Source: Phyllosticta citribraziliensis
Lineage: Eukaryota
Direction: 5' to 3'
Assembly: GCF_038025025.1 (NCBI RefSeq)
Contig: NW_027117353.1
Coordinates: 124,001 to 188,000 of the forward strand
Length of the DNA stretch: 64,000 bases
Positions within the stretch are counted from its first letter, which is position 1. Each line of letters begins with the position of its first letter. The notes below the pieces were generated by a model, which worked only from the letters and a program-made list of their open reading frames with translations, made no database searches and was not told the DNA's origin. Below, piece by piece: positions 1 through 64,000 of the stretch. The position numbers and the translations under genes are program-made.

Positions 1-535
1 CATAGTTGGCCATGGAACGATGCGCCACCATGACACCCTTTGGCTTTCCTGTCGAGCCAGAGGTGAAGATGATGTACGCCAAGTCATCCGGCGAAGGCGC
101 ATCCTCAACAGAGCCGTCGTGGACCTGATCGAAAACCATGTCTTCGTTCGCAAAGCGGATGATCTCGTATCCAGCCAGCGGCGCGTCCAACTCTTCGGTG
201 CAGACGACAGTCCTGGCACCGACGATACTGAGCGTGGTCTCGATCCGTTCGGGGCCCCAGGAGCTCAGGTCGACGGGTACGTAGCAGGCTCCCAGCTTCA
301 GTATTGCAAGGACTGCCACCACCATTGCGGGCGATCTTGCTGCCAGCAGGGGGATGCGGTCGCCTTTTCGAAGGCCGTGGGCTTTCAGCTTTTGGCAGAA
401 GTTGCTTGATGCGATGTCGATTTCGCGATACGTGTACTGGCGAAGAGACGACGGTCCTTTTGTCCAGTCGTCTAGGGCGGGACGCGAGGCATGCTCTGCG
501 GCGCATTGTGCAAAGAGGTCGACGATCGAGCCCAT
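1..535 (-). CDS. Nonribosomal peptide synthetase, N-terminal adenylation domain (partial; continues beyond window start); GliP/SirP-like dioxopiperazine synthetase type
   Basis: Manual minus-strand translation from ATG at 535 is open to base 1: MGSIVDLFAQCAAEHASRPALDDW...YTYREIDIASSNFCQKLKAHGL...LAILKLGACYVPVDLSSWGPERIETTL...DDLAYIIFTSGSTGKPKGVMVAHRSMANY. It contains A-domain core motifs A1 (TYREI), A2 (LKLGACYVPVD) and A3 (AYIIFTSGSTGKPKG). The ORF track misses it because there is no stop codon inside the window. Confidence 0.93.
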   Translation of the reverse strand, partial: MGSIVDLFAQCAAEHASRPALDDWTKGPSSLRQYTYREIDIASSNFCQKLKAHGLRKGDRIPLLAARSPAMVVAVLAILKLGACYVPVDLSSWGPERIETTLSIVGARTVVCTEELDAPLAGYEIIRFANEDMVFDQVHDGSVEDAPSPDDLAYIIFTSGSTGKPKGVMVAHRSMANY

Positions 536-900
536 TTTCGAGGTACTATTCGTGCGGCTTAAAGGTGTCGAGGAGATGATGAGCTCAAGAGATTTGCCAA
601 ATCAAGAACGATGGATGAATTGTCTTGAAGAGGTTGCGATTCGGGAGGGCTGAGAGAAGAGGAGGATTGGGGTTGGATTATCACTGCGACAATCCCAGGT
701 GCCCAAGAAAACATGGAAGAAAGTAATGGCTTTTGACGCAGATCGAGAGGCCTTGCAACATGGAAATCTTATGTTGTTCTGGGTGTTCGTAAAGTGGAAG
801 TGATTCTTTCCCAAAAGGGCCCGGCCGCATATACTAACCGAAAGTAGTCGCCGACATGTGCGTGGGCTATGTTCGCTTTCTCTCCAACGCGACCGTCTCA

Positions 901-911
901 TCGAGCCGCGA
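901..911. promoter_or_regulatory. Putative AflR-type Zn2Cys6 site TCG-N5-CGA (TCGAGCCGCGA) in the NRPS/P450 divergent promoter
   Basis: Exact TCG-N5-CGA pattern; a similar site lies at 5847-5857 upstream of the AflR-like regulator. Confidence 0.35.
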
Positions 912-1796
912 TTATTCGCCGTGAGTGGCTTGGCTGGGAACTCGACTCAGCTTACTTCCAGAACGCTGCAGGTCCGCAGACCCTGGAGTAGTGGTTCCCG
1001 ATTGTGTGGCTTCGAGAGCCAAATTTTGGAAATTGAAGATTTGGGCACTGTCAATTCGTGAGAGCTCAGCCTTGTGGATCTTGGACTCGTGTTCCAAGGT
1101 CTATTCTCAACGAGGATCCTTCTTACCTCACGATCCGGGCCTGTCGTCGTTGGACCAGTCTTGTCCAACCGGAATGCGCCAGGCAGATGACGAAAGCATT
1201 GCATGTTCAGTTTCTCGTGCGTCTCTGCATCGAATTACATCTCGAGGTCATGACTTTGCATCAAGGCGGAAGAGTAACCTTGTTGCAATGCTTGACCAAG
1301 CTTCTAGACGTTCAGTGCTCATTCGCTCCCCGTACTGCTGCCGAAATACCAACTCCTCTTTGGAGCTTCTATGTTGCGCGGTAGTGTGGACTCAGCATCC
1401 GATGGAGAACTCTTGCAGTGGTCCGAAAACCCAGAGGGAGCATCCTGCTGACCGCACAAGTGTCTACGGCGAATTTGGAGGCAGGATGCCTCGAATGATG
1501 TTGGATTCGTCTCTGCCATTTGTGTCTCCGAGTCGCATCACTCGCCTTCCACGGAGCGTCCGCGGCAATCCGTGGATTTGCTGCTTATTCTCTCCCATAC
1601 TCAGGTGAATTAGTGTAGTCAGTCATACGTGCCGACAAAGGCCTTTCCATCAGGAGACAGGAACTGCCCAATGAACTCGTCGGAATTGGGGATATTCAAA
1701 AGGACCAAGAATCGCGACTTACACAATACACTTCTCTGCAACAGATCACTTCCACTTGTCTAGATTAGCTCAGGGACTCCCCCTCTTCGATCCAAC

Positions 1797-3724
1797 ATGG
1801 ACTTCCAAGACGCCTTTCTCGCTCAGTCTTCTAAGCATCTCTCTCATGATCTTTTCTTTCTCTTGGGAAGATACTCGAAGCGGCCCTCGATCCCTGCTGC
1901 TGCCATCTTTTCCAGGCTGGGCAGGGTTGCTAATTTGACTCTCTTTGTTCTCTTCACTGTGGCGATTGGAATTGTAAGTCTTGTTCATCTCTTTGAGAAG
2001 AATGTCACTTACAAATTTAAAGGTCGTTGTGGACATTGTATACAAGCTTTACTTCCATCCCCTGGCCAAGTACCCTGGACCATTCCTCGCAAAAATCACA
2101 AACCTCTACTCGGCATATCACTCCTGGAAAGGCGATATCCCTATCGACCAGTGGAGGTGTCACCAGAAGTACGGTGACAAGGTCCGCTATGCACCAAACA
2201 AAGTCATGTTCAACTCCGCTGGTAGCCTCAAAGGTTTGTCTGCCTGCAGCACTCCGTGTCCTGGAACATGGCAGCTAACAGGATTTTCCGAAACAGACAT
2301 CTACGGACATGGAAAGAATGTCATCAAGGGAGAGAGCTATATGGTTGCCGTCCACTTTGTTCCAAACACAGTCACAGCCCGTGACCGCAAGGAGCACGCT
2401 CGCAAGCGTCGTGTTGTGAGCCAAGGCTTTTCCGACGCCGCTCTCAAGTCCTACGAGCCTGCAATCATGAGGCACGTGCAGAATTTTCTGGATGTCTTGC
2501 CCCTGGGATTGAGTCCAAGCTCATTGTCTGCCCCGATTGACCAGGATGGATGGTCCAAGCCTCAGAACATGGCACGGTGGTGTGAGTATTTTCCAAATGA
2601 TTCTAGACTCAAACAGAAAGCTGATAGTGCTCTCAAAGGCGATTTCCTCACTTTCGATATCATGGCCGAAGTGATCTTTGGCATGGAGTACAAGCTGATG
2701 GAGAAGCCGGAGCACCGCTATGTCCTCGAAGCCATCGCAGACTCCAACGTTCGAATTGGATCCGTTGGACACGCTCCTGAGCTGCTTTGGAGGCGCCTCG
2801 ACAGGGAGCTCTTCCCAAAGGCGATCCTCGGACGCAACCGTTTCCTCGGATTTACCAAGCAGATGTTGCAGGATATTGCGGCCAAGGATCAGCTGGGGAC
2901 CCGGAGCCACAACAACATCTTTTCCGCCTTGATGAAAGCGACGGATCCGGAGACTGGTTCTGGATTCGGCCTTCCCGAGGTAGCATCCGAGAGCACCACT
3001 TTGATTGTTGCCGGTAAGTGACGCCGAATGCTGACTGGGATGGTTCAAGACAAGCATGCTGATACCCTGGGCAGGTGCCGACACGACCTCGACAATCATG
3101 GCCGGTGCCTTCTTCTACCTCTCACATAACCCGGCCGCTTACTCTCGCGTCGTCGAAGAGGTTCGCTCCACCTTTGCTTCGGCTGCATCGGTCCGCACGG
3201 GGCCACAGCTGAGCAGCTGCGTCTACCTCCGCGCTTGCATTGACGAAGCCGCACGCCTTTCCCCTGCCGTCGGCACTGCCCCCTGGCGCACCGTTCTAGA
3301 CGGCGGCATTGCTGTCGACAACGAATACATTCCCGGCGGCTGCGAAGTCGGCGTATCCACCTACTCAATCCAGCACAACGAGCACCACATCAGCGGCGAC
3401 CCCTTCGAGTTCAGACCAGAGCGTTGGATCGCAAACGAGGCGGAAGGCGGAAGACGAGAAGTCGAAAACATCCACAGCGTACACACGCCGTTTTCAATTG
3501 GACCGAGAGGATGCATCGGCAAGGGTTTGGCCATGAATGAGCTGATGCTCACTTTCGCGGCAGTGTTGGTCGAGTTTGACTTCAAGTTGGCGGACGGCGA
3601 GAGGCTGGGAGAGGGAAGCCCTGGGGCCGAGTGGGGTCGGCACCGTGTCGGCGAGTATCAACTTTACGACCACGTGGTGAACGCGAAGGACGGCCCGCTG
3701 CTGAGCTTCCGCCGGAGAGGTTAG
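1797..3724 (+). CDS. Cytochrome P450 monooxygenase, 5 exons (introns ~1974-2022, 2234-2296, 2582-2638, ~3013-3074)
   Basis: N-terminal TM anchor followed by HPLAKYPGP; I-helix AGADTT; K-helix EAAR; PERW; heme motif PFSIGPRGCIG; canonical GT..AG introns join the track ORFs 1797, 1981 and 3056. Confidence 0.95.
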
Positions 3725-4315
3725 AGGAAGAAAATGGAGCAGTTCAGACAGTTCACTTGACAGCATTTTTCCAAATACCAAGTGCTTCAAAATTTCGAGC
3801 ACTACTTTTGTTCCATTTCTCGTTGTCAGGTACGATGGCGTTGGAATTGCGGAATAGCTCAATCGTGTTTAAGCGCCGTGTGTGGTCACTGCACGATGAC
3901 GTACGAAGAAGATTCTGCCTCGTGTCAAATGCTAGTCGCAATGTCGAAGAGACACATATGCCATACATAGAAACTCATTAGTCAAGACTGGTGCAACCAC
4001 TCGTGGGAACACAATGAAGAAACAGGGAGGGACTGGTCAACGCTTACGAAAAGAGGAAGGAAGGACTACGGTCACCGAAGTGGACTCGAAGGAAGACATG
4101 CTTGCACAAGTCATACCATACGGGCGCTCAAGCCACGCTGGTTCTAGGAGTTGACTGATGAAGGTGGTAGAATACCATGTATTTGATTCTGCGTCTCTTC
4201 CCTTGGCCCCCCAAGTTTTCGTTTGCACATTCCCTGTACTGCCCGCCGTTGTATCTGTCTAATCCTTGTACTCCGGAGCTCCCAATGATTTTCGTGTCGC
4301 CCAAGTCTGCATTGT

Positions 4316-5598
4316 TCATGCCGACTCAGGTAGTTTCCCAAATATGGTGTCCAGTTGCATGACTGCTAGCCGCAAGTTCATGGCATCGAGTTCCCCACCG
4401 ACGCCCGCCGCATCTTCGAGGTCGTTCAGCCGCGCCACGCAATTCCGCACCATATTAAACGTTTCCCGAGCCTTTTGCAATGCCAGTGATACCAGTGACT
4501 TCCTGATGACGTCGAGCGGCTCTTGAGATGAGATTTCGTGTTCGCCGAGAGTGATGCGTAGAGACAGCAGAGAGTCGTCCTGCTGTCGTTCTGAAAATCG
4601 AAGCAACCAGCGAAACACAAGGCTCAGCGACATGATCATCAGAATGAGTGTTTGGTGATCCGACTGGCAACGTGAGCAACGCAAGAGAGCCATCGAGGTA
4701 TTGAGTGCGTCTAGGCTTGTCGCTAGGATTGTATCGCTGCGAATGCTACCGTACTGTCGCTCCGTATCTTTGAGTCGGACGAGACCTTCAGCTTGGATGC
4801 GAAGGCATTCGCAGTGCTGCTTCGATGGTACCGGCTGAGTAGTGAAATTTGCTGGAAGGGTTGAGTCTTCAAAGGCTGCCGTCGATTGATCCGGGATTGT
4901 GCATTCGAGTTCAGGGTTTCCGTAGACCGAGAGAGGTGGACTGAAAAGCGCGTCCAGATTCACGGGATTCGGAAGACACGGATCAATCATTAGATTCTCG
5001 GTGGGCAGACTGGAGAACTGTTGGCGCTGTCAGCCTCGCTCGTCTTCAAATTGAACACAAGCAACTGCGATCGGGAGATAGGACTCACATTCCACTGGTT
5101 TTGTACGTCAAAGTCAAATCCAAAGTCTTCGAGAGAATCGGAATTTGAGCTACTTGAACCGCCAACTCGGGACATGGGCGTCAAGTGGCCATATAGACTA
5201 AAGTAGTCGCCTTCGGTCGTGTCGATACCTGAATACCCCCGGCTGAAGTCTGGTTCAGGGGTTGATTCCACTGGTTTGGAGACGCTGGAATCACTTCGAT
5301 GGCGTGGGGAGGGGAGGCAAGGCGGCGTTGTTTGTCCACCGGAAGCAGCCTCGCTCATTTGTCGCAGGCGTTCCAGGGTCTTTTTATTCCTGCTTCCTTT
5401 TGGTTTGCCGAGTTTCGCCGCAAACGAGTACACGCATTCGACGCCAGAGTCGAAACATCTGCTGCATGGCTTTGTTCCAGAGCAGCGGACTTTCATTTGA
5501 TGGCAGAGGTTGCAAGCTGCGCGAAGCTTCTTGGTTGTTCGGCTCGCAGGGCTTGTCGAGCGCGACGGGGAGACTGACGGAGTAGCTTCTGAAGCCAT
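4316..5598 (-). CDS. Zn(II)2Cys6 pathway-specific transcription factor, AflR/GliZ type (intron ~5018-5088)
   Basis: KLRAACNLCHQMKVRCSGTKPCSRCFDSGVECVYS binuclear cluster; C-terminal CEC...LLRCSRC segment typical of AflR-like cluster regulators; a phase-0 intron (gtgagt..caacag) joins ORFs 4990-5676 and 4316-4990. Confidence 0.9.
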
Positions 5599-5846
5599 GG
5601 TAGGTCGTTTGATCTGCAGGACTTGGCGCAAGGTTTGAAAGGGATAAGGATTGTCAAGAAGAGCCAAGATGCACACGACAGAATGCCAATTTGATGCTTG
5701 ACTGCAGAGCTTGGGACTGTTTTATTCAACACCAAGCTTTGGGGCGGCATAGCCACTGCCTTGCGGGGCGGACCGCGTAGCTTGAGCAAAAGGCATATCC
5801 ACGGATCTTGCTGACGGACTCCATGGAGATGGCGGTGGCCTCTGAT

Positions 5847-5857
5847 TCGGCACGCGA
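5847..5857. promoter_or_regulatory. Putative AflR-type site TCG-N5-CGA (TCGGCACGCGA), ~250 bp upstream of the regulator's ATG
   Basis: Exact pattern match; shares TCGCGnnYCGA (reverse strand) with the 901-911 site. Confidence 0.35.
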
Positions 5858-6725
5858 GGGTGGAGGATTCGGATTCCACGATATGTTTAGGTCGTTGCTG
5901 TATGTACCGCCGTGGCGTCCAGGGCGGTGTCAGGCGTTTGCTTGACAGGACTCTCTGTACCCAGCCTGTGCCTTAGCGAAAATCCCTCGGCCCTCCATGA
6001 TCTGAGTTGCTGACATGGATCTAGTCTAGCGAAACCAGAAGCTCGCTAATGTCTCGAGCATAAAGCGTGAAGTGAGGTTGGTGCTGACTGGCTCGGACTT
6101 CTGCCTTTTTCCCCAGGCGGACTGCCGTGAAGCCAAGGCGTTTGTGGCCGCTGTAATAGGTAAAATGCTGTTGGCTGACAGCGGGAGTGGCTGGGGACCC
6201 CTCTTTCTTTCTTTTGGTATTGGTTGGCTTGCGCCCCGTTCGAGCATACAACGGGGCATTGGATGATCTCACTGCATACCTCAACCATGCGACCGGGCTC
6301 GAACAGCACGACAGCTCCAGGTACCTGGATGGTCGGCTTTGAGGTCTAGGCAGGCACCCGTTTACGGGTTGATCCGCCCCCACCCAGCCAACGCGGCCCC
6401 CAAGCGTGTGAGACCACGTCCGGGCTTCCAGCAGGACTGGAGCTACCTCCGGGAAATGCAACGGTACCATTGGCTCCTAGATGACTTAATTCAACGCGTC
6501 GCGCGACCGCTCAGAGTTACCAGCAGAGATGAGCTGTCGTGTTGAGCCATCATTTTCTAACTGGCATCTCTGATCATTACAAACAGCAAATGTTTCTGCC
6601 AGGGTGGGGCAGTTGAATGCTCCATAGATGCGAGCTATTTCGGCATCTGCATGTATGCATGCAAAATTGATGGCGCGTAAAATGTCGGTTTGCGGTGTAC
6701 CTTGCGCCCCCAGTGACGCATGAGG

Positions 6726-9211
6726 TCAGCCAGGCCCTAGAGAGAAGTCCATGTCGTTCAGAAGCGAGTTCCAGTTGGGCGTGTCCAGCCCTGGTGCAAC
6801 ATCGAAGAAGTCTGACCAGAGCTGGTCCCAGTGCTCTCCCGGGTCGACAATGCCGTCTTGGGGGCCCTCGCTCCACGTGTGCGGCACATCATCCGCGCCT
6901 TTGCCAGCCCTTGAATCGCCGGGATCCCCGAGCCCTTCGCAGTCCTTTCCAAAGGAAGAATATGGCATGTTTGAGCCACCGCCAAAGGACTCTGCGTTCT
7001 GCCCGGTTTGATACGCGTCGGGTGGGCTTTTGTGCTTTTGTAGCATACCTCGCAGTGTGTCTATACCTTTTTGAAGTCCTCGGCTGGCAATTGTTGATTC
7101 CTGCGTGTCTCTCTCTAGAACTTTGCAAGCAGCCATCACCTCGGCTTTTCGCGCTTCCACGTTGGGCTCGTTGGGGTCGAAGCAGGCGTTGGTCGCAAGA
7201 ATAACGGCAGCCATGAAGACGTGATGCATGACATGGACAAACCGAGTGCCATCCAACTCGCGGGGCTCCAGGTCATCCATGGATCTGCGCAGCTCCAGAA
7301 CGGCGTGCGCAGCCCTGATGCAAGTCATCCGGCTGAAGGCATATTTGGGGTTGGATGATCCTTCGAGAAGGAAGGGGCGGTGGAGTCGGCAAATTCTCGT
7401 CTGAGCGCTGAAGTGGACCATGGTCCTTTGCCACGCGATGTAAGGTCTTTCTCGGCAGATATTTCTGCTCCGTTCGATATTTGCCGGATCCAACTGGAAG
7501 AAAAACGGAAGTGCTTTGAGGTAGTCTTGAAATTTTGCGTTCAGATTGAGCACCATGTCGTAATCGAGCTCTCGCGGCTCGAGCAATGTCGATGGTAAGG
7601 AGTCAACTACTTCCCGGCATAGCTCAGCAAGCTTGATTCGCTGGATGAAGGAAGACATCGACGTCGGTACGGTGAGCGGGAGGTTGCAATGCGCTTCGCT
7701 GGTCGTGATGAGCTCATCGTCGGCGTTGACGGGATAGGAAACCCTCATTTGCTTCGGGTTGATTGCATAGGTTCCTTCCTGGGGCCCTCCAAGAAAAGAA
7801 AGGAGCCAGTCAGATGACACAATGTGCCACCATATGCGTCTTTTGACCTCAACTTCGATCATGTTTGAGCCGTTTACCTTGCGTTCGTGCTGGCTTTGAG
7901 GAGTATCGAGATGGTGGATACGCAAACTCTGGGCCATCAGGCAACCCATGCTCCGCAGCAGATGGAACGTTGTTGAGAAGCCGTCCGAGTTGTTGAATAA
8001 GTGGGTCAAGATACTAATGGCCTGAAGGGCCATCATCGAGGGCTTGACTGTTTGCCCATCTTGATCAACCAACGACACAGCAATCTTGCTGAAGACATTG
8101 AAGGCATTCCTGGCCGTCGCGAGGCTCACTTGGAGCTTGTCGCTCAGGTTCTTCGTCCAAAAGTAGGCACTACTGGCAAAGATGCTGAAAAGGAGTAAGA
8201 GCGTCGTACGGGGAGGCTCCGTCCCCTCAATCAGTCCCTGATAAGTTTCCTCGACGATAGTCCGGGTAGAGGGAACGTGGAGCAGTCGGTACTTGCAATC
8301 TACGACCAATGCAAAGTGATCTAAGAGCTCAAGTGCGTGCTTCCGGGCTGGCAACTGGTCACAAAGCCGCCCGGACGTTGGTTTTTGATTCCTTCCAGCG
8401 AGGCTGGACAAGAGATTCAAAGGACTGTCATTCCTTTCGGCTGTCTGTAATTATCACATTGAATCAGTACGAAACACTTGAGAAATGAAGGATCTGGAGA
8501 GAGGAGCGCAAACAAGAAGCATCCAAGCCCCCAGCCGGGAGATTAAAGAACATTCGAGTCCCCGGCGGTCATAAGTATGGTGAGCATGATATTCCAAGAG
8601 GCCAGAAGTAGCCAGAAGGATTGGGAGTATTCAACCTTAACAAAATGATGACCACGGACAGAAATTGAGTGTTGTGTACCCCGACGTTTTGAACCAGGCC
8701 TCGGCCAGAAAATAAATCAACTTACTGCATGTGTGGTGAGGGACAGGACAGAATTTGGTGTTGTGGCGATGCCCTCCAGCCACCTCGAGGTGTCGTCATT
8801 CCCCGTCGGCTCGGCGTTTGGCGTTTCTTCCTGTGTAACAGAAATGGCCCCGTGGCGGACGAGAGCCATCGACGAAGACAGGAGACCGGAAGCATTATTA
8901 TCAGGTGAGGACAGGAGACCAGGTGCATTCGTCTGCGGATCGCCTTTTTTGAACACGGCTCGTTCGAGATTTTGAAGTCTTTGGAGGATTTCTTCAACCG
9001 GCGGCATGGCAGAGCCAGGCATGGTACTTGAGCTGGAGGGAGCAGGTCCTTGTCCAGCGTACACGCATTGCGCGCCTCTCGTTGAGCAGTTGCTGCATGG
9101 TTGGCTTCTGTCGCACCGCAGCTTTTTGGTCCGGCAGAGCTGACAGGACACCGAAGGCTGGGTCCATCGTTGCCCGGTAATGACGGGTTGGCCTTGCGCG
9201 TTCCTCTTCAT
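6726..9211 (-). CDS. Zn(II)2Cys6 transcription factor with fungal-specific middle homology (Fungal_trans) domain (281-nt intron 8445-8725)
   Basis: SCQLCRTKKLRCDRSQPCSNCSTRGAQCVY; MHR signatures AQSLRIHHLD, EVKRRIWWHIVSSDW and RLHRPF; a phase-0 gtaagt..ttacag intron keeps the frame. Confidence 0.92.
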
Positions 9212-9687
9212 GGCGATGTGTCTGGTTGCAGACGTAAGAACCGGACAGGTCCGCGGAAAGTGAGTGCAGATGTTGTGGTCGCTTTGGCCCCCAGGGTGTC
9301 CCCCGGAAACGCCAAAAGTCGTGGCACACGCCACGAAACCAAAGGAAGAGAATAGGAAGCACTCAGAAGCTGGAAAAGGATATTTGAAGACAGAGAATTG
9401 AAGCAATTCTGATCCAGAGTATCCAGGAGCTTTCAGACATCCAAAAAGAATCTGGACGGGGAGCATTTACCTGCATAGATGCCGAAGGGTGCACCTCTAC
9501 TGTGCCACGACTTTCCGGCCGAGGGACGCTCACAGCCACTAAGCTCAATGTGGCAAGTGGCCCGCGGGGCCCGCGGAGCATCGATGGGATCTTGAATGTC
9601 AAGTTGCTTTATACATACCAGCGGCGCTCTTGAGAAAGCTGAGCAAACAAGCCTTTCCATTTCCCAATCCAAGGATCTTGATTCATC

Positions 9688-11210
9688 ATGCTTGACCAAA
9701 ACAACGGGTTAGAGCCACCAAACGGAGGCCTTCGTGCCTGGAGTGTCGTTCTTGGGTCCTTTCTTTTGCAAATGTCCTCTTTTGGATACATCAATGCGTG
9801 AGTATCGATTCTGACCAAGAGAGACACCTTGCTAATGAATCTCAGTTGCGGAATTTTCCAGTTCTACTACCAAGAAATCTTGCTCCCGAACAAGTCCTCG
9901 CAGCAACTTGCCTGGATAACGACTCTCCAAGTCTTTCTCTTGTTTGCGCTTGGTCCTCCCGTAGGACATCTCGTCGACAAGTATGGCTCCAGGCCTGTGA
10001 TTGCGCCTTTTGCAGCTCTTGGAATCCTGGCCCTGGGATTGCTCAGCCTCTGCAAGGAGTATTATCAGATCATGCTCTGTCAGGGATTCCTCTTCGGCCT
10101 GGCCTGTTCCGGTACGACGCTACCAGCAGTCGTCAGTGTCTCTCAGTGGTTCTCAACCAAGAGGGGTCTCGCAGTCGGTATCGCTAGCAGCGGCAGTAGT
10201 TTTGGTGGCGTCTTTTTCCCGATCATGGTTTCCAAACTGGTCCAAAACCGTGGTTTCCCGGCCGCGGTACGATGGTCAGCCTTGATTGTTGGCGTCAGTC
10301 TCTTCATTGGCGTCCTGTGTTGTGCCAGCCCTTTTCCATCCAAGAGATCTCAAGTCAAGGTGCAACAGCGCGACAGCATCGATGTCGAGAGCAGGCACTC
10401 CAGTGGAGACAGCATCAAGAGCAAGCGCTCCGACGCCGAAAGTTTCTCAACCGCACCACCGAGGACGTCGAACGAAGCTACTATGCACCAGCTCCAGACG
10501 GAAGACACTCCTGAGAACCAAAGCCCAGCAAAAGTCAGTGGTCTCAGCGGCCTGCGCCACAACGCTTTTGCATGGACAGCATTCGTCATCGGCGGCTTCT
10601 TCTGCATGTGGTCCCTCCTGGCTCCATTCAACTACCTCCCGGAAATGGCTGTGCAAAATGGGATGACGGTAGATCTCGCTCAGTACACTGTCTCCATTGC
10701 CAACGCAGGATCAATGGTTGGTCGGATAGTCCCGGGGAAGCTCGCGGATCACATCGGTCAATTCAACGTCATGTGCATGGTGACAGCTGGATCTGCCATC
10801 ACATTGCTGGCGTTTTGGTTGCCGTTGAGCTTCCACCCTTCGAATGCCGGGATCATCGTCTTCGCAGTCGTGTACGGCTTTGTCTCTGGCGGTTTCGTCA
10901 GCTTGTGCTCGCCTTGTGTCATTGCGCTGGTGGACGGCCGGCTCGAGGATCTGGGAGTCAAGTTTGGATTGGGCTGCATTTGTTTGGCGCTCGGGTAAGT
11001 CTGCCGACTGAAATACGTGTGGTTCCTTTGCTAACCTTTTGCGACAGTGCATTGGTCGGACTTCCAGTCCTTGGAGCTGTGCGGGACAACCTTAATGGGA
11101 GCTTCCACGGGCTCATCGGCGTAGCGGGAGCAGTCATGGGGCTAGGTGCCATTTGCATGTGCATGACAAGAGTCAAGAAGGGTGGCTGGAAGTTGACGGC
11201 GAAAGTGTAG
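9688..11210 (+). CDS. MFS transporter, monocarboxylate porter (MCH-like) family (introns 9798-9845, 10995-11047)
   Basis: PPNGGLRAWSVVLGSF start motif; GHLVDKYGSR (motif A); QWFSTKRGLAVGIASSGSSFGG; GRIVPGKLADHIGQFN; many hydrophobic TM segments. Confidence 0.93.
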
Positions 11211-11941
11211 GAGCAAAGCCGACCAAACTGGGGCCGTTCGAACCGCAGCGGACGGACTGGAATAGCTCGGTTGCACATAAGCGTTGTACGCTATATGTTT
11301 TCGGGTCCACGGGGCGGTGCATCTTTCAGATTTTCTTTTCCCCTTGCCTTTTCTTTCAACGAGAAGCCTTCATTAGATACCCTTGCATAGTACGACAATA
11401 GTCCTGTTGGAGGCTGTAGAACCGAAGTAATTTGCTCGAATTCAAAAATTGCAGATGACAAAAAGGGGGAATTGCTGGTTTGTTGAAGTTGGTACCGTGA
11501 TGAACAGAAAGCCAGAAAGTCGGAAGTCAGAAGCCGCTCGCTTGCGCTAGTCATTTGAGATGACGTCAAGTGACTTGGCTTTCAAAAAAATAGTATGTAG
11601 GCAAACAACACCAAAGATCCAATGGCTTTTCCCCTCGGTGTTATTTGTTGGATTCAAAACATGCAGTCCGTCCTGTGACTTGTAGTCAAGACTACGTGCA
11701 GCCCGATGTGATGGATCTGAACACATTGAACAGTAGCCAAGGTGGGTTCCTCAAATATCACTCCACGAACCAGTCCATCGAATCAATAACTCAAAATTGG
11801 CTTCCAAAAAGACTGTCTGACTCCTAGCGGATGCATGAGAAGAAAAGTAATGAGATACAAATTTTCCATTGCATGCCAAACAGCCTCGACTTCAGTTTTC
11901 TTCCATCCCAGACTTCCGTAGGCAAGCTTTGGGTATCCCCT

Positions 11942-12844
11942 TCAGTCCGCGGTCGCCTGCGGTGTATGCGGTTGGCCCCCAGTCGCTTCACGCCCCTCAG
12001 CATCGTCTGTGTTGGCTACCGGTACCCACTCACCATCATTCCCCAACGACTCGATTTCGAAGACACAGTCCACCAGTTCCCCCAACGTCGCGGGCATCCT
12101 TTTGTCGCCATGCGGCTCGATCTCTAACCTCTCCTGCCAGACCCCGGGAAGACGTTGGAACAGCGATACGACCTCGAGAGATCGGTTGTGGCACCCTCTG
12201 CGGTTGGAGTGAAACAGAAATCTTGGCAGGAACTCTGAGAAGCTTTGTCCTAGTTCGAGTCGAAGAAAACGGAAATGGAGATCGGCTGTACTGAGTGCGC
12301 GATCTTTTGGTGGCAGAAAAATCTCGTCCAAATCGCGTAGAGCGTTTTTGAATGAGAGTGGTCGAAGTCTGCGTGCCTTCTTCTGGCGACGGCGATAGCC
12401 GTACCGGTCTTGAAGGAAGCGGCGCATCCAGCCATGGGCGCTTTCGATGAGGTAGTCCAGCTTGCGATCTTCGTTGTGGAACCATCCATCATGGTCCGCG
12501 ATCGTCCTGACCAGTTTTTCAGACCAATCCTCGTATCCTTCGCGATTCAATTGGACATCATCCTCGAGGGGAAAAGGTTTCGACACAGAGGTTGGTGCTC
12601 GGTAGTCCAATCTCGAGCGGATGGCTTCATTTTCTTCCTCGATCGTTCTGAGCGAGTCGACTTTGTCTTCGAGGGAGTCGACTTTTTCTTCGAGGTCCTG
12701 GATATGGTTTCTAAGATGACCGAAAGTTCTGAAGGAGCACCTGGGGCATGAGCAAGATGGAGAGTCGTTCATCGGTGCAGTGTTGATGTTTTCTAATTCA
12801 GCTGCACTTCTGAAGTCGTCGGAGTGTACGGAGTGCTGTGACAT
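11942..12844 (-). CDS. Intronless hypothetical protein resembling a retrotransposon Gag capsid (coiled coil + CA-like domain), without pol
   Basis: ATG in ctaccATG context; heptad region LEEKVDSLEDKVDSL; Gag-like pattern YEDW...F..EDRKLDYL...A.GW...F...L..L...F; major-homology-region-like FLRLELGQSFSEFLPRF. Confidence 0.55.
   Translation of the reverse strand: MSQHSVHSDDFRSAAELENINTAPMNDSPSCSCPRCSFRTFGHLRNHIQDLEEKVDSLEDKVDSLRTIEEENEAIRSRLDYRAPTSVSKPFPLEDDVQLNREGYEDWSEKLVRTIADHDGWFHNEDRKLDYLIESAHGWMRRFLQDRYGYRRRQKKARRLRPLSFKNALRDLDEIFLPPKDRALSTADLHFRFLRLELGQSFSEFLPRFLFHSNRRGCHNRSLEVVSLFQRLPGVWQERLEIEPHGDKRMPATLGELVDCVFEIESLGNDGEWVPVANTDDAEGREATGGQPHTPQATAD
12654..12695. repeat. 21-bp tandem duplication (1 mismatch) encoding one extra coiled-coil heptad
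   Basis: GAGTCGACTTTGTCTTCGAGG followed by GAGTCGACTTTTTCTTCGAGG. Confidence 0.9.
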
Positions 12845-14145
12845 GGTAGTGAGTGCGAAGAGGATGGTGGTAGCAAAGTGATGGTAAGATATGTTCGGTT
12901 GTAAGAAGCGGTGATGGTTGACTTTAATCAAGCTCGACGAAACGTGTCTTTAAGTCATTTCTTCTGCAGCCAGGAGCAGCCACAGTTGCTTGCTGGCAGG
13001 TGTCATCGTCGTGAGATGTAGGGGCAGCATGCCTGCTCCAAAAGGAAGTGGGAGCTTCCCGCAACGGAAGCGGTCGCGCAGACGCTCTGCTCGGAGTTTA
13101 CTGGTGTCCGATCTCCCCTCAATGCCTTCCTTAACAGAGACACGTTTAGAGCACCCTGATCAAAGTCCAAGCGCCATGGTTCTGGCGCGAATCACAAGTT
13201 CTGCATTCGTAGACAGGTTTGTTTTGACTGCGATACCCAGACCACACTGAATCGGAGCTCAGACTCAACCTTAGCCATATCCTTGATGCTGCAAATCCCA
13301 ATAATCTGTTTCCACGTGCTGTCAGAGTCTTCCAAATGTTTTACACGAGCAAGTCGAAGGCTTACCTCAAAACGAACTTGGTATCGACGCTATATTTAGC
13401 GTCGTTTGACAGGATTCACTTGCACATTTATGCTTGGCTGCTTACCACGGGAAGGATAAATGGTGAGAATAAATCCGAGATTCACATCCGCTTCAAGAGA
13501 GCAACGAAGTCAGAAGGCTCGACTTCCGGAGGGCGTCCAAGGCTTGGTTATGAAGGTCGTGGCACACACAAGAGCAGAGAATCAGTCTCGCCTATCAGGG
13601 AGTATTCGTACGCTGTAACTGCGACTGGCAGGGAGAATTCAAGCGTCGAGTGTACTGATTGGGGGGTCGTGTTTGCCACGACTTTTGCTACCAAGCCTCA
13701 GTCATATTCGATGGAAGTGCAACACCTTGCTCTGGGATTTCTTCAGCCATCAGCCTCCAGTTTTGTCTCCGGGATTCGCTTCACTTCCTGGCCGCTGGAT
13801 TCTGCCCTTTGCCCAAAGGAACGCCATTTCGGTCGAATCTGTACGCAGTTTGCGTTTGGTGTTGATTAGTGTTAGTCAAAACCTGATGGCGAAGTTGGTG
13901 CCTTGCCGTCCACTGGGTGGTCGCCGACTGCTTTTCCGGCCATGTCTCCGAAACGGTCTCTAGCTCCCTAAGTTGACAGGTCGGGTCGCCGACCAGCCGT
14001 GCTAGCATCAGACAGACCGCGTGTTGGGAGCCCAGCGAGCCTAATGCATTTTGCTTATCCATAAACGCGGTATAAGACTGTTGCAGCAAGTCCCCAATTC
14101 TGATTTTGAGTGTAGTGTCTTTGTTTCTTTTCGGGGATTTCCAAC

Positions 14146-14930
14146 ATGGGGCTCATTGAATACCTCTCCTTTCTTTTCGCGACCTTGTCAGTGCAAGTCT
14201 GCGCGCATGGCAATCAGTTCGGTCTCGTTGGCCCTCAGAACCTCATGCTTTTTCTGAACGGGTTCCATTTCATTTCTGGGGAACCAAACCACTACCTTCA
14301 AGCAAACCACCACTGCGCGATCATGAATGAGGAATTTATCCAATGCACGATATACGTACCTGGGACCAATCCTGCTCGTTTGGCAGGAGTCGAGTACATC
14401 ATCAGCGGCGACGCGTTCTCCAGATTACCCATGGGAGAGAGGCAACTTTGGCATAGCCACCAGTTCGAAGTAACGAGCGGATTCCTCGTCCAGCCAGGGA
14501 TGCCTGGACCCGTTGACAATGAAGTCATGAAGATTCTGGTCAACAGTTATGGAAAGGTATGCTGGTGACGACATAGCAGCGTATCGCCTGTTGTTGACTT
14601 GCGCAGACTTTCCATACGTGGCGCTGGGATCAAAAAGACAACGAGCTCCCGTTGGGTATCCCGGAAATAGTGAACGGCTACACGGGACCCGGCCAACTTC
14701 CGCAGGCTTTCGTGGACAAACGCGACGAGTACTTCGGTGTGAACAGCACCGACATAAGCAGCCGAAGAAGAGCAGCCAACATAACGGCGCCCCCAGTGCA
14801 GCGCGGGGCGGATATTTGGAAAGAAGGAATCATCTTGACTCTGGATTTGAAAAATGAGACGAGCAAGAAGAAGCCATTCGAGTGCGAGTCGGAGATGGAG
14901 TTGATGGTCCAAATCAAGGGCAAGGGCTGA
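14146..14930 (+). CDS. DUF1264 (oil-body-associated protein-like) family protein with probable signal peptide (intron 14557-14606)
   Basis: LNGFH...ANHHC...QCTIY...ARLAGVEYIIS...LP..ERQLWHSHQFEV.SG.L..PG, and spliced YGK|TFHTW, match the DUF1264 pattern. Confidence 0.85.
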
Positions 14931-15072
14931 GCATAGTGTCGTCGTCGTGATCAGAGTGTTGGAACCGTTGCGCAAGGAGTGTCGTCGGTGTGTTGTGTAG
15001 CATTGTAGATGGTTTGAGCATTCAGAGCCGTGAGTGTTGATAGATTGCCAGCGGTGAAGAGAACCAAAGAAT

Positions 15073-15096
15073 CGCTTCGCTTCGCTTCGCTTCGCT
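15073..15096. repeat. (CGCTT)n pentanucleotide microsatellite
   Basis: cgcttcgcttcgcttcgcttcgct. Confidence 0.85.
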
Positions 15097-15195
15097 CCGT
15101 GTTCGGCTGAGCCCTAATCGATTGTCGGGCGGGAAGCCCGTGGGGAACGAATCGCGGGGCCGCTCCGTCCGTGAGCCTTTCACATGCAACACCAC

Positions 15196-15201
15196 CCGAG
15201 G
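15196..15201. promoter_or_regulatory. Putative FarA/FarB fatty-acid response element (CCGAGG = CCTCGG reverse complement)
   Basis: Exact hexamer ~120 bp upstream of the PXA1 ATG; fits a peroxisomal fatty-acid gene. Confidence 0.4.
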
Positions 15202-15319
15202 CTCTGCTTGGGACTTCTCTGCGCGTCTCCCCCCGTCATCATGAGCTTCTACATGCCACTTACAGACTCTTAGTTATCTCGTTCATTCTCACATCCCGTC
15301 TACCAAATGACGCGGCACT

Positions 15320-17875
15320 ATGGCCGCCCAGTCTTCTCTTCGCCATAGCGAAGATCCTCTTCTCGCCCTATGGAATCAGTACGCTACCAAGCTTCGAGCT
15401 CGAGCCGGGTCCATCTCCAAAACCACCAAGATCATCGCGACCATCTCCCTCCTTATCTCGATCATAGGCTCTGGTTATGGAGGACACAGGATATGGCGAC
15501 GCCGCAAGGCTGAGAGAGAGCAGGGACGGCGACTGCTGCGTCGCAACTCCGGTCTTCGCGGCAAGGATGGTTCGAGGACCATCTTTGTTCCAACCAAAGG
15601 CAACTCGACGTCCAAGGTCGTGATATATCCTACAAAACCAACCACATTCGACGCACATCGACGCTTGTTCTTGCAACCGCCGCGGGCGGCCGGGCTTAGC
15701 GATGGGTACACGCCGCAAGTACCTCCGCCGCAGACCAAGGCCGGCTTGAACTTGGCTTTCTTGCACCAGTTCCTCAGCCTGCTCAACATCATGATCCCGC
15801 GGTGGAATAGCAAGGAGACTGGACTGCTCCTCAGCCATGGAGTGTTTCTCTTGTTGAGGACATATCTCTCGTTGGTCGTGGCGCGACTAGACGGAGAGAT
15901 CGTCCGTGATCTTGTTGCCGGGCACGGCAAGGGTTTCCTCTGGGGAATCGCAAAGTGGTGTGGTATTGGAAGCTTTGCCTCTTACACCAACGCCATGATC
16001 AAATTCCTGCAGTCCAAGGTGTCCATCGCCTTCCGGACAAGACTGACCCGATACATCCACGATCTTTACCTCAACGAGAACCTCAACTACTACCGACTTA
16101 ACAATCTGGACGGTGGTATTGGCCAGGGTGCCGACCAGTTCATCACGCAGGACTTGACACAATTCTGCGAGGCCGCCGCCGCACTATACTCGTCTTTGGG
16201 CAAGCCTTTTGTCGACATTTGCGTTTTCAACTACCAGCTCTTCCGCTCCCTTGGTCCGCTCGCCTTGACAGGTCTCCTCGTAAACTACTTCACTACCGCC
16301 ACCGTCCTCCGTCGCCTGTCCCCGCCGTTTGGAAAGTTGAAAGCAGTCGAGGCCCGTCGCGAGGGCGATTTCCGAGCTCTCCATTCTCGATTGATAGCCA
16401 ACGCTGAAGAAGTCGCCTTTTACGGTGGCGATCAAATGGAGAGAACATTTTTGGACAAGGGCTTCAAGGAGCTCAAGGGCTGGATGGAGGGCATTTACAG
16501 CCTCAAGATCCGATACAACATGCTTGAAGATTTTGTTTTGAAGTACTCCTGGTCCGCTTTTGGCTACCTCATCACATCATTACCCGTCTTCCTGCCAGCA
16601 TGGGGTGGACTCGGCGGAGCCTCCGAGAGACTTGACCCAGGCGAGCGCAACCACCGCGAGCGTGGCCGCATGAAGGACTTCATTACAAACAAGCGACTGA
16701 TGCTCAGTCTCGCAGATGCTGGTGGAAGGATGATGTACAGCATCAAAGACCTCCAGGAGCTGGCAGGATATACCTCTCGAGTCTACACGCTCATTAGCAC
16801 GCTCCACCGAGTTCACGCCAATGCCTACTATCCTGCACCTGGTCAGCGTGTCGAGCTGTACTCGCTCGCAGATGTCCAAGGCACAGTACACAGGGGCTTC
16901 GACGGTGTGCGCTTGGAGCATGTCCCTGTTGTTGCGCCTGCGCTCTACCCAATGGGCGGAGAAGACCTCATCGCTAGCCTCAGCTTCATAGTACACTCCG
17001 GCGAGCACCTCCTCATCACTGGTCCCAACGGCGCTGGCAAGAGCGCTGTTTCGCGCATTGTGGCAGGTCTTTGGCCAACCTACCGCGGTCTCGTTTCGCG
17101 CCCTCGATGCAGTGGCACAGACGGAATCATGTTCCTGCCGCAGCGGCCGTACTTGAGCACCGGCACTTTGCGTGACCAGGTCATCTACCCTCACACGGCA
17201 GTGGATATGCAACAGGCGGGCCGCCGCGACTTCGAGCTCTCTCACGTCCTCGAGGCTGCGCGATTGGGCTACCTCCCTGACCGTGAAGGCGGTTGGGACA
17301 CTCGCAAGGTATGGCAGGACGTGCTCAGCGGTGGTGAGAAGCAGCGTATGGGTATCGCGCGTCTCCTGTACCATGAGCCGCGGTACGCATTTGTGGACGA
17401 GGGCACCAGTGCCGTCAGCTCTGACGTGGAAGGCCTGCTGTATGAAAACTGCAAGGCCAAGGGCATTAGTAAGTCGACTCCATGCCAGCGATCAAAGCGA
17501 CGCCCATGCTAACACACAAAACCAGCACTCGTCACCATCTCCACCCGCGCCTCTCTCAAGCGCTACCACACCTTCACGCTGACGCTCGGCCTCGGCGAGA
17601 ACGGCGACGAGTGGGACTTCCAGCGCATCGGCACGGCGTCCGAGAAGGACTCGGTCGAGAAGGAACTCGCCGAGCTGCGGGAGCGCCTCGAGAAGGTCGA
17701 GGAGTGGAAGAAGCGCCGCCAGGAGGTCGAAGAGGAGCTGGGCGCGGTGTGGGTCTCGGGCGGTGAGCAGCTGGCGCCGCCGGCTTATGAGGAGAAGGAG
17801 GGTGACAGCACGGTGGACCTGGGCAGAGAGCGGGACGATGTTGCTGTGGAGAGCGAGCCGGAGCCGGGGCGGTAG
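15320..17875 (+). CDS. PXA1: Peroxisomal long-chain fatty acyl-CoA ABC half-transporter (ABCD family) (intron 17469-17525)
   Basis: EAA-like motif ANAEEVAFYGG; Walker A GPNGAGKS; FLPQRPY; signature LSGGEKQR; Walker B FVDEGTSAVS; spliced ITLVTISTRASL tail ending in TAG at 17873-17875. Confidence 0.92.
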
Positions 17876-18069
17876 GGTGGTTGCGTTCTGTCTTGATTCG
17901 CAGGATGTGCTGCGGTTTGCTGTTCCAGGGGCGAGGCGGGTGTTGCGTGTAAGGTACAACGGGCAGACTGGATCAATTATGACACAGGCCGGCATGCATT
18001 CTTGACAATTGAAAGACGATCTTTAAAGCTGAAATTAGAAACAAAGTGCTAGCAGCATAAAGCTTCCCC

Positions 18070-19413
18070 TCATTGCGGGCCAGCAATCAGGCACTTGATA
18101 GCCTTTCCCTCCTTAACGCTCCGGAACGCCTCCTCGGCGTCTTCAAACTTGACCTTCTTCGTAATCAGGCTCTTAACTTCCAGCTTCCCCGACGCAATCA
18201 TGTCCACGACCAGCTGGTAATCGCCGGTGGAGTAGCGGAAAGATCCCGTCACGGTGAGCTCCTTGCTGCACACGGCGGTGATGGGGAAGGTGATCTCGGA
18301 CTGTGCGATGGTCAATGGCTTGAGTTCTGTGCAAAAGGGACGGCGAGAGCGCGACATACCTTGCCGTTGCCAGCCTGCGTAAACCGGCCTCCCATCCTGG
18401 CAACGTGGATAGCCGTCTGTATGCAGACCTCGGCGCCACTAGCATCAATCGCGACGTCGGCACCGCCGCCCAGCTCAGTCTCCAGCTTCATCCTCTCGGC
18501 GTTCTCGGCCGGGCTGGCCCTGTCCGCCTTGAAGCTGTGCGTCGCGGCATACTCGAGCGCAAACTGCAAGCGGTCCTCGTTGACGTCGACGGCGACGACC
18601 TTCTTGGCGCCAAAGACGTCGCGCGCGACGCGGCAGCACAGCAAGCCGACGGGGCCCGCGCCAAACACGACGACGCTCTCGCCCGGCGCGACCTTGGCCA
18701 TGCGGCAGATGTGAACGGCGACGGCGCTGGGCTCGACGAGGGCGCCCTCCTCCAGGCTGACCGACTCGGGCAGCTTGTAGCAAAAGTCCTCAGGGAGGCT
18801 GTAGAAGCGCGCGAGGGTGCCGTCGTAGGGCGGCGTCGCGGCGAAGCGCATGTCCGGGCACTGGTTGTACGTGCCCGCCTTGCAGCGCACGCAGTAGCGG
18901 CATGGTATGCCAGGCTCCATGGCCACGCGGTCGCCCACCTTCAGCGACTTGACGGCGGGCCCGACGGCCGAGATTAGGCCTGCGGATTCGTGCCCGAGCA
19001 CCATGGGCGACTTCACGACGAAGTCGCCGATCCGCCCGTGAGTCCAGTAGTGGACCTACGTTCACCCCCGCTGTGTTGGTTCATGATTCGGTAAGGACGG
19101 ATGGGCGTGGAGTGGTCGACGTACATCGCTGCCGCAAATGCCTGTGTATTGCACGTTGACCTGAGGTGTTGAGGTTAGCTGGGGTTCGCGAGGCCGCGGT
19201 GTCCAGGGAGCGTTGGGGTTGTCGCGTACAATCACATCGTGCGGGTCCTTGATCTCCGGAATTGGTCTGTCTTCAAATTTGACGGCGCCGGGCTTCTCGA
19301 GGACGAACGAAAGGTTCTGCGGTTCGCGATGTTGAGGTTAGCTGCCAGCTTTTCCTGGGAACGCGTGGAGTGCGGGGTAGGATGGAGGGGCAGCGGGGCA
19401 CCTTTTCTCCCAT
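18070..19413 (-). CDS. xdhA: NAD-dependent xylitol/sorbitol dehydrogenase (D-xylulose reductase), zinc medium-chain dehydrogenase, 5 exons
   Basis: Spliced NLSFVLEKPG..KFEDRPIP; GICGSD|VHYW; PMVLGHES; C..C..C..C structural Zn site; FAATPPYDGTL; GAGPVG; GSFRY; four GT..AG introns read by eye. Confidence 0.9.
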
Positions 19414-19673
19414 GGTGACGTTCCAAAAGCGTTGTTAGAGGTCAATTGGATTGCAAATGGCTTTAGGACGCGTCTGAAGTGTTGAGAGGAGGTTGATATA
19501 GGGAGAGCTGCAACGGAGAAACTAGGAGCCAACGCATGCCTGATCCCAATCCCTTTCCGTCTGGTGATGGTGGTCGATGCACTGCGTGCCCCGCGGATGA
19601 CGACATGGGTGGTGCGTTGATTCGCCGTATCAACGACACGCGAATGCGAGCCAAATCCGACTGGTGCATTCAC

Positions 19674-19698
19674 CCGGAATAATTATCCGGCTCTAGCC
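19674..19698. promoter_or_regulatory. Candidate XlnR/AraR element cluster upstream of xylitol dehydrogenase
   Basis: Near-palindrome CCGGAATAATTATCCGG containing CGGATAAT on the minus strand, next to GGCTAG (minus strand, 19693-19698), ~260-285 bp upstream of the ATG. Confidence 0.45.
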
Positions 19699-19848
19699 AT
19701 TCAGGTCGTCGAGCTGATAAAGGGAGTCATTGTCTCTCTAAGTCTCGTATATGCATCGTCTATCGTATAATTCAACGGCAGCCCACAACGACAAGCACAC
19801 AGTTTTTGAAGCGCCCATTTCCATGCTCGAGGAAGATGAAGAACGTGG

Positions 19849-21085
19849 TCATTCCTCGGATTCAAGCTGAAGAAATTCCCGGATGAGCTGATGATGAGAC
19901 TGTGCCATGTCCTGCGCAGGTTCGACATGTTCGTCGTGCTCCACAGCATGAGCCTCGCTGGCATCGAGGCTCTCATGACCCCAAACAGTCCACCAGCAGC
20001 GCACCGCTTTTCGGCCGTCGGGACCGCCCCAGTCGTCGTAACCAGTCTCGTAACCTTCGGCATAGATCCGAAGGCCAATGGCTTGCATCCTGGAAAAGAA
20101 GTCCTCAACCTGCGGCCGGTAGGCTGATCGAAGAGGCAGTTCAATCACCGCTCTTGCCGATTCAACCCGAGACAGCCAGAATGCGATGGTCTGCACGAGA
20201 AGTACAGGGTGTTCGGGGGAGTACAGTGGGTCAGCAGCCAGAATGACATCGAATTTCGAGTCACCCTTGTGGTGAGCATGCTTCACGGCACTTGGTGAGA
20301 GCATCATGGTAGACGGCGTGGTCCAGTCGAGAATCGCGGAAAAGGCGTTTCCATTGTGCTCCTCCAATATGTCTCGATTTGAGTCTATGTTTCGGTCCAC
20401 GTTTTCTATTATCTCGGGGAGGTCTGTGAGAATCACCTCAGCTCCAATGGCGGCAGCCGCAGCAAGCCCCACAAGGCCAGTCCCGGAACCAAGCTCGAGG
20501 ATGGTTGGCGGGTCAGGTTTCCCACTGAAGGGAAACAGTCTCCTGTTGTCAGCCAGCCGATGCAGCTTCTTTGCCAAGAGGTATGAAGAGGCCCAGGTTT
20601 TTAATCCGAGGTTGTCGCCAGTTAGCGGAGGCTCGTAGATTTGTATGTCTTCTCCCGCGCCCTCCTTGGTAAGAGGGATCCAGAACTTGCGCGAGATGGC
20701 ACCCATGCCTGTTCGTCCAGATCTTTCGCTCAAGCGGATGCTTGCTGCTTCCCAAATTTCCACTTTGGTGTCCTCGTCTTGTATCCAGCGCAAGTCACTC
20801 GCAATTATTCGTGTAAGGTAAGCGGCAAGGCCCTCGGGGTTGATCTGTGGAGGAGTAGCTTTCACGGCGCTCGTCTTTCGTCGTCGTCTTGTTTCCAGGC
20901 CCAGGGAGAGCTCTTCGTCTTCGGAATCGCTGCATTCCCACGATGGCGGCTCCGAGGTCAACAAGGTCAGGGTGTTGAGGAGTTCCTGGGCCGAAGGGCG
21001 TGTGTACAGCTGCGGTAAGTCAAGGACTGTCTTGGAGTTAGCAGGCGTTTGCGTTGCGCGACAGTCGGTGCATACCATGTAGCAT
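19849..21085 (-). CDS. Seven-beta-strand protein lysine methyltransferase, Rrg1/Efm2-like (intron 21027-21075)
   Basis: Spliced start MLHVLDLPQLYTRPS; RLSERSGRT; EPPLTGDNLGLKTWASS; motif I ILELGSGTGLVG; LTDLP; LDW; ILAADPLY. Confidence 0.88.
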
Positions 21086-21361
21086 TTCGCCGGCAGTCTC
21101 GCGGTTATTGTTGGCCATGATCTGTGGATTTTAAAGCGCCGCAGTTGAGAGAGAAGAAAGAGCTGGACCCTTGGTTCACAGGAAAACCACAGGGCGTGGC
21201 CCATGCGCAATCTCACCGATTGTCACTTGCCGACATGGAGCCGCCTGTGGCTGAAGAGACCGCGGCGCCGCGCCTTGACGGGAGCCATGGTAGTGGTGGT
21301 GCCGAGCCATCGCAGATGAGGCGCGACACCTGTGAGCTACAAAACGTTTCGTAAGTTTTCT

Positions 21362-22176
21362 TCATTTCAAAACTGCCTTGAAGCCGTAATAGGCGCGGTC
21401 CATGTCGAAATGGAACTCCCGAGCTTGATCCTCAGAGAGTTGATCCGAGGCCTTCATCTGGTTCAGCGTGATGAGCCACTGTATTATCTTGCCCTTGTTC
21501 TCGAACTCCTTGTCTGTCACCCTGTTGACAGACTGAATTATGTCACCTAGGATTGGGTGAAGCACATCCTTTGCCAGCAAGCCCATCTTGATTGCGTCCA
21601 GCAAGGTGATGAAGTTTTCCGTAGCGGTGACGACTAGCGTAGCATCTGCAGAATCATTGCCGGGTGCAGCTGGTCTATGAGATGGTTGCTCCACTGTCGC
21701 TGGGATTCCCACTTTGAGCCGTTCGGTGGCTCGAGGACAATCGAGCTGCAAGAGTCAGCAATTCCTTCTACCTCTCCTGAGACAGGCTTTCAACCCACAT
21801 CCCATTCCCTCTTGAAGCTCTCCAGGTCCACAAATGTCTTTGTAACGGCTTCATTGGCGAGATTGGACTTGTATTGCTTGAGCAGTCGGCTGCAAGTGTC
21901 CGTGTATTCGCTTTCGGTTATCGAATCCTTTAGGTAGGCTTTCTCGAGTGCGTCAAGTGTAACTATGATGCTGTAAATCTCCGCAAGAGATTCGTAAAGA
22001 TCGCGCTCGGCGCTGGTCGTCGAGAGCTTGACTTCCTGTTGCTCGTGGTGAGCAGTTCAGTCGCGTGATGTGAGCTCTCTGCGCACCTCATCGAGATTGA
22101 TGGTTGCTGACAACGCAGACGTCGGAGTGTAGCTGTATGGCGTAGGCGCATAAGGCAATGGACGCTGGGAGTACAT
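21362..22176 (-). CDS. VPS28: ESCRT-I subunit Vps28 (2 introns)
   Basis: MYSQRPLPYAPTPY...INLDE|EVKL...ERDLYESLAEIYSIIVTLDALEKAY...; ATENFITLLDAIK; QAREFHFDMDRAYYGFK. Confidence 0.95.
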
Positions 22177-22379
22177 GATGCGTCTTGAATAGCTTTCGAG
22201 GTGTGATTCGGAGGTGCCGGTGGTCGAGGTGATCCGCACGGGGAGCCTGAGCTTCTCCGCAGTTGATGCCAAGCGACAGGGATCTCGGACACGCTAGTGA
22301 GAAATTTCCCATCACTACCTTCGCCGGCGCCTTCTTTTGCAGCTCTACACCCAATTTCGCCCGCCATAATCCGCCCACA

Positions 22380-24780
22380 ATGGCGCAATCCAAGTCCACC
22401 AAGAAGTTCGAGAAGAATCATCTCAAGGATGTCCTCAAGCGCAGAAAAGATGGGGCCAAGATCAAGCAGCAAAAGCACATGAAAGAGAAACGCAAGGCGC
22501 GCAACGCCAAAGACAACGAACGCGCGAGCGATGTCGAAGAGGAAGACCAAAAGAAACGAGCGAAACGGAGCGATGACCTCAAATCGAACCCCTTTGCCGA
22601 AATGAGCGTGGACGACTTCTTCCAGGGCGCCTTCGATATTCCGGAGCAACCCACGGCAAAAAAATCGAAGCGCAAGGATGTTCCGACAAAAACGGGCAAG
22701 AGGAAGCGGACAGAGGCGGCTGAGGAGGACGATGAAGCCTCTGGATCCTCATCGGACGAGTCTGTCGAGGCGCAACCTGTAGCTGACGACAGCGGCTCTG
22801 AGGACGAGTCGGTGGACGACCTGGACGCACACAAGCAGCAACTAGAGGAGTTGCAGCAAAAGGATCCCGAATTCTACAAGTACATGAAGGAGAATGACCC
22901 GGACCTGCTGGACTTTGCAGAAGAGGCCGATCTATCCGAGATTGACGCATTGAGCGGAAGCGATGATGAGGCGCCCAAGAAAAAGAAGAAGAGCAAAGCG
23001 GCCGAGTCGGACGAAGAAGAGGAGGCACCGGGCAGCAGTGAGGTTACGAAGCCTTTGCTGAAGAAATGGGGCACTGCCTTGAAGGAGAAGCACTCACTCC
23101 GCGCGACCAAGGAGGTAGTTTTGGCTTTCCGAGCAGCAGCCCACCTGAACGAGGACGACGGAAAGGAGTACAAGTACTCCATCTCGAACCCAGAGGCGTA
23201 CCACGAGCTCCTGATCTTGGCGCTGAAGCATGTCCCCGAAGTCCTCCAGCATCATATTCCCGTCAAGGAATCGAACACGGGCAAGGTGTAAGTCAAGCGT
23301 TATTGGCTCATTCGTCCACACACTAACACCTCGCAGCCGTCTCTCCAGCGAAGGCAAAAAGTTCCGCAACATGACCCCAATGCTCAAGTCCCACGTCACA
23401 TCGGTAAACCACCTTCTAGGCAGTCTTTCCGACGACGCAACCCTGCGCATGACGCTCAACTCCCTTGTATCGCTTCTCCCCTATGTTCTGTCGTTCAAGA
23501 AGCTTGTTCGTGAATTGGCCAAGAACGTGGTCGCTGTATGGTCGGATGGCTCCAACAATGAGGCCGCACGCATTTCGGCTTTCCTCGTTCTCCGAAAATT
23601 GGTTGTCATAAGCGATGCTGGTATCAAGGAGGCTGTATTGAAGGCCGTCTACCAGGGACTGGTCCAGGCCAGTCGCAACACCAGCGTCCACACGCTTGCT
23701 GGCATCAACCTTATGAAGAACACGGCCGCTGAGCTGTGGGGGCTGGACCCGAACCTTGGCTACACGACCGGATTCAACTTCATCCGCAGGCTCGCCATCA
23801 CTCTGCGCGGTAGCATCATCAACAAGTCCAAGGAGTCGTACAAGACGGTCTACAACTGGCAGTACGTCCACTCTCTCGACTTTTGGTCCCGCGTCATTGC
23901 CATGCACTGCGAGACGCTCCGCGAGGCCGAGGCAGGCAAGGAGTCGCCTCTCCGTCCCCTCATCTACCCCATTGTCGTGGTCACCATGGCAGCCATGCGC
24001 CTCATCCCCACTGCGCAATACTTCCCCCTGCGCTTCCAACTCGTCCGTTCCATCTTCCGCATTTCCCTCGCCACATCGACCTACGTCTCCGTCGCGCCCG
24101 CTCTCCTCGAAGTCCTCAACTCGGCGGAGATGAAGAAGCCGCCGAAACCCAGCACGCTCAAGGCTCTCGACTTTGCGACCAGCACCCGCGCCGCAAAGTC
24201 GTACCTCCGGACGCGCGTGTACCAGGACGGCGTCGGCGAGCAAGTCGGCGAGCTGCTGTCCGAGTTCTTCGTGCTCTGGGCCAAGAACATCGCCTTCCCG
24301 GAGCTCGCACTCCCCGTCATCGTCATGCTCAAGCGCTGGCTGAAGGACGTCGGCAACAAGACGTCGGGCAACAAGAACGGCAAGGTCAACACGGTCATCG
24401 GCCTCGTGGTGCAGAAGCTCGAGGCCAACAGCCGGTGGATCGAGGAGCGCCGGTCCAAGGTCGACTTTGCGCCCAACAACCGCGCGGGCGTCGAGGGTTT
24501 CCTGAAGGAGACGGAGTGGGAGAAGACGCCGTTGGGCGCGTACGTGGCTACTCAGAGGAAGCTTCGCGAGCAGAAGGAGAAGCTTCTGGAACAGGGCAGG
24601 AGGGAGGAAGAGAAGAAGAAGAAGGAAGAGAGGGAGGAGAAGGAGAAGGAGAGGAGGGAAGAGCAGTTGGATGGATTCGATGAGGAGGACGCAGGTGAGA
24701 GCGAGGATGAGGACGATGACGACGACGTCGATGAGATGGACGTCGATGGTGCTGACGACGAGGAATTTGATGAGGAGTAA
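22380..24780 (+). CDS. NOC2: Nucleolar complex protein 2 (60S biogenesis) (intron 23288-23336)
   Basis: KSTKKFEKNHLKDVL; LQQKDPEFYKYMKENDPDLLDF; VYNWQYVHSLDFWS; YFPLRF; IAFPELALP; acidic tail. Confidence 0.95.
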
Positions 24781-25249
24781 ATTGGGGTCGGAGATACCCA
24801 ACCGGTCCAACATATTTGCATGTAGACGGCGCATTGTAACCCAAAATCGATCCACACGTACCAACAATCTGTCTGTATCCGAGATCGAGTCTCAATTTTC
24901 CTCTCCCTACCAATAGACTGGGTCTGCGTTTGGGGCCTGCCCGCACGTCACAGGAAGACAGAGAAAAGGCAAGTCGTTTTTGAACGGGTCGGAGCACCGT
25001 CATGTCCCCAAAATGAGGATATCTCAAGCCTGCCTGTCGAACAACAATTGTATCACGCCATTCTCTAAACCCTATTACCAAAAGCCAAGACACCGCCTCC
25101 AAGCATCCAGCAAATCCAAATCTCATCACTGTTCAATCCACGCGACACACCATGCACGGAAAAGAGCAGAGTCATCAAGCAACGCCAACCAGAACCTCCG
25201 CTTCAAGCCCCCAACCGCATCCCCTCGACCCCCCATCCCCTTCGCGCAC

Positions 25250-26197
25250 TCAATGATCTCCATTCGACGCCATGGTGCGATGATCATGAAACTGGCACAG
25301 ATCGATGTCACACCACTCCCCATGCCCGCGCTGGCCGTCACCCAACCGCTCCCTCAACGCCTCAACATCCGCCACAAAGCGCGCATCCAAATCCGCAGCG
25401 CGCTGCCGCCAGACGACAAAGACGTCCCACGCGTGCAGCGCGCGCATGGCCGCGAGCCGGCGCAGCTGGCTCTCCTCGCGCGTGACGGATTGGATATAGC
25501 GCAGTTCGGGGGCTGGGTAGACCCACCAGCGGGCCAGCGCCTCGGCCAGCGCCTCGGTCGCGGCGATTTTGAGGAGTGTTATGTGCCATGCGTCGGCGAA
25601 GACGTGCAGGTCGATTAGTAGCGCCATGTATTGCGAGATGTTCTGCGGCTGGGCGACGGGGTGGCGGGGGGATGGCAGAGCCGGCTGGAGCCCGGGCGTC
25701 GCAGGCGTCGCGGGCGTCGTGGGCGACAGGGGCGAAATCGGTGTCGGTACCGTGTCACCGGTGCCGTCGAAGCGTGGCAGGTCGTCACCGGGCGGTTCGG
25801 GCAGTTGGCGCTCCAGAAGCCAGTTGACAAAGGCCCCGAAAACGACAGCGTCTTCTTCTGAGAAGTTGATTTCGGGGGGGTCGCCTGTGAGGACGAGGTC
25901 GGAGAAGCGGTCGGAGGCTTTGGCGAGGAGATTTTTGGGTATCAGGAAGAGCTGTTCTTTTTCGTTGCTGTCGGCCCAGACATGGAGGAAGCCGTCCCAC
26001 TCTTCGCTTGGGTTAGATGTCAGTGCTGGCGACTCGAGGAGACGAGGGAAATCTGTGGTTGTGGCGGACTTCCTGACGTACCGTGGTAGAAAAAGGTTGC
26101 CTCTTTCTTCAGCAAAAAGGCAACGCGATCTCATGTAGCGGAAAGGCTGGGTTGATTGCTCTTGTTGAGGCTGGGCTTGTTCCTCTTCTTGACTCAT
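25250..26197 (-). CDS. BTB/POZ-domain protein (possible in-frame intron 26007-26081)
   Basis: F.IPKNLLAKASDRF...INFSEEDAVVFGAFVNWL; LIDLHVFADAW; C-terminal CQFHDH typical of expanded ascomycete BTB proteins. Confidence 0.7.
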   Translation of the reverse strand: MSQEEEQAQPQQEQSTQPFRYMRSRCLFAEERGNLFLPRYVRKSATTTDFPRLLESPALTSNPSEEWDGFLHVWADSNEKEQLFLIPKNLLAKASDRFSDLVLTGDPPEINFSEEDAVVFGAFVNWLLERQLPEPPGDDLPRFDGTGDTVPTPISPLSPTTPATPATPGLQPALPSPRHPVAQPQNISQYMALLIDLHVFADAWHITLLKIAATEALAEALARWWVYPAPELRYIQSVTREESQLRRLAAMRALHAWDVFVVWRQRAADLDARFVADVEALRERLGDGQRGHGEWCDIDLCQFHDHRTMASNGDH

Positions 26198-27138
26198 TGT
26201 GGAATGCTTGTGTATCAATGACAGAAAACTGGTGAGTGATGCGTTTGGGAAACGACTTGGAGAATTCTACTCGGTTGGATTGTGCTTTCGAAAATATCTT
26301 TTCGGTGTTGATCGCTGGTCAAGAAGCAAAGGAACAGGAGAGAGATTTCCAGGCCAACGGAAGTCGAGGAGCGTATGAGGAAGCCGCAAGAGACTCAAAG
26401 TCCGGCTGCCCAGAGGGCAGACGTGAGGAGGAAGTGAGTATCGACGCACATGGCAAGCAGGTCTTGGGGCTCAAAGCTCATGACTTGAGAGGCAGAAAAC
26501 AACAGCGAAAATGAGATTCCGAAACAGTCCAGGTAATGCTAGGCAGGCTCCAGGCTGCCCTGACTTGATTTGATGATCCTCGAACGAATACACATAGGAA
26601 ACATGCAGGCCGAGAGATTGAAAGCGCGGGTAGGACCTGCCGCCACCAAAAGCACAAGCGGAAATTGACAGATAATTCAAAACCAAAACCAAAGCAATGC
26701 GGAAGACATCGTTGACTACGCTCCATTCAGTCGCGCCAGGGGAAAGTAGGGGGCGGGATAGGTCAGGGGGTATATTCGCGCGCAGAAAGGTGGGTGGATG
26801 GAAGGCTCTAACGACAATGACAGGACGATTGGTAGTACAAAAACGACAATAAAATACAATGCAGGAAAAGGAACCGCAAATCGGACGATTGGCTTCCACA
26901 ACGGACAAAGGAAAAGTGTAGAGACGAAGGTCTCAAGGACACTGTTGGCAGGAGCAGCTGGCTATCCAAAAAAGACGGTGAGGTATAGTACATGGCAGAC
27001 ACGCCGCAGGACAAAGATGCGTGTGCTGTGTGCGAACACAAAAGATCTAATGATATGACGCAGTGCAATGGAGCAGTCGAAACAAATACGAGAATGGCCG
27101 AGCAGGTGTATCTCAACAATCCTCACCCTTTGCCGTCA

Positions 27139-29815
27139 TCACAGCAGTGCCATACTGTTGACGCGTAGGATTGGGAGGCCTGGCAGAGCGCCCCCTGTTT
27201 TGACATCTTTTGCTTCGACGACGTCTGCTTCTTTGCGCAACTTTGCGGGACTGTCGCCAGCCTCCGCTAGGCACTCTCCCAGTGCATCGACGTCGACATC
27301 GCTTGTCTGCACTATCGAGTTTTTTGGCGTCGTCGGTTGGTTCTGTAACGCCGGAGGCGGCACCGAGACTGGCTCGGTCCGCATGCCTGGCACAGCACCA
27401 AGTTGATTGACCCCAGAGGCGCGAAGTCGCGCTTTGCTGCTGGATGTTGAGGAAGCTGTAGCTGGTCTGGTAGGTGTCGGTGTCGCATCTTCGGCTGTCG
27501 ACATTGGCGCGTCCGGCGTGCCAGCATCGCTCGCTCTTGTCTCCGACGTTGCCGTTGCCGGAGGCTGAGGGTCATCCTCATCAGGAGTTGAAGGCGTTGG
27601 TGTGGGCGCGGCACCCCATTTTCCGAACACCCAGCCTCCAATACGCTTGCCGACGCTAGTGCTGGCGTTGGAATTCCTAGATCCAGGTCGGCTTGCAGCG
27701 CTCGAACGACGCCGATTATTATTGGAATTCGACAAGAGACTCTGGTACGAGCTAAGAGCGTCCGTGTCGTGCTTGTAAGAAAGGCTGGGGCGCGCTGTCA
27801 TGCTGGACAGACTACCACGCGCGAGCTTGGACGGGGAGCTGGGCGCAAAGAATATCTGTGATGGGCGTGACTGTAGCGTATGGATATCCATGCCGGATAC
27901 TGAGAGTAATGACTCGTGAGAGCTTTGTCGCCTGAGCGTCGAATAAGTTTCTCCGTTCAGCTCGGGAGCTTGAGCCTCCGGCAGAGGCTCGTTTTGGGTG
28001 ATGGGCTCGCAAACTTCCTCGGGAATGGCGAGGTCTTCTTCTGGGATTCTGAGTGAAAGCTTCTGCGGAGCCTGCGTAGTGGTGGGAGATTTTAGAGAGC
28101 GCATGGTGACAGGCATCGTGCTGGTCCTATTAATTCCATGGGTGAGGATGCCTCCCTTGATAGGCGAATATACAGGAGATCCAGGGTCATCATTGCTTTC
28201 CGGACTTGTTGGACGCGAGGAGTCCTGACCACAATCGCTAAAGATGCGATCAAAGATGGACGAGGTCCGGCGAGATGCTTCGAACGGGGAGCTCGGTACC
28301 GATGAAGCCACCGAGGCCCCGGTCTGCTGGCTTTGGATCGACCAATGATGACGATGGTTTGAACGATGACTGGGTATAGTTACTGAAGTATGGGAAAGAA
28401 TGCTGGCAGCCGTGCACGGAGAAGACGGCCTTGGGGCAGAAATGGATGACTGTGGAGTGTGGTTGGTAGTGGGTGCGAATTGACCAGGAGCCAGTGGAGT
28501 GCGCTTCTTCTTCGACGGCCGGCGTTGCAGGTTGCTTCTCTTTTTTGGCGCGTCCTTGGATGCCTCGGAAGTCAAGTGGAGATGGTGGTGTACGTGGTGT
28601 TCTTGGGGTAGATGGCATGGGCTCCTCTCTGGGCTCTTAGGACTGGTGACTTCTGGGTCAAACCCAAGTTCGTTCTGGAGATTTGGCGCGCCCCCATCGC
28701 CTTCGCATGGTTCATCAAGTGGTTGATGAAGCATCAGTTGTTCCCGTAACCTTTCGACCTCTTCGTTTGCGTTTGTGAGCATGTCCCGAAGTTCCACAAT
28801 ACCAATCTGCAAGTTCGCGTTGTCCTGTAAAATGTCCTTGACAAAATGTGACACCACATTGGTGTCGGTTTTGCTTTGGGCGACCTTGGCGGCAGCAGCG
28901 CCTTTCAACCTTCCCGCAGCTGTCTCGAGCTCTTTCTCCACGGCCCGTCTCCTTTCCATGCGGCCCACGATTTCGACATGGCGTTCGCGCTCTTCTCGAG
29001 ACTCGCGTTCGATGCGCTCAATCTGTTCCTGGAGCTCGTTGATGATCCGCTCGGCTTTGCGCCATCTCTGGACTGCCGACTTGCCGTCCCCTGCTGTGCT
29101 GGAAAGTCTTGACTGCAGATCGACTTGTTCCTTCTCCAGGCTGGCCAATTGCCTTTCAAGGGTCTCGGTCCTCGAGGCTTGGTTCGAAAGCCGCGTAAGT
29201 TCGTCCTGGGTCGAAGACAGGTGCTTGGAGAGGTCCGCTATACGCTTGTCCGAGTCCGCGACGGCGTTGTTCATGGCCTCGAGCTGGTCGAGGAGGTCGC
29301 GGTTCTCCTGGATGGACTGGGCATTTTTGGACTCGAGGTCCGCCTTCTCGCGTTCGAGTTCTTCGATTTTGACAGCCATTCGTCGGCGCTCGGCCTCGCT
29401 GTCGGCTATGTAGGCTTCATGGCGTTGGAGGAGGGCCTGCAAGCTGAAGTTCAGCGTGGATAACATCTTGGCGTTAGGGAGCAAAATAGGTTATAGGGCC
29501 GGCTGACTCGACCAAAGGACCGATCAGCTGAGCGCCTGAGCCCCAGATGAAGGTGTTTAAAATGAGGGCTTGGTCTGGGGCGTGTTGCGATCGTCACACG
29601 CGGAAACGAGGGAGGAGGCTTTGTTGAACCAAGGGAGGATGATGGGCGCGTACCTGACCGAGTTGGGCGGCTGTCTGAACGTCGCGCTCGAGACCCTCGA
29701 GAAGATGGCCGTTGTGGGAGAGGTATGGGCAGTCGGAGTTGCCGCAGCAGCATTGAGGAATGCGACTATGGGCGTCGGTGGTGGTGGCGTGTACGGTTCC
29801 GCGAGGACTCTCCAT
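27139..29815 (-). CDS. Conserved fungal hypothetical protein: Cys-rich N-terminus, long coiled coil, Ser/Pro-rich disordered tail (intron ~29437-29653)
   Basis: Exon 1 MESPR...CCCGNSDCPYLSHN..LEGLERDVQTAAQLGQ splices (gtacgc..ttgcag) to ALLQRHEAY in the 781-aa ORF; heptad-rich segment; VVSHFVKDILQDNANLQ. Confidence 0.8.
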
Positions 29816-30886
29816 GGTGGTGGGCAAGCGAGGAATGCAGCTCCAACCTGACCCTAGACGATTGCAGCGAAAGCTCCATATGGCTCAGCGAGGCGGAAGG
29901 GGCGAGGAGAGTGGTCGCTTAAAGACGAGGGGACGTGAGCTCAAGGAGAGAGGCTTGGACCGGGCCAGAGCAGAGCGGAGCGGAGGCGCAGGAGGGCGAC
30001 AGTGCGTAGGGCGGTGGGCGAAGTTTGCGCAGCGAGGTGGATAGTTGCGGTGGAGAGGATTGCTGAGACGCTGGCACGAAACGAACGAACCAACAACGGT
30101 GCGTAGTTCGCCGGGTGTGCCCGCAGAGGCGCGCTGGGGCTTGGAACGCCGTGTTTACTGTGCTTCCCGGGCCCTCGAAACACGCATCCGACGAAACAAA
30201 TCCCCCGTCTGACGCAAGCACAAGCTCGATGCAGGTACTCGATTACCTTTTGATCTTGTGCGGCCTGCATGGTTGCTTTGTGGCGCAGTAGCTTGTCCGC
30301 CCGGCTCCCAGCTCCCAGCCATCACCGCTCCCGGCCCGGCCTGTCAGTGCTCACGTATGGCCGAGTCAACCGCCCAGCATCCTGACTCCACCTCGTCACG
30401 GCACACGTGGAATGTAGTAAAGAACCTGATTTTATCCCATTTATAGCCGCATGGCGGACTCGTGATGATGCAACGAGCCGTCAGCTTCCTCAACCGAGGC
30501 CATGGTATCTGTAACTCCGTTTTCCCGTATGATGCCCTTCGCCAGTGACTCCAGCCCCGTATGCTCAATGCCGAATGCTGAATGACGAATGACCCCGTGT
30601 CGAGACCTTGCTTCCAATGCCCAATGACGTTCGTAAAGACCTGGTCCTGCAGTCGAAACCCGTGTGGCGGCTGCTTGTCGAAACCTTCTTGTCAAGAACC
30701 ACCTAGGTTGCGGGTTAGAAAAGTAGAGAATGGATGTGAATTTGACTTACCCAGAATGATTCCCGCGAGAACCCAAATCCGAAACCCTCAATCGAGACCT
30801 CCAGCTGCCGAACGGGTCTGCCTCTGGTGTTAATCCAGCATTCTCAAGTGCTTTCATCACATGATGCTTACCGAGTGGCCCGAAGC

Positions 30887-31792
30887 TCACTTTCCCTCGT
30901 AGTGGGGCACAGTCGTGTCGGCACTGCGCGCGTGGTAGAAGCGACGGCAGCAGGTGCAGTAGTCTACCTTGGAGAGCTTAGGGCACCACTCGCAGTGTTT
31001 GCCGGGCATGTGGGTGTCGTAGATGTGGAGCCAGGGCTTGAGCTTCGCCATGCGCTTCTCGAACTCTTTGTCGTACCAGGCCGGGCCATGCGGCGCGTCG
31101 GGCGGCATGGCGCCCCAAGAACCCGGTGGAAGAGGGCAGCCGTAGACGACAGCGCCAGGCGGAGGCGGAGGGGCAGAGGCAGCGGCAGCAGCCATCGCGG
31201 CAGCGGCAGCGTTGGCAGCAGACATGGCGGGAGGCGGGGTTGCGGTGGTCAGGTTTGCCATGCCGGTGGTGATCCTGTTCACGGTTGGAGTCCGAGGAGC
31301 AGTCGTGGGCGGGCGACAGGCTTTGCAAGGACAGGTGTTGGCCTGGCCGCGATGGTAGAGGTGGTGCAACAGGTGCTCGACGAACTGCTTCTGAGAAGTA
31401 AAGGGCCGGCTCTGAGGATGGCCGTACAGGTACTTGTCGCTCCTGGTGCCGTCGCTGCGCTCTTTGGCCCAAAGCGAATATCCAGCGGGCAGGCGGTCAA
31501 ACCTGTACTTGACACCGAAAATAAGCGCACCTGGACGTCTACAATTAGCGACCTACAGGCTGAGCTCTGACAACGCATATGTAGAGTATCGCAGTAGTTG
31601 CGGTAAGCAGGAACTGTGTGGTAGTTACTAACCTGGTTGAAGCTCTGCGACCTTGGCCATGTACTTCTCGCCAACTTCCTGCAGCCACTGGGCAACGTCT
31701 TGGTCGAGGACGTAGCCAATGACTCTAGGGACATGGCTAGAATCGCATGCAATGTCCTCCATGTGGAGGGTCATTTGCTGAGGGGTGGCCAT
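30887..31792 (-). CDS. Protein with a Clr2 N-terminal (Clr2_transil-like) domain; intron 31531-31632; further 3' exons possible
   Basis: Exon 1 (MATPQQMTLHMEDIACDSS...WLQEVGEKY) splices gttagt..gctaat..gtccag in frame to KYRFDRLPAGYSLWAKERSDGTRSDKYLYGHPQSRPFTSQKQFVEHLLHHL...CPCKAC, then an Ala/Pro-rich linker and CEWC...CTCC. Confidence 0.7.
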
Positions 31793-31878
31793 GATCACGT
31801 GCGAGGGGGTGATGGTGGGAGTTCGTCGGGTAGGTGGATGGCTGTGGTTTTGTACAGCGGAAGAATTTTTTTTGGGTT

Positions 31879-31930
31879 GGAGACCTACGCCGGAGACCTG
31901 CGCCGGAGACCTGCGCCGGAGACTTACGTC
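31879..31930. repeat. 13-bp minisatellite, 4 copies (GGAGACCTRCGCC)
   Basis: ggagacctacgcc ggagacctgcgcc ggagacctgcgcc ggagacttacgtc. Confidence 0.9.
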
Positions 31931-33441
31931 GTCGCCGTAATGCTACAAAACATTGAGAACAATCTGTCGACAAGGCCAGAGGGGTGGGGAACCGCTCAGC
32001 TTCTTCGCTTTCACATATCGACATCTCCTGGCCTGCTGTGATGGACCATCTGCAAGTTCAAATGCTAGCACATGCAATCGAATGAACATAGGAAATTGAT
32101 CTGTGGCAAAAAGCCTTGCAGAAACATAGACATTGGAAGTGACTTGAACAAGGAGATACAGAAACTATCCATGATTCCCAAAGGAGGAATATAGAACGCG
32201 TTCATGTTTGTTGTGGATAGAGACTTGGGAGCAGTTCTGGCGCTTAACACACAGATCTGAGAAGACGTGATCAAGGACAAGGTAGGAAAACATTGTTTTC
32301 TTGGAGGAGTCGTAGCGGAGCGCCGAGCAGCGGAGGAGAAACCGTCGGAAGCGGAGATTGTAGGCGGGGACCATCGAGAGCCATGCAAAAGAACTAGTGA
32401 GAGAAGGACTATGAGTGGTGCACGCAAGGAAAGAAATAATGGAGAGGAGTGTGGAAGATAGGCCGATGACAGACTTAATGTCTGGCGAGTCTCAAGGCCA
32501 TCTTGAGCAACGAGGCATCAAGAGACCGTCGATCGCGGGTTGTTGCCTCACCGAAAAGATCTGAATGGGTAGACGTAAAGACTGCACGGCTTTTTTATTT
32601 CCAGTTGCAAACCAACCTTGTCCTTTCCGAGGTTCGAGGCGATGTTCCTCCAGGGAATATCCGTCGGATGAAGACTCTACCAGATGACGTTTTGAATGGA
32701 AGACGAGGACCAAACAGCGCAGGCGCAGACAGGGACGGTTGCAAGGAGGACGAAGAGCGACAGATAACAAGGATTGAGATCGTCGAGATGGCGAGGAGAG
32801 AGTGTTGTTGGCCTGGAGTGGAGTGAACCGGGTCAACGGTTTCTCCATGGCTGACGATCGAGCCAGGCCGCGAGGGGCTGCGCTAGCGGAGAGACCCGAG
32901 GCACCACCTACACCATCTGCATCGCACTCACATCTTGCCTGCCACCTCGGGTTTCCCACAACATCCCTCAAACAAACATTCGTTTCAGCCTCTGCAGACC
33001 CCGCCCTGATGGAATCTGCCGTTCACTTGCAATCGCACTCGACCGCCGCGTTTGGCGGCCTGATGCCTCTGTTCCGCATCGTTCCATCAGCGCAACGACT
33101 CGCGCTCCCCCAGGTGCCCTGTCGACTGCCGCTTTCTAGCTTCAAGTGCCATTGCGACCAATTCTCACATACTTCTCGCCTCATCTCATCGACTCATTCT
33201 ATTCTCAGATTGTCATTGCAGCATCTCGAATCGATTATATGTTGACCACACCGACGAGAAGGCTGACACCTTTAGCGTCTGCGTTCTGAAGTCAGGAAAC
33301 GCCATGTGTCGTTGAGTTGACGACTCTTTGGAGTCTCTGCTGCCTGTCTTTCTTCATTCTTGTCCTCGGTCGACACTGTCCTGTCTCAACCCTGCTTCCT
33401 TGGAGCAACCCGTCATTGACGCGACTGGGTAGATTGTGGCC

Positions 33442-34636
33442 ATGAAGAATTGGCTAAGGCGCAAGCTATCTCGAGAATCGGTCAACACGGAGGCCGATGC
33501 ACCAGCAGAGAAACGTCTAAGGACACCTGCGGGTCTGCGACTGTCAAAAATAGTGGATAGTCCCGAACGCGATGATCCGCTGATACGACCGCCTTCTTCG
33601 ACCAACATCAACGATAGGTCCTCGACCGACATTACGCCTGCTCCAAATACTCCATCATGCCGCACAACCTTTACTGCTGGATCGGTGCTCAAAGTGGAGC
33701 TCAAGATCGAGGCATCTGGGGATGACTGCGCTGAGAGACGGCGCATTTATCGCAGGCGGTGCCTCGTAGTTTCGATAACAATTGCGGCCATAGTTGCTCT
33801 AGTTGTTGGCTTGTCAGTAGGTTTGAAGAAGAAGTTTTCCGAGTATGTGTTGCGGATCTTGCATGATCGATGTACCAACTCCGTGCTGACGGGTCGGCAG
33901 CGAAAAGTCTCCAAGTGATTCACGAGACACTGTCTCAGCCTCGAGCGTAGGGGGCGCCAATAGCAACGCGCCAATGATTCCCGGGTCGACGAATGCGACG
34001 AACGCGACAATCGCCTCCAACGACAAATTCCCGGTCGGCTCTTACACCTTTACCACCTTCCTTGATAGTGTGCAGAGAGGATGCACCAGTGTTCGAGACA
34101 CTTGGAGCTGCTACCCTTACAAAAGTTATGATGAAGATCCGGTGAGATCGATGACAACCTTCCATTGGGTCATATCGCCTAGCTCCGAAGGGATCTACCA
34201 CATTTCGTCGGCGGCCAACTCGGCTTTGATAGTGTTCTCGAATGCGGACCTGAAATTGATTGACGGAGGCCAGGACAGCGAGCGCTATGAGTTTCAATTG
34301 GTTGTGGACAAGAGAGTGAGTCCGTCCACCGACCTCACGGATGACGCTTCCAAGGCGGTTTGTTTTTACAACAAGACTACATTCGTTGCTTCTTTGTACA
34401 CCAAAAAGCCGAAGAGCTACCCAGCGACGTCGAATACGACTTCAAATGGCATCAGTCCACTTGAAGCAGCCTGGCCATTTGCTGCACGCGTCGAACAGCG
34501 CATTGCGGCTCGAAACGATGTTCCAGACTGCGAGCCGAAGGGGCATATCTCTGACAGGTTCACCAAGGGTTTGATTGGCCACAGTTCGACAGGAAGCTGC
34601 AGCTGTCTGTACAGGAATTATTTTGACGCGGGGTGA
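33442..34636 (+). CDS. Conserved ascomycete single-pass (type II) membrane protein of unknown function (intron 33843-33900)
   Basis: Basic stretch RRRIYRRR followed by TM LVVSITIAAIVALVVGLSVGL; a phase-2 intron joins the Cys-containing ectodomain FPVGSYTFTTFL..GCT...WSCYPY...CFYN...WPFA...CSCLY. Confidence 0.7.
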
Positions 34637-34746
34637 GCGTTTCTTGTCCTCGAAAAATTGTACGTACGTGGAGCGGTTGCGCATAATTGATTCTTTGACA
34701 TGGTAGAGACGCAACCAAAGGATTCGCTGAGTGAACCAGACACAGT

Positions 34747-34753
34747 TGAGTCA
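34747..34753. promoter_or_regulatory. Gcn4/CpcA response element TGAGTCA
   Basis: Perfect TGASTCA ~230 bp upstream of the HIS4 ATG, with partial sites near 34899 and 34932. Confidence 0.65.
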
Positions 34754-34979
34754 ACAACGAATAAAAGTCAGCAGATGTCTGGTGGTGATGTCAGGCGAGT
34801 CATCGTTGTGCAGTTACAAAGGCGGCCTCTGCGCGCCGAGCGATTTGCGACCCCACCCGGCCAATCCCGCGGTGTCATGGCCCGCGACAAAAACCTCCGA
34901 CTCATACATTACCAGTGCCACTCATCCCACTTGAGTCTCGAGTCCCCCCGCTCAAGCTCCAGGGCTCAATTCCATCACC

Positions 34980-37778
34980 ATGGCCTTCCCTCTGCTGCCT
35001 TCAATTGACCTCAAGAATTACGCCAGTCCTGCGCGGGGCCTCGATCTCAAGGCCTTGTCCTACATTGGTGGGGTTTTTACCAAAGTCACGCCAGAAACGG
35101 TCGACGATGCATTCACGTACTTGCAGCAGACCCTGGGTCTATTCGAGACTCACTTTGACGCCTCCTTGCTTACCGACGTCTCCGACCTCGTCTCCCTCCT
35201 CGACTCCGGCGCGGCCAAAATATTCGTGAGCCTGCCCCAGCTGGCGCAGCTCAAGCAAGTCCCCAACGTCAACTTCGACCGCATCGTGCTCTGTATCTTC
35301 GGACAATCCAAGGAGGAAGTTGTGGATGCCATTTCTGGCACCACGGTTGCCATATACGCTGAGTACGTGCGCGACGTGGACTCGGAGGCGGCGTGGCTGC
35401 ACGAGTATGGAACGGACAGGCCCGAGGTCTTCACCTCGTTTGCGCAGCCCACGCTCGAGCATGTGCTGGCAGTGGCCAAGAATGCGTCCACTCCCATCGT
35501 GCCCGCGGAGCTTCTGACCATTGACCCCAAGGCGGAGCCTGAGCTCCTTCCCGTTGGATCAATTGTATTGGCCAATGCGACGAGCGACAGGACTGATGGA
35601 CTGTTTACGACTCTGGTCACCGATGAGAGGGGCGTAGCACTCGGTCTCGTATACAGCAGCGAGGAGAGTGTACAAGAGAGTCTGCGGACAGGTCGCGGCG
35701 TTTACCAGAGCAGGAAGAGGGGCCTGTGGTACAAGGGCGAGAGCAGTGGAGACGTCCAGGAGCTTGTAAAGGTTTCCCTGGACTGTGATTCCGACTGCCT
35801 CCGCTTTGTCGTCAGGCAAAAGGGCAGAGGTTGGTTTTAACTTGGTCGCGCGCCTTTCTTTCACTAACACGTCAACTAGGTTTCTGCCACCTCGCCACCG
35901 CAACATGCTTCGGTCACTACAAGGGCTTGTCCAAGCTGCAACAGACTCTCCAGAGCCGCAAGGCTTCGGCTCCGGAAGGATCCTACACGGCACGGCTCTT
36001 CAATGACCCACAACTTCTCAAGGCGAAGATCATGGAGGAGGCACAAGAATTGGTCGAGGCCAAGACTCAGCAGGAAGTGGCTTTCGAAGCTGCGGATCTT
36101 TTCTACTTTGCTCTGGCCAAGTGTGTCGCCTCAGGAGTCAGGCTTGAGGACGTGGAGAAAAATCTGGACGCAAAGAGCATCAAGGTCAAGCGGAGAAAGG
36201 GCGATGCGAAGGGACCTTGGGCCGAGAAGCTCGGCGTTGCCAACGGAGCATCCAAGGAGACTGAGGCCAAAGAGCAGGTCAAGGAGGCTGCCTCTATCCC
36301 CAAGAGCAAAGAAGATCCCGCTGGAACGCAGGATGGCCGGATCAAGATGCGGCGAATCGTGACGACTGAGCACACCCCAGAGACGGTCGAAAAGGCCCTT
36401 CAGCGTCCCTCGCAGCGCTCCGCCGACAGAATCCTCGGCATAGTCAACCCCATCATCCAAAATATTCGTGAGCGCGGCGACGCAGCGGTTCTTGAATACA
36501 CTCACAAGTTTGAAAAGGCAACCTCCTTGACCTCTCCTGTGCTCAGGGCACCCTTCCCCCGCAGCATGATGCAACTCCCTCCCGAGACCATCTCTGCCAT
36601 TGACATCTCGTTCGAGAACATTCGCAAGTTCCACGCCGCACAAAAAGACGAGAAGCCACTCCACGTCGAAACGATGCCTGGCGTGGTGTGCTCGCGATTT
36701 GTGCGTCCCATTGAGCGCGTCGGCCTCTACGTCCCTGGTGGCACTGCTGTGCTTCCCTCGACCGCGCTGATGCTCGGCGTGCCGGCCATGGTTGCTGGGT
36801 GCAAGAACATTGTCATCGCAACTCCGCCCCGCGCCGATGGGTCCATTACCCCTGAGGTGGTGTACGCTGCATCCAAGGTTGGCGCTGAGAGTATCGTGCT
36901 GGCCGGCGGTGCTCAAGCCGTTGCTGCAATGGCGTACGGCACCGAAAGCGTCACCAAGGTCGACAAGATCCTCGGACCGGGCAACCAATTCGTCACGGCA
37001 GCCAAGATGATTGTTTCCAACGACACCAGCGCTGGCGTCAGCATCGACATGCCGGCCGGTCCCTCTGAGGTCCTGGTCATTGCCGACTCGTCCGCCAACC
37101 CGGCCTTTGTTGCCAGCGACTTGCTGTCACAGGCCGAGCACGGCGTCGACTCGCAGGTTGTGCTCATTGCCGTTGACCTCAATGAACAGGGGCTTCAGGC
37201 GATTGAGGACGAGCTGCACAAGCAGGCCATGGCGCTGCCCCGCGTGGATATTGTGCGCGGCGCCATCGATCACAGCGTCACGCTCGTCGTCAAGGACATC
37301 GACGAGGCCATGACGCTCAGCAACATGTACGCACCCGAGCACTTGATCCTGCAGGTTAGGGAGGCAGAGAAGGTCGCCGAGCTGGTCTACAACGCTGGTA
37401 GTGTGTTTGTTGGCCCCTGGACCCCTGAGAGTGTGGGCGACTACTCGGCGGGTGTCAACCACAGTTTGCGTAAGTCGCAATTCCTCCCTCAATCACCCAC
37501 TCCACAGTCGACACACGTACACACTTTGTTGCGTCACGTCCCTTTTGCTAACACAATGTGCAGCTACGTACGGCTACGCAAAGCAGTACTCGGGCGTCAA
37601 CCTCGGCTCCTACGTCAAGCACATCACCAGCTCCAACCTGACGGCCGAGGGCCTGCGCAACGTCGGCCAGGCCGTCATGCAGCTGGCCAAGGTCGAGGAG
37701 CTCGAGGCTCACAGGAGGGCCGTTAGCATACGGTTGGCGCAGATGGATCAAGCCGCCGCCGGCGGTAGCGCGGCTTGA
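34980..37778 (+). CDS. HIS4: Trifunctional histidine biosynthesis protein (PRAMP cyclohydrolase / PRATP pyrophosphatase / histidinol dehydrogenase) (introns 35830-35879, 37470-37563)
   Basis: YQSRKRGLWYKGESSG..Q.L..DCDSDCL..G|FCH; EAADLFYF; GLYVPGGTAVLPS; GPGNQFV; DMPAGPSEV; SQAEHG; YAPEHL; GDYSAGVNHSL|PTYG. Confidence 0.97.
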
Positions 37779-38189
37779 GCGCGGCGACGGTTTTTTGGCT
37801 TTGAAGGTTGGCGATCGTCAGGGGTACTGCCGCTTCCTGTCCAAGGAAGGGTCGGCGGGGCTGGCTAGATGCCTACCTATGGTGTCTTGAGTTGAACGAA
37901 GCCATGAAAAGAGTGGAGGCGTGTTGATGTAAGTATGTTGCATAGACAAAAGCGCGGAGGCGAGCGACGAATGGAGTTATCTATTTTGCACCTCTACTAC
38001 GGCAGCAGCAGCACCTGCATCACTCTCTCAACCCGTGTCATCAGACTCACCAAGACAGGACTCGACTCCCTGCGTGGACGCCCAGGTCCGGCACAGCAAT
38101 CCAAATGACTCGCAGCCTTTCGGTTCCTTTCCCTTCCCTTGCCGCTGCCCTGCCCTGCCCTCGCATCGCCTCGCATCGGCCTTCCCGCC

Positions 38190-38217
38190 CGCCTATCTAT
38201 CTGTCTATCTATCTATC
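38190..38217. repeat. (CTAT)n microsatellite
   Basis: cctatctatctgtctatctatctatc. Confidence 0.75.
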
Positions 38218-39000
38218 AAAGCTAAAGCGCCGAACACCCAGAAACTTAATCACCACCACGACCACACGCATTCGCTTGTGACTCGTCCTTCCCGTGCTTG
38301 CTTATAAATGCCGTCACTGTGTGATGTAGGCAGCGCAATCGGTGCAATTGCGTCAGTAGACGAGCGGGCGAGGAGGCGAGCGGGTGGGCGATTATTCCGC
38401 TGCTGCTTGCTCATGTGTGTAGGGCTTTGGGGGAATGCTTCCGCCTACCTATCGACCGACCTGCTGCATGTATCCCACGACAACAGACACTTAGATGCGC
38501 AGGCTGGTACTGGCCGGTTGGCTGAGCGGCTGATCGGTTGGTTTCTCGGTTTCGGTTTGCCAGACGTCTAAGGAAGGTATGTAGCTAAGGCCAGTGAGGC
38601 AGGCATGTAGGCGAGGTACCATGGAGGATACACTGCATTATGGTAAGGTGGGTGCTTCAATGCCCGCCCCGCCGCCCACCCTTCCGCTCGTTCGCGGGCC
38701 GCTGCCCCCCGCCGCTGTAAGGGCGTGGATATGGGAGTATGGATGGATGGATGGATGGGACTGACGTATGTATGTGCGTGCGGCGGTGGGTTCCACATAC
38801 ACAGCCGGAGCGGAGAGTGGTTACAACAATACCTCAAAACATATACTAGAAAGATTTGTCCAAACCGGCCAGCGAGCAAGCTCCCTCGAAACGACAAACT
38901 CCCACCGCAACGCCGTCCACCCACCAACCCAAGCCCGGCCGTTCCAGTTTATGTCTATGCGCGGTATACATGTCTGATATCTTATTGCAAAGCCTGTACC

Positions 39001-39049
39001 CTGCCTGTCCTGTCCTGTCCTATCCTGTCCTGTCCTGCCCCGTCCTGTT
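39001..39049. repeat. (CCTGT)n degenerate pentanucleotide microsatellite
   Basis: cctgtcctgtcctgtcctatcctgtcctgtcctgccccgtcctg. Confidence 0.85.
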
Positions 39050-39337
39050 CTGAACCAGACCAAACCAAAGAAAACGGAGTCCCGAGTCGAAACGTTGGCC
39101 CAATTTGATGCCTGCCTGTGGTGCGCCGGACCCGATGCCGAAAAGAAAGTAACAAACTAATTTGGGAAGGCAAGAAAAGGAGAGGAAACCAAAGGGGGAT
39201 ATCATGGAAATAAAGCTTCGGTGAAGGCAGAGGTGGAGAAGGACGAGGCAACAATGACGAATATCTCGCCGCTGTGGAAAACGTCGACGAGTTTTGAGAA
39301 GGTTTTGAAAGAGGAGTCGGAGGAACTTCAGTTACGG

Positions 39338-41051
39338 TCAAAGTGCCATGAACAATACGTTCCGGGTAATGCCCTCTCTTGATGTGTGCGGCGGCGGACG
39401 TGCAGAGTAGGCTGGGGGCGACCTCGACCTCGACCCGCTCGCATCGCCTTCCCCGCGACTTCCTCTTCGTACATCCGTCGCCGCTACACTCTCAAACGCA
39501 GGTGGAAAAGCCTCGTCAGATATTGTGAAAACGCTTTCGTTGGCGTCTGCCAGCAACGCGGCTTGCGCTTCCACCTCTTCTGCCTCTTCAAGTCTCCTTT
39601 GCAGCGTCACGGCGGCTTCTTCTTCCCGCTGCGCGCGCTCCTCGTTGCCCTCGACGCTACCCGTAGACGAAATCTGGATCGGGACCTTAACCGAGAGCGA
39701 GGTGGTGGCGTTGATGGAGAGGATGAGATCGAGCCGGTACACGCGGGAGATGAGACAGGAGTGAAAGGTTGGGATCCAGGTCTTGTTGACGGGCAGTTGG
39801 AGAGGGACGATGAGCGTGGTCGTGTAGTATGTCGAGCCAGGCGTGTACGTCGAAGATGCCGCAGGATGGCCGGCGGAGCTTTTCGAATTGGTGCTGGAAC
39901 ACGAGCAGCCCGAGTCTCGCCGCACGACGCCTGGAGCACTGGAGTGCTTTTCCCACTGGGCACCGGCCATGCAGCGCGTGGAGAGCGGTACGGCTTCGTA
40001 GTAGATGCCTTGAGAAAAGTCGACAAAGGCGGTGTCGCGATTGGGAAAGTTTGTGCGGGGTGTGGTCGAGTAAAAGGTGGTTGCTCTGAGCTTCGAGGCA
40101 AGGCTGCCGAGTTTGGGAGGCGCACATGTCTCGTCGGCGGGATCAAAGCGAAGCGTGACTTTGGCGGACGAGGTGATTGGACCGTAATCCATGTTGCGTG
40201 GGCCTGGAAGACAAAGGCCGCGAGGCTGTTGAGTTTCCATGACCAACCGTCCAAGCTTACTTTTCAGCATGCCTTTGCGGATAGTCTTTTCCTCGCGCAG
40301 GCGGTAAGAGCTGTCCTTGGGATCCACGGCCAGAGGGGGCTGCTCCTCAAAGGCAGGCTTCACGCGAATCTTCTTGCTGCTCTCGACGATGCAGACGGGC
40401 GGTTCGTCCGTCTGTCGGTCGCGCGTGATGCGGACGTTGATTTTGTACGACACTTTGGCCATTTCGGGGGTGAGATCGTCTAGCAGTTTTCCACCGTAGC
40501 CGGAGACGGAAGAGTCGCCCATACTTGGCGGCAGCTGGAGATGGGCGGCGCGGATCTGGTTGTTGGCAAACCTCTGGCAAGACCGCGGAAGCAGTTGGGC
40601 TGGTATCACAAAGGTAAAGGGAAACTGATAGGTTCGGCCTGCCTCGAGAATTTGGGGGGAGGGCAAATCAAATTGATCAACTGGCTGGCGAAGCTTGAGA
40701 AAAAGGTGCTTTGCATCGGTTCTGGCCGACATTGTCGGTGCCGTGTTGAATTTGTCAACGTAGGCTGCACTTATGCCTGTGATGGATGTGAGCGAGGAAC
40801 TTGGGAATGAGGGCGAGAGAGAGAGAGAGAGAGTACGAACCTAACAAAGAGATTTCGAGCTCGTCGAAGCGGGTATCATTTGGAGCGGTGATGGAAACTT
40901 GACCCTCGATCTTGTCCAGATTGGAGTAGGAAGTCATGTAGGAGCCATGCTCTCCGTTCAGCGAGATGGCGACGGCAGGCTTTCCCTGGATGGATAAGTG
41001 CCTCATCTTGGTGGCGAGCGGGTTGGAGGAAGTCGAGGAGATGGAGGCCAT
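39338..41051 (-). CDS. Arrestin-like (alpha-arrestin/Bul1-type) ubiquitin-ligase adaptor (intron ~40778-40839)
   Basis: YSNLDKIEGQVSI...FDELEISLLG; HLFLKLRQP; YQFPFTFVIP; HLQLPPSMG; PTFHSCLISRVY; C-terminal PPAY (PPxY) motif. Confidence 0.82.
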
Positions 41052-41370
41052 GGCGATGGCGGTTGGAGAGTATAAGGTGCGGCACTGCCCACTGCCACAA
41101 AGGGCCCAAGACACTGGGCACGAGGGGGAAATTCTTGACGGGTGGTGATGGACAGGATGACGACGAGATGGTCCTTGCAGCCTCAGGATATATGTAGAGC
41201 GGAGACTTTTTGTTGATATTTTTTATTCTGGCTGGCAGCAAGGGCGCGGAGCAAGTGATTGACAAGCGCGGCGTCAAATTGAGTCACCGCAGATGGTGGG
41301 TGTACGGATGGGTGCGTCTACATGTGGGTGGTGCTGACAATTGATTGGGGTCCAAGCGCAGGGCGTAGGT

Positions 41371-41444
41371 ATGTCCATGTCCATGACCATGACCATGACC
41401 ATGACCATGTCTGCTCGTCTGACTCTCCCCATGCCCATGCCCAT
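41371..41444. repeat. (CCATGN)n hexanucleotide repeat arrays
   Basis: atgtccatgtccatgaccatgaccatgaccatgaccatgt and cccatgcccatgcccatc. Confidence 0.85.
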
Positions 41445-44082
41445 CCCCGGCTTCTTCCCCAGCCAGAGGAACGCCCACAAACAGTCAGAGGGCGTTCAGA
41501 CGAGTTTCCCGCCCGACATCGCAGCTGACAAAGGAACTCGGCCTGTCCCCCGCATTGCATGGCGCAACCCGCTCTTTGAACGCGTTCCGCTCCCTGTTTT
41601 CGGCCAGATCAAGTCTCTGCTCCAGGACGTTTTCAATACACCAGCGGGCGACGGGCCGACACAGTGGCTGCCGCTCTCGCGTGCGCTTGACGTTGGGGGA
41701 ATGTCCTTGTCCTTGCTTGCCCTTGTCACCAGTAGGGCGCAATGCTGCCCGCCATTCGTCGACCAATGCGCCAATCTGCCTTTCTTTCACGTTCGTCGGG
41801 CTGGGTGCCAACTACTGCCAGTCTACCGAATTTCATGCAGAAAATGTTGCAGTAGTTCGAGACCATCGGCCCTGTCTCCCACGCTACGCGCGCAGACACA
41901 TCAGCCGACTCTGACTGGAGCTGACGGCCCACAAATGTTTCCACGGCCGTGGACCAGACGTCGATGCAATTGCGTTTCTGCGCAAGGCTGAGGAGGCTTG
42001 CACCATGTGCGAATCCTACGACTATCCATCGTCTCTTGACCCGAGAGTCACGGTCCGACAAGGTCCCTCTGCACCTTTCGTTCGGCTGTAAATAATGTCC
42101 CGCCATCTGCTGAAACGTTGCCGACAACATACTTTGGTCCAAGTCTTGTTGTGTGCTCCAGCCCCAACATCACACTGCTAACGGTAGGTCCTGACGATGC
42201 CGACTTACATCTTCCAGCCCGCAGCCTGCCGCCACAGAATCCTGGCCGAATGCCCCAATCGGCACCACGGCTCTGTGGTCCAGCCGCTCATGACGCCTTG
42301 CGCCATTCGAGTTTCGCAAGTGGAGCTCTTTGACGCGTCTTATGAGCAGATGCTGATCGCCATCCTAGGCCAGGCTTTGGTCTTGCAGCAGTGTTCCAGA
42401 AATCCGTTGACTATGGACTCACAGCTGGCCCAAGTCAGCGGTCGGGTTTCGGGTCAAAAGTGTTCGACTGGCGACAACGACTCCGGTGGAACATGGTCTT
42501 GCGGCTCAAATCGTGCAGCTTCAATTTGAGCACAATGGAACGCGACACAATTCCTCGCGAACCGTCTGTTTTGGTGTTCACCATTTCCGTCCTGCTTCTG
42601 GGCCCCGATTTCCAGCGGATACCGCCCTGCTCATGAGACATGCAGGTCAACCCACGGCATGCCGTGTCGGGCATGATGGATGGCTGTCGGGTGAAAGTTG
42701 AACAATTTCTTGGAAGCAGCAAAAGCTCAACACCCAAGGGGCGGTCGAGTTTTGTCGCTGCCAGAGGCACTAGACCTGGTTTGGATGGCTAAGCGAAAGT
42801 CCTGGAGGTCAGGGCGTTGTCGTCTCACCATTTGCACCTGTCTCTGCCTTGCCTGATTCTCATGACACACTCTCGGTCAGAAGGATTCATGGTCGACGCG
42901 GAAAGCGAGTGCAGGCGAAAAGCCTCTCGCCAATCTTTGGGCGGCCCTGTTCTGCGAGCTAATTTCGCGCAGACCTCAACGCAGCCATGCTCTTGTTTGT
43001 GATGCCAACGCCAACGGCCACGGGGACCGCCTGTCGAAAAAACGAAGCCCTGGAAGCGTAGCAAGCAAACTGCTTCAGCCTCCAATCGCACTCCCCCTCG
43101 TCCACTTGGCCAAGAAACCTTTGACGGCCTGTCGTCATTTCATGCGGGTCAATGTCGACGCCCACGAGACGTCAAAGATTTGGTGCCCTTGTCGATCAGA
43201 ACCTTTGCCATATGGTTTGCTTGGTCCAATAATCGACATTGCATAACCGAGTCTAGCACGAAACTGATCTGGATCATCAGGACGGGCTTGCTCTCGCGGG
43301 CATAGCGTAAATACTCTGCGATTTTTCTGTAATTCTCATCTGCCACTCTTTCGCAGTGTGGGACAGCTACACGACGAACGAGTTGCAATGGCGTGCAGAG
43401 AAAATAAAAAATATCGGGCAAATCTCGAGTTCCCTGCCTGGAAGACTCAACATTTTGGGAAAGGCGCGGCGGAGACACGCGGCTGTGTCAGGAATCCCCT
43501 TTGCTTTGACCGCTCCCACCGACTGCTACATTCATGTCGCCTCATCAATTCAATTTTCCTTCTCGAATACGAAATTCCGGCACCGTTGTGGATTCAACTT
43601 GAAGCTGAACGTCATCGTCAGCTTCTCCAAGTCGTGCGCAGGGCTGCTAGCTTTCTTGTCCAAGTCGGGTCAAGGTTACGCTTCCTTGCGCTCCATACGG
43701 GAGCCTGCGAGAAGAGTCTCCACTGCGCCACAGCATTGCCTGAAGTCGCCCCATTCCGCGCGGTGTCTATGCCAGTTCCGCTGCGCATGAAGGAGGCTTG
43801 TCAGACAAAAGTGGAAAAACCACAGTGCAAGTCCACCTCCGCCGTTTCACCAATCTGTTGGAGCCTTGGTCGGGAAAATCATTACTGGGCCCATACAAAC
43901 TCACTCGGTAGTCAGTGGCGTAAAGACAATGGTTCTCCGCCAAAATTGCTCCCTCTTTTGCCTCTCCAGGTTCCTAAACAATTTTTCAACAACTCATCGC
44001 CGCGCTTCCATGAGACAAACACTCAGCGACCGGTCTCTCGCACCTTTTCCTGGTACCAATTCGTCCCACTGTTCCATCCAAC

Positions 44083-44874
44083 ATGACTTCGAGACCTCCG
44101 CCACAAAAAGGCCCCGCTTTCAATCAGGACATGCACAACACCCCCCGGGCATCCTACGTCTCCTTGGCTACGACTGAAGTCAACAGGGGACGTGGCCACC
44201 AGAATGAGCAATATCGAAGTCCACTGTCATCATCTTTATTTCGAGACGATTTTCGAACTCCTGTACTCGATTACACTCTTTCTTGGAATAGATCCTCCAC
44301 TGCATCTACGCGGGAGGGCTATTTTGATCCTCGCTTGGCGCCACCCGCCAACGTGTATGACGTTGGTTCACCATTCTCTCCAGGAGTATACGAGCAGGAT
44401 GTGCAAACGCAAGGCGACGTGGAAACTGATCCTTCAGAAATTCCTGGCACATTGTTTCCGCCTCTATCCAAGGACAAAGCTACAACAGCAACCGCAACAG
44501 CCTCGTCAAAGTCGTCGAAGCCGGCCAAGCGGCGTGTCCCGGTCGTGTCGGGAACTGCAATGGTTCTTGGTGCAGTCTTCATATCTCTCGTAGTTGAAGA
44601 AGTTGTCCTTGGAGCTCTCTGGATCTTCATGTTCTCTTTGCGTTCCCCAGAAGTCTTCTTCCAGGCCTACTTTGGAACGAAAATCCAAAACTTGATTGCT
44701 GCAGTCGTTGTCGCAATGATAGGGCTTGCTCTCCAGGGGCGGTTCTTCAAACAATTGACTCAGGATCAATTAACTCTTCAATTGTGGAGTTTCCTCTTGA
44801 TCTTTACGACATACCTCGCTGCATCAATTGCTGCGGGTGCGATCAAAAAGATCATGCAACAAGCTCCTCCTTGA
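44083..44874 (+). CDS. Hypothetical membrane protein (about 3 C-terminal TM helices)
   Basis: 263-aa ATG ORF with a disordered N-terminus and three long hydrophobic segments; no family recognised. Confidence 0.55.
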   Translation: MTSRPPPQKGPAFNQDMHNTPRASYVSLATTEVNRGRGHQNEQYRSPLSSSLFRDDFRTPVLDYTLSWNRSSTASTREGYFDPRLAPPANVYDVGSPFSPGVYEQDVQTQGDVETDPSEIPGTLFPPLSKDKATTATATASSKSSKPAKRRVPVVSGTAMVLGAVFISLVVEEVVLGALWIFMFSLRSPEVFFQAYFGTKIQNLIAAVVVAMIGLALQGRFFKQLTQDQLTLQLWSFLLIFTTYLAASIAAGAIKKIMQQAPP

Positions 44875-46520
44875 ACACGTTGGGATTGTCTAGGTTTCAC
44901 ACAAAAGCTGAGGCGATACACCCGAGGCACATGCGTGTCCAATCCCGTGGCCAGAGCATCAGATCATGCGATGGACAAGGCGAAACACAACCAGGTCCAG
45001 TTACAATTGCACCAGAACAACGCCCACTATTTTGCAAAAAAGGACCCGCGGCAGTCGCTCCTGCACGAGGAAAAGTTCACTCCTTCGCTCCGAATATCCC
45101 ACGATCCCTCATCAAACACTTGCTGCCAATGATTGGCCGACTTTTACAATTGCCGACGCCGGGCATCTCATTCTTCAACATCAATCCGAGCCCACATTCT
45201 CACACGGGGATAAGCGCCACCATGACGTTGAAAACTGCGAAACTACACTACACCGAGCACACCATTGAATCAGCATATCCGGCCACTGTCAGTGGCTGTA
45301 GATTAGACGCAACATACTGGGCAGCCTTGAATGCTCCTTGGCGCAAGACTTAATGCAATGCAAGAGAGACAGCATCAAGAAGAAAATTACATATGCAGCG
45401 TCTTGACTTTCAGTTTCCATGCCTCCAGCGCAATGTGCCCACGGCCCACCCAACGGGACACCCACTTTTCCCAGATGGCTATTCAAGGCCCTGCATCTGC
45501 AAGAGAGGTCTGAAACGCAACTGACCACGCCGCATGGCAGCCCGCACAATGCGAAACCCGTTGACCATCATGTTGAACCACCTGACGGCAAGCCACAAAT
45601 AGCTCGGCGTGCTAAGGGGCCCACAGGGCGCTTGCGGAGGCGCGCACAGTGGGCAGAACAAGCCCTGGTGGCAGGCTTGGCTCCGGTGTAAGCTTTTGGC
45701 CAGACGCACAAGATGCGCTCGGCATCTGCTCGCCCAGGGCCCGGTGACGCCATGATAGAGACGATCTACAGATCGCCGTCGAGTGGCACGGACGGGGAGT
45801 TCTCCACTCGCCCACAAATTGGGCGATCGTGGGACTGCACGCGTCGATGGTTTGGCCAAAGCGCTTTCTGTGGGATAAAGACCTGCTCGCCCTGGATTGA
45901 TCCGGCTCGCTAGAAAGATTCCGCGTCCGAGCCAGCGCCATGACACGAAAAGCACGCAGAATAGACATCGTTGACTGTGGAGTAAAAGGTTAAGCGCTTT
46001 GGTGGTTCGTAGCGCACATGATTGGCCGGAGTGCTAAGTGGTTGCAGGGTTTGCTGACGTTCGGCCGGCGCGTAGGCGCATCCAACTCGCCCAACCGCAA
46101 CACCACCCCATCTCAACCTCGACCGTGTCGGCCCATACCCCAATGGCGCGCGCAATGGCAGGCAGGGCTGTGCCTCAGCACGAGTCGAGTTCATGCCGAT
46201 GCTTTTCGTGTTTCCCAGGACCGGTCTGCCTCCGGCCAAAGTAAAACTCGGCCCGCTGGTCCTGTACGCTGCTTTTCTTTTTGTACCCCAATGTCTGCGC
46301 TGGCTAGGCTGCGCTACATATTCCTGCCTGCAGCATTTGTGTAGCCTGTCTGCCTGCTCGGACAGCCTTGTCGAAGTGCTTGTCTTCACCCCAGCCTTTC
46401 CTTCTTCTTCGTCGTCGTCCTTTTGAAACACCACGAGGAGCCGTTTTTGCCAATACTCTACAATTCAACCACTGCTCGTCTCTTCCTGTCCAATCGATCC
46501 TATCAGACTAGAGAGCCAAC

Positions 46521-47657
46521 ATGACTGCGTCGTCGAATCGTGGCGGGACGCCAAATCAGCAACCACACCACCGCCACAACCAGCACCCCCAACTGCGTCT
46601 GCCCCTCTCACACCACGGGCTGCCGCGCGCGCCAACATCGCCTTCAAGCAGCTTCTCCTCGCGATCCAACCGCTACGAGGCCCTCAGCAACCCGCACAGC
46701 TCAGCCTCATCATCAGCAACCACCACGCCCACCTTTAACCCCCACGCCGGGCCCAAACACCAACACAACCCGTCCATCGCCTCATCCTCGTCGGCATCTA
46801 CGCAGATCAACGCATCGACGGTGGCGGCAGATGCCTCGCAGCGCGCCGCCTCCTTCTTCCGCTACTCGCGCACGGGTGACGCCCCGCCCTCGCCGCCAAT
46901 GACGCCGTTCTCGCCGTCGGCCTTCCCCAGCGAGGCCAGCACGCCCATGGTCCTATCGCCTGCGCTGCCGCCACAGACGGCCGCCTCCGACGACAGCGCC
47001 ACCCAGTGCTGTGCCCACTGTCGGCATTGCGGCGGCTCGGTGTCGGAGGCGGCAGGCCCGCAGCAACACCAGCAGCTGCAGATGCGTAGTCGCAGCGTCG
47101 AGGACGTGCCGAGCCCGGTGCGCCGCCATGCCAGCACGCGCAGCCTCAAGCACGCCGAGTCGTCAGTGTCGTCGTCGTCGTCGGCGTCGGTGGAACCGCC
47201 CTTGGTGGGCGCGGCGGGGAAAGTCAAGAGGCAGCAGGAGCGGTCGCACTCGCGGGAGGGCAGCAAGGGGGTGGACAGGGGGAGACCCGAGGCCAGGGGG
47301 TCAGATGGGCCGGACGCCAGCACATGCGTCGGCGGTGGCGGCGGCAGCGGCGCCAGAGCCGATGAGCCGAAAACGGATAAGGGTGTCGCAGCTGCACCGG
47401 TACTGCCACCGTCATCGTCATCATTATCTTCTTCGTCGTCTTTTTCTCGCATGGGCAAGCGGATCAAAGCGGCGCTGGGCGGCCCGAAGAAGGGCGCCGC
47501 CGCCGCCGCTGCTGTGCCGTCCGGCGTGCGGTATACCGGGATGGATGGAGCAGCGGAGAGGAAAATGGCGAAGAAAAGGGAGAAGGAGAGGGAGAGGGAG
47601 AGAGATGCGCTCGTGGAGGTGGAAGAAGTGGGCGACGTGCATTGGACGGAGATGTGA
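46521..47657 (+). CDS. Hypothetical low-complexity, probably disordered protein ending in HWTEM
   Basis: 378-aa ATG ORF with strong GC3 bias, Ser/Pro tracts, CCAHCRHC and a Lys/Glu-rich C-terminus. Confidence 0.6.
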   Translation: MTASSNRGGTPNQQPHHRHNQHPQLRLPLSHHGLPRAPTSPSSSFSSRSNRYEALSNPHSSASSSATTTPTFNPHAGPKHQHNPSIASSSSASTQINASTVAADASQRAASFFRYSRTGDAPPSPPMTPFSPSAFPSEASTPMVLSPALPPQTAASDDSATQCCAHCRHCGGSVSEAAGPQQHQQLQMRSRSVEDVPSPVRRHASTRSLKHAESSVSSSSSASVEPPLVGAAGKVKRQQERSHSREGSKGVDRGRPEARGSDGPDASTCVGGGGGSGARADEPKTDKGVAAAPVLPPSSSSLSSSSSFSRMGKRIKAALGGPKKGAAAAAAVPSGVRYTGMDGAAERKMAKKREKERERERDALVEVEEVGDVHWTEM

Positions 47658-49227
47658 AGAGGTCATTTGGCACGGCGGTATTCTTGGAATCACAAGATTG
47701 GATGGGCGGATGGATGAGAAGATGGACGAATGGCTTGGTGGAATACTTAAGTGCCCTCCCTTGGTCCTCTGCGACGCGAAAAGCCGAGGGCTTCTCCTTT
47801 TCCCTTGTTCCTTTTCAGCGATCTTTCCAAATGGCGTTTTAAGCGCTGGCTGGCTGGCTGGCGGCGTCCCTGTCTCCGTCCTCATTTACGTCGGCTGCGT
47901 TGCTTTCATTTTCTCATCACTGTCCTCTCTCTGCTTTTCACACGTCCGTCCATCTCTTTTCCCCTTTCAGTGGCAGCGGCTCTTCTCTTTCGCGTCTTTC
48001 GTGGGCGGTAGCGTTGATGCCATTCTCCAGGGCGTCGACACATCTGCACCCTCTGTACTTCACGGGGGACGTATGGAAGGTAGACAGACAGACAGGCAGG
48101 CGCCTTTGCAGTCGTGCATTTCTCTTCGCCGGGCCATCGTACGTCTGTCGTCGCACGCTTCTGGTCATGCTGGGTTCATCTTCGCCCTAGTTTTAGGGGC
48201 ATTGCGTCAGAATGTGCTCTTCTAGTGACTACTTCACTATGAAGCCGGTGGGAAGCACTGGGATCAGCCGCGAACCAGCTTTCCGCCCTGCTTCTTCTTG
48301 GCTTTCGTCTCTCGGCCGTTGTCTTGTCTGCAGACGCAGTGCTTTGGTGGATTGCCTACAGTGACCATGTAGTCTGACAAACATCTAGCCTTGTCGATCA
48401 TCATCGCTACTTAATGTGCTTCTCCCACTATAGCAGACACGAGAAGTACAAACCAGGCGCATGCATGCATTCAAGCTCGCAGTACTCGACAGTATAATTG
48501 GTGTCTAGCCCGCGCGAACATGACCGTTCATGGGCATCACCGCTGGCATCTGTGTCATTCGTCGGAAAGGACCGTCCAAACGACCAGCGGGTGCACTCAA
48601 CAAAGCGTGGGATTTCGAACTAGGGAAATGGGGACTCCAATATATCGATTGCCGCTAAAACTTTACCATCTGCGTGTATGTATGCATGCGCATGCTCCGA
48701 TCAATAGACCGCCCCCAAAGCCTAGTACTCCGTTGACATGCCCCTGCCCAGATAAACCAGGTATGTAGGTCCGCGTTTTCCAATGCTCGACCGCCCTACT
48801 CTGCAACCTATCAACACGCTACCATGTCGCCAGGCATGTTGACGCGCACTTCCGCAACTAAGTGGATGTACAATAGATCGAAAGGAGGCAAACAGGAGGC
48901 AAGTCGACGCTGTCGACAACAAAAGTCTGCGACCATAGGGTCGTGCTTTAAACTTGAGGCTTGCAGCTTGCAGCTTGACACTGGCGCTACAAACGCATGT
49001 GCGAGTCTTCTGCGACGTTAGGTAGCTCAGCTAGCCCAACGGCGTGAACCCAGTCTGTCGGGACCGATCGCGAGGGCGCTGCCGCACACGTCATAGACGG
49101 TGCGGGCATCTCTAGCTCTGTACATGTTCTCCTAGCTGTGTGCCAACAGCATTGCATCGCCTACTCACCTTCGCTATCAACACCAGTGTCTTCATTGCGC
49201 TATCCCGGTTTGTTGTATGAGCAGAGC

Positions 49228-49879
49228 ATGCGCATATTTAGTGCCGCATTGCTACTACGCGCCACTCTCGCCTTCTTCGCCCTTCTCGCAAGCAGCAGCA
49301 GCAGCAGCGTGCACGCCCACGGGCACGACTACGCCGCGCAGCAAGTGCTGCCCAACACCAACGCCAACGACGACGAGCAGCCGCACCTGATGGCGAGCGG
49401 GAAAATGGCGTCGTCAGCGTCGCAGAGCCTGAATGGTACGTCGCCCCCTCAAACCCTCCCCACAGTTCAATCCCACCACAGCCACTAACAACCCAAACCA
49501 CGCAGTCCTCAAAACGCCCCTCGCCCTCCACTCCCTCAACCCCCGCACCGGCTACCTGCGCAACGGCTACTGCGCCGCGCCGCCAGGCGACTACGGGAAC
49601 CACAGCGTAGCGGCCGTCGTGACGGACGAGTTTCTGGACTTCACCGCGTCGCGCGGCAATGATCTGCGCGTCATCCCTGGCATGCGGGCCGGGTGTAAGT
49701 GGTGCTTGTGCGCGGGTAGGTGGCTGGAGGCGTTTAGGGAGAGGGAGAGACTGGGGGACAGGGTTGTGCCCAGGGTTGTGTTGGAGGCGACGAGTGAGAG
49801 GGCGTTGGAGAGTGTGCGGTTGGAGGAGTTGAGGGCGTTTGCTGTCGATGGGAATGGCGGTGGGGGAGGGGGTCAGTGA
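49228..49879 (+). CDS. DUF2237 family protein (intron 49436-49505); start uncertain (49228, 49390 or 49406)
   Basis: Spliced SLN|VLKTPL..HS.NPRTGYLRNGYC...DYGNHSV..VVTDEFLDF..SRGNDL...KWCLCAGRWLEA...P.VVLEAT..RAL. Confidence 0.85.
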
Positions 49880-51794
49880 GGGTGGGGAGGGGGAAGAGAG
49901 GCTTTCCAGCGGCTCTGGGTGTTGACTGGCTGATGTCGGAAATGATGGGTTTGACGTTTCTGCAACGCTCTCATGCCAGCATCGCAACTCGGGCCTCAGA
50001 CACACACTCTTCATCGAACTCGGCAGCGTGAAAACAGGCTCTCCCATTGGATCCAATGGCGAGCGACAGAAGACATCTTCTGCCTGACATGCTCACTGAA
50101 ACAGCATGATGAAGATAGATTGGTTGGACGCGGGTTTCGTCTTCGAGTGTAGAGGGTTGTGGAGGCAAGGCAGGGCGACGGCCTGCTGGAACAGAGCAGA
50201 TTGGCGTGTTTCGTGCGGAGCAGCCTGATGTTGTCAAGCTCGAGAACCTTTTCAGCACTTGGGCCTTGAAATGCAATAGATGTTTAGCGTCTTTCTTAGC
50301 AAATCTCCGCGTTCCATGTTTTTGCAACAGTGTCAGTCGATACCTCTCGACCGACAAAAACTTTCGTGGAGTTAGATTCACGACTACTTGCCACGGACGT
50401 CAGTGAGCTGCAACGTCATGGCACAAGCAGCGGCTGTCGAGAATCTGCCGCTCACTCGTCGCGACCAAAGACACGCCACCAGGGTCTCCAGCAAAAAGCC
50501 AAGTAGCAGCAAGCACTCGCACTCCACCAGAGTCCAGAACGCGGGCCCAGCAGCCCACTCGCAAGCAGCGCAGCCAGCGAGCCAGTCCAGGCGCCACGCA
50601 GGGCCACCAGCACCAGAGCGTCCGCCGCGTCGCCGATCAGATCGACGCGGGTCTCATGTTTCGGCACAGGGCCAACCCCAGTTTGCATGACCCCGAGCCA
50701 AACGGCAGGTTCCCTGCGCAGAAGCCCCTGCCCAGCCGCCGGAAGGACCGGCTGAAAAAGACACGATCGAACAGCGAATGCTGGGCCTCGCTGAGGACTC
50801 TTGGGCGCTGTGATTGGCGGCTGGTGGAAAATGAGTGCGTGCTTGGCGATGGTGAGACGCTTCTCGATAGGGAGAGCTATCGTGATTGGTGTTGGTGGGA
50901 GAATATTCTTCTGTCGGATGATGCGAGTGGGGGGTCGCCGGCACATATACTCTATCGCAAGTTTGATGTGGTGGTGGGCGTGGGGTGTCTTCTTCGGCAT
51001 GTGCAAAGTCGCTGTCGAAGATCGATAGACCCTCGTTGGAACAGTGTCGGCAAGGAACAAATTGAACTAGTTTTCAGCTTTGGAACTCGTTGGAGCTGTT
51101 CGAGAAGATGTCCCGCGTCGTTTGATGAGTTCGTCACTTGGTGTCTTGGTCTGCCAGGAGAGGGTCAAAGCGGGGAGCTGTGTCTTCGAAGACAGTTTGC
51201 TGGTGAGACGGAGCGCTCTCTGCGTGATTGACAAATGTCCCGTCTGCCGACAACAGTATGATGATCAACGGGGTTCGAGAAGAACATGCCTGCTCTCGTC
51301 GGCGAAAGCGACGCCAAATCCCGACTGCCGGGTAAATGGCCTGTCTGATTCCCGTCGTGCCAGCATCAAGGTCTGAGATGTGTCGAGACAAGGCTGACGG
51401 CGCCGATGGTTTTGCTTCTTCCTGTTGGACATTCTTGTCTTGATGGGCTTGGTATCTGCAATGTCGACGTGTGATGGAGCTGGACGTCCGTGGGTTGTCT
51501 TGCAAATGTTAGGTGCCAACTGGTAGAAGTCTTGGTACGGCTGCCGCGCGCTCATGACCATGCGCGGGTGGTGGTCCACGATGTTTGCTGCATGGTGTTT
51601 CGAAGATATTTCCTGGCACTCGCACTACGTCACGCCAATCTCCTTGCCCAGATCCAGCGTGTAAACACGGCATTGGTGACGACCTCCTCACCACAGCCGT
51701 CGAAGCATCATCATCTTCTCACGCTGCTCTTGCTCAATGCGCCATATGCTTTCATTGTCTGGTTTTGCGCCTTCTCGACGAGCACTCCGGCGGG

Positions 51795-53048
51795 ATGATT
51801 GTCCGGGATAATGCACACCAGCTAGTCATTATCGCCCTCGTCCAAGGAATTCCCGCCCTTATTCTCTTCGGTCTTCGAGTGTTGGTTAGGACGACAAGAG
51901 CATCATGGGGATCCGACGATTGGGCAATGGTCGCGGCAGTGGTTTGTCTGCAACATTTCCAGATGGAGGAGCGACCGCTAACCATGCAGGGACCATTTGC
52001 GGTACAGACGGTGGGCGTCATGTTGGCCGCGAGATTCGGCATTGGGGTTCTGGACGAGCATCTGAACCCGCATGAAGTTCCCGAGGCACTCAAGGTACGG
52101 CATTGCCCAGCACTGTGGCTATCGCGTGGACTGACATGCGGCAGTGGTTCTTCTGGAGCCAGGTCTTGTTCCTCATCGCCGTCATGTTTATCAAAATCAG
52201 CATCGCTCTGCAGCTCAGTCGCATTGCGATATCGAGACGAAAGTATATTTTTGCGATTCGAACTTGCTTGGCGATTGTCGTGGTGTCCTTGTTGGGGACC
52301 ATTGTTTTCGTTCTTGCCAGATGCCATCCTATGAAGTGAGTTGTGATTAGCAAGGAAAAGGAGAAAAAAGGGCTGACAGGGCTGTAGGGCGCATTGGACA
52401 CCAAGCCTCGTACACACAAAATGCGGCTCACAGCTTCACTTGACCATTGTGAGCTATGTCCAAGCAGCGATCAACATTGCGAGCGACTTGTTCTGCGCAA
52501 TACTGTAAGTGAGCAGCGCAACTGTCAGGGCTGGGGCTGATAAGACGGGTAGGCCTATCCCGCTCCTCTGGAACGTGAGGATGAACCGCAAGACCAAGGT
52601 GTCGGTCATCGTGTTGCTCGGAATGGGCATCTTTGCCAGCGCGTCGGCCATGGTGCGGCTCAAGTACAACAGGAACTACATGTACGATGGACCGGATCGG
52701 CTTTGTAAGTAGCGGCAGCGATGGAAGAAACGAGGCTGACGTGGGAGGACAGACCGGCTGGCAGACATTGTAACGTGGGCGTACTCGGAGACGGGCATGG
52801 GCATGATTATAGGGTGCAGCGCGTGTTTGCGGCCTCTTCTGCCGGCGCTGAGGTCGGACCAGTCGCACGACACGTACCGGCTGGAGAGCAGCAAGCCCCC
52901 ACACAGCGTTGTGGCTGTGCGCGAGGACGACCGGGACCGCGACCGCGAACGCGACGGCGACGGCGAGAGCGACAGCGAGATGGAGACGACGGGCGGCACG
53001 TCAGTAAAGGGGCGCGAGGGCATGACATGGAGCTGGTCGGCCGTATGA
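51795..53048 (+). CDS. PTH11-like (fungal rhodopsin-domain) GPCR, no CFEM domain, 6 exons
   Basis: LRVLVR...GSDDW; IKISI; ARCHP; INIASDLFCAIL|PIPLLWNVRM..KTK; ASMVRL-like motif; WAYSETGMGMIIGCSACLRPL; five GT..AG introns. Confidence 0.87.
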
Positions 53049-53450
53049 CGATTTTGTCGCGTTTGGGAGTTGGACTGTGTAGGTAGACTGGGCGACTGGG
53101 CGACTGCTCTATTGGCCGAGGCGCATGTGAGGCTGGGCTGGGCTGGGCTGTATTTTGCAGCGCCGTGGTATAGCGACGTCGCATGGGATTGGGATGGGCT
53201 CGATGTCGTGCAGACGCGATAACGAGGTAGGTAGTTTAATGTTGGTGATTGCCGTCGTCGCAAGGCTCGCATTCTGTGGTTGCACGTCTCTCGGCGACCC
53301 TTGTTTAAGCCTACTGTACCCTCCTCCCACACGTACGGCGCCCACTGCTTGGCTCCTGGGCTGCTACCACCACCCTGCGCCTTTGATTCCTCCTCCGCCT
53401 TCTCCCCCAAGACCCATTTCCTGCTGTATTCCCTTCCAATACAACTTCCT

Positions 53451-53492
53451 CCTTCTTCCTCCTCCTCCTCCTCCTCCTCCTCCTCCTCCTCC
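53451..53492. repeat. (CCT)n trinucleotide microsatellite in a pyrimidine-rich promoter tract
   Basis: About 13 CCT/CTT units upstream of the UPF0658 gene. Confidence 0.9.
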
Positions 53493-54068
53493 AACACGCC
53501 CGCACACTCGACACGATCGTTACCATCCGACCACAACTCGCTGCGCCCTTAGATTCCCTGTCGCCCGTCCGCTGCGCTAGTGTGCTGGTACTCCTAGCCC
53601 TCACCCTCTCGCTCCCTCTCGCCGCGATCCCTTGCTTTTCGAAACAATCGTTGAGCTTCTGCGCCACGCCCCCGGCCCTGTCTACCTGACCTGCACCCTG
53701 GCCCGAGTGTTCCGCCATCCATCATCCCGCCTGCCGTCACCTTCTCCCTGTGTCGCGCTACCTACCTACGTCGGCTCTGCACATCAACGCCAAGTTGACG
53801 CTGCACCGCACCTGAGCCTGCCTGACCCGCCGTCGAGCAGCGCTGCCTGTCTCGATCCCTACCCGCCGCCCTCCCTTACTCTCCCCTCCGTGCCGCCCGA
53901 GGCGGCATCGTCGCCAAAATTTACAACCACGGCTCTCGCTCTTCCCTCCTCGGAGGACAAAGCATCGACCGCCTCTACCAGCCCCCCACCATACAGTCCC
54001 TCCCTGGAGGTTACAGAGATCGTGAAGGCCTGTCGTCCGGCCCTGGCTTCCCACGGGGCTCGAGCAGG

Positions 54069-55245
54069 ATGTATAGGCCAAATACCACCTGGACCTGGGC
54101 GTTTCTGCTCACCTCGCTCTTGCAAGCCATCGTTGCTTTGGCCCTCGAAGCGTACGTCGTGCGATTGCGCAAATGCCCTCTTCGTCGCTGACCTCGTCCA
54201 GGTACATCTTCGCCCGATTTCAGCTGTCGCTAAAGAAAAATGCCAACATTCTGCCCCAATCTCGAACCATCCCCACCTACCTGTCCGTCTTCATGTTCGG
54301 ATACATCTATCAAATGGTGCTTGTTTACGACGCGCTACGCCTGAAAAACACCATCCAAGTCATTGGTCTTTGCATCTACAACCTCGGCATCTTGGTCTAC
54401 GCGTCCATCCAAATCGACCAAATCAACGATGCCGTCATGGTCTTGCAGGAAAATGGCCTGATTTCGATTGAATTCTGGGGAGAGATCAAGCCGTTCCTCA
54501 TCGTCGAGCCTTGCCTCATGGCATTTGGCACCATCCTCATGTCGTTTGTTGCTTGGAAGCTCTACGACGAGTTCGCATGGACGATTTACAAGCACATCTC
54601 CGCTGACCTGCGGCTGAAGCGCAGATATCTGACCTATCAGGCAAGGCTATCCTCGTCTCATGCGGTTGCAAAATTTGGGCTGACGTTGGATTCTAGATTT
54701 ACATCGCCATGCTCAAGTTCGACTTTTTCTTCTTCCTCGGATTTACTGTGCAGTTCCTCGTCGTTGTCGGAAACACGACCGACGCCGAATTCTACCTCAC
54801 GATTGCGGCCGTCCCCATTACCATCCTGCTGCTGGTGCTGGCTGCTTATTGGACAAGGAAGGAAAACATTATTGGAATGATTGCCATCATCGTGCGTCGC
54901 CCTAGGAAACGTGACTCACTCCCAACGCTGACACATTTTTGGCAGGTGATTTATTTCGCAGCTCTCGCCTACTTTCTGTTCAAGCTCGTCCGCATGTACG
55001 GCTCCGACAAGAGCCGTGTCAACGACTACCTCCCGGCGCGTCGTTCGCTCACCACCTTTGCCGTCATCACGATTGCCCTGCTGCTTGTCACAATTATCGT
55101 TGCCTGCCAGTGCACGCACAATTTCAACAAGGGCCTCAAGCCACACCTTGCGCGGAGAAAGGTCCCGGATCTTGACGAACAAAAGTACACGACCGAAATG
55201 CCAGCGATAGCTGGACCTGTGCCGAACAGAATGACGATCGATTGA
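54069..55245 (+). CDS. UPF0658 Golgi-type multi-pass membrane protein (3 introns)
   Basis: MYRPNTTWTWAF..; IPTYLSVFMFG; DALRLKNTIQVIGLC; KLYDEFAWTIYKHISADL; LKFDFFFFLGFTVQF; NFNKGLK; RMTID end. Confidence 0.88.
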
Positions 55246-56654
55246 TGCGTCTCGCGCCCAGACGCGGTCAACGGACGACTTCAACGCCGACGCGACGATG
55301 TGGCTTTTCTTTTCTTGTCTTCCGGAAGGCGGTGGATTTGAGGACTGGGCGTTCTGGAGTAAAACGGCGAAAAAGAGGCGACTCGAACCAGGCCAATCCC
55401 GGCCCTTGCTGGACTCGAAATTCAGAGGCCATGACGGCAGTTAATCACAATCCCATGTGCGGGATACGAAGGGCGGGATGGAGGGTCTGCTGGAGGAACC
55501 GGGCTTTCATTTTCTGTGGGAGGACACCACGTGGTGCTTCTTTTTTGCTTGAACTCGGAAGGAGCTCTGATGTCGCCATGTATTGGCCATGGGTGACTCG
55601 ACTGCCTTGGCCTTGAGCAAGGTCCAGGTCGTTCACTTGCAGTGTGTATTACCTTCGTACAGCCACGCGCTTTTCTTGCCCCTCATACTTCTTTTTGCTC
55701 TTTACTTCACTGCTAGTTTTGCTCCCTGGGCTGTCGGCTCTCGGGGTGTTTTCTTCCCTTTTTCTTTTGCCTGCCCGCAGGCCCTGTTGCATCTGGCGAA
55801 TTTTTCAAGTAGCTTCCAGTTCCCATACCCACCAGCAAGCCTCTCCCCACCTTTTTGACAAATGCATCCACTACGCCTCTGTTCTTTTGGAGATCTTTGT
55901 TTGCGCTCATCTCCCATCTGTTCCAGTGCTCTGGTTCACTTGTAAATTGCGTTCAAATCACATTTTCCTGGTCGTCAATCCGCGCGCGCGCATCGCGATC
56001 TATCTCGCATCTTGTCCGTGTCTGCATTGCGCACCATGCACCCGAGTGTCTGTACGCCAAACGAGCGACGGCAGCCGGTACCGAGCCTGCGAGAGCACAA
56101 TCCGAGGTCTCAAGAAAGCCTCTCGCATAGTCACCGAACGAGCGACGAGCGGGCAATTGATGACAAGGCGGCGGGATAACAGGATCGCCACGTTCCAGCA
56201 ACTCACAGACCAGCCAGGGCAGCCGGCCCGCGAGCGGGCCCCCCTTCCAGCAGTGGGTCCGACGCAAAACGTTCGTCCAACGGCGGTCCAGGCAGGGCTG
56301 GGCTGGGCAGGCGGCAGCGAACTGGCATCGCAGAGCGCACTTCTTTCCTGCGTGGCTTGAAGAGATCCCAGGGCCACTGCCGACGCTCAATGATGAACGA
56401 ACGGCTGTTGTGGTTGGTCTCGTTGTCGGCCTTTTCTGGTCTGGTTAGTCGCGGTTCCGTACAGCGCCCCGGCGGCCAAAGCGAGTGAAAGCGAGCAAGC
56501 GAGCGAGTGAATGGGTGAGGTCTGAGGTCTGAGGACGCTTCTCTCTTGACTGCCAGCCAGCCTGTTCTCATTTTCGCATCGTCAACCAGCAGAACAATTT
56601 TCGTTCAATCATAATCGCCCTCCCTCGCCTCCTTCTTCTCTTCCATACACATGC

Positions 56655-56768
56655 ACTCTCTCTCTCTCTCTCTGTCTGTCTGTCGCCTTCCCCTGCCGGC
56701 CCGTCTGCCTCCCTTCCTCACCCCCTGCCTCACCCCTCCCAATCCTCCTCCTCCTCCTCCTCCTCCTA
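56655..56768. repeat. (CT)n and (CCT)n microsatellites in a pyrimidine-rich tract
   Basis: ctctctctctctctctctgtctgtctgtc and tcctcctcctcctcctcctcctcct. Confidence 0.85.
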
Positions 56769-57497
56769 CTTCTCGTCATCGCCGTCGTCCCCTCATCCCT
56801 CTAACCACCCACCAAGCCACACCCTCATACCTCCCCCGTCCGCCCCTCGTACCGCGCACATTGCGCCCAGCGGAAGGCGAATGACGACTCGCGGCGCGGC
56901 AGCGGCGCGGCGGTCTTGGCACGGAATGGATCTGCGGCCGCGTGTGGTGGAGACGGACGGACGGGGCTTCGGGGTCTCGGGGCGAGGGGAGGCCGACAGG
57001 CTGATGGACGAGTGATGAGTGATGACTTGGTGCGGCGGTGCGAAGGCTGCTGGGCAGGGTGCCTGCTTACCTACTACAGTGTGGGCTGCTGGTGCCAAGT
57101 ACCTTCTAGTCTCTCCATGTTTGTGACTGCTCACGCGCACTGTACTTGCTGTACCTACCTTCGTGCCATCCAGGCAGATAGATCGGTGTTTGTTGGCCTT
57201 ATTGTAGCTCCTAAACCACCAGACTGCTAGGAGTTCGATACTCGACCCCGAGAGCAGCTGATATCTGCTTATCTACCTGCACTCCCTTCTCTTCCCCTCC
57301 CGTGCCATCCACCAATTCATCCTTCCACTCGCTATCATCCTTCCATCCATCCATCCAACCCACTCGCTACCCATCTCGTATCCCACCTCACCTACCTTGG
57401 CAGTTGGCACATCAGCGCGGCGCAGCGCACGTGTGCTGTGGTGTGTTCAGCCGACCGGCAGCAACAGCAGCCTGACGCGCCCGCCCACGTGTCCATC

Positions 57498-57531
57498 CAT
57501 ACATACATACATACATACATACATACATACA
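57498..57531. repeat. (CATA)n tetranucleotide microsatellite
   Basis: catacatacatacatacatacatacatacataca. Confidence 0.9.
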
Positions 57532-59097
57532 CACAAGTCTATAGAAAGTATGCGTGAAACGAGACGAGACATACCAGGCAAAGCAGCCGGTGGGAGGTAG
57601 ATGAGGAGGGGTCTTTACGCGTTTCGTTTTGGGGTTCTTTGTTTGTCTTTTTCCCTGTTTTTAGTCCTGCTGCAGGCGTCAAGCGTCGTCTGTCGAGGCT
57701 TTGAGATACATGAGTAGAGGTTGTGTCGATGCGCTGAAAAGCGAGCGAGGGCCGTGACGCCTATGCACGCTGCTACTGCAGCAGCAGCAGCAGCGCTTCC
57801 TTTAATCCCTTTGCATGCATTCGTTCAGCAGAGCATATACATGCAGGGAGAAGTGTCCGGCAGCGTCTACGCTAGTATGAGGTACCAGCAAGAAAGTCTT
57901 CGTTCTGTCTGTCTGTCTGTCTATGATGTATATGCGGTTCTAAGTGATGCAACTCTTCGCAAAAATCTAGCAGAAGGAAAAGCGCGACTGCGGATACCAG
58001 GCCACACGTAGCCGCGCGGCTGCGCAGCCCAGTGCACAGTGTAGGCGAGGGGATGGAGGGGGTGGGAACAGCCATGAGAAGGGGAAGAGAGACGGGGAAG
58101 GGTGAGCATGAAGCTATGCACAAGCCCCTGTTTGATCTGCCTCCCCGTCGGCGAGTCCGAGGCCAAGTCGAGAGAGCATGAAGCGAGTCGAGGGGAACTG
58201 TCCGAATGCGCATTCGCACTTGCGTACCGGCATGCCGAAAGCGTACGCTGGAGCCGACCGTGGTCGCCGATCAAGCCAAATGCGATGGGTGTGCCGCAGC
58301 AACATGTCAAAACCACGATATCCAAGGAAAACCCAAGGCAAGGCAGCTCCTGACGACTATGGCCCGCAGCAACGCAGCACATTGACCAGTGAAGAGAATT
58401 GCAGAAAAGGGAAAAGGAAATAGGAGAATAGGAAAAGAAGCCGAAAAATCATTAGATACCATTGCATCATCTATCCCTGGACCTCATGCAGCGCCGACCA
58501 TCCCAAAGCCAAAGATAGATGCCATGACGACAAAAGGGAAAAGAAAACCGTTGATCCGCGAACCCGGCGCCCGGTACAGCGTCCGATGGCCAACGGGAAT
58601 AGGTCCAGAACGGCGGGTGCCGTTTGATTCGTAGCGAGGTGTTGACCCGGAGCCATGGGTTCGTCGAGTCATTGTTTATCCGAAACGCGCCCTACTGCAG
58701 AGTGGGTGCAGCAAGGACAAAACCGGCAAGCAGGGGCGTCTTTCCGGCTCGCTTGCTGCGTGCCCGGCAAGGAGTAAGTGTTTCAGGCTTTTTTTGGTCG
58801 TGATGCATCTTTTTTTAGGTCCTGTACTTTTCCACATCAAGGTCTTCTTCCTTGTGAGCTTTTTTTCTTTTTTTTTCTTTTTTTTTCGTTATAGACGTCC
58901 AGTTTGGATGATGTCGCCTCTCCTCCAATATTCGATGATCTCCAGACACCAAGAAACCAGGCTGCAAGGAGCATTCGACGAGCCGTGCAACACTGGGGGA
59001 AGAGGTATGACGACTATCATCGCCTTTGCCGAGGGGTCTGGAGTCGCCAGCAGGTTTTCTGGCAGGCTAATCGCGGGTATCAAGAGAGACGGGGTAT

Positions 59098-60018
59098 TCA
59101 ATCGTGCTTCTCTGCCGCCAGGGAACCGGCCTCGACTCCATCGGCGGCGGTGGCACCCTGACTGTTCAGGAAAGAGAGGTAGCAGTTCCAACCTGAGGAT
59201 GAAAGTCAGCGGGATTCCTGTCCTGGAGGCGCAGCGCAATGCTTTGGCCATGGATAACATACCCAGCGAGACAATGTTGACCACCAACACGCGGTGCTCA
59301 AGAGGGACCAACGTGAAGTTGCCCATCTGCACAAACGGCCAGACCATCCAGTTCTTGATCAATGCAGGCTTGTACGCCGCCTCGAGCTTCTTGCGGGGGT
59401 CGGTGCCTTCGAGAATGGACATGCTCGAGAGGAAGACAAACATGCTGGTGGGGGCAAAGAGGAGCTGGTCAGCAGCAACGCGGGCTACGGTGGTTGCAGT
59501 CGTGCTAGACAGCTGGACGCGCGAGAGGAGCTTGAACCAGGTCGTGGCTGCAGGACCGAAGATGGCTGCGCATGTGTCAGCTTGTTTACCAGGTTCCTAA
59601 TCTTGACAGAGAGTGGGTGAAGCTCACCTCCACCATATGCGGCCATGCGCGCAGTGCGGGCCAGCTCGTGGTTCTTGAAGCCGCGTCTCTCTACGGCTTG
59701 CTGGGCCAGGACATCACCGGTTCCAAACAACACCTGGAATGCGCCGTCGAAGGTCAGTGGTGATTTCCATGATTATGACGTAATGTGTGTGTCGAGGAAC
59801 GCGGGCGACGACGTCGAGGTCGAGAGGGAGGACGGCGCGGAGGCAGGGCTCGACGACGGATGGCTCATTGAGAAACAAAGGTGGTGCATACCGCGGTGGT
59901 GACGCTCTGAGTGAGGAGCGGGCGCTTGGCCAGCATGGATTGGTACCTGTCACAGACGTCAACTGTCAGCTCGCCGAGCTTTGGAGCTTTTTTCCACGTC
60001 GACTCACCAGCGCAGCAT
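59098..60018 (-). CDS. SYM1: Mpv17/PMP22 family membrane protein Sym1 (4 introns)
   Basis: Spliced [39 protein letters not shown]..; [43 protein letters not shown]; stop at 59098-59100. Confidence 0.92.
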
Positions 60019-60487
60019 TGTCGACTAATTGAGTGATGACTGAGTAGAGAGGTATGGGTAGTGCGAAATCGTGGCGACGGTTGGGTGAATGAGGGTGGTG
60101 GCGAGTGGTGAAGGGTTTTTATTGCCTTGGTGTTGTTATCTCAGACTGCAGGCGGTCACTCTGCCCGAATCACTGGCTTGGTGTTGCGCACGAACCAAGG
60201 GGTCTCGATGCGATGCCGGCCCGATGTCACCTTTCGGAAGGATCTGCGCGGGAAGGTACCCGTCGACTTACTAAGTAACCTTCTGCCCAATCACTGCCCG
60301 CCTTGACGCCACAGGATCTCTTTCGAACCTCACCCACTTTGGCATGCCATCCGCTCCCCCATACTTCTATCATCTTTCGTCATTGCCCAAACTCTTCAAC
60401 GTCGACGGGATGAATACTTGACAACACATTCTCCCTCTTGCGCCTATTTGGAGCTGACGAGCGCATCGGCTGCAAGACGAGGTTAGC

Positions 60488-61792
60488 ATGTCACTCCTCC
60501 GCCTGCTACCTTGCCCACCAGCCAATTTCGGCAAGAGAGGCTGCAAAACACAGTTGCACTGGCAATCTCAGAGGCTCAATGGCCGCCAAATATCCAGACG
60601 CTCTGTGCATTCGGGGCTGTCGTACCTTCCACAAAGACCAAGAGCCTCGACGCCCCAAAATCTCCGTCGCCCACATCGTCCTCGCCCTCATCATTGTCGC
60701 CGAACTTTCCTCACTGAGTCCTTACATCCTGTCTTTATCCCTCCTACCGTCTTCCTCATGTGTTTTCTTGGGCTATGGAGCTACAAAATTATCATGACCA
60801 TCGTCTTCCAAAACAAAATCATCTACATGCCGTACATGCCTCCTTTTGCCCGCTCCGAAACCATGGAAGACTACGCCAAGCTCTGCAGACCGGTCGAATG
60901 GCAGGAAACCTCGATCAGGTCGCTTGATGGGACCAAAATCGCTCTTTGTGCTGGCGAGATTCACTATGGCAATATTCAGGAGGCCCCTGAGGAACACCGC
61001 CAAAAACGCACAGTCATCATTTACTTCCAAGGGTGGGCATGATTCAGACCACCGAGCAAAATTACCCATCTCCTCAGCGCGCTGACTTTGCATAGAAATG
61101 GAGGATCCGTGCCTCTGCGACTGCAAATGCTCAGCAAGATCTTGAAAGCGCTTAGGCAGACCTCTGAACCCAATATGCGTTTCACTCTTGTCGCCCCTTC
61201 CTATCGTGGCTTTTGGAAATCGAGGGGGCGAGCTTCTCAAAAAGGTATCGAACGTGATGCGAAGGCGACGCTGCAATGGGTACACGAAACGTATGGCCGC
61301 GAAAATTGCGACCTGAAAATTGTCCTCTGGGGCCAGAGCCTTGGGGCAGGTGTAGCAACAAATCTTGCAGCCTGGCACTTCAAATCAAAGCAGCCAGCCC
61401 ATGACTCAACAAATCGCCCCGAAATAGCTGGCATCCTTCTGGAGACTCCCTTCATCGGAATCAAAGACATGCTACTTGCACTGTATCCTCAAAAATGGTT
61501 GCCATATCGCTACCTCTGGCCCTTCTTGCGCAATTTCTGGGACTCGGATCAGGCTCTAAGGGAGTTTGCCGCGAGCAAAGAAACGACAGATGTACCGATT
61601 CAAATCATCACAGCTGGTGACGATGAGGTAGTGCCGGCAAGCCAGGGAGAGCACTTGCACAGCCTGTGTCAAGACCTCGAGTTGGATGTCCGGCGCAAAG
61701 ACATTGTGCATGCACTTCACAACGAGGTCCCTGACAGAATCGCTGGTAGAGATTCCATTGTATCATTTATCAAAGAAGTAGGGCATAGATGA
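60488..61792 (+). CDS. BEM46/ABHD13-like alpha/beta hydrolase (intron ~61033-61095)
   Basis: FQNKIIYMP; IYFQG|NGGS; SYRGFWKSRG..SQKGI..DA; nucleophile elbow GQSLG; LETPF; DDEVVP; His in ALHNE. Confidence 0.88.
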
Positions 61793-62111
61793 TAGAGTGG
61801 AAGTCCTCAGGAATCATCACAGGCACTCCGCCCATGTTTCGCAAAAGCAGTCTGAGACTTGAGCAAAGTGACTGCTTTTGGTGGATTTCGATCAAAATCC
61901 GCCTGTTTCTCGGACCATCTGGCGAGCTGGGAGCAGAATCCGATGTGAACTTCACATGCCAGTCAGCGAACTGCAAGTGTGATGGTTCTTTCCTTCCGCC
62001 ACCGCCCACCACCGCGCAACCTAGACTACAGGATTTGCAAGCTCAGCTCTTCGAAGACTTACCATCCACAACATCGTCGGTCCACCATCGCAAACCTCAA
62101 AGCCCGTCGCC

Positions 62112-63485
62112 ATGCTGCTTTACAAATCACAACCGATCCCGATTCGCGAGCGTCAAGACTGCTTGAAGCTCCCAACTTCGACCAAGATCTACTCTCTCGC
62201 CAGATCTTGCATCACGAGCAAGTCGCCGTCAGGTCTTGTCCGCGAGCCATGCAAGCATCCACGCAGTCCAAGTCTAGGACGCGGCGATCACAACTCAACC
62301 GACGATTCCTCGACCATCTCTTCCACATCAAGAACAAGCCTGGACTCGGCATACTACGGCCCATTGTCGTCAAACACTTCGATAGCTGAATGCCCAATCA
62401 GTGGGTCGGACAAGATCATCACTCAACGGATCGAGGCCGAGGTCGACCGGATCAGCACAGATATCGCACAATGCAACTTCATGGAAGACGGCCTGCGCCA
62501 GCAGCACTGGAACGCTTCACTCGACAACCTCGCTGCGACTGAACAAGACGCAACACTTCCCATGCCTCACGTGCAAGACATCTCTCTGGCACTGACGGAT
62601 TCGCATGTCTTGGGTGATCCTATTTTCATGAGCTCCGCCGGCTTTGAGGTGGGACCAGCAGGTTTGCAGATTGGACATTGCAGCTACCTGAATCTGCCGG
62701 CTGGCGAATGCTGCAGCATGCGCATCATTGGGCCGACTTGCGTGGAGGACCGACCGCGCTTTCAGCTGGTCATGACAACGACCGTGATGGATGTGAGAAC
62801 CACAAACAGGCATTGGAAACTATGCTTGATCTACGACGTTACGGAGGCGATCAATGAATTGGCAACGGCAAGGTTGACGGGCAGTCTGGAAATGCAGTTC
62901 AAGTCAGCCCAAGGATACAATCAACTGGACGTCGCGGTCGAGTGTCTAGGAGAAACCAGGTCTCCAGACGAGCCATTCGACTGGAACGCATTCATTGAAG
63001 ATGATCTGACGGCACAAGACGTCCAAAGTCCCGCCAGCAGGAGCGGAAAGGAAGCCCAAATAGCACCAGAGTCTCTCGACGTGCCAGCAGACATTGCCCG
63101 CTTCATTCAGAGCGCATCGCTCATGCGATCACGAGCAAAGAAGTTCTTCATCCTTACCCCACGCCCACTCGAGCACCGCAAACGCTCCCTCGCCCAGGTC
63201 TTCCGGCGCAAGAAGTCCATCTGGGCCATCGAAATCGCAAACCTCAGCGTCAGCTTCGTCTCCAGTGAATTGCTCCAGGAGACAGAGGTCCTCGACCGAC
63301 TGGCCAGCCACCTCCGCCGCTGCACGGCCGAGAGCGTCATCAAGTGTTTCGACGACGGTGAGGGCTTCGAGTGGCGCGCCACGCTGCGGCCGGGAATTGA
63401 GACTGCCATCAATTGCTTCCCTATCGACAATGGCCGCGTGGCGATGGCGCGAGAGGTTTGGTGGGTCTGCTTTGTCGAGATCTGA
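62112..63485 (+). CDS. Hypothetical protein with a degenerate LOV/PAS-like domain and an RGS-LOV-type C-terminal region
   Basis: 457-aa intronless ORF; LALTDSHVLGDPIFMSSAGF...IGHCSYLN...FQLVMTTTVMD...LCLIYDVTE parallels the LOV motif order; tail INCFPI...VWWVCFV. Confidence 0.55.
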   Translation: MLLYKSQPIPIRERQDCLKLPTSTKIYSLARSCITSKSPSGLVREPCKHPRSPSLGRGDHNSTDDSSTISSTSRTSLDSAYYGPLSSNTSIAECPISGSDKIITQRIEAEVDRISTDIAQCNFMEDGLRQQHWNASLDNLAATEQDATLPMPHVQDISLALTDSHVLGDPIFMSSAGFEVGPAGLQIGHCSYLNLPAGECCSMRIIGPTCVEDRPRFQLVMTTTVMDVRTTNRHWKLCLIYDVTEAINELATARLTGSLEMQFKSAQGYNQLDVAVECLGETRSPDEPFDWNAFIEDDLTAQDVQSPASRSGKEAQIAPESLDVPADIARFIQSASLMRSRAKKFFILTPRPLEHRKRSLAQVFRRKKSIWAIEIANLSVSFVSSELLQETEVLDRLASHLRRCTAESVIKCFDDGEGFEWRATLRPGIETAINCFPIDNGRVAMAREVWWVCFVEI

Positions 63486-64000
63486 TTTGCTACTCGGCCC
63501 AAAATGTCCCCTTGCCAGCCTACCGACGTATCGTCCAAGTTCACTTGACACATCGCGATCAGAAGAATCCGGCGCCGCAAACATGCCTTTGTCGTACATG
63601 CCTGTCCGCGATTTCGCATCCAGATCACGCGCGGCTCGCGCAACTCGACAATCTTAGCACCAACACAACCATCGGGCCATGGGAGCCTCTTCCGGTCACG
63701 CAGCAACTGCACTCAACGACAGCTTACGACGCAGTAACTTATGGCGCGGCAACTTACCTTCTCATCTACAGAGGGGACGAGCATGATGCGCAATCAGGCT
63801 GTCACTTCTTACGCACACTCCCTCTTTTTTCAGTCAATGTTTGGGAACGAACGAACCCCCAATTTGGTTTACAATCCGGGCTCTACAGCATTTGCTGCCG
63901 AGTTGGCTCGTCACTTTCATTTGATCATTTCGGTTTTGCTCATCACTGGGCCTGCACTTTTGGTGAAGGGCGTTATCTAGTGGCTTAGTCTGATTTCTTG

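Follow-up and report, generated by a model that had tools for sequence, protein, structure and literature searches.

Much is known about captured gag genes of animals, among them Arc, PEG10, PNMA and Fv1. The locus described here raises the question of whether a single open reading frame of the citrus-associated fungus Phyllosticta citribraziliensis, located in a 64,000-nucleotide stretch of contig NW_027117353.1 (the window), is a fungal gene of this kind. Our analyses give good support to a capsid origin of the encoded protein (P0001), and the domestication of its gene is probable. The reading that we prefer, with somewhat better than even confidence, is that the frame is a host-resident gene derived from the gag of an LTR retrotransposon, that is, an exapted Gag and not a mobile element, because one intact copy is present in at least six Phyllosticta species, with a few paralogues.

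An earlier note, made from the sequence alone, had described an intact, intronless frame of 300 amino acids with a good start context, giving no strand. We found this frame complete from ATG to stop codon on the minus strand (Table 1), and its start context reads ACCATGTC. The motifs quoted in that note lie at residues 31-36 (CSCPRC), 104-111 (YEDWSEKL), 165-176 (FKNALRDLDEIF) and 193-209 (FLRLELGQSFSEFLPRF).

Table 1. Parts of the P0001 gene and introns at the locus (window coordinates).
Feature	Position	Strand	Details
Gag capsid-derived gene P0001	11942..12844	minus	Intronless 300-aa CDS; stop codon 11942-11944; orthologues annotated
N-terminus, residues 1-36	12737..12844	minus	Variable, probably disordered; pLDDT <50; contains the non-conserved CSCPRC
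Coiled coil, one long helix of heptad character, residues 37-79	12608..12736	minus	AF2 model and structural matches
Capsid N-lobe (CA-NTD-like), residues 100-180	12305..12547	minus	VIA matches; most conserved part of P0001
Capsid C-lobe (CA-CTD-like), residues 181-270	12035..12304	minus	VIA matches; LRLELGQSFSEFLPRF motif at its start; faster-evolving than the N-lobe
C-terminal tail, residues 271-300	11945..12034	minus	Variable, low confidence; no zinc knuckle follows
Antisense-transcript intron inside the frame, 71 nt, GT..AG	12452..12522	plus	Joint 12449/12521 in X1 and X2
Intron GTAAGC...ACAG, 60 nt, 461 nt upstream of the ATG	13306..13365	minus	Joint 13305/13366 in X1

Capsid fold and distant homologues

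The AlphaFold model of P0001 (AF2; mean pLDDT 73.4; blocks of 10 residues average 72-93 across residues 101-240) consists of a long helix followed by two helical lobes. The earlier note had called for a fold comparison of such a model, and when it was searched with VIA against 48,161 PDB chains, ranks 1-32 of the best 50 listed were all capsid (CA) domains of retroelements, retroviruses or domesticated genes. Both lobes were matched separately to capsid domains, with scores that have to be read knowing that helical models can reach a Z of about 13 through common arrangement: the N-lobe (residues 100-182) matched the Ty3 CA-NTD 6r22 (Z 8.0, rmsd 2.8, 74/74 aligned) and the Arc N-lobe 4x3h (Z 7.0), and the C-lobe (residues 180-271) matched the PEG10 CA-CTD 7lga (Z 11.6, rmsd 2.3, 85/85 aligned), as well as the C-lobes of dArc2 (Z 10.3) and Arc (Z 9.6), the MLV CTD (Z 9.5) and Drt2 (Z 8.6). 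PNMA2 was also matched (Z 7.2). The first 11 Foldseek ranks in the PDB were likewise all retroelement CA (dArc1, Ty3, Copia, Arc, dArc2, PEG10 and PNMA2), with none at E<=1e-3. In BFVD, the best match (E 0.019) was to a Penicillium metavirus, in its ORF1, and two ESM Atlas feature hits (0.92 and 0.91) led to Retrotrans_gag clusters. The model thus contains the two tandem all-helical lobes, CA-NTD and CA-CTD, of the LTR-retroelement CA fold.

Ahead of the lobes, the coiled coil proposed in the earlier note was recovered. Residues 37-79 are predicted as one long helix (block pLDDT 72-93), whose structural matches are exclusively coiled coils (VIA, ranks 33 onward of the best 50 of 48,161 chains) and which lines up with the coiled coil ahead of the capsid region in longer relatives. 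Pfam coiled-coil matches were sub-threshold.

These longer relatives connect P0001 to proteins of Gag architecture, in which a capsid is followed by a zinc knuckle. A phmmer search of 1.84 billion representatives returned 14 matches at E<=1e-3, including proteins of 470-640 aa, from powdery mildew and other contigs, that share the coiled coil and capsid region and then carry a C-terminal zinc-knuckle-like motif. Eight of them (P0007, P0009-P0014 and P0016; E 2e-8 to 1e-3) form the long group of our tree, and a 130-aa fragment in the same E range (P0017) was placed in no group. The knuckle-like motif, C-x2-C-x4/5-H-x6-C, is present in six of the eight and in none of the seven Phyllosticta proteins. 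When the Phyllosticta profile was aligned with that of the long relatives using hhalign, the probability was 98.8% (E 9.2e-17, 167 columns). In addition, the model of the long relative P0010 matches the Copia capsid (Z 11.7) and the PEG10 CTD (Z 11.3). With both lobes found by fold search and homology to knuckle-bearing Gag-like proteins, the Gag-like character claimed for this gene holds. We encountered none of the outcomes that the earlier note had set as refuting a domesticated capsid gene: no capsid-fold hit; many near-identical copies in LTR-bounded elements; or no syntenic orthologues together with dN/dS near 1 and no transcription.

No Gag family in Pfam, PF03732 included, matched P0001 at E<=10, and four of 11 relatives had Gag-family matches, all sub-threshold, the best being P0009 to Retrotrans_gag (PF03732; 21.0 bits against a cut-off of 24.1). 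Neither P0001 nor its relatives score above the gathering score of Retrotrans_gag, Ty3_capsid or Retrotran_gag_2/3. No other Dothideomycete relative was found at E<=1e-3 in a full-library HMMER search, and a near-length profile search yielded no new members. For a transposon lineage, 14 representatives among 1.84 billion make a small family, which counts against the reading that we prefer. No Gag-Pol fusion with a related Gag appeared among proteins of 1125-3210 aa in a word-index search, which is a weak one, and nothing on the DNA context of the relatives came from a viral-contig scan or from either of two metagenome scans. Because no pol-bearing retroelement carrying a related Gag was found, the mobile source of the gene and any target that it restricts are hypothetical.

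The superfamily of the source is hinted at by sequence similarity, which points to Ty3/gypsy-type families, and the fold does not separate Ty3/gypsy from Ty1/copia. The modelled structures slightly favour Copia, the best full-length match (P0001, Z 11.2 vs 8.7 for dArc1; P0010, 11.7 vs 9.4). The Ty3 and Copia capsids (PDB 6r22/6r24 and 8vvw/8s41) have the same two-lobe architecture as P0001, whose gene, unlike them, lacks knuckle, protease and pol and has no PF03732 score.

Two motif assignments of the earlier note fared less well. The CSCPRC..H motif is present in P0001, but not as a conserved feature: P0002, the closest orthologue, has neither the third Cys nor the His, and P0003 and P0004 retain no ligand at all. 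Since the ligands are not conserved, we do not regard this segment as a zinc site, and Pfam zinc-finger support is limited to a zf-C2H2_4 match at E 0.36. A CCHC knuckle is absent, as had been stated, there being no C-x2-C...H...C pattern among the five cysteines (residues 31, 33, 36, 218 and 260). The motif L-x-L-x(3,4)-S-F-x-x-F-x-P-x-F presumably resembles the conserved motif of Retrotrans_gag (PF03732). By position only, the LRLELGQSFSEFLPRF motif would occupy roughly the place of the retroviral major homology region (MHR) in the model. The pattern L..L.Q..S..EY..RF, presented earlier as the MHR of Ty3, is questionable in light of Dodonova et al. A PDB profile search (alignment A2) gave an HIV Gag fragment as its best match (E 0.062), pairing the last C-lobe helix with the MHR of retroviruses and the knuckle of the relatives with that of NC; this register conflicts with the structural alignment and was therefore not used to assign the MHR.

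The same fold evidence bears on whether P0001 might, by analogy with Arc and PNMA, still assemble capsid-like shells as carriers of RNA or protein, either inside the fungus or leaving it. P0001 has the bilobed capsid fold in common with the animal domesticated Ty3/gypsy Gags (Arc, dArc1 and dArc2, PNMA2, PEG10 and RTL), it has kept both lobes, which is also true of Arc, dArc and PNMA2, and, like Arc, it has an N-terminal helical or coiled-coil region ahead of the capsid; its full-length matches include the assembled Copia capsid (Z 11.2, 149 aligned) and the dArc1 capsid (Z 8.7, 145 aligned). The animal proteins differ from it in sequence (9-16% identity) and in origin, which in the fungus is independent. 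The capsid C-lobe is the site of dimer and trimer contacts. A particle-forming role has against it the missing nucleic-acid-binding knuckle and a C-lobe that is just 38-43% conserved within the genus (P0003 and P0004), and we consider it unlikely. A homodimer prediction for residues 30-275 (score 0.08 vs a mark of 0.32) is evidence neither way.

Conservation and genomic setting

Intact orthologues of 294-304 aa and 43-85% identity are annotated in P. citrichinensis, P. citriasiana, P. citricarpa, P. paracitricarpa and P. capitalensis. The genus also contains paralogues with open frames; among its Gag-like proteins are a paralogue of 241-268 aa and one protein carrying two tandem capsid units. 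Identity to P0002, P0003 and P0004 is 89, 70 and 65% in the N-lobe, 82, 43 and 38% in the C-lobe and 77, 10 and 17% in the C-terminal tail, and for residues 1-36 it is 25% to P0003 and 11% to P0004. The three indels of the frame relative to its closest relative (P0002, organism C) are all in-frame. Among the 12 of 70 indels listed for this comparison, two lie in the frame (6 and 9 nt), and seven of the 10 listed at 11248-11584 are not multiples of three. Constraint on P0001 is in this sense partly shown, as far as sequence comparison goes: the N-lobe is conserved, the tails are free and only in-frame indels are seen. As a rough estimate, about 42 amino-acid changes separate P0001 from organism C, or about 0.06 per nonsynonymous site, and the total divergence of the neighbouring MFS exon is 3.9%. 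These comparisons suggest fast protein evolution, which would fit relaxed constraint as well as conflict.

A rival reading is that the frame is a slowly decaying relic without present function, an old gag fragment that has stayed open by luck or has only recently lost selection. Its fast divergence within the genus (down to 43% identity), the lack of Pfam-level conservation and the dominance of antisense-spliced RNA in organism A (see below) all speak for a relic, as does the dN/dS of 0.996 that Wang and Han (PMC8321522) report for the fungal co-opted gag Crtg12. Against decay, the frame is open in all five named species and in the window although amino-acid divergence reaches 57%, the N-lobe evolves at a rate very different from that of the tails, the indels preserve the frame and the paralogues remain open. 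We judge a relic improbable.

The setting of the gene is that of a solo gag, free of pol and LTRs within the window, as the earlier note had proposed. No repeat family of at least 40 bp was found in 1-30000, and self-blastn of 4000-21000 returned no non-self match at E<=0.01. Reverse transcriptase, RNase H, integrase, protease and Gag families were absent from Pfam scans of 13 selected ORFs of at least 150 aa inside 1-21.2 kb and of all 57 of at least 170 aa outside 2-21 kb. The locus thus shows no LTRs, pol frame or nucleocapsid knuckle of an autonomous LTR retrotransposon. There is no second copy of the gene in the window; a possible paralogue at 129-251 (E 0.27) was rejected as an AMP-binding enzyme, and Rfam gave no match at E<=1 on 11000-15200. 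The dinucleotide ratios (TA/AT 0.38; (CA+TG)/(AC+GT) 1.08) show no RIP. The GC3 of the frame, 0.59, is host-like compared with 0.60-0.66 in five neighbouring genes. We could also confirm the position of the gene between a block resembling a metabolite cluster, with AMP-binding, P450, two Zn2Cys6 factor and MFS genes, and a housekeeping side with DUF1264, ABC, Noc2 and His4-like genes.

That the frame is instead the gag of a mobile or non-autonomous element, with further copies or a pol-bearing master elsewhere in the genome, is very unlikely. It is true that paralogues occur in Phyllosticta and that the orthologue cluster includes one UniRef record automatically named 'Transposase', but no LTRs or terminal repeats were found within 17-30 kb, and in a contig of organism C, the one other organism with evidence of synteny, MFS exons are joined to the frame, so that it has the same MFS neighbour. 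Moreover, the 90% clusters of the orthologues are tiny (1-5 sequences, with accessions that look like one per assembly), and 1-3 contigs per run cover the frame, compared with 6-38 over a repeat 700 nt away.

Transcription and the antisense intron

RNA-like contigs cover the frame in three runs from three studies and two organisms. They carry no strand, none of the runs listed is recorded as RNA, and X1, X2 and X6 are taken as RNA-derived only because they skip both GT..AG introns of the MFS gene. Inside the frame, the strand-resolved signal is antisense only. Over residues 108-131, the sole assembled RNA form in organism A is the antisense-spliced one (X1 and X2, two studies), which counts against the reading that we prefer; the contig of organism C is unspliced over the frame. 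Upstream, the minus-strand intron of Table 1 is possibly a 5'-UTR intron of the sense mRNA.

The antisense intron also explains a public record. Its removal on the minus strand, which would need CT..AC ends, reproduces the 244-aa gene model P0005, and this deposited orthologue model can be corrected as a frameshifted artefact. That the functional product is P0005 or the plus-strand spliced transcript (an antisense ncRNA or MFS read-through) in place of the 300-aa protein is highly improbable, even though contigs of two studies lack a canonical plus-strand GT..AG intron and the annotation uses that splice, given that no ORF longer than about 100 aa spans the junction of the spliced plus-strand RNA and that the P0005 tail is out of frame and without fold evidence, while the 300-aa frame folds as a capsid and has distant homologues.

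Related captures and a possible role

Gene capture of this kind is known, and the P0001 gene probably adds another fungal case. The fungal captured gags that we found in the literature are three deep events (PMC8321522) and yeast DRT2 (PMC10951436). On Phyllosticta retrotransposon gag, titles and abstract openings held nothing on this gene. According to Wang and Han (2021, PMC8321522), Crtg12-Crtg14 are co-opted, solo, single-copy and expressed gag genes without pol or LTRs, two of the three in Dothideomycetes; they predate family or order splits (Pleosporales/Mytilinidiales, Tremellales) and were assigned to Ty1/Copia or Bel-Pao. The P0001 gene is like them in being a solo gag-derived fungal gene without pol or LTRs, and differs in being found only in Phyllosticta (Botryosphaeriales). 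The design of that study excluded events below family level, and its criteria for co-option were shared synteny and/or a gene tree matching the host tree, and natural selection, judged by dN/dS and by sites under purifying selection. Our orthologue tree has four taxa and is uninformative on congruence with the host tree.

It has been reported by Hannon-Hatfield et al. (2024, PMC10951436) that DRT2 and Ty1 p22 of Saccharomyces are restriction factors, in which an endogenised Gag fragment acts by capsid-capsid interference. The CA-CTD of Drt2 (PDB 9rxy) superposes on residues 180-268 of P0001 (Z 8.6, rmsd 2.9, 84 aligned), a similarity of fold only. Drt2 is a CA-CTD alone in a Ty1' relic with a known target element, unlike P0001, which retains the coiled coil and both lobes and lies outside a relic context.

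In the exapted-Gag reading, the ancestral layout, in which a coiled coil and a linker precede the two-lobed capsid, would have been retained, and the C-terminal zinc knuckle, pol and LTRs of the ancestral element would have been lost. The coiled coil would multimerise P0001, and the capsid lobes would make CA-CA contacts. By analogy with Fv1, Ty1 p22 and Drt2, the protein may then act as a Gag decoy, joining the Gag of related retroelements in assembly and poisoning the resulting particles; this is the role that we favour, tentatively and well short of even confidence. The faster-evolving C-lobe might be the target-facing part of such a decoy, and a conserved spliced antisense transcript may regulate the gene.

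A bolder and more doubtful proposal is that Phyllosticta has a young, fast-evolving, knuckle-less Gag family (the P0001 gene, the 241-268-aa paralogue and the tandem-capsid protein) that would form particles or decoys under a conserved spliced antisense RNA, as Fv1-type immunity or as an Arc-like vehicle of RNA or protein export. Export is the bolder of these two alternatives and, if true, would mean RNA or protein leaving a plant-associated fungus. For filamentous fungi, a genus-restricted capture with both lobes, the coiled coil, paralogues and a fast C-lobe would count as recent, and it would offer a tractable system in which to ask whether Gag decoys serve against retroelements in fungi other than yeast.

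The open reading frame and its surroundings

The open reading frame runs uninterrupted from ATG to stop in the start context ACCATGTC, and all the peptide motifs quoted in the earlier note were found in its 300-aa product, P0001. This protein contains five cysteines but not the pattern C-x2-C...H...C, in agreement with the earlier statement that a CCHC zinc knuckle is missing. The rest of the description (ORF, motifs, surroundings and RIP indices) was also confirmed: the frame carries no RIP signature, its indices being normal (TA/AT 0.38; (CA+TG)/(AC+GT) 1.08), and its GC3 is 0.59 versus 0.60-0.66 in five neighbouring genes.

The gene had been described as solitary, with neither pol nor flanking repeats, and this description held in every search. 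No direct or inverted repeats of at least 40 bp were found in positions 1-30000, and self-blastn of 4000-21000 returned 0 non-self matches at E<=0.01. Pfam scans detected no RT, RNase H, integrase, protease or Gag in 13 ORFs within positions 1-21.2 kb or in all 57 ORFs of at least 170 aa outside 2-21 kb. A second copy is absent from the window, where tblastn with P0001, its orthologues, paralogues and long relatives matched only the P0001 locus. Nothing in these surroundings resembles a transposon.

Positions 2-11210 hold a block resembling a secondary-metabolite cluster. Close to the gene lies an element of 164 bp whose 30-nt ends form an imperfect inverted repeat (80%); it has no match in Rfam. 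In all four sequencing runs its depth is well above that of the flanking bins, with many loose ends, and it resembles a dispersed MITE-like repeat that is present in transcripts. A contig of organism B joins 11458 to ~13667; this joint may be another copy of the element beside the MFS gene.

Features of the locus in window coordinates, and motifs of P0001 in residues
Feature	Position	Strand	Remark
AMP-binding enzyme	2-601		cut by window end
P450	1978-3724
Zn2Cys6 factor	4316-5721		weak AflR match
Zn2Cys6 factor	6726-9466
MFS transporter	9802-11210		introns 9798-9845 and 10994-11046 confirmed by RNA contigs
P0001 ORF	11942..12844	minus	300 codons
Antisense intron	12452-12522	plus	GT..AG
Possible 5'-UTR intron	joint 13305/13366	minus	GTAAGC...ACAG
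MITE-like element	13536-13699		inverted ends 13540-13569 and 13669-13698
Open frame	27142-29490	minus	783 codons, no Pfam family at E<=1e-5
CSCPRC	residues 31-36
YEDWSEKL	residues 104-111
FKNALRDLDEIF	residues 165-176
FLRLELGQSFSEFLPRF	residues 193-209

Predicted fold and Gag lineage

Sequence searches with P0001 gave only sub-threshold coiled-coil models in Pfam (residues 32-88) and noise in the PDB. An AlphaFold2 model built from a 15-sequence alignment (mean pLDDT 73.4; 10-residue block means 72-93 across residues 101-240) predicts two helical lobes, preceded by a disordered head (1-36), a single long helix (37-79) and a linker. When this model was compared by VIA-align with 48,161 PDB representatives, capsid domains filled rows 1-32, and coiled coils followed from rank 33 on residues 35-81. 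It is important to note that helical models may attain Z ~13 in VIA-align without kinship; we consider the capsid kinship persuasive because the match list is uniform and both lobes were recovered separately. In Foldseek, no PDB entry reached E<=1e-3, although rows 1-11 were all retroelement capsids (E 0.03-0.54), and BFVD ranked a Penicillium metavirus ORF1 first (E 0.019). The feature search of the ESM Atlas, which is independent of the fold searches, placed P0001 near Retrotrans_gag clusters (0.92 and 0.91). The label of major homology region, previously given to one motif, should be dropped on the basis of a passage of Dodonova et al.; in the model this motif stands at the opening of the C-lobe.

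VIA-align matches of the P0001 model
Structure	Z	rmsd	Aligned	P0001 residues
PEG10 CA-CTD	11.6	2.3	85/85	180-271
Drosophila Copia capsid	11.2	12.0	149	89-272
dArc2 C-lobe	10.3	2.0	82	182-269
Arc C-lobe	9.6	2.5	81	181-270
MLV CA-CTD	9.5	2.4	80	182-267
Drt2	8.6	2.9	84	180-268
Ty3 CA-NTD	8.0	2.8	74/74	100-182
Arc N-lobe	7.0	2.6	69	90-178

A word-index search recovered Phyllosticta proteins only, and HMMER against 1.84 billion representatives identified 14 proteins at E<=1e-3. The tree splits these relatives into orthologues (branch support 100/99), Phyllosticta paralogues, and eight longer or fragmentary proteins (97/96), of which three come from Erysiphe neolycopersici, a powdery mildew, and five from Logan contigs (2-6.4 kb); a ninth such match (P0017, 130 aa, ENA) was left out. 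One paralogue is a P. capitalensis protein of 241-268 aa. The other, of 363 aa, comes from P. citrichinensis; its halves are 36% identical to each other (E 5e-28) and therefore represent two capsid units in tandem. Accession numbering would place the paralogues (P0008, P0015/P0018) ~90-290 gene models from the orthologue.

In the long relatives, the shared core is preceded by an N-terminal region and a long coiled coil, and followed by a C-terminal C-x2-C-x4/5-H-x6-C, which is present in six of the eight (P0007, P0009-P0011, P0013 and P0014, from Erysiphe and Logan contigs) and in none of seven Phyllosticta proteins. Its spacing is non-canonical, and Pfam zf-CCHC did not match it at E<=0.01. 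Five of the six carriers also share an E-x-G-K-x-x-A tail, which might mark a site of processing or recoding ahead of pol.

When a profile of the four orthologues was compared with one of five long relatives, the match had a probability of 98.8% (E 9.2e-17) and paired P0001 88-267 with residues 323-490 of the long relative P0010. In the ESM Atlas, P0010 320-620 adjoins Retrotrans_gag, Ty3_capsid and zf-CCHC clusters (0.92-0.95), and over residues 323-495 its lower-confidence model matches the Copia capsid with Z 11.7 (157 aligned) and PEG10 CTD with Z 11.3. Sub-threshold Pfam Gag-family matches (Retrotrans_gag, PNMA, DUF4939, Gag_p24_C) occur in four of 11 relatives, the best Retrotrans_gag score being 21.0 bits versus a cut-off of 24.1. 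From these homology and fold links, the P0001 ORF is the capsid portion of Gag in a lineage whose other members retain a nucleocapsid-like knuckle. A weak search for Gag-pol-sized fusions (1125-3210 aa) carrying a related Gag found none, nor did scans of metagenome and viral contigs find related sequence.

Transcription of the locus

In X1 and X2, two runs of organism A (which is identical to the window), and in X6, a run of organism C, the contigs lack both GT..AG introns of the MFS gene and are therefore RNA-derived; contigs of all three runs cover the P0001 ORF. Those of X1 and X2 also skip 12450-12520; with the cut shifted two bases, this is a GT..AG intron on the plus strand, so the transcript that contains it runs antisense to the ORF. 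This establishes antisense transcription, and an alternative is that the real product of the locus is the antisense RNA. On the plus strand, no ORF that spans the junction exceeds ~100 aa. Applied to the minus strand, this splice yields the deposited model of the P. citrichinensis orthologue (P0005), a frameshifted protein of 244 aa, which we therefore regard as an annotation artefact. Sense transcription is likely: the minus-strand joint is a canonical intron that could belong to the 5'-UTR of a sense mRNA, given its place 461 nt upstream of the ATG, and in organism C an abundant contig crosses the ORF without splicing, as expected of such an mRNA.

Retention in Phyllosticta and possible function

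Five species have an annotated orthologue: P. citrichinensis, P. citriasiana, P. citricarpa, P. paracitricarpa and P. capitalensis. The accessions suggest a single copy in each assembly, and clusters at 90% contain 1-5 sequences each. Three representatives (P0002/P0003/P0004; 85, 49 and 43% identity to P0001) all keep the frame open, with identities of 89/25/11% in the head, 89/70/65% in the N-lobe, 82/43/38% in the C-lobe and 77/10/17% in the C-tail.

Contigs of four runs were aligned to window 9500-15500. A single organism C contig links spliced MFS exons to the entire ORF, so at least this neighbour is shared. Among the 12 of 70 indels listed, both in the ORF are in-frame, versus seven of 10 in intergenic 11248-11584 that are not multiples of three; the 6-nt and 9-nt deletions are common to organism C and P0002, whose alignment has one further 3-nt insertion. 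Each run covers ORF positions with 1-3 contigs, versus 6-38 on the 164-bp repeat. A decaying relic, or a member of a hidden mobile family, are rival readings; the open frames, in-frame indels, uneven conservation and low contig cover argue for a single-copy gene probably under some constraint. The ~42 amino-acid changes from organism C, set roughly against a total MFS exon divergence of 3.9%, suggest fast protein evolution.

The portion of Wang and Han 2021 available to us (PMC8321522) describes three fungal gag co-options, all above family level and none in Botryosphaeriales, with shared synteny and selection as criteria. Judged by title and abstract opening, no publication on Phyllosticta retrotransposon gag concerns this gene. 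It is an independent, genus-level Gag capture in a filamentous ascomycete, and such captures are already known.

The coiled coil, conserved N-lobe, fast C-lobe, lack of a nucleic-acid-binding knuckle and small paralogous family would be in keeping with a protein able to multimerise and to form contacts of the capsid type. An Arc-like particle former is a rival reading of P0001. We prefer a Gag decoy: DRT2 is described in PMC10951436 as a Gag-derived restriction factor in yeast, and there Ty1 p22 and Drt2 interfere with the assembly of related retroelements via CA-CTD. By analogy, P0001 may hinder the assembly of retroelements related to it.
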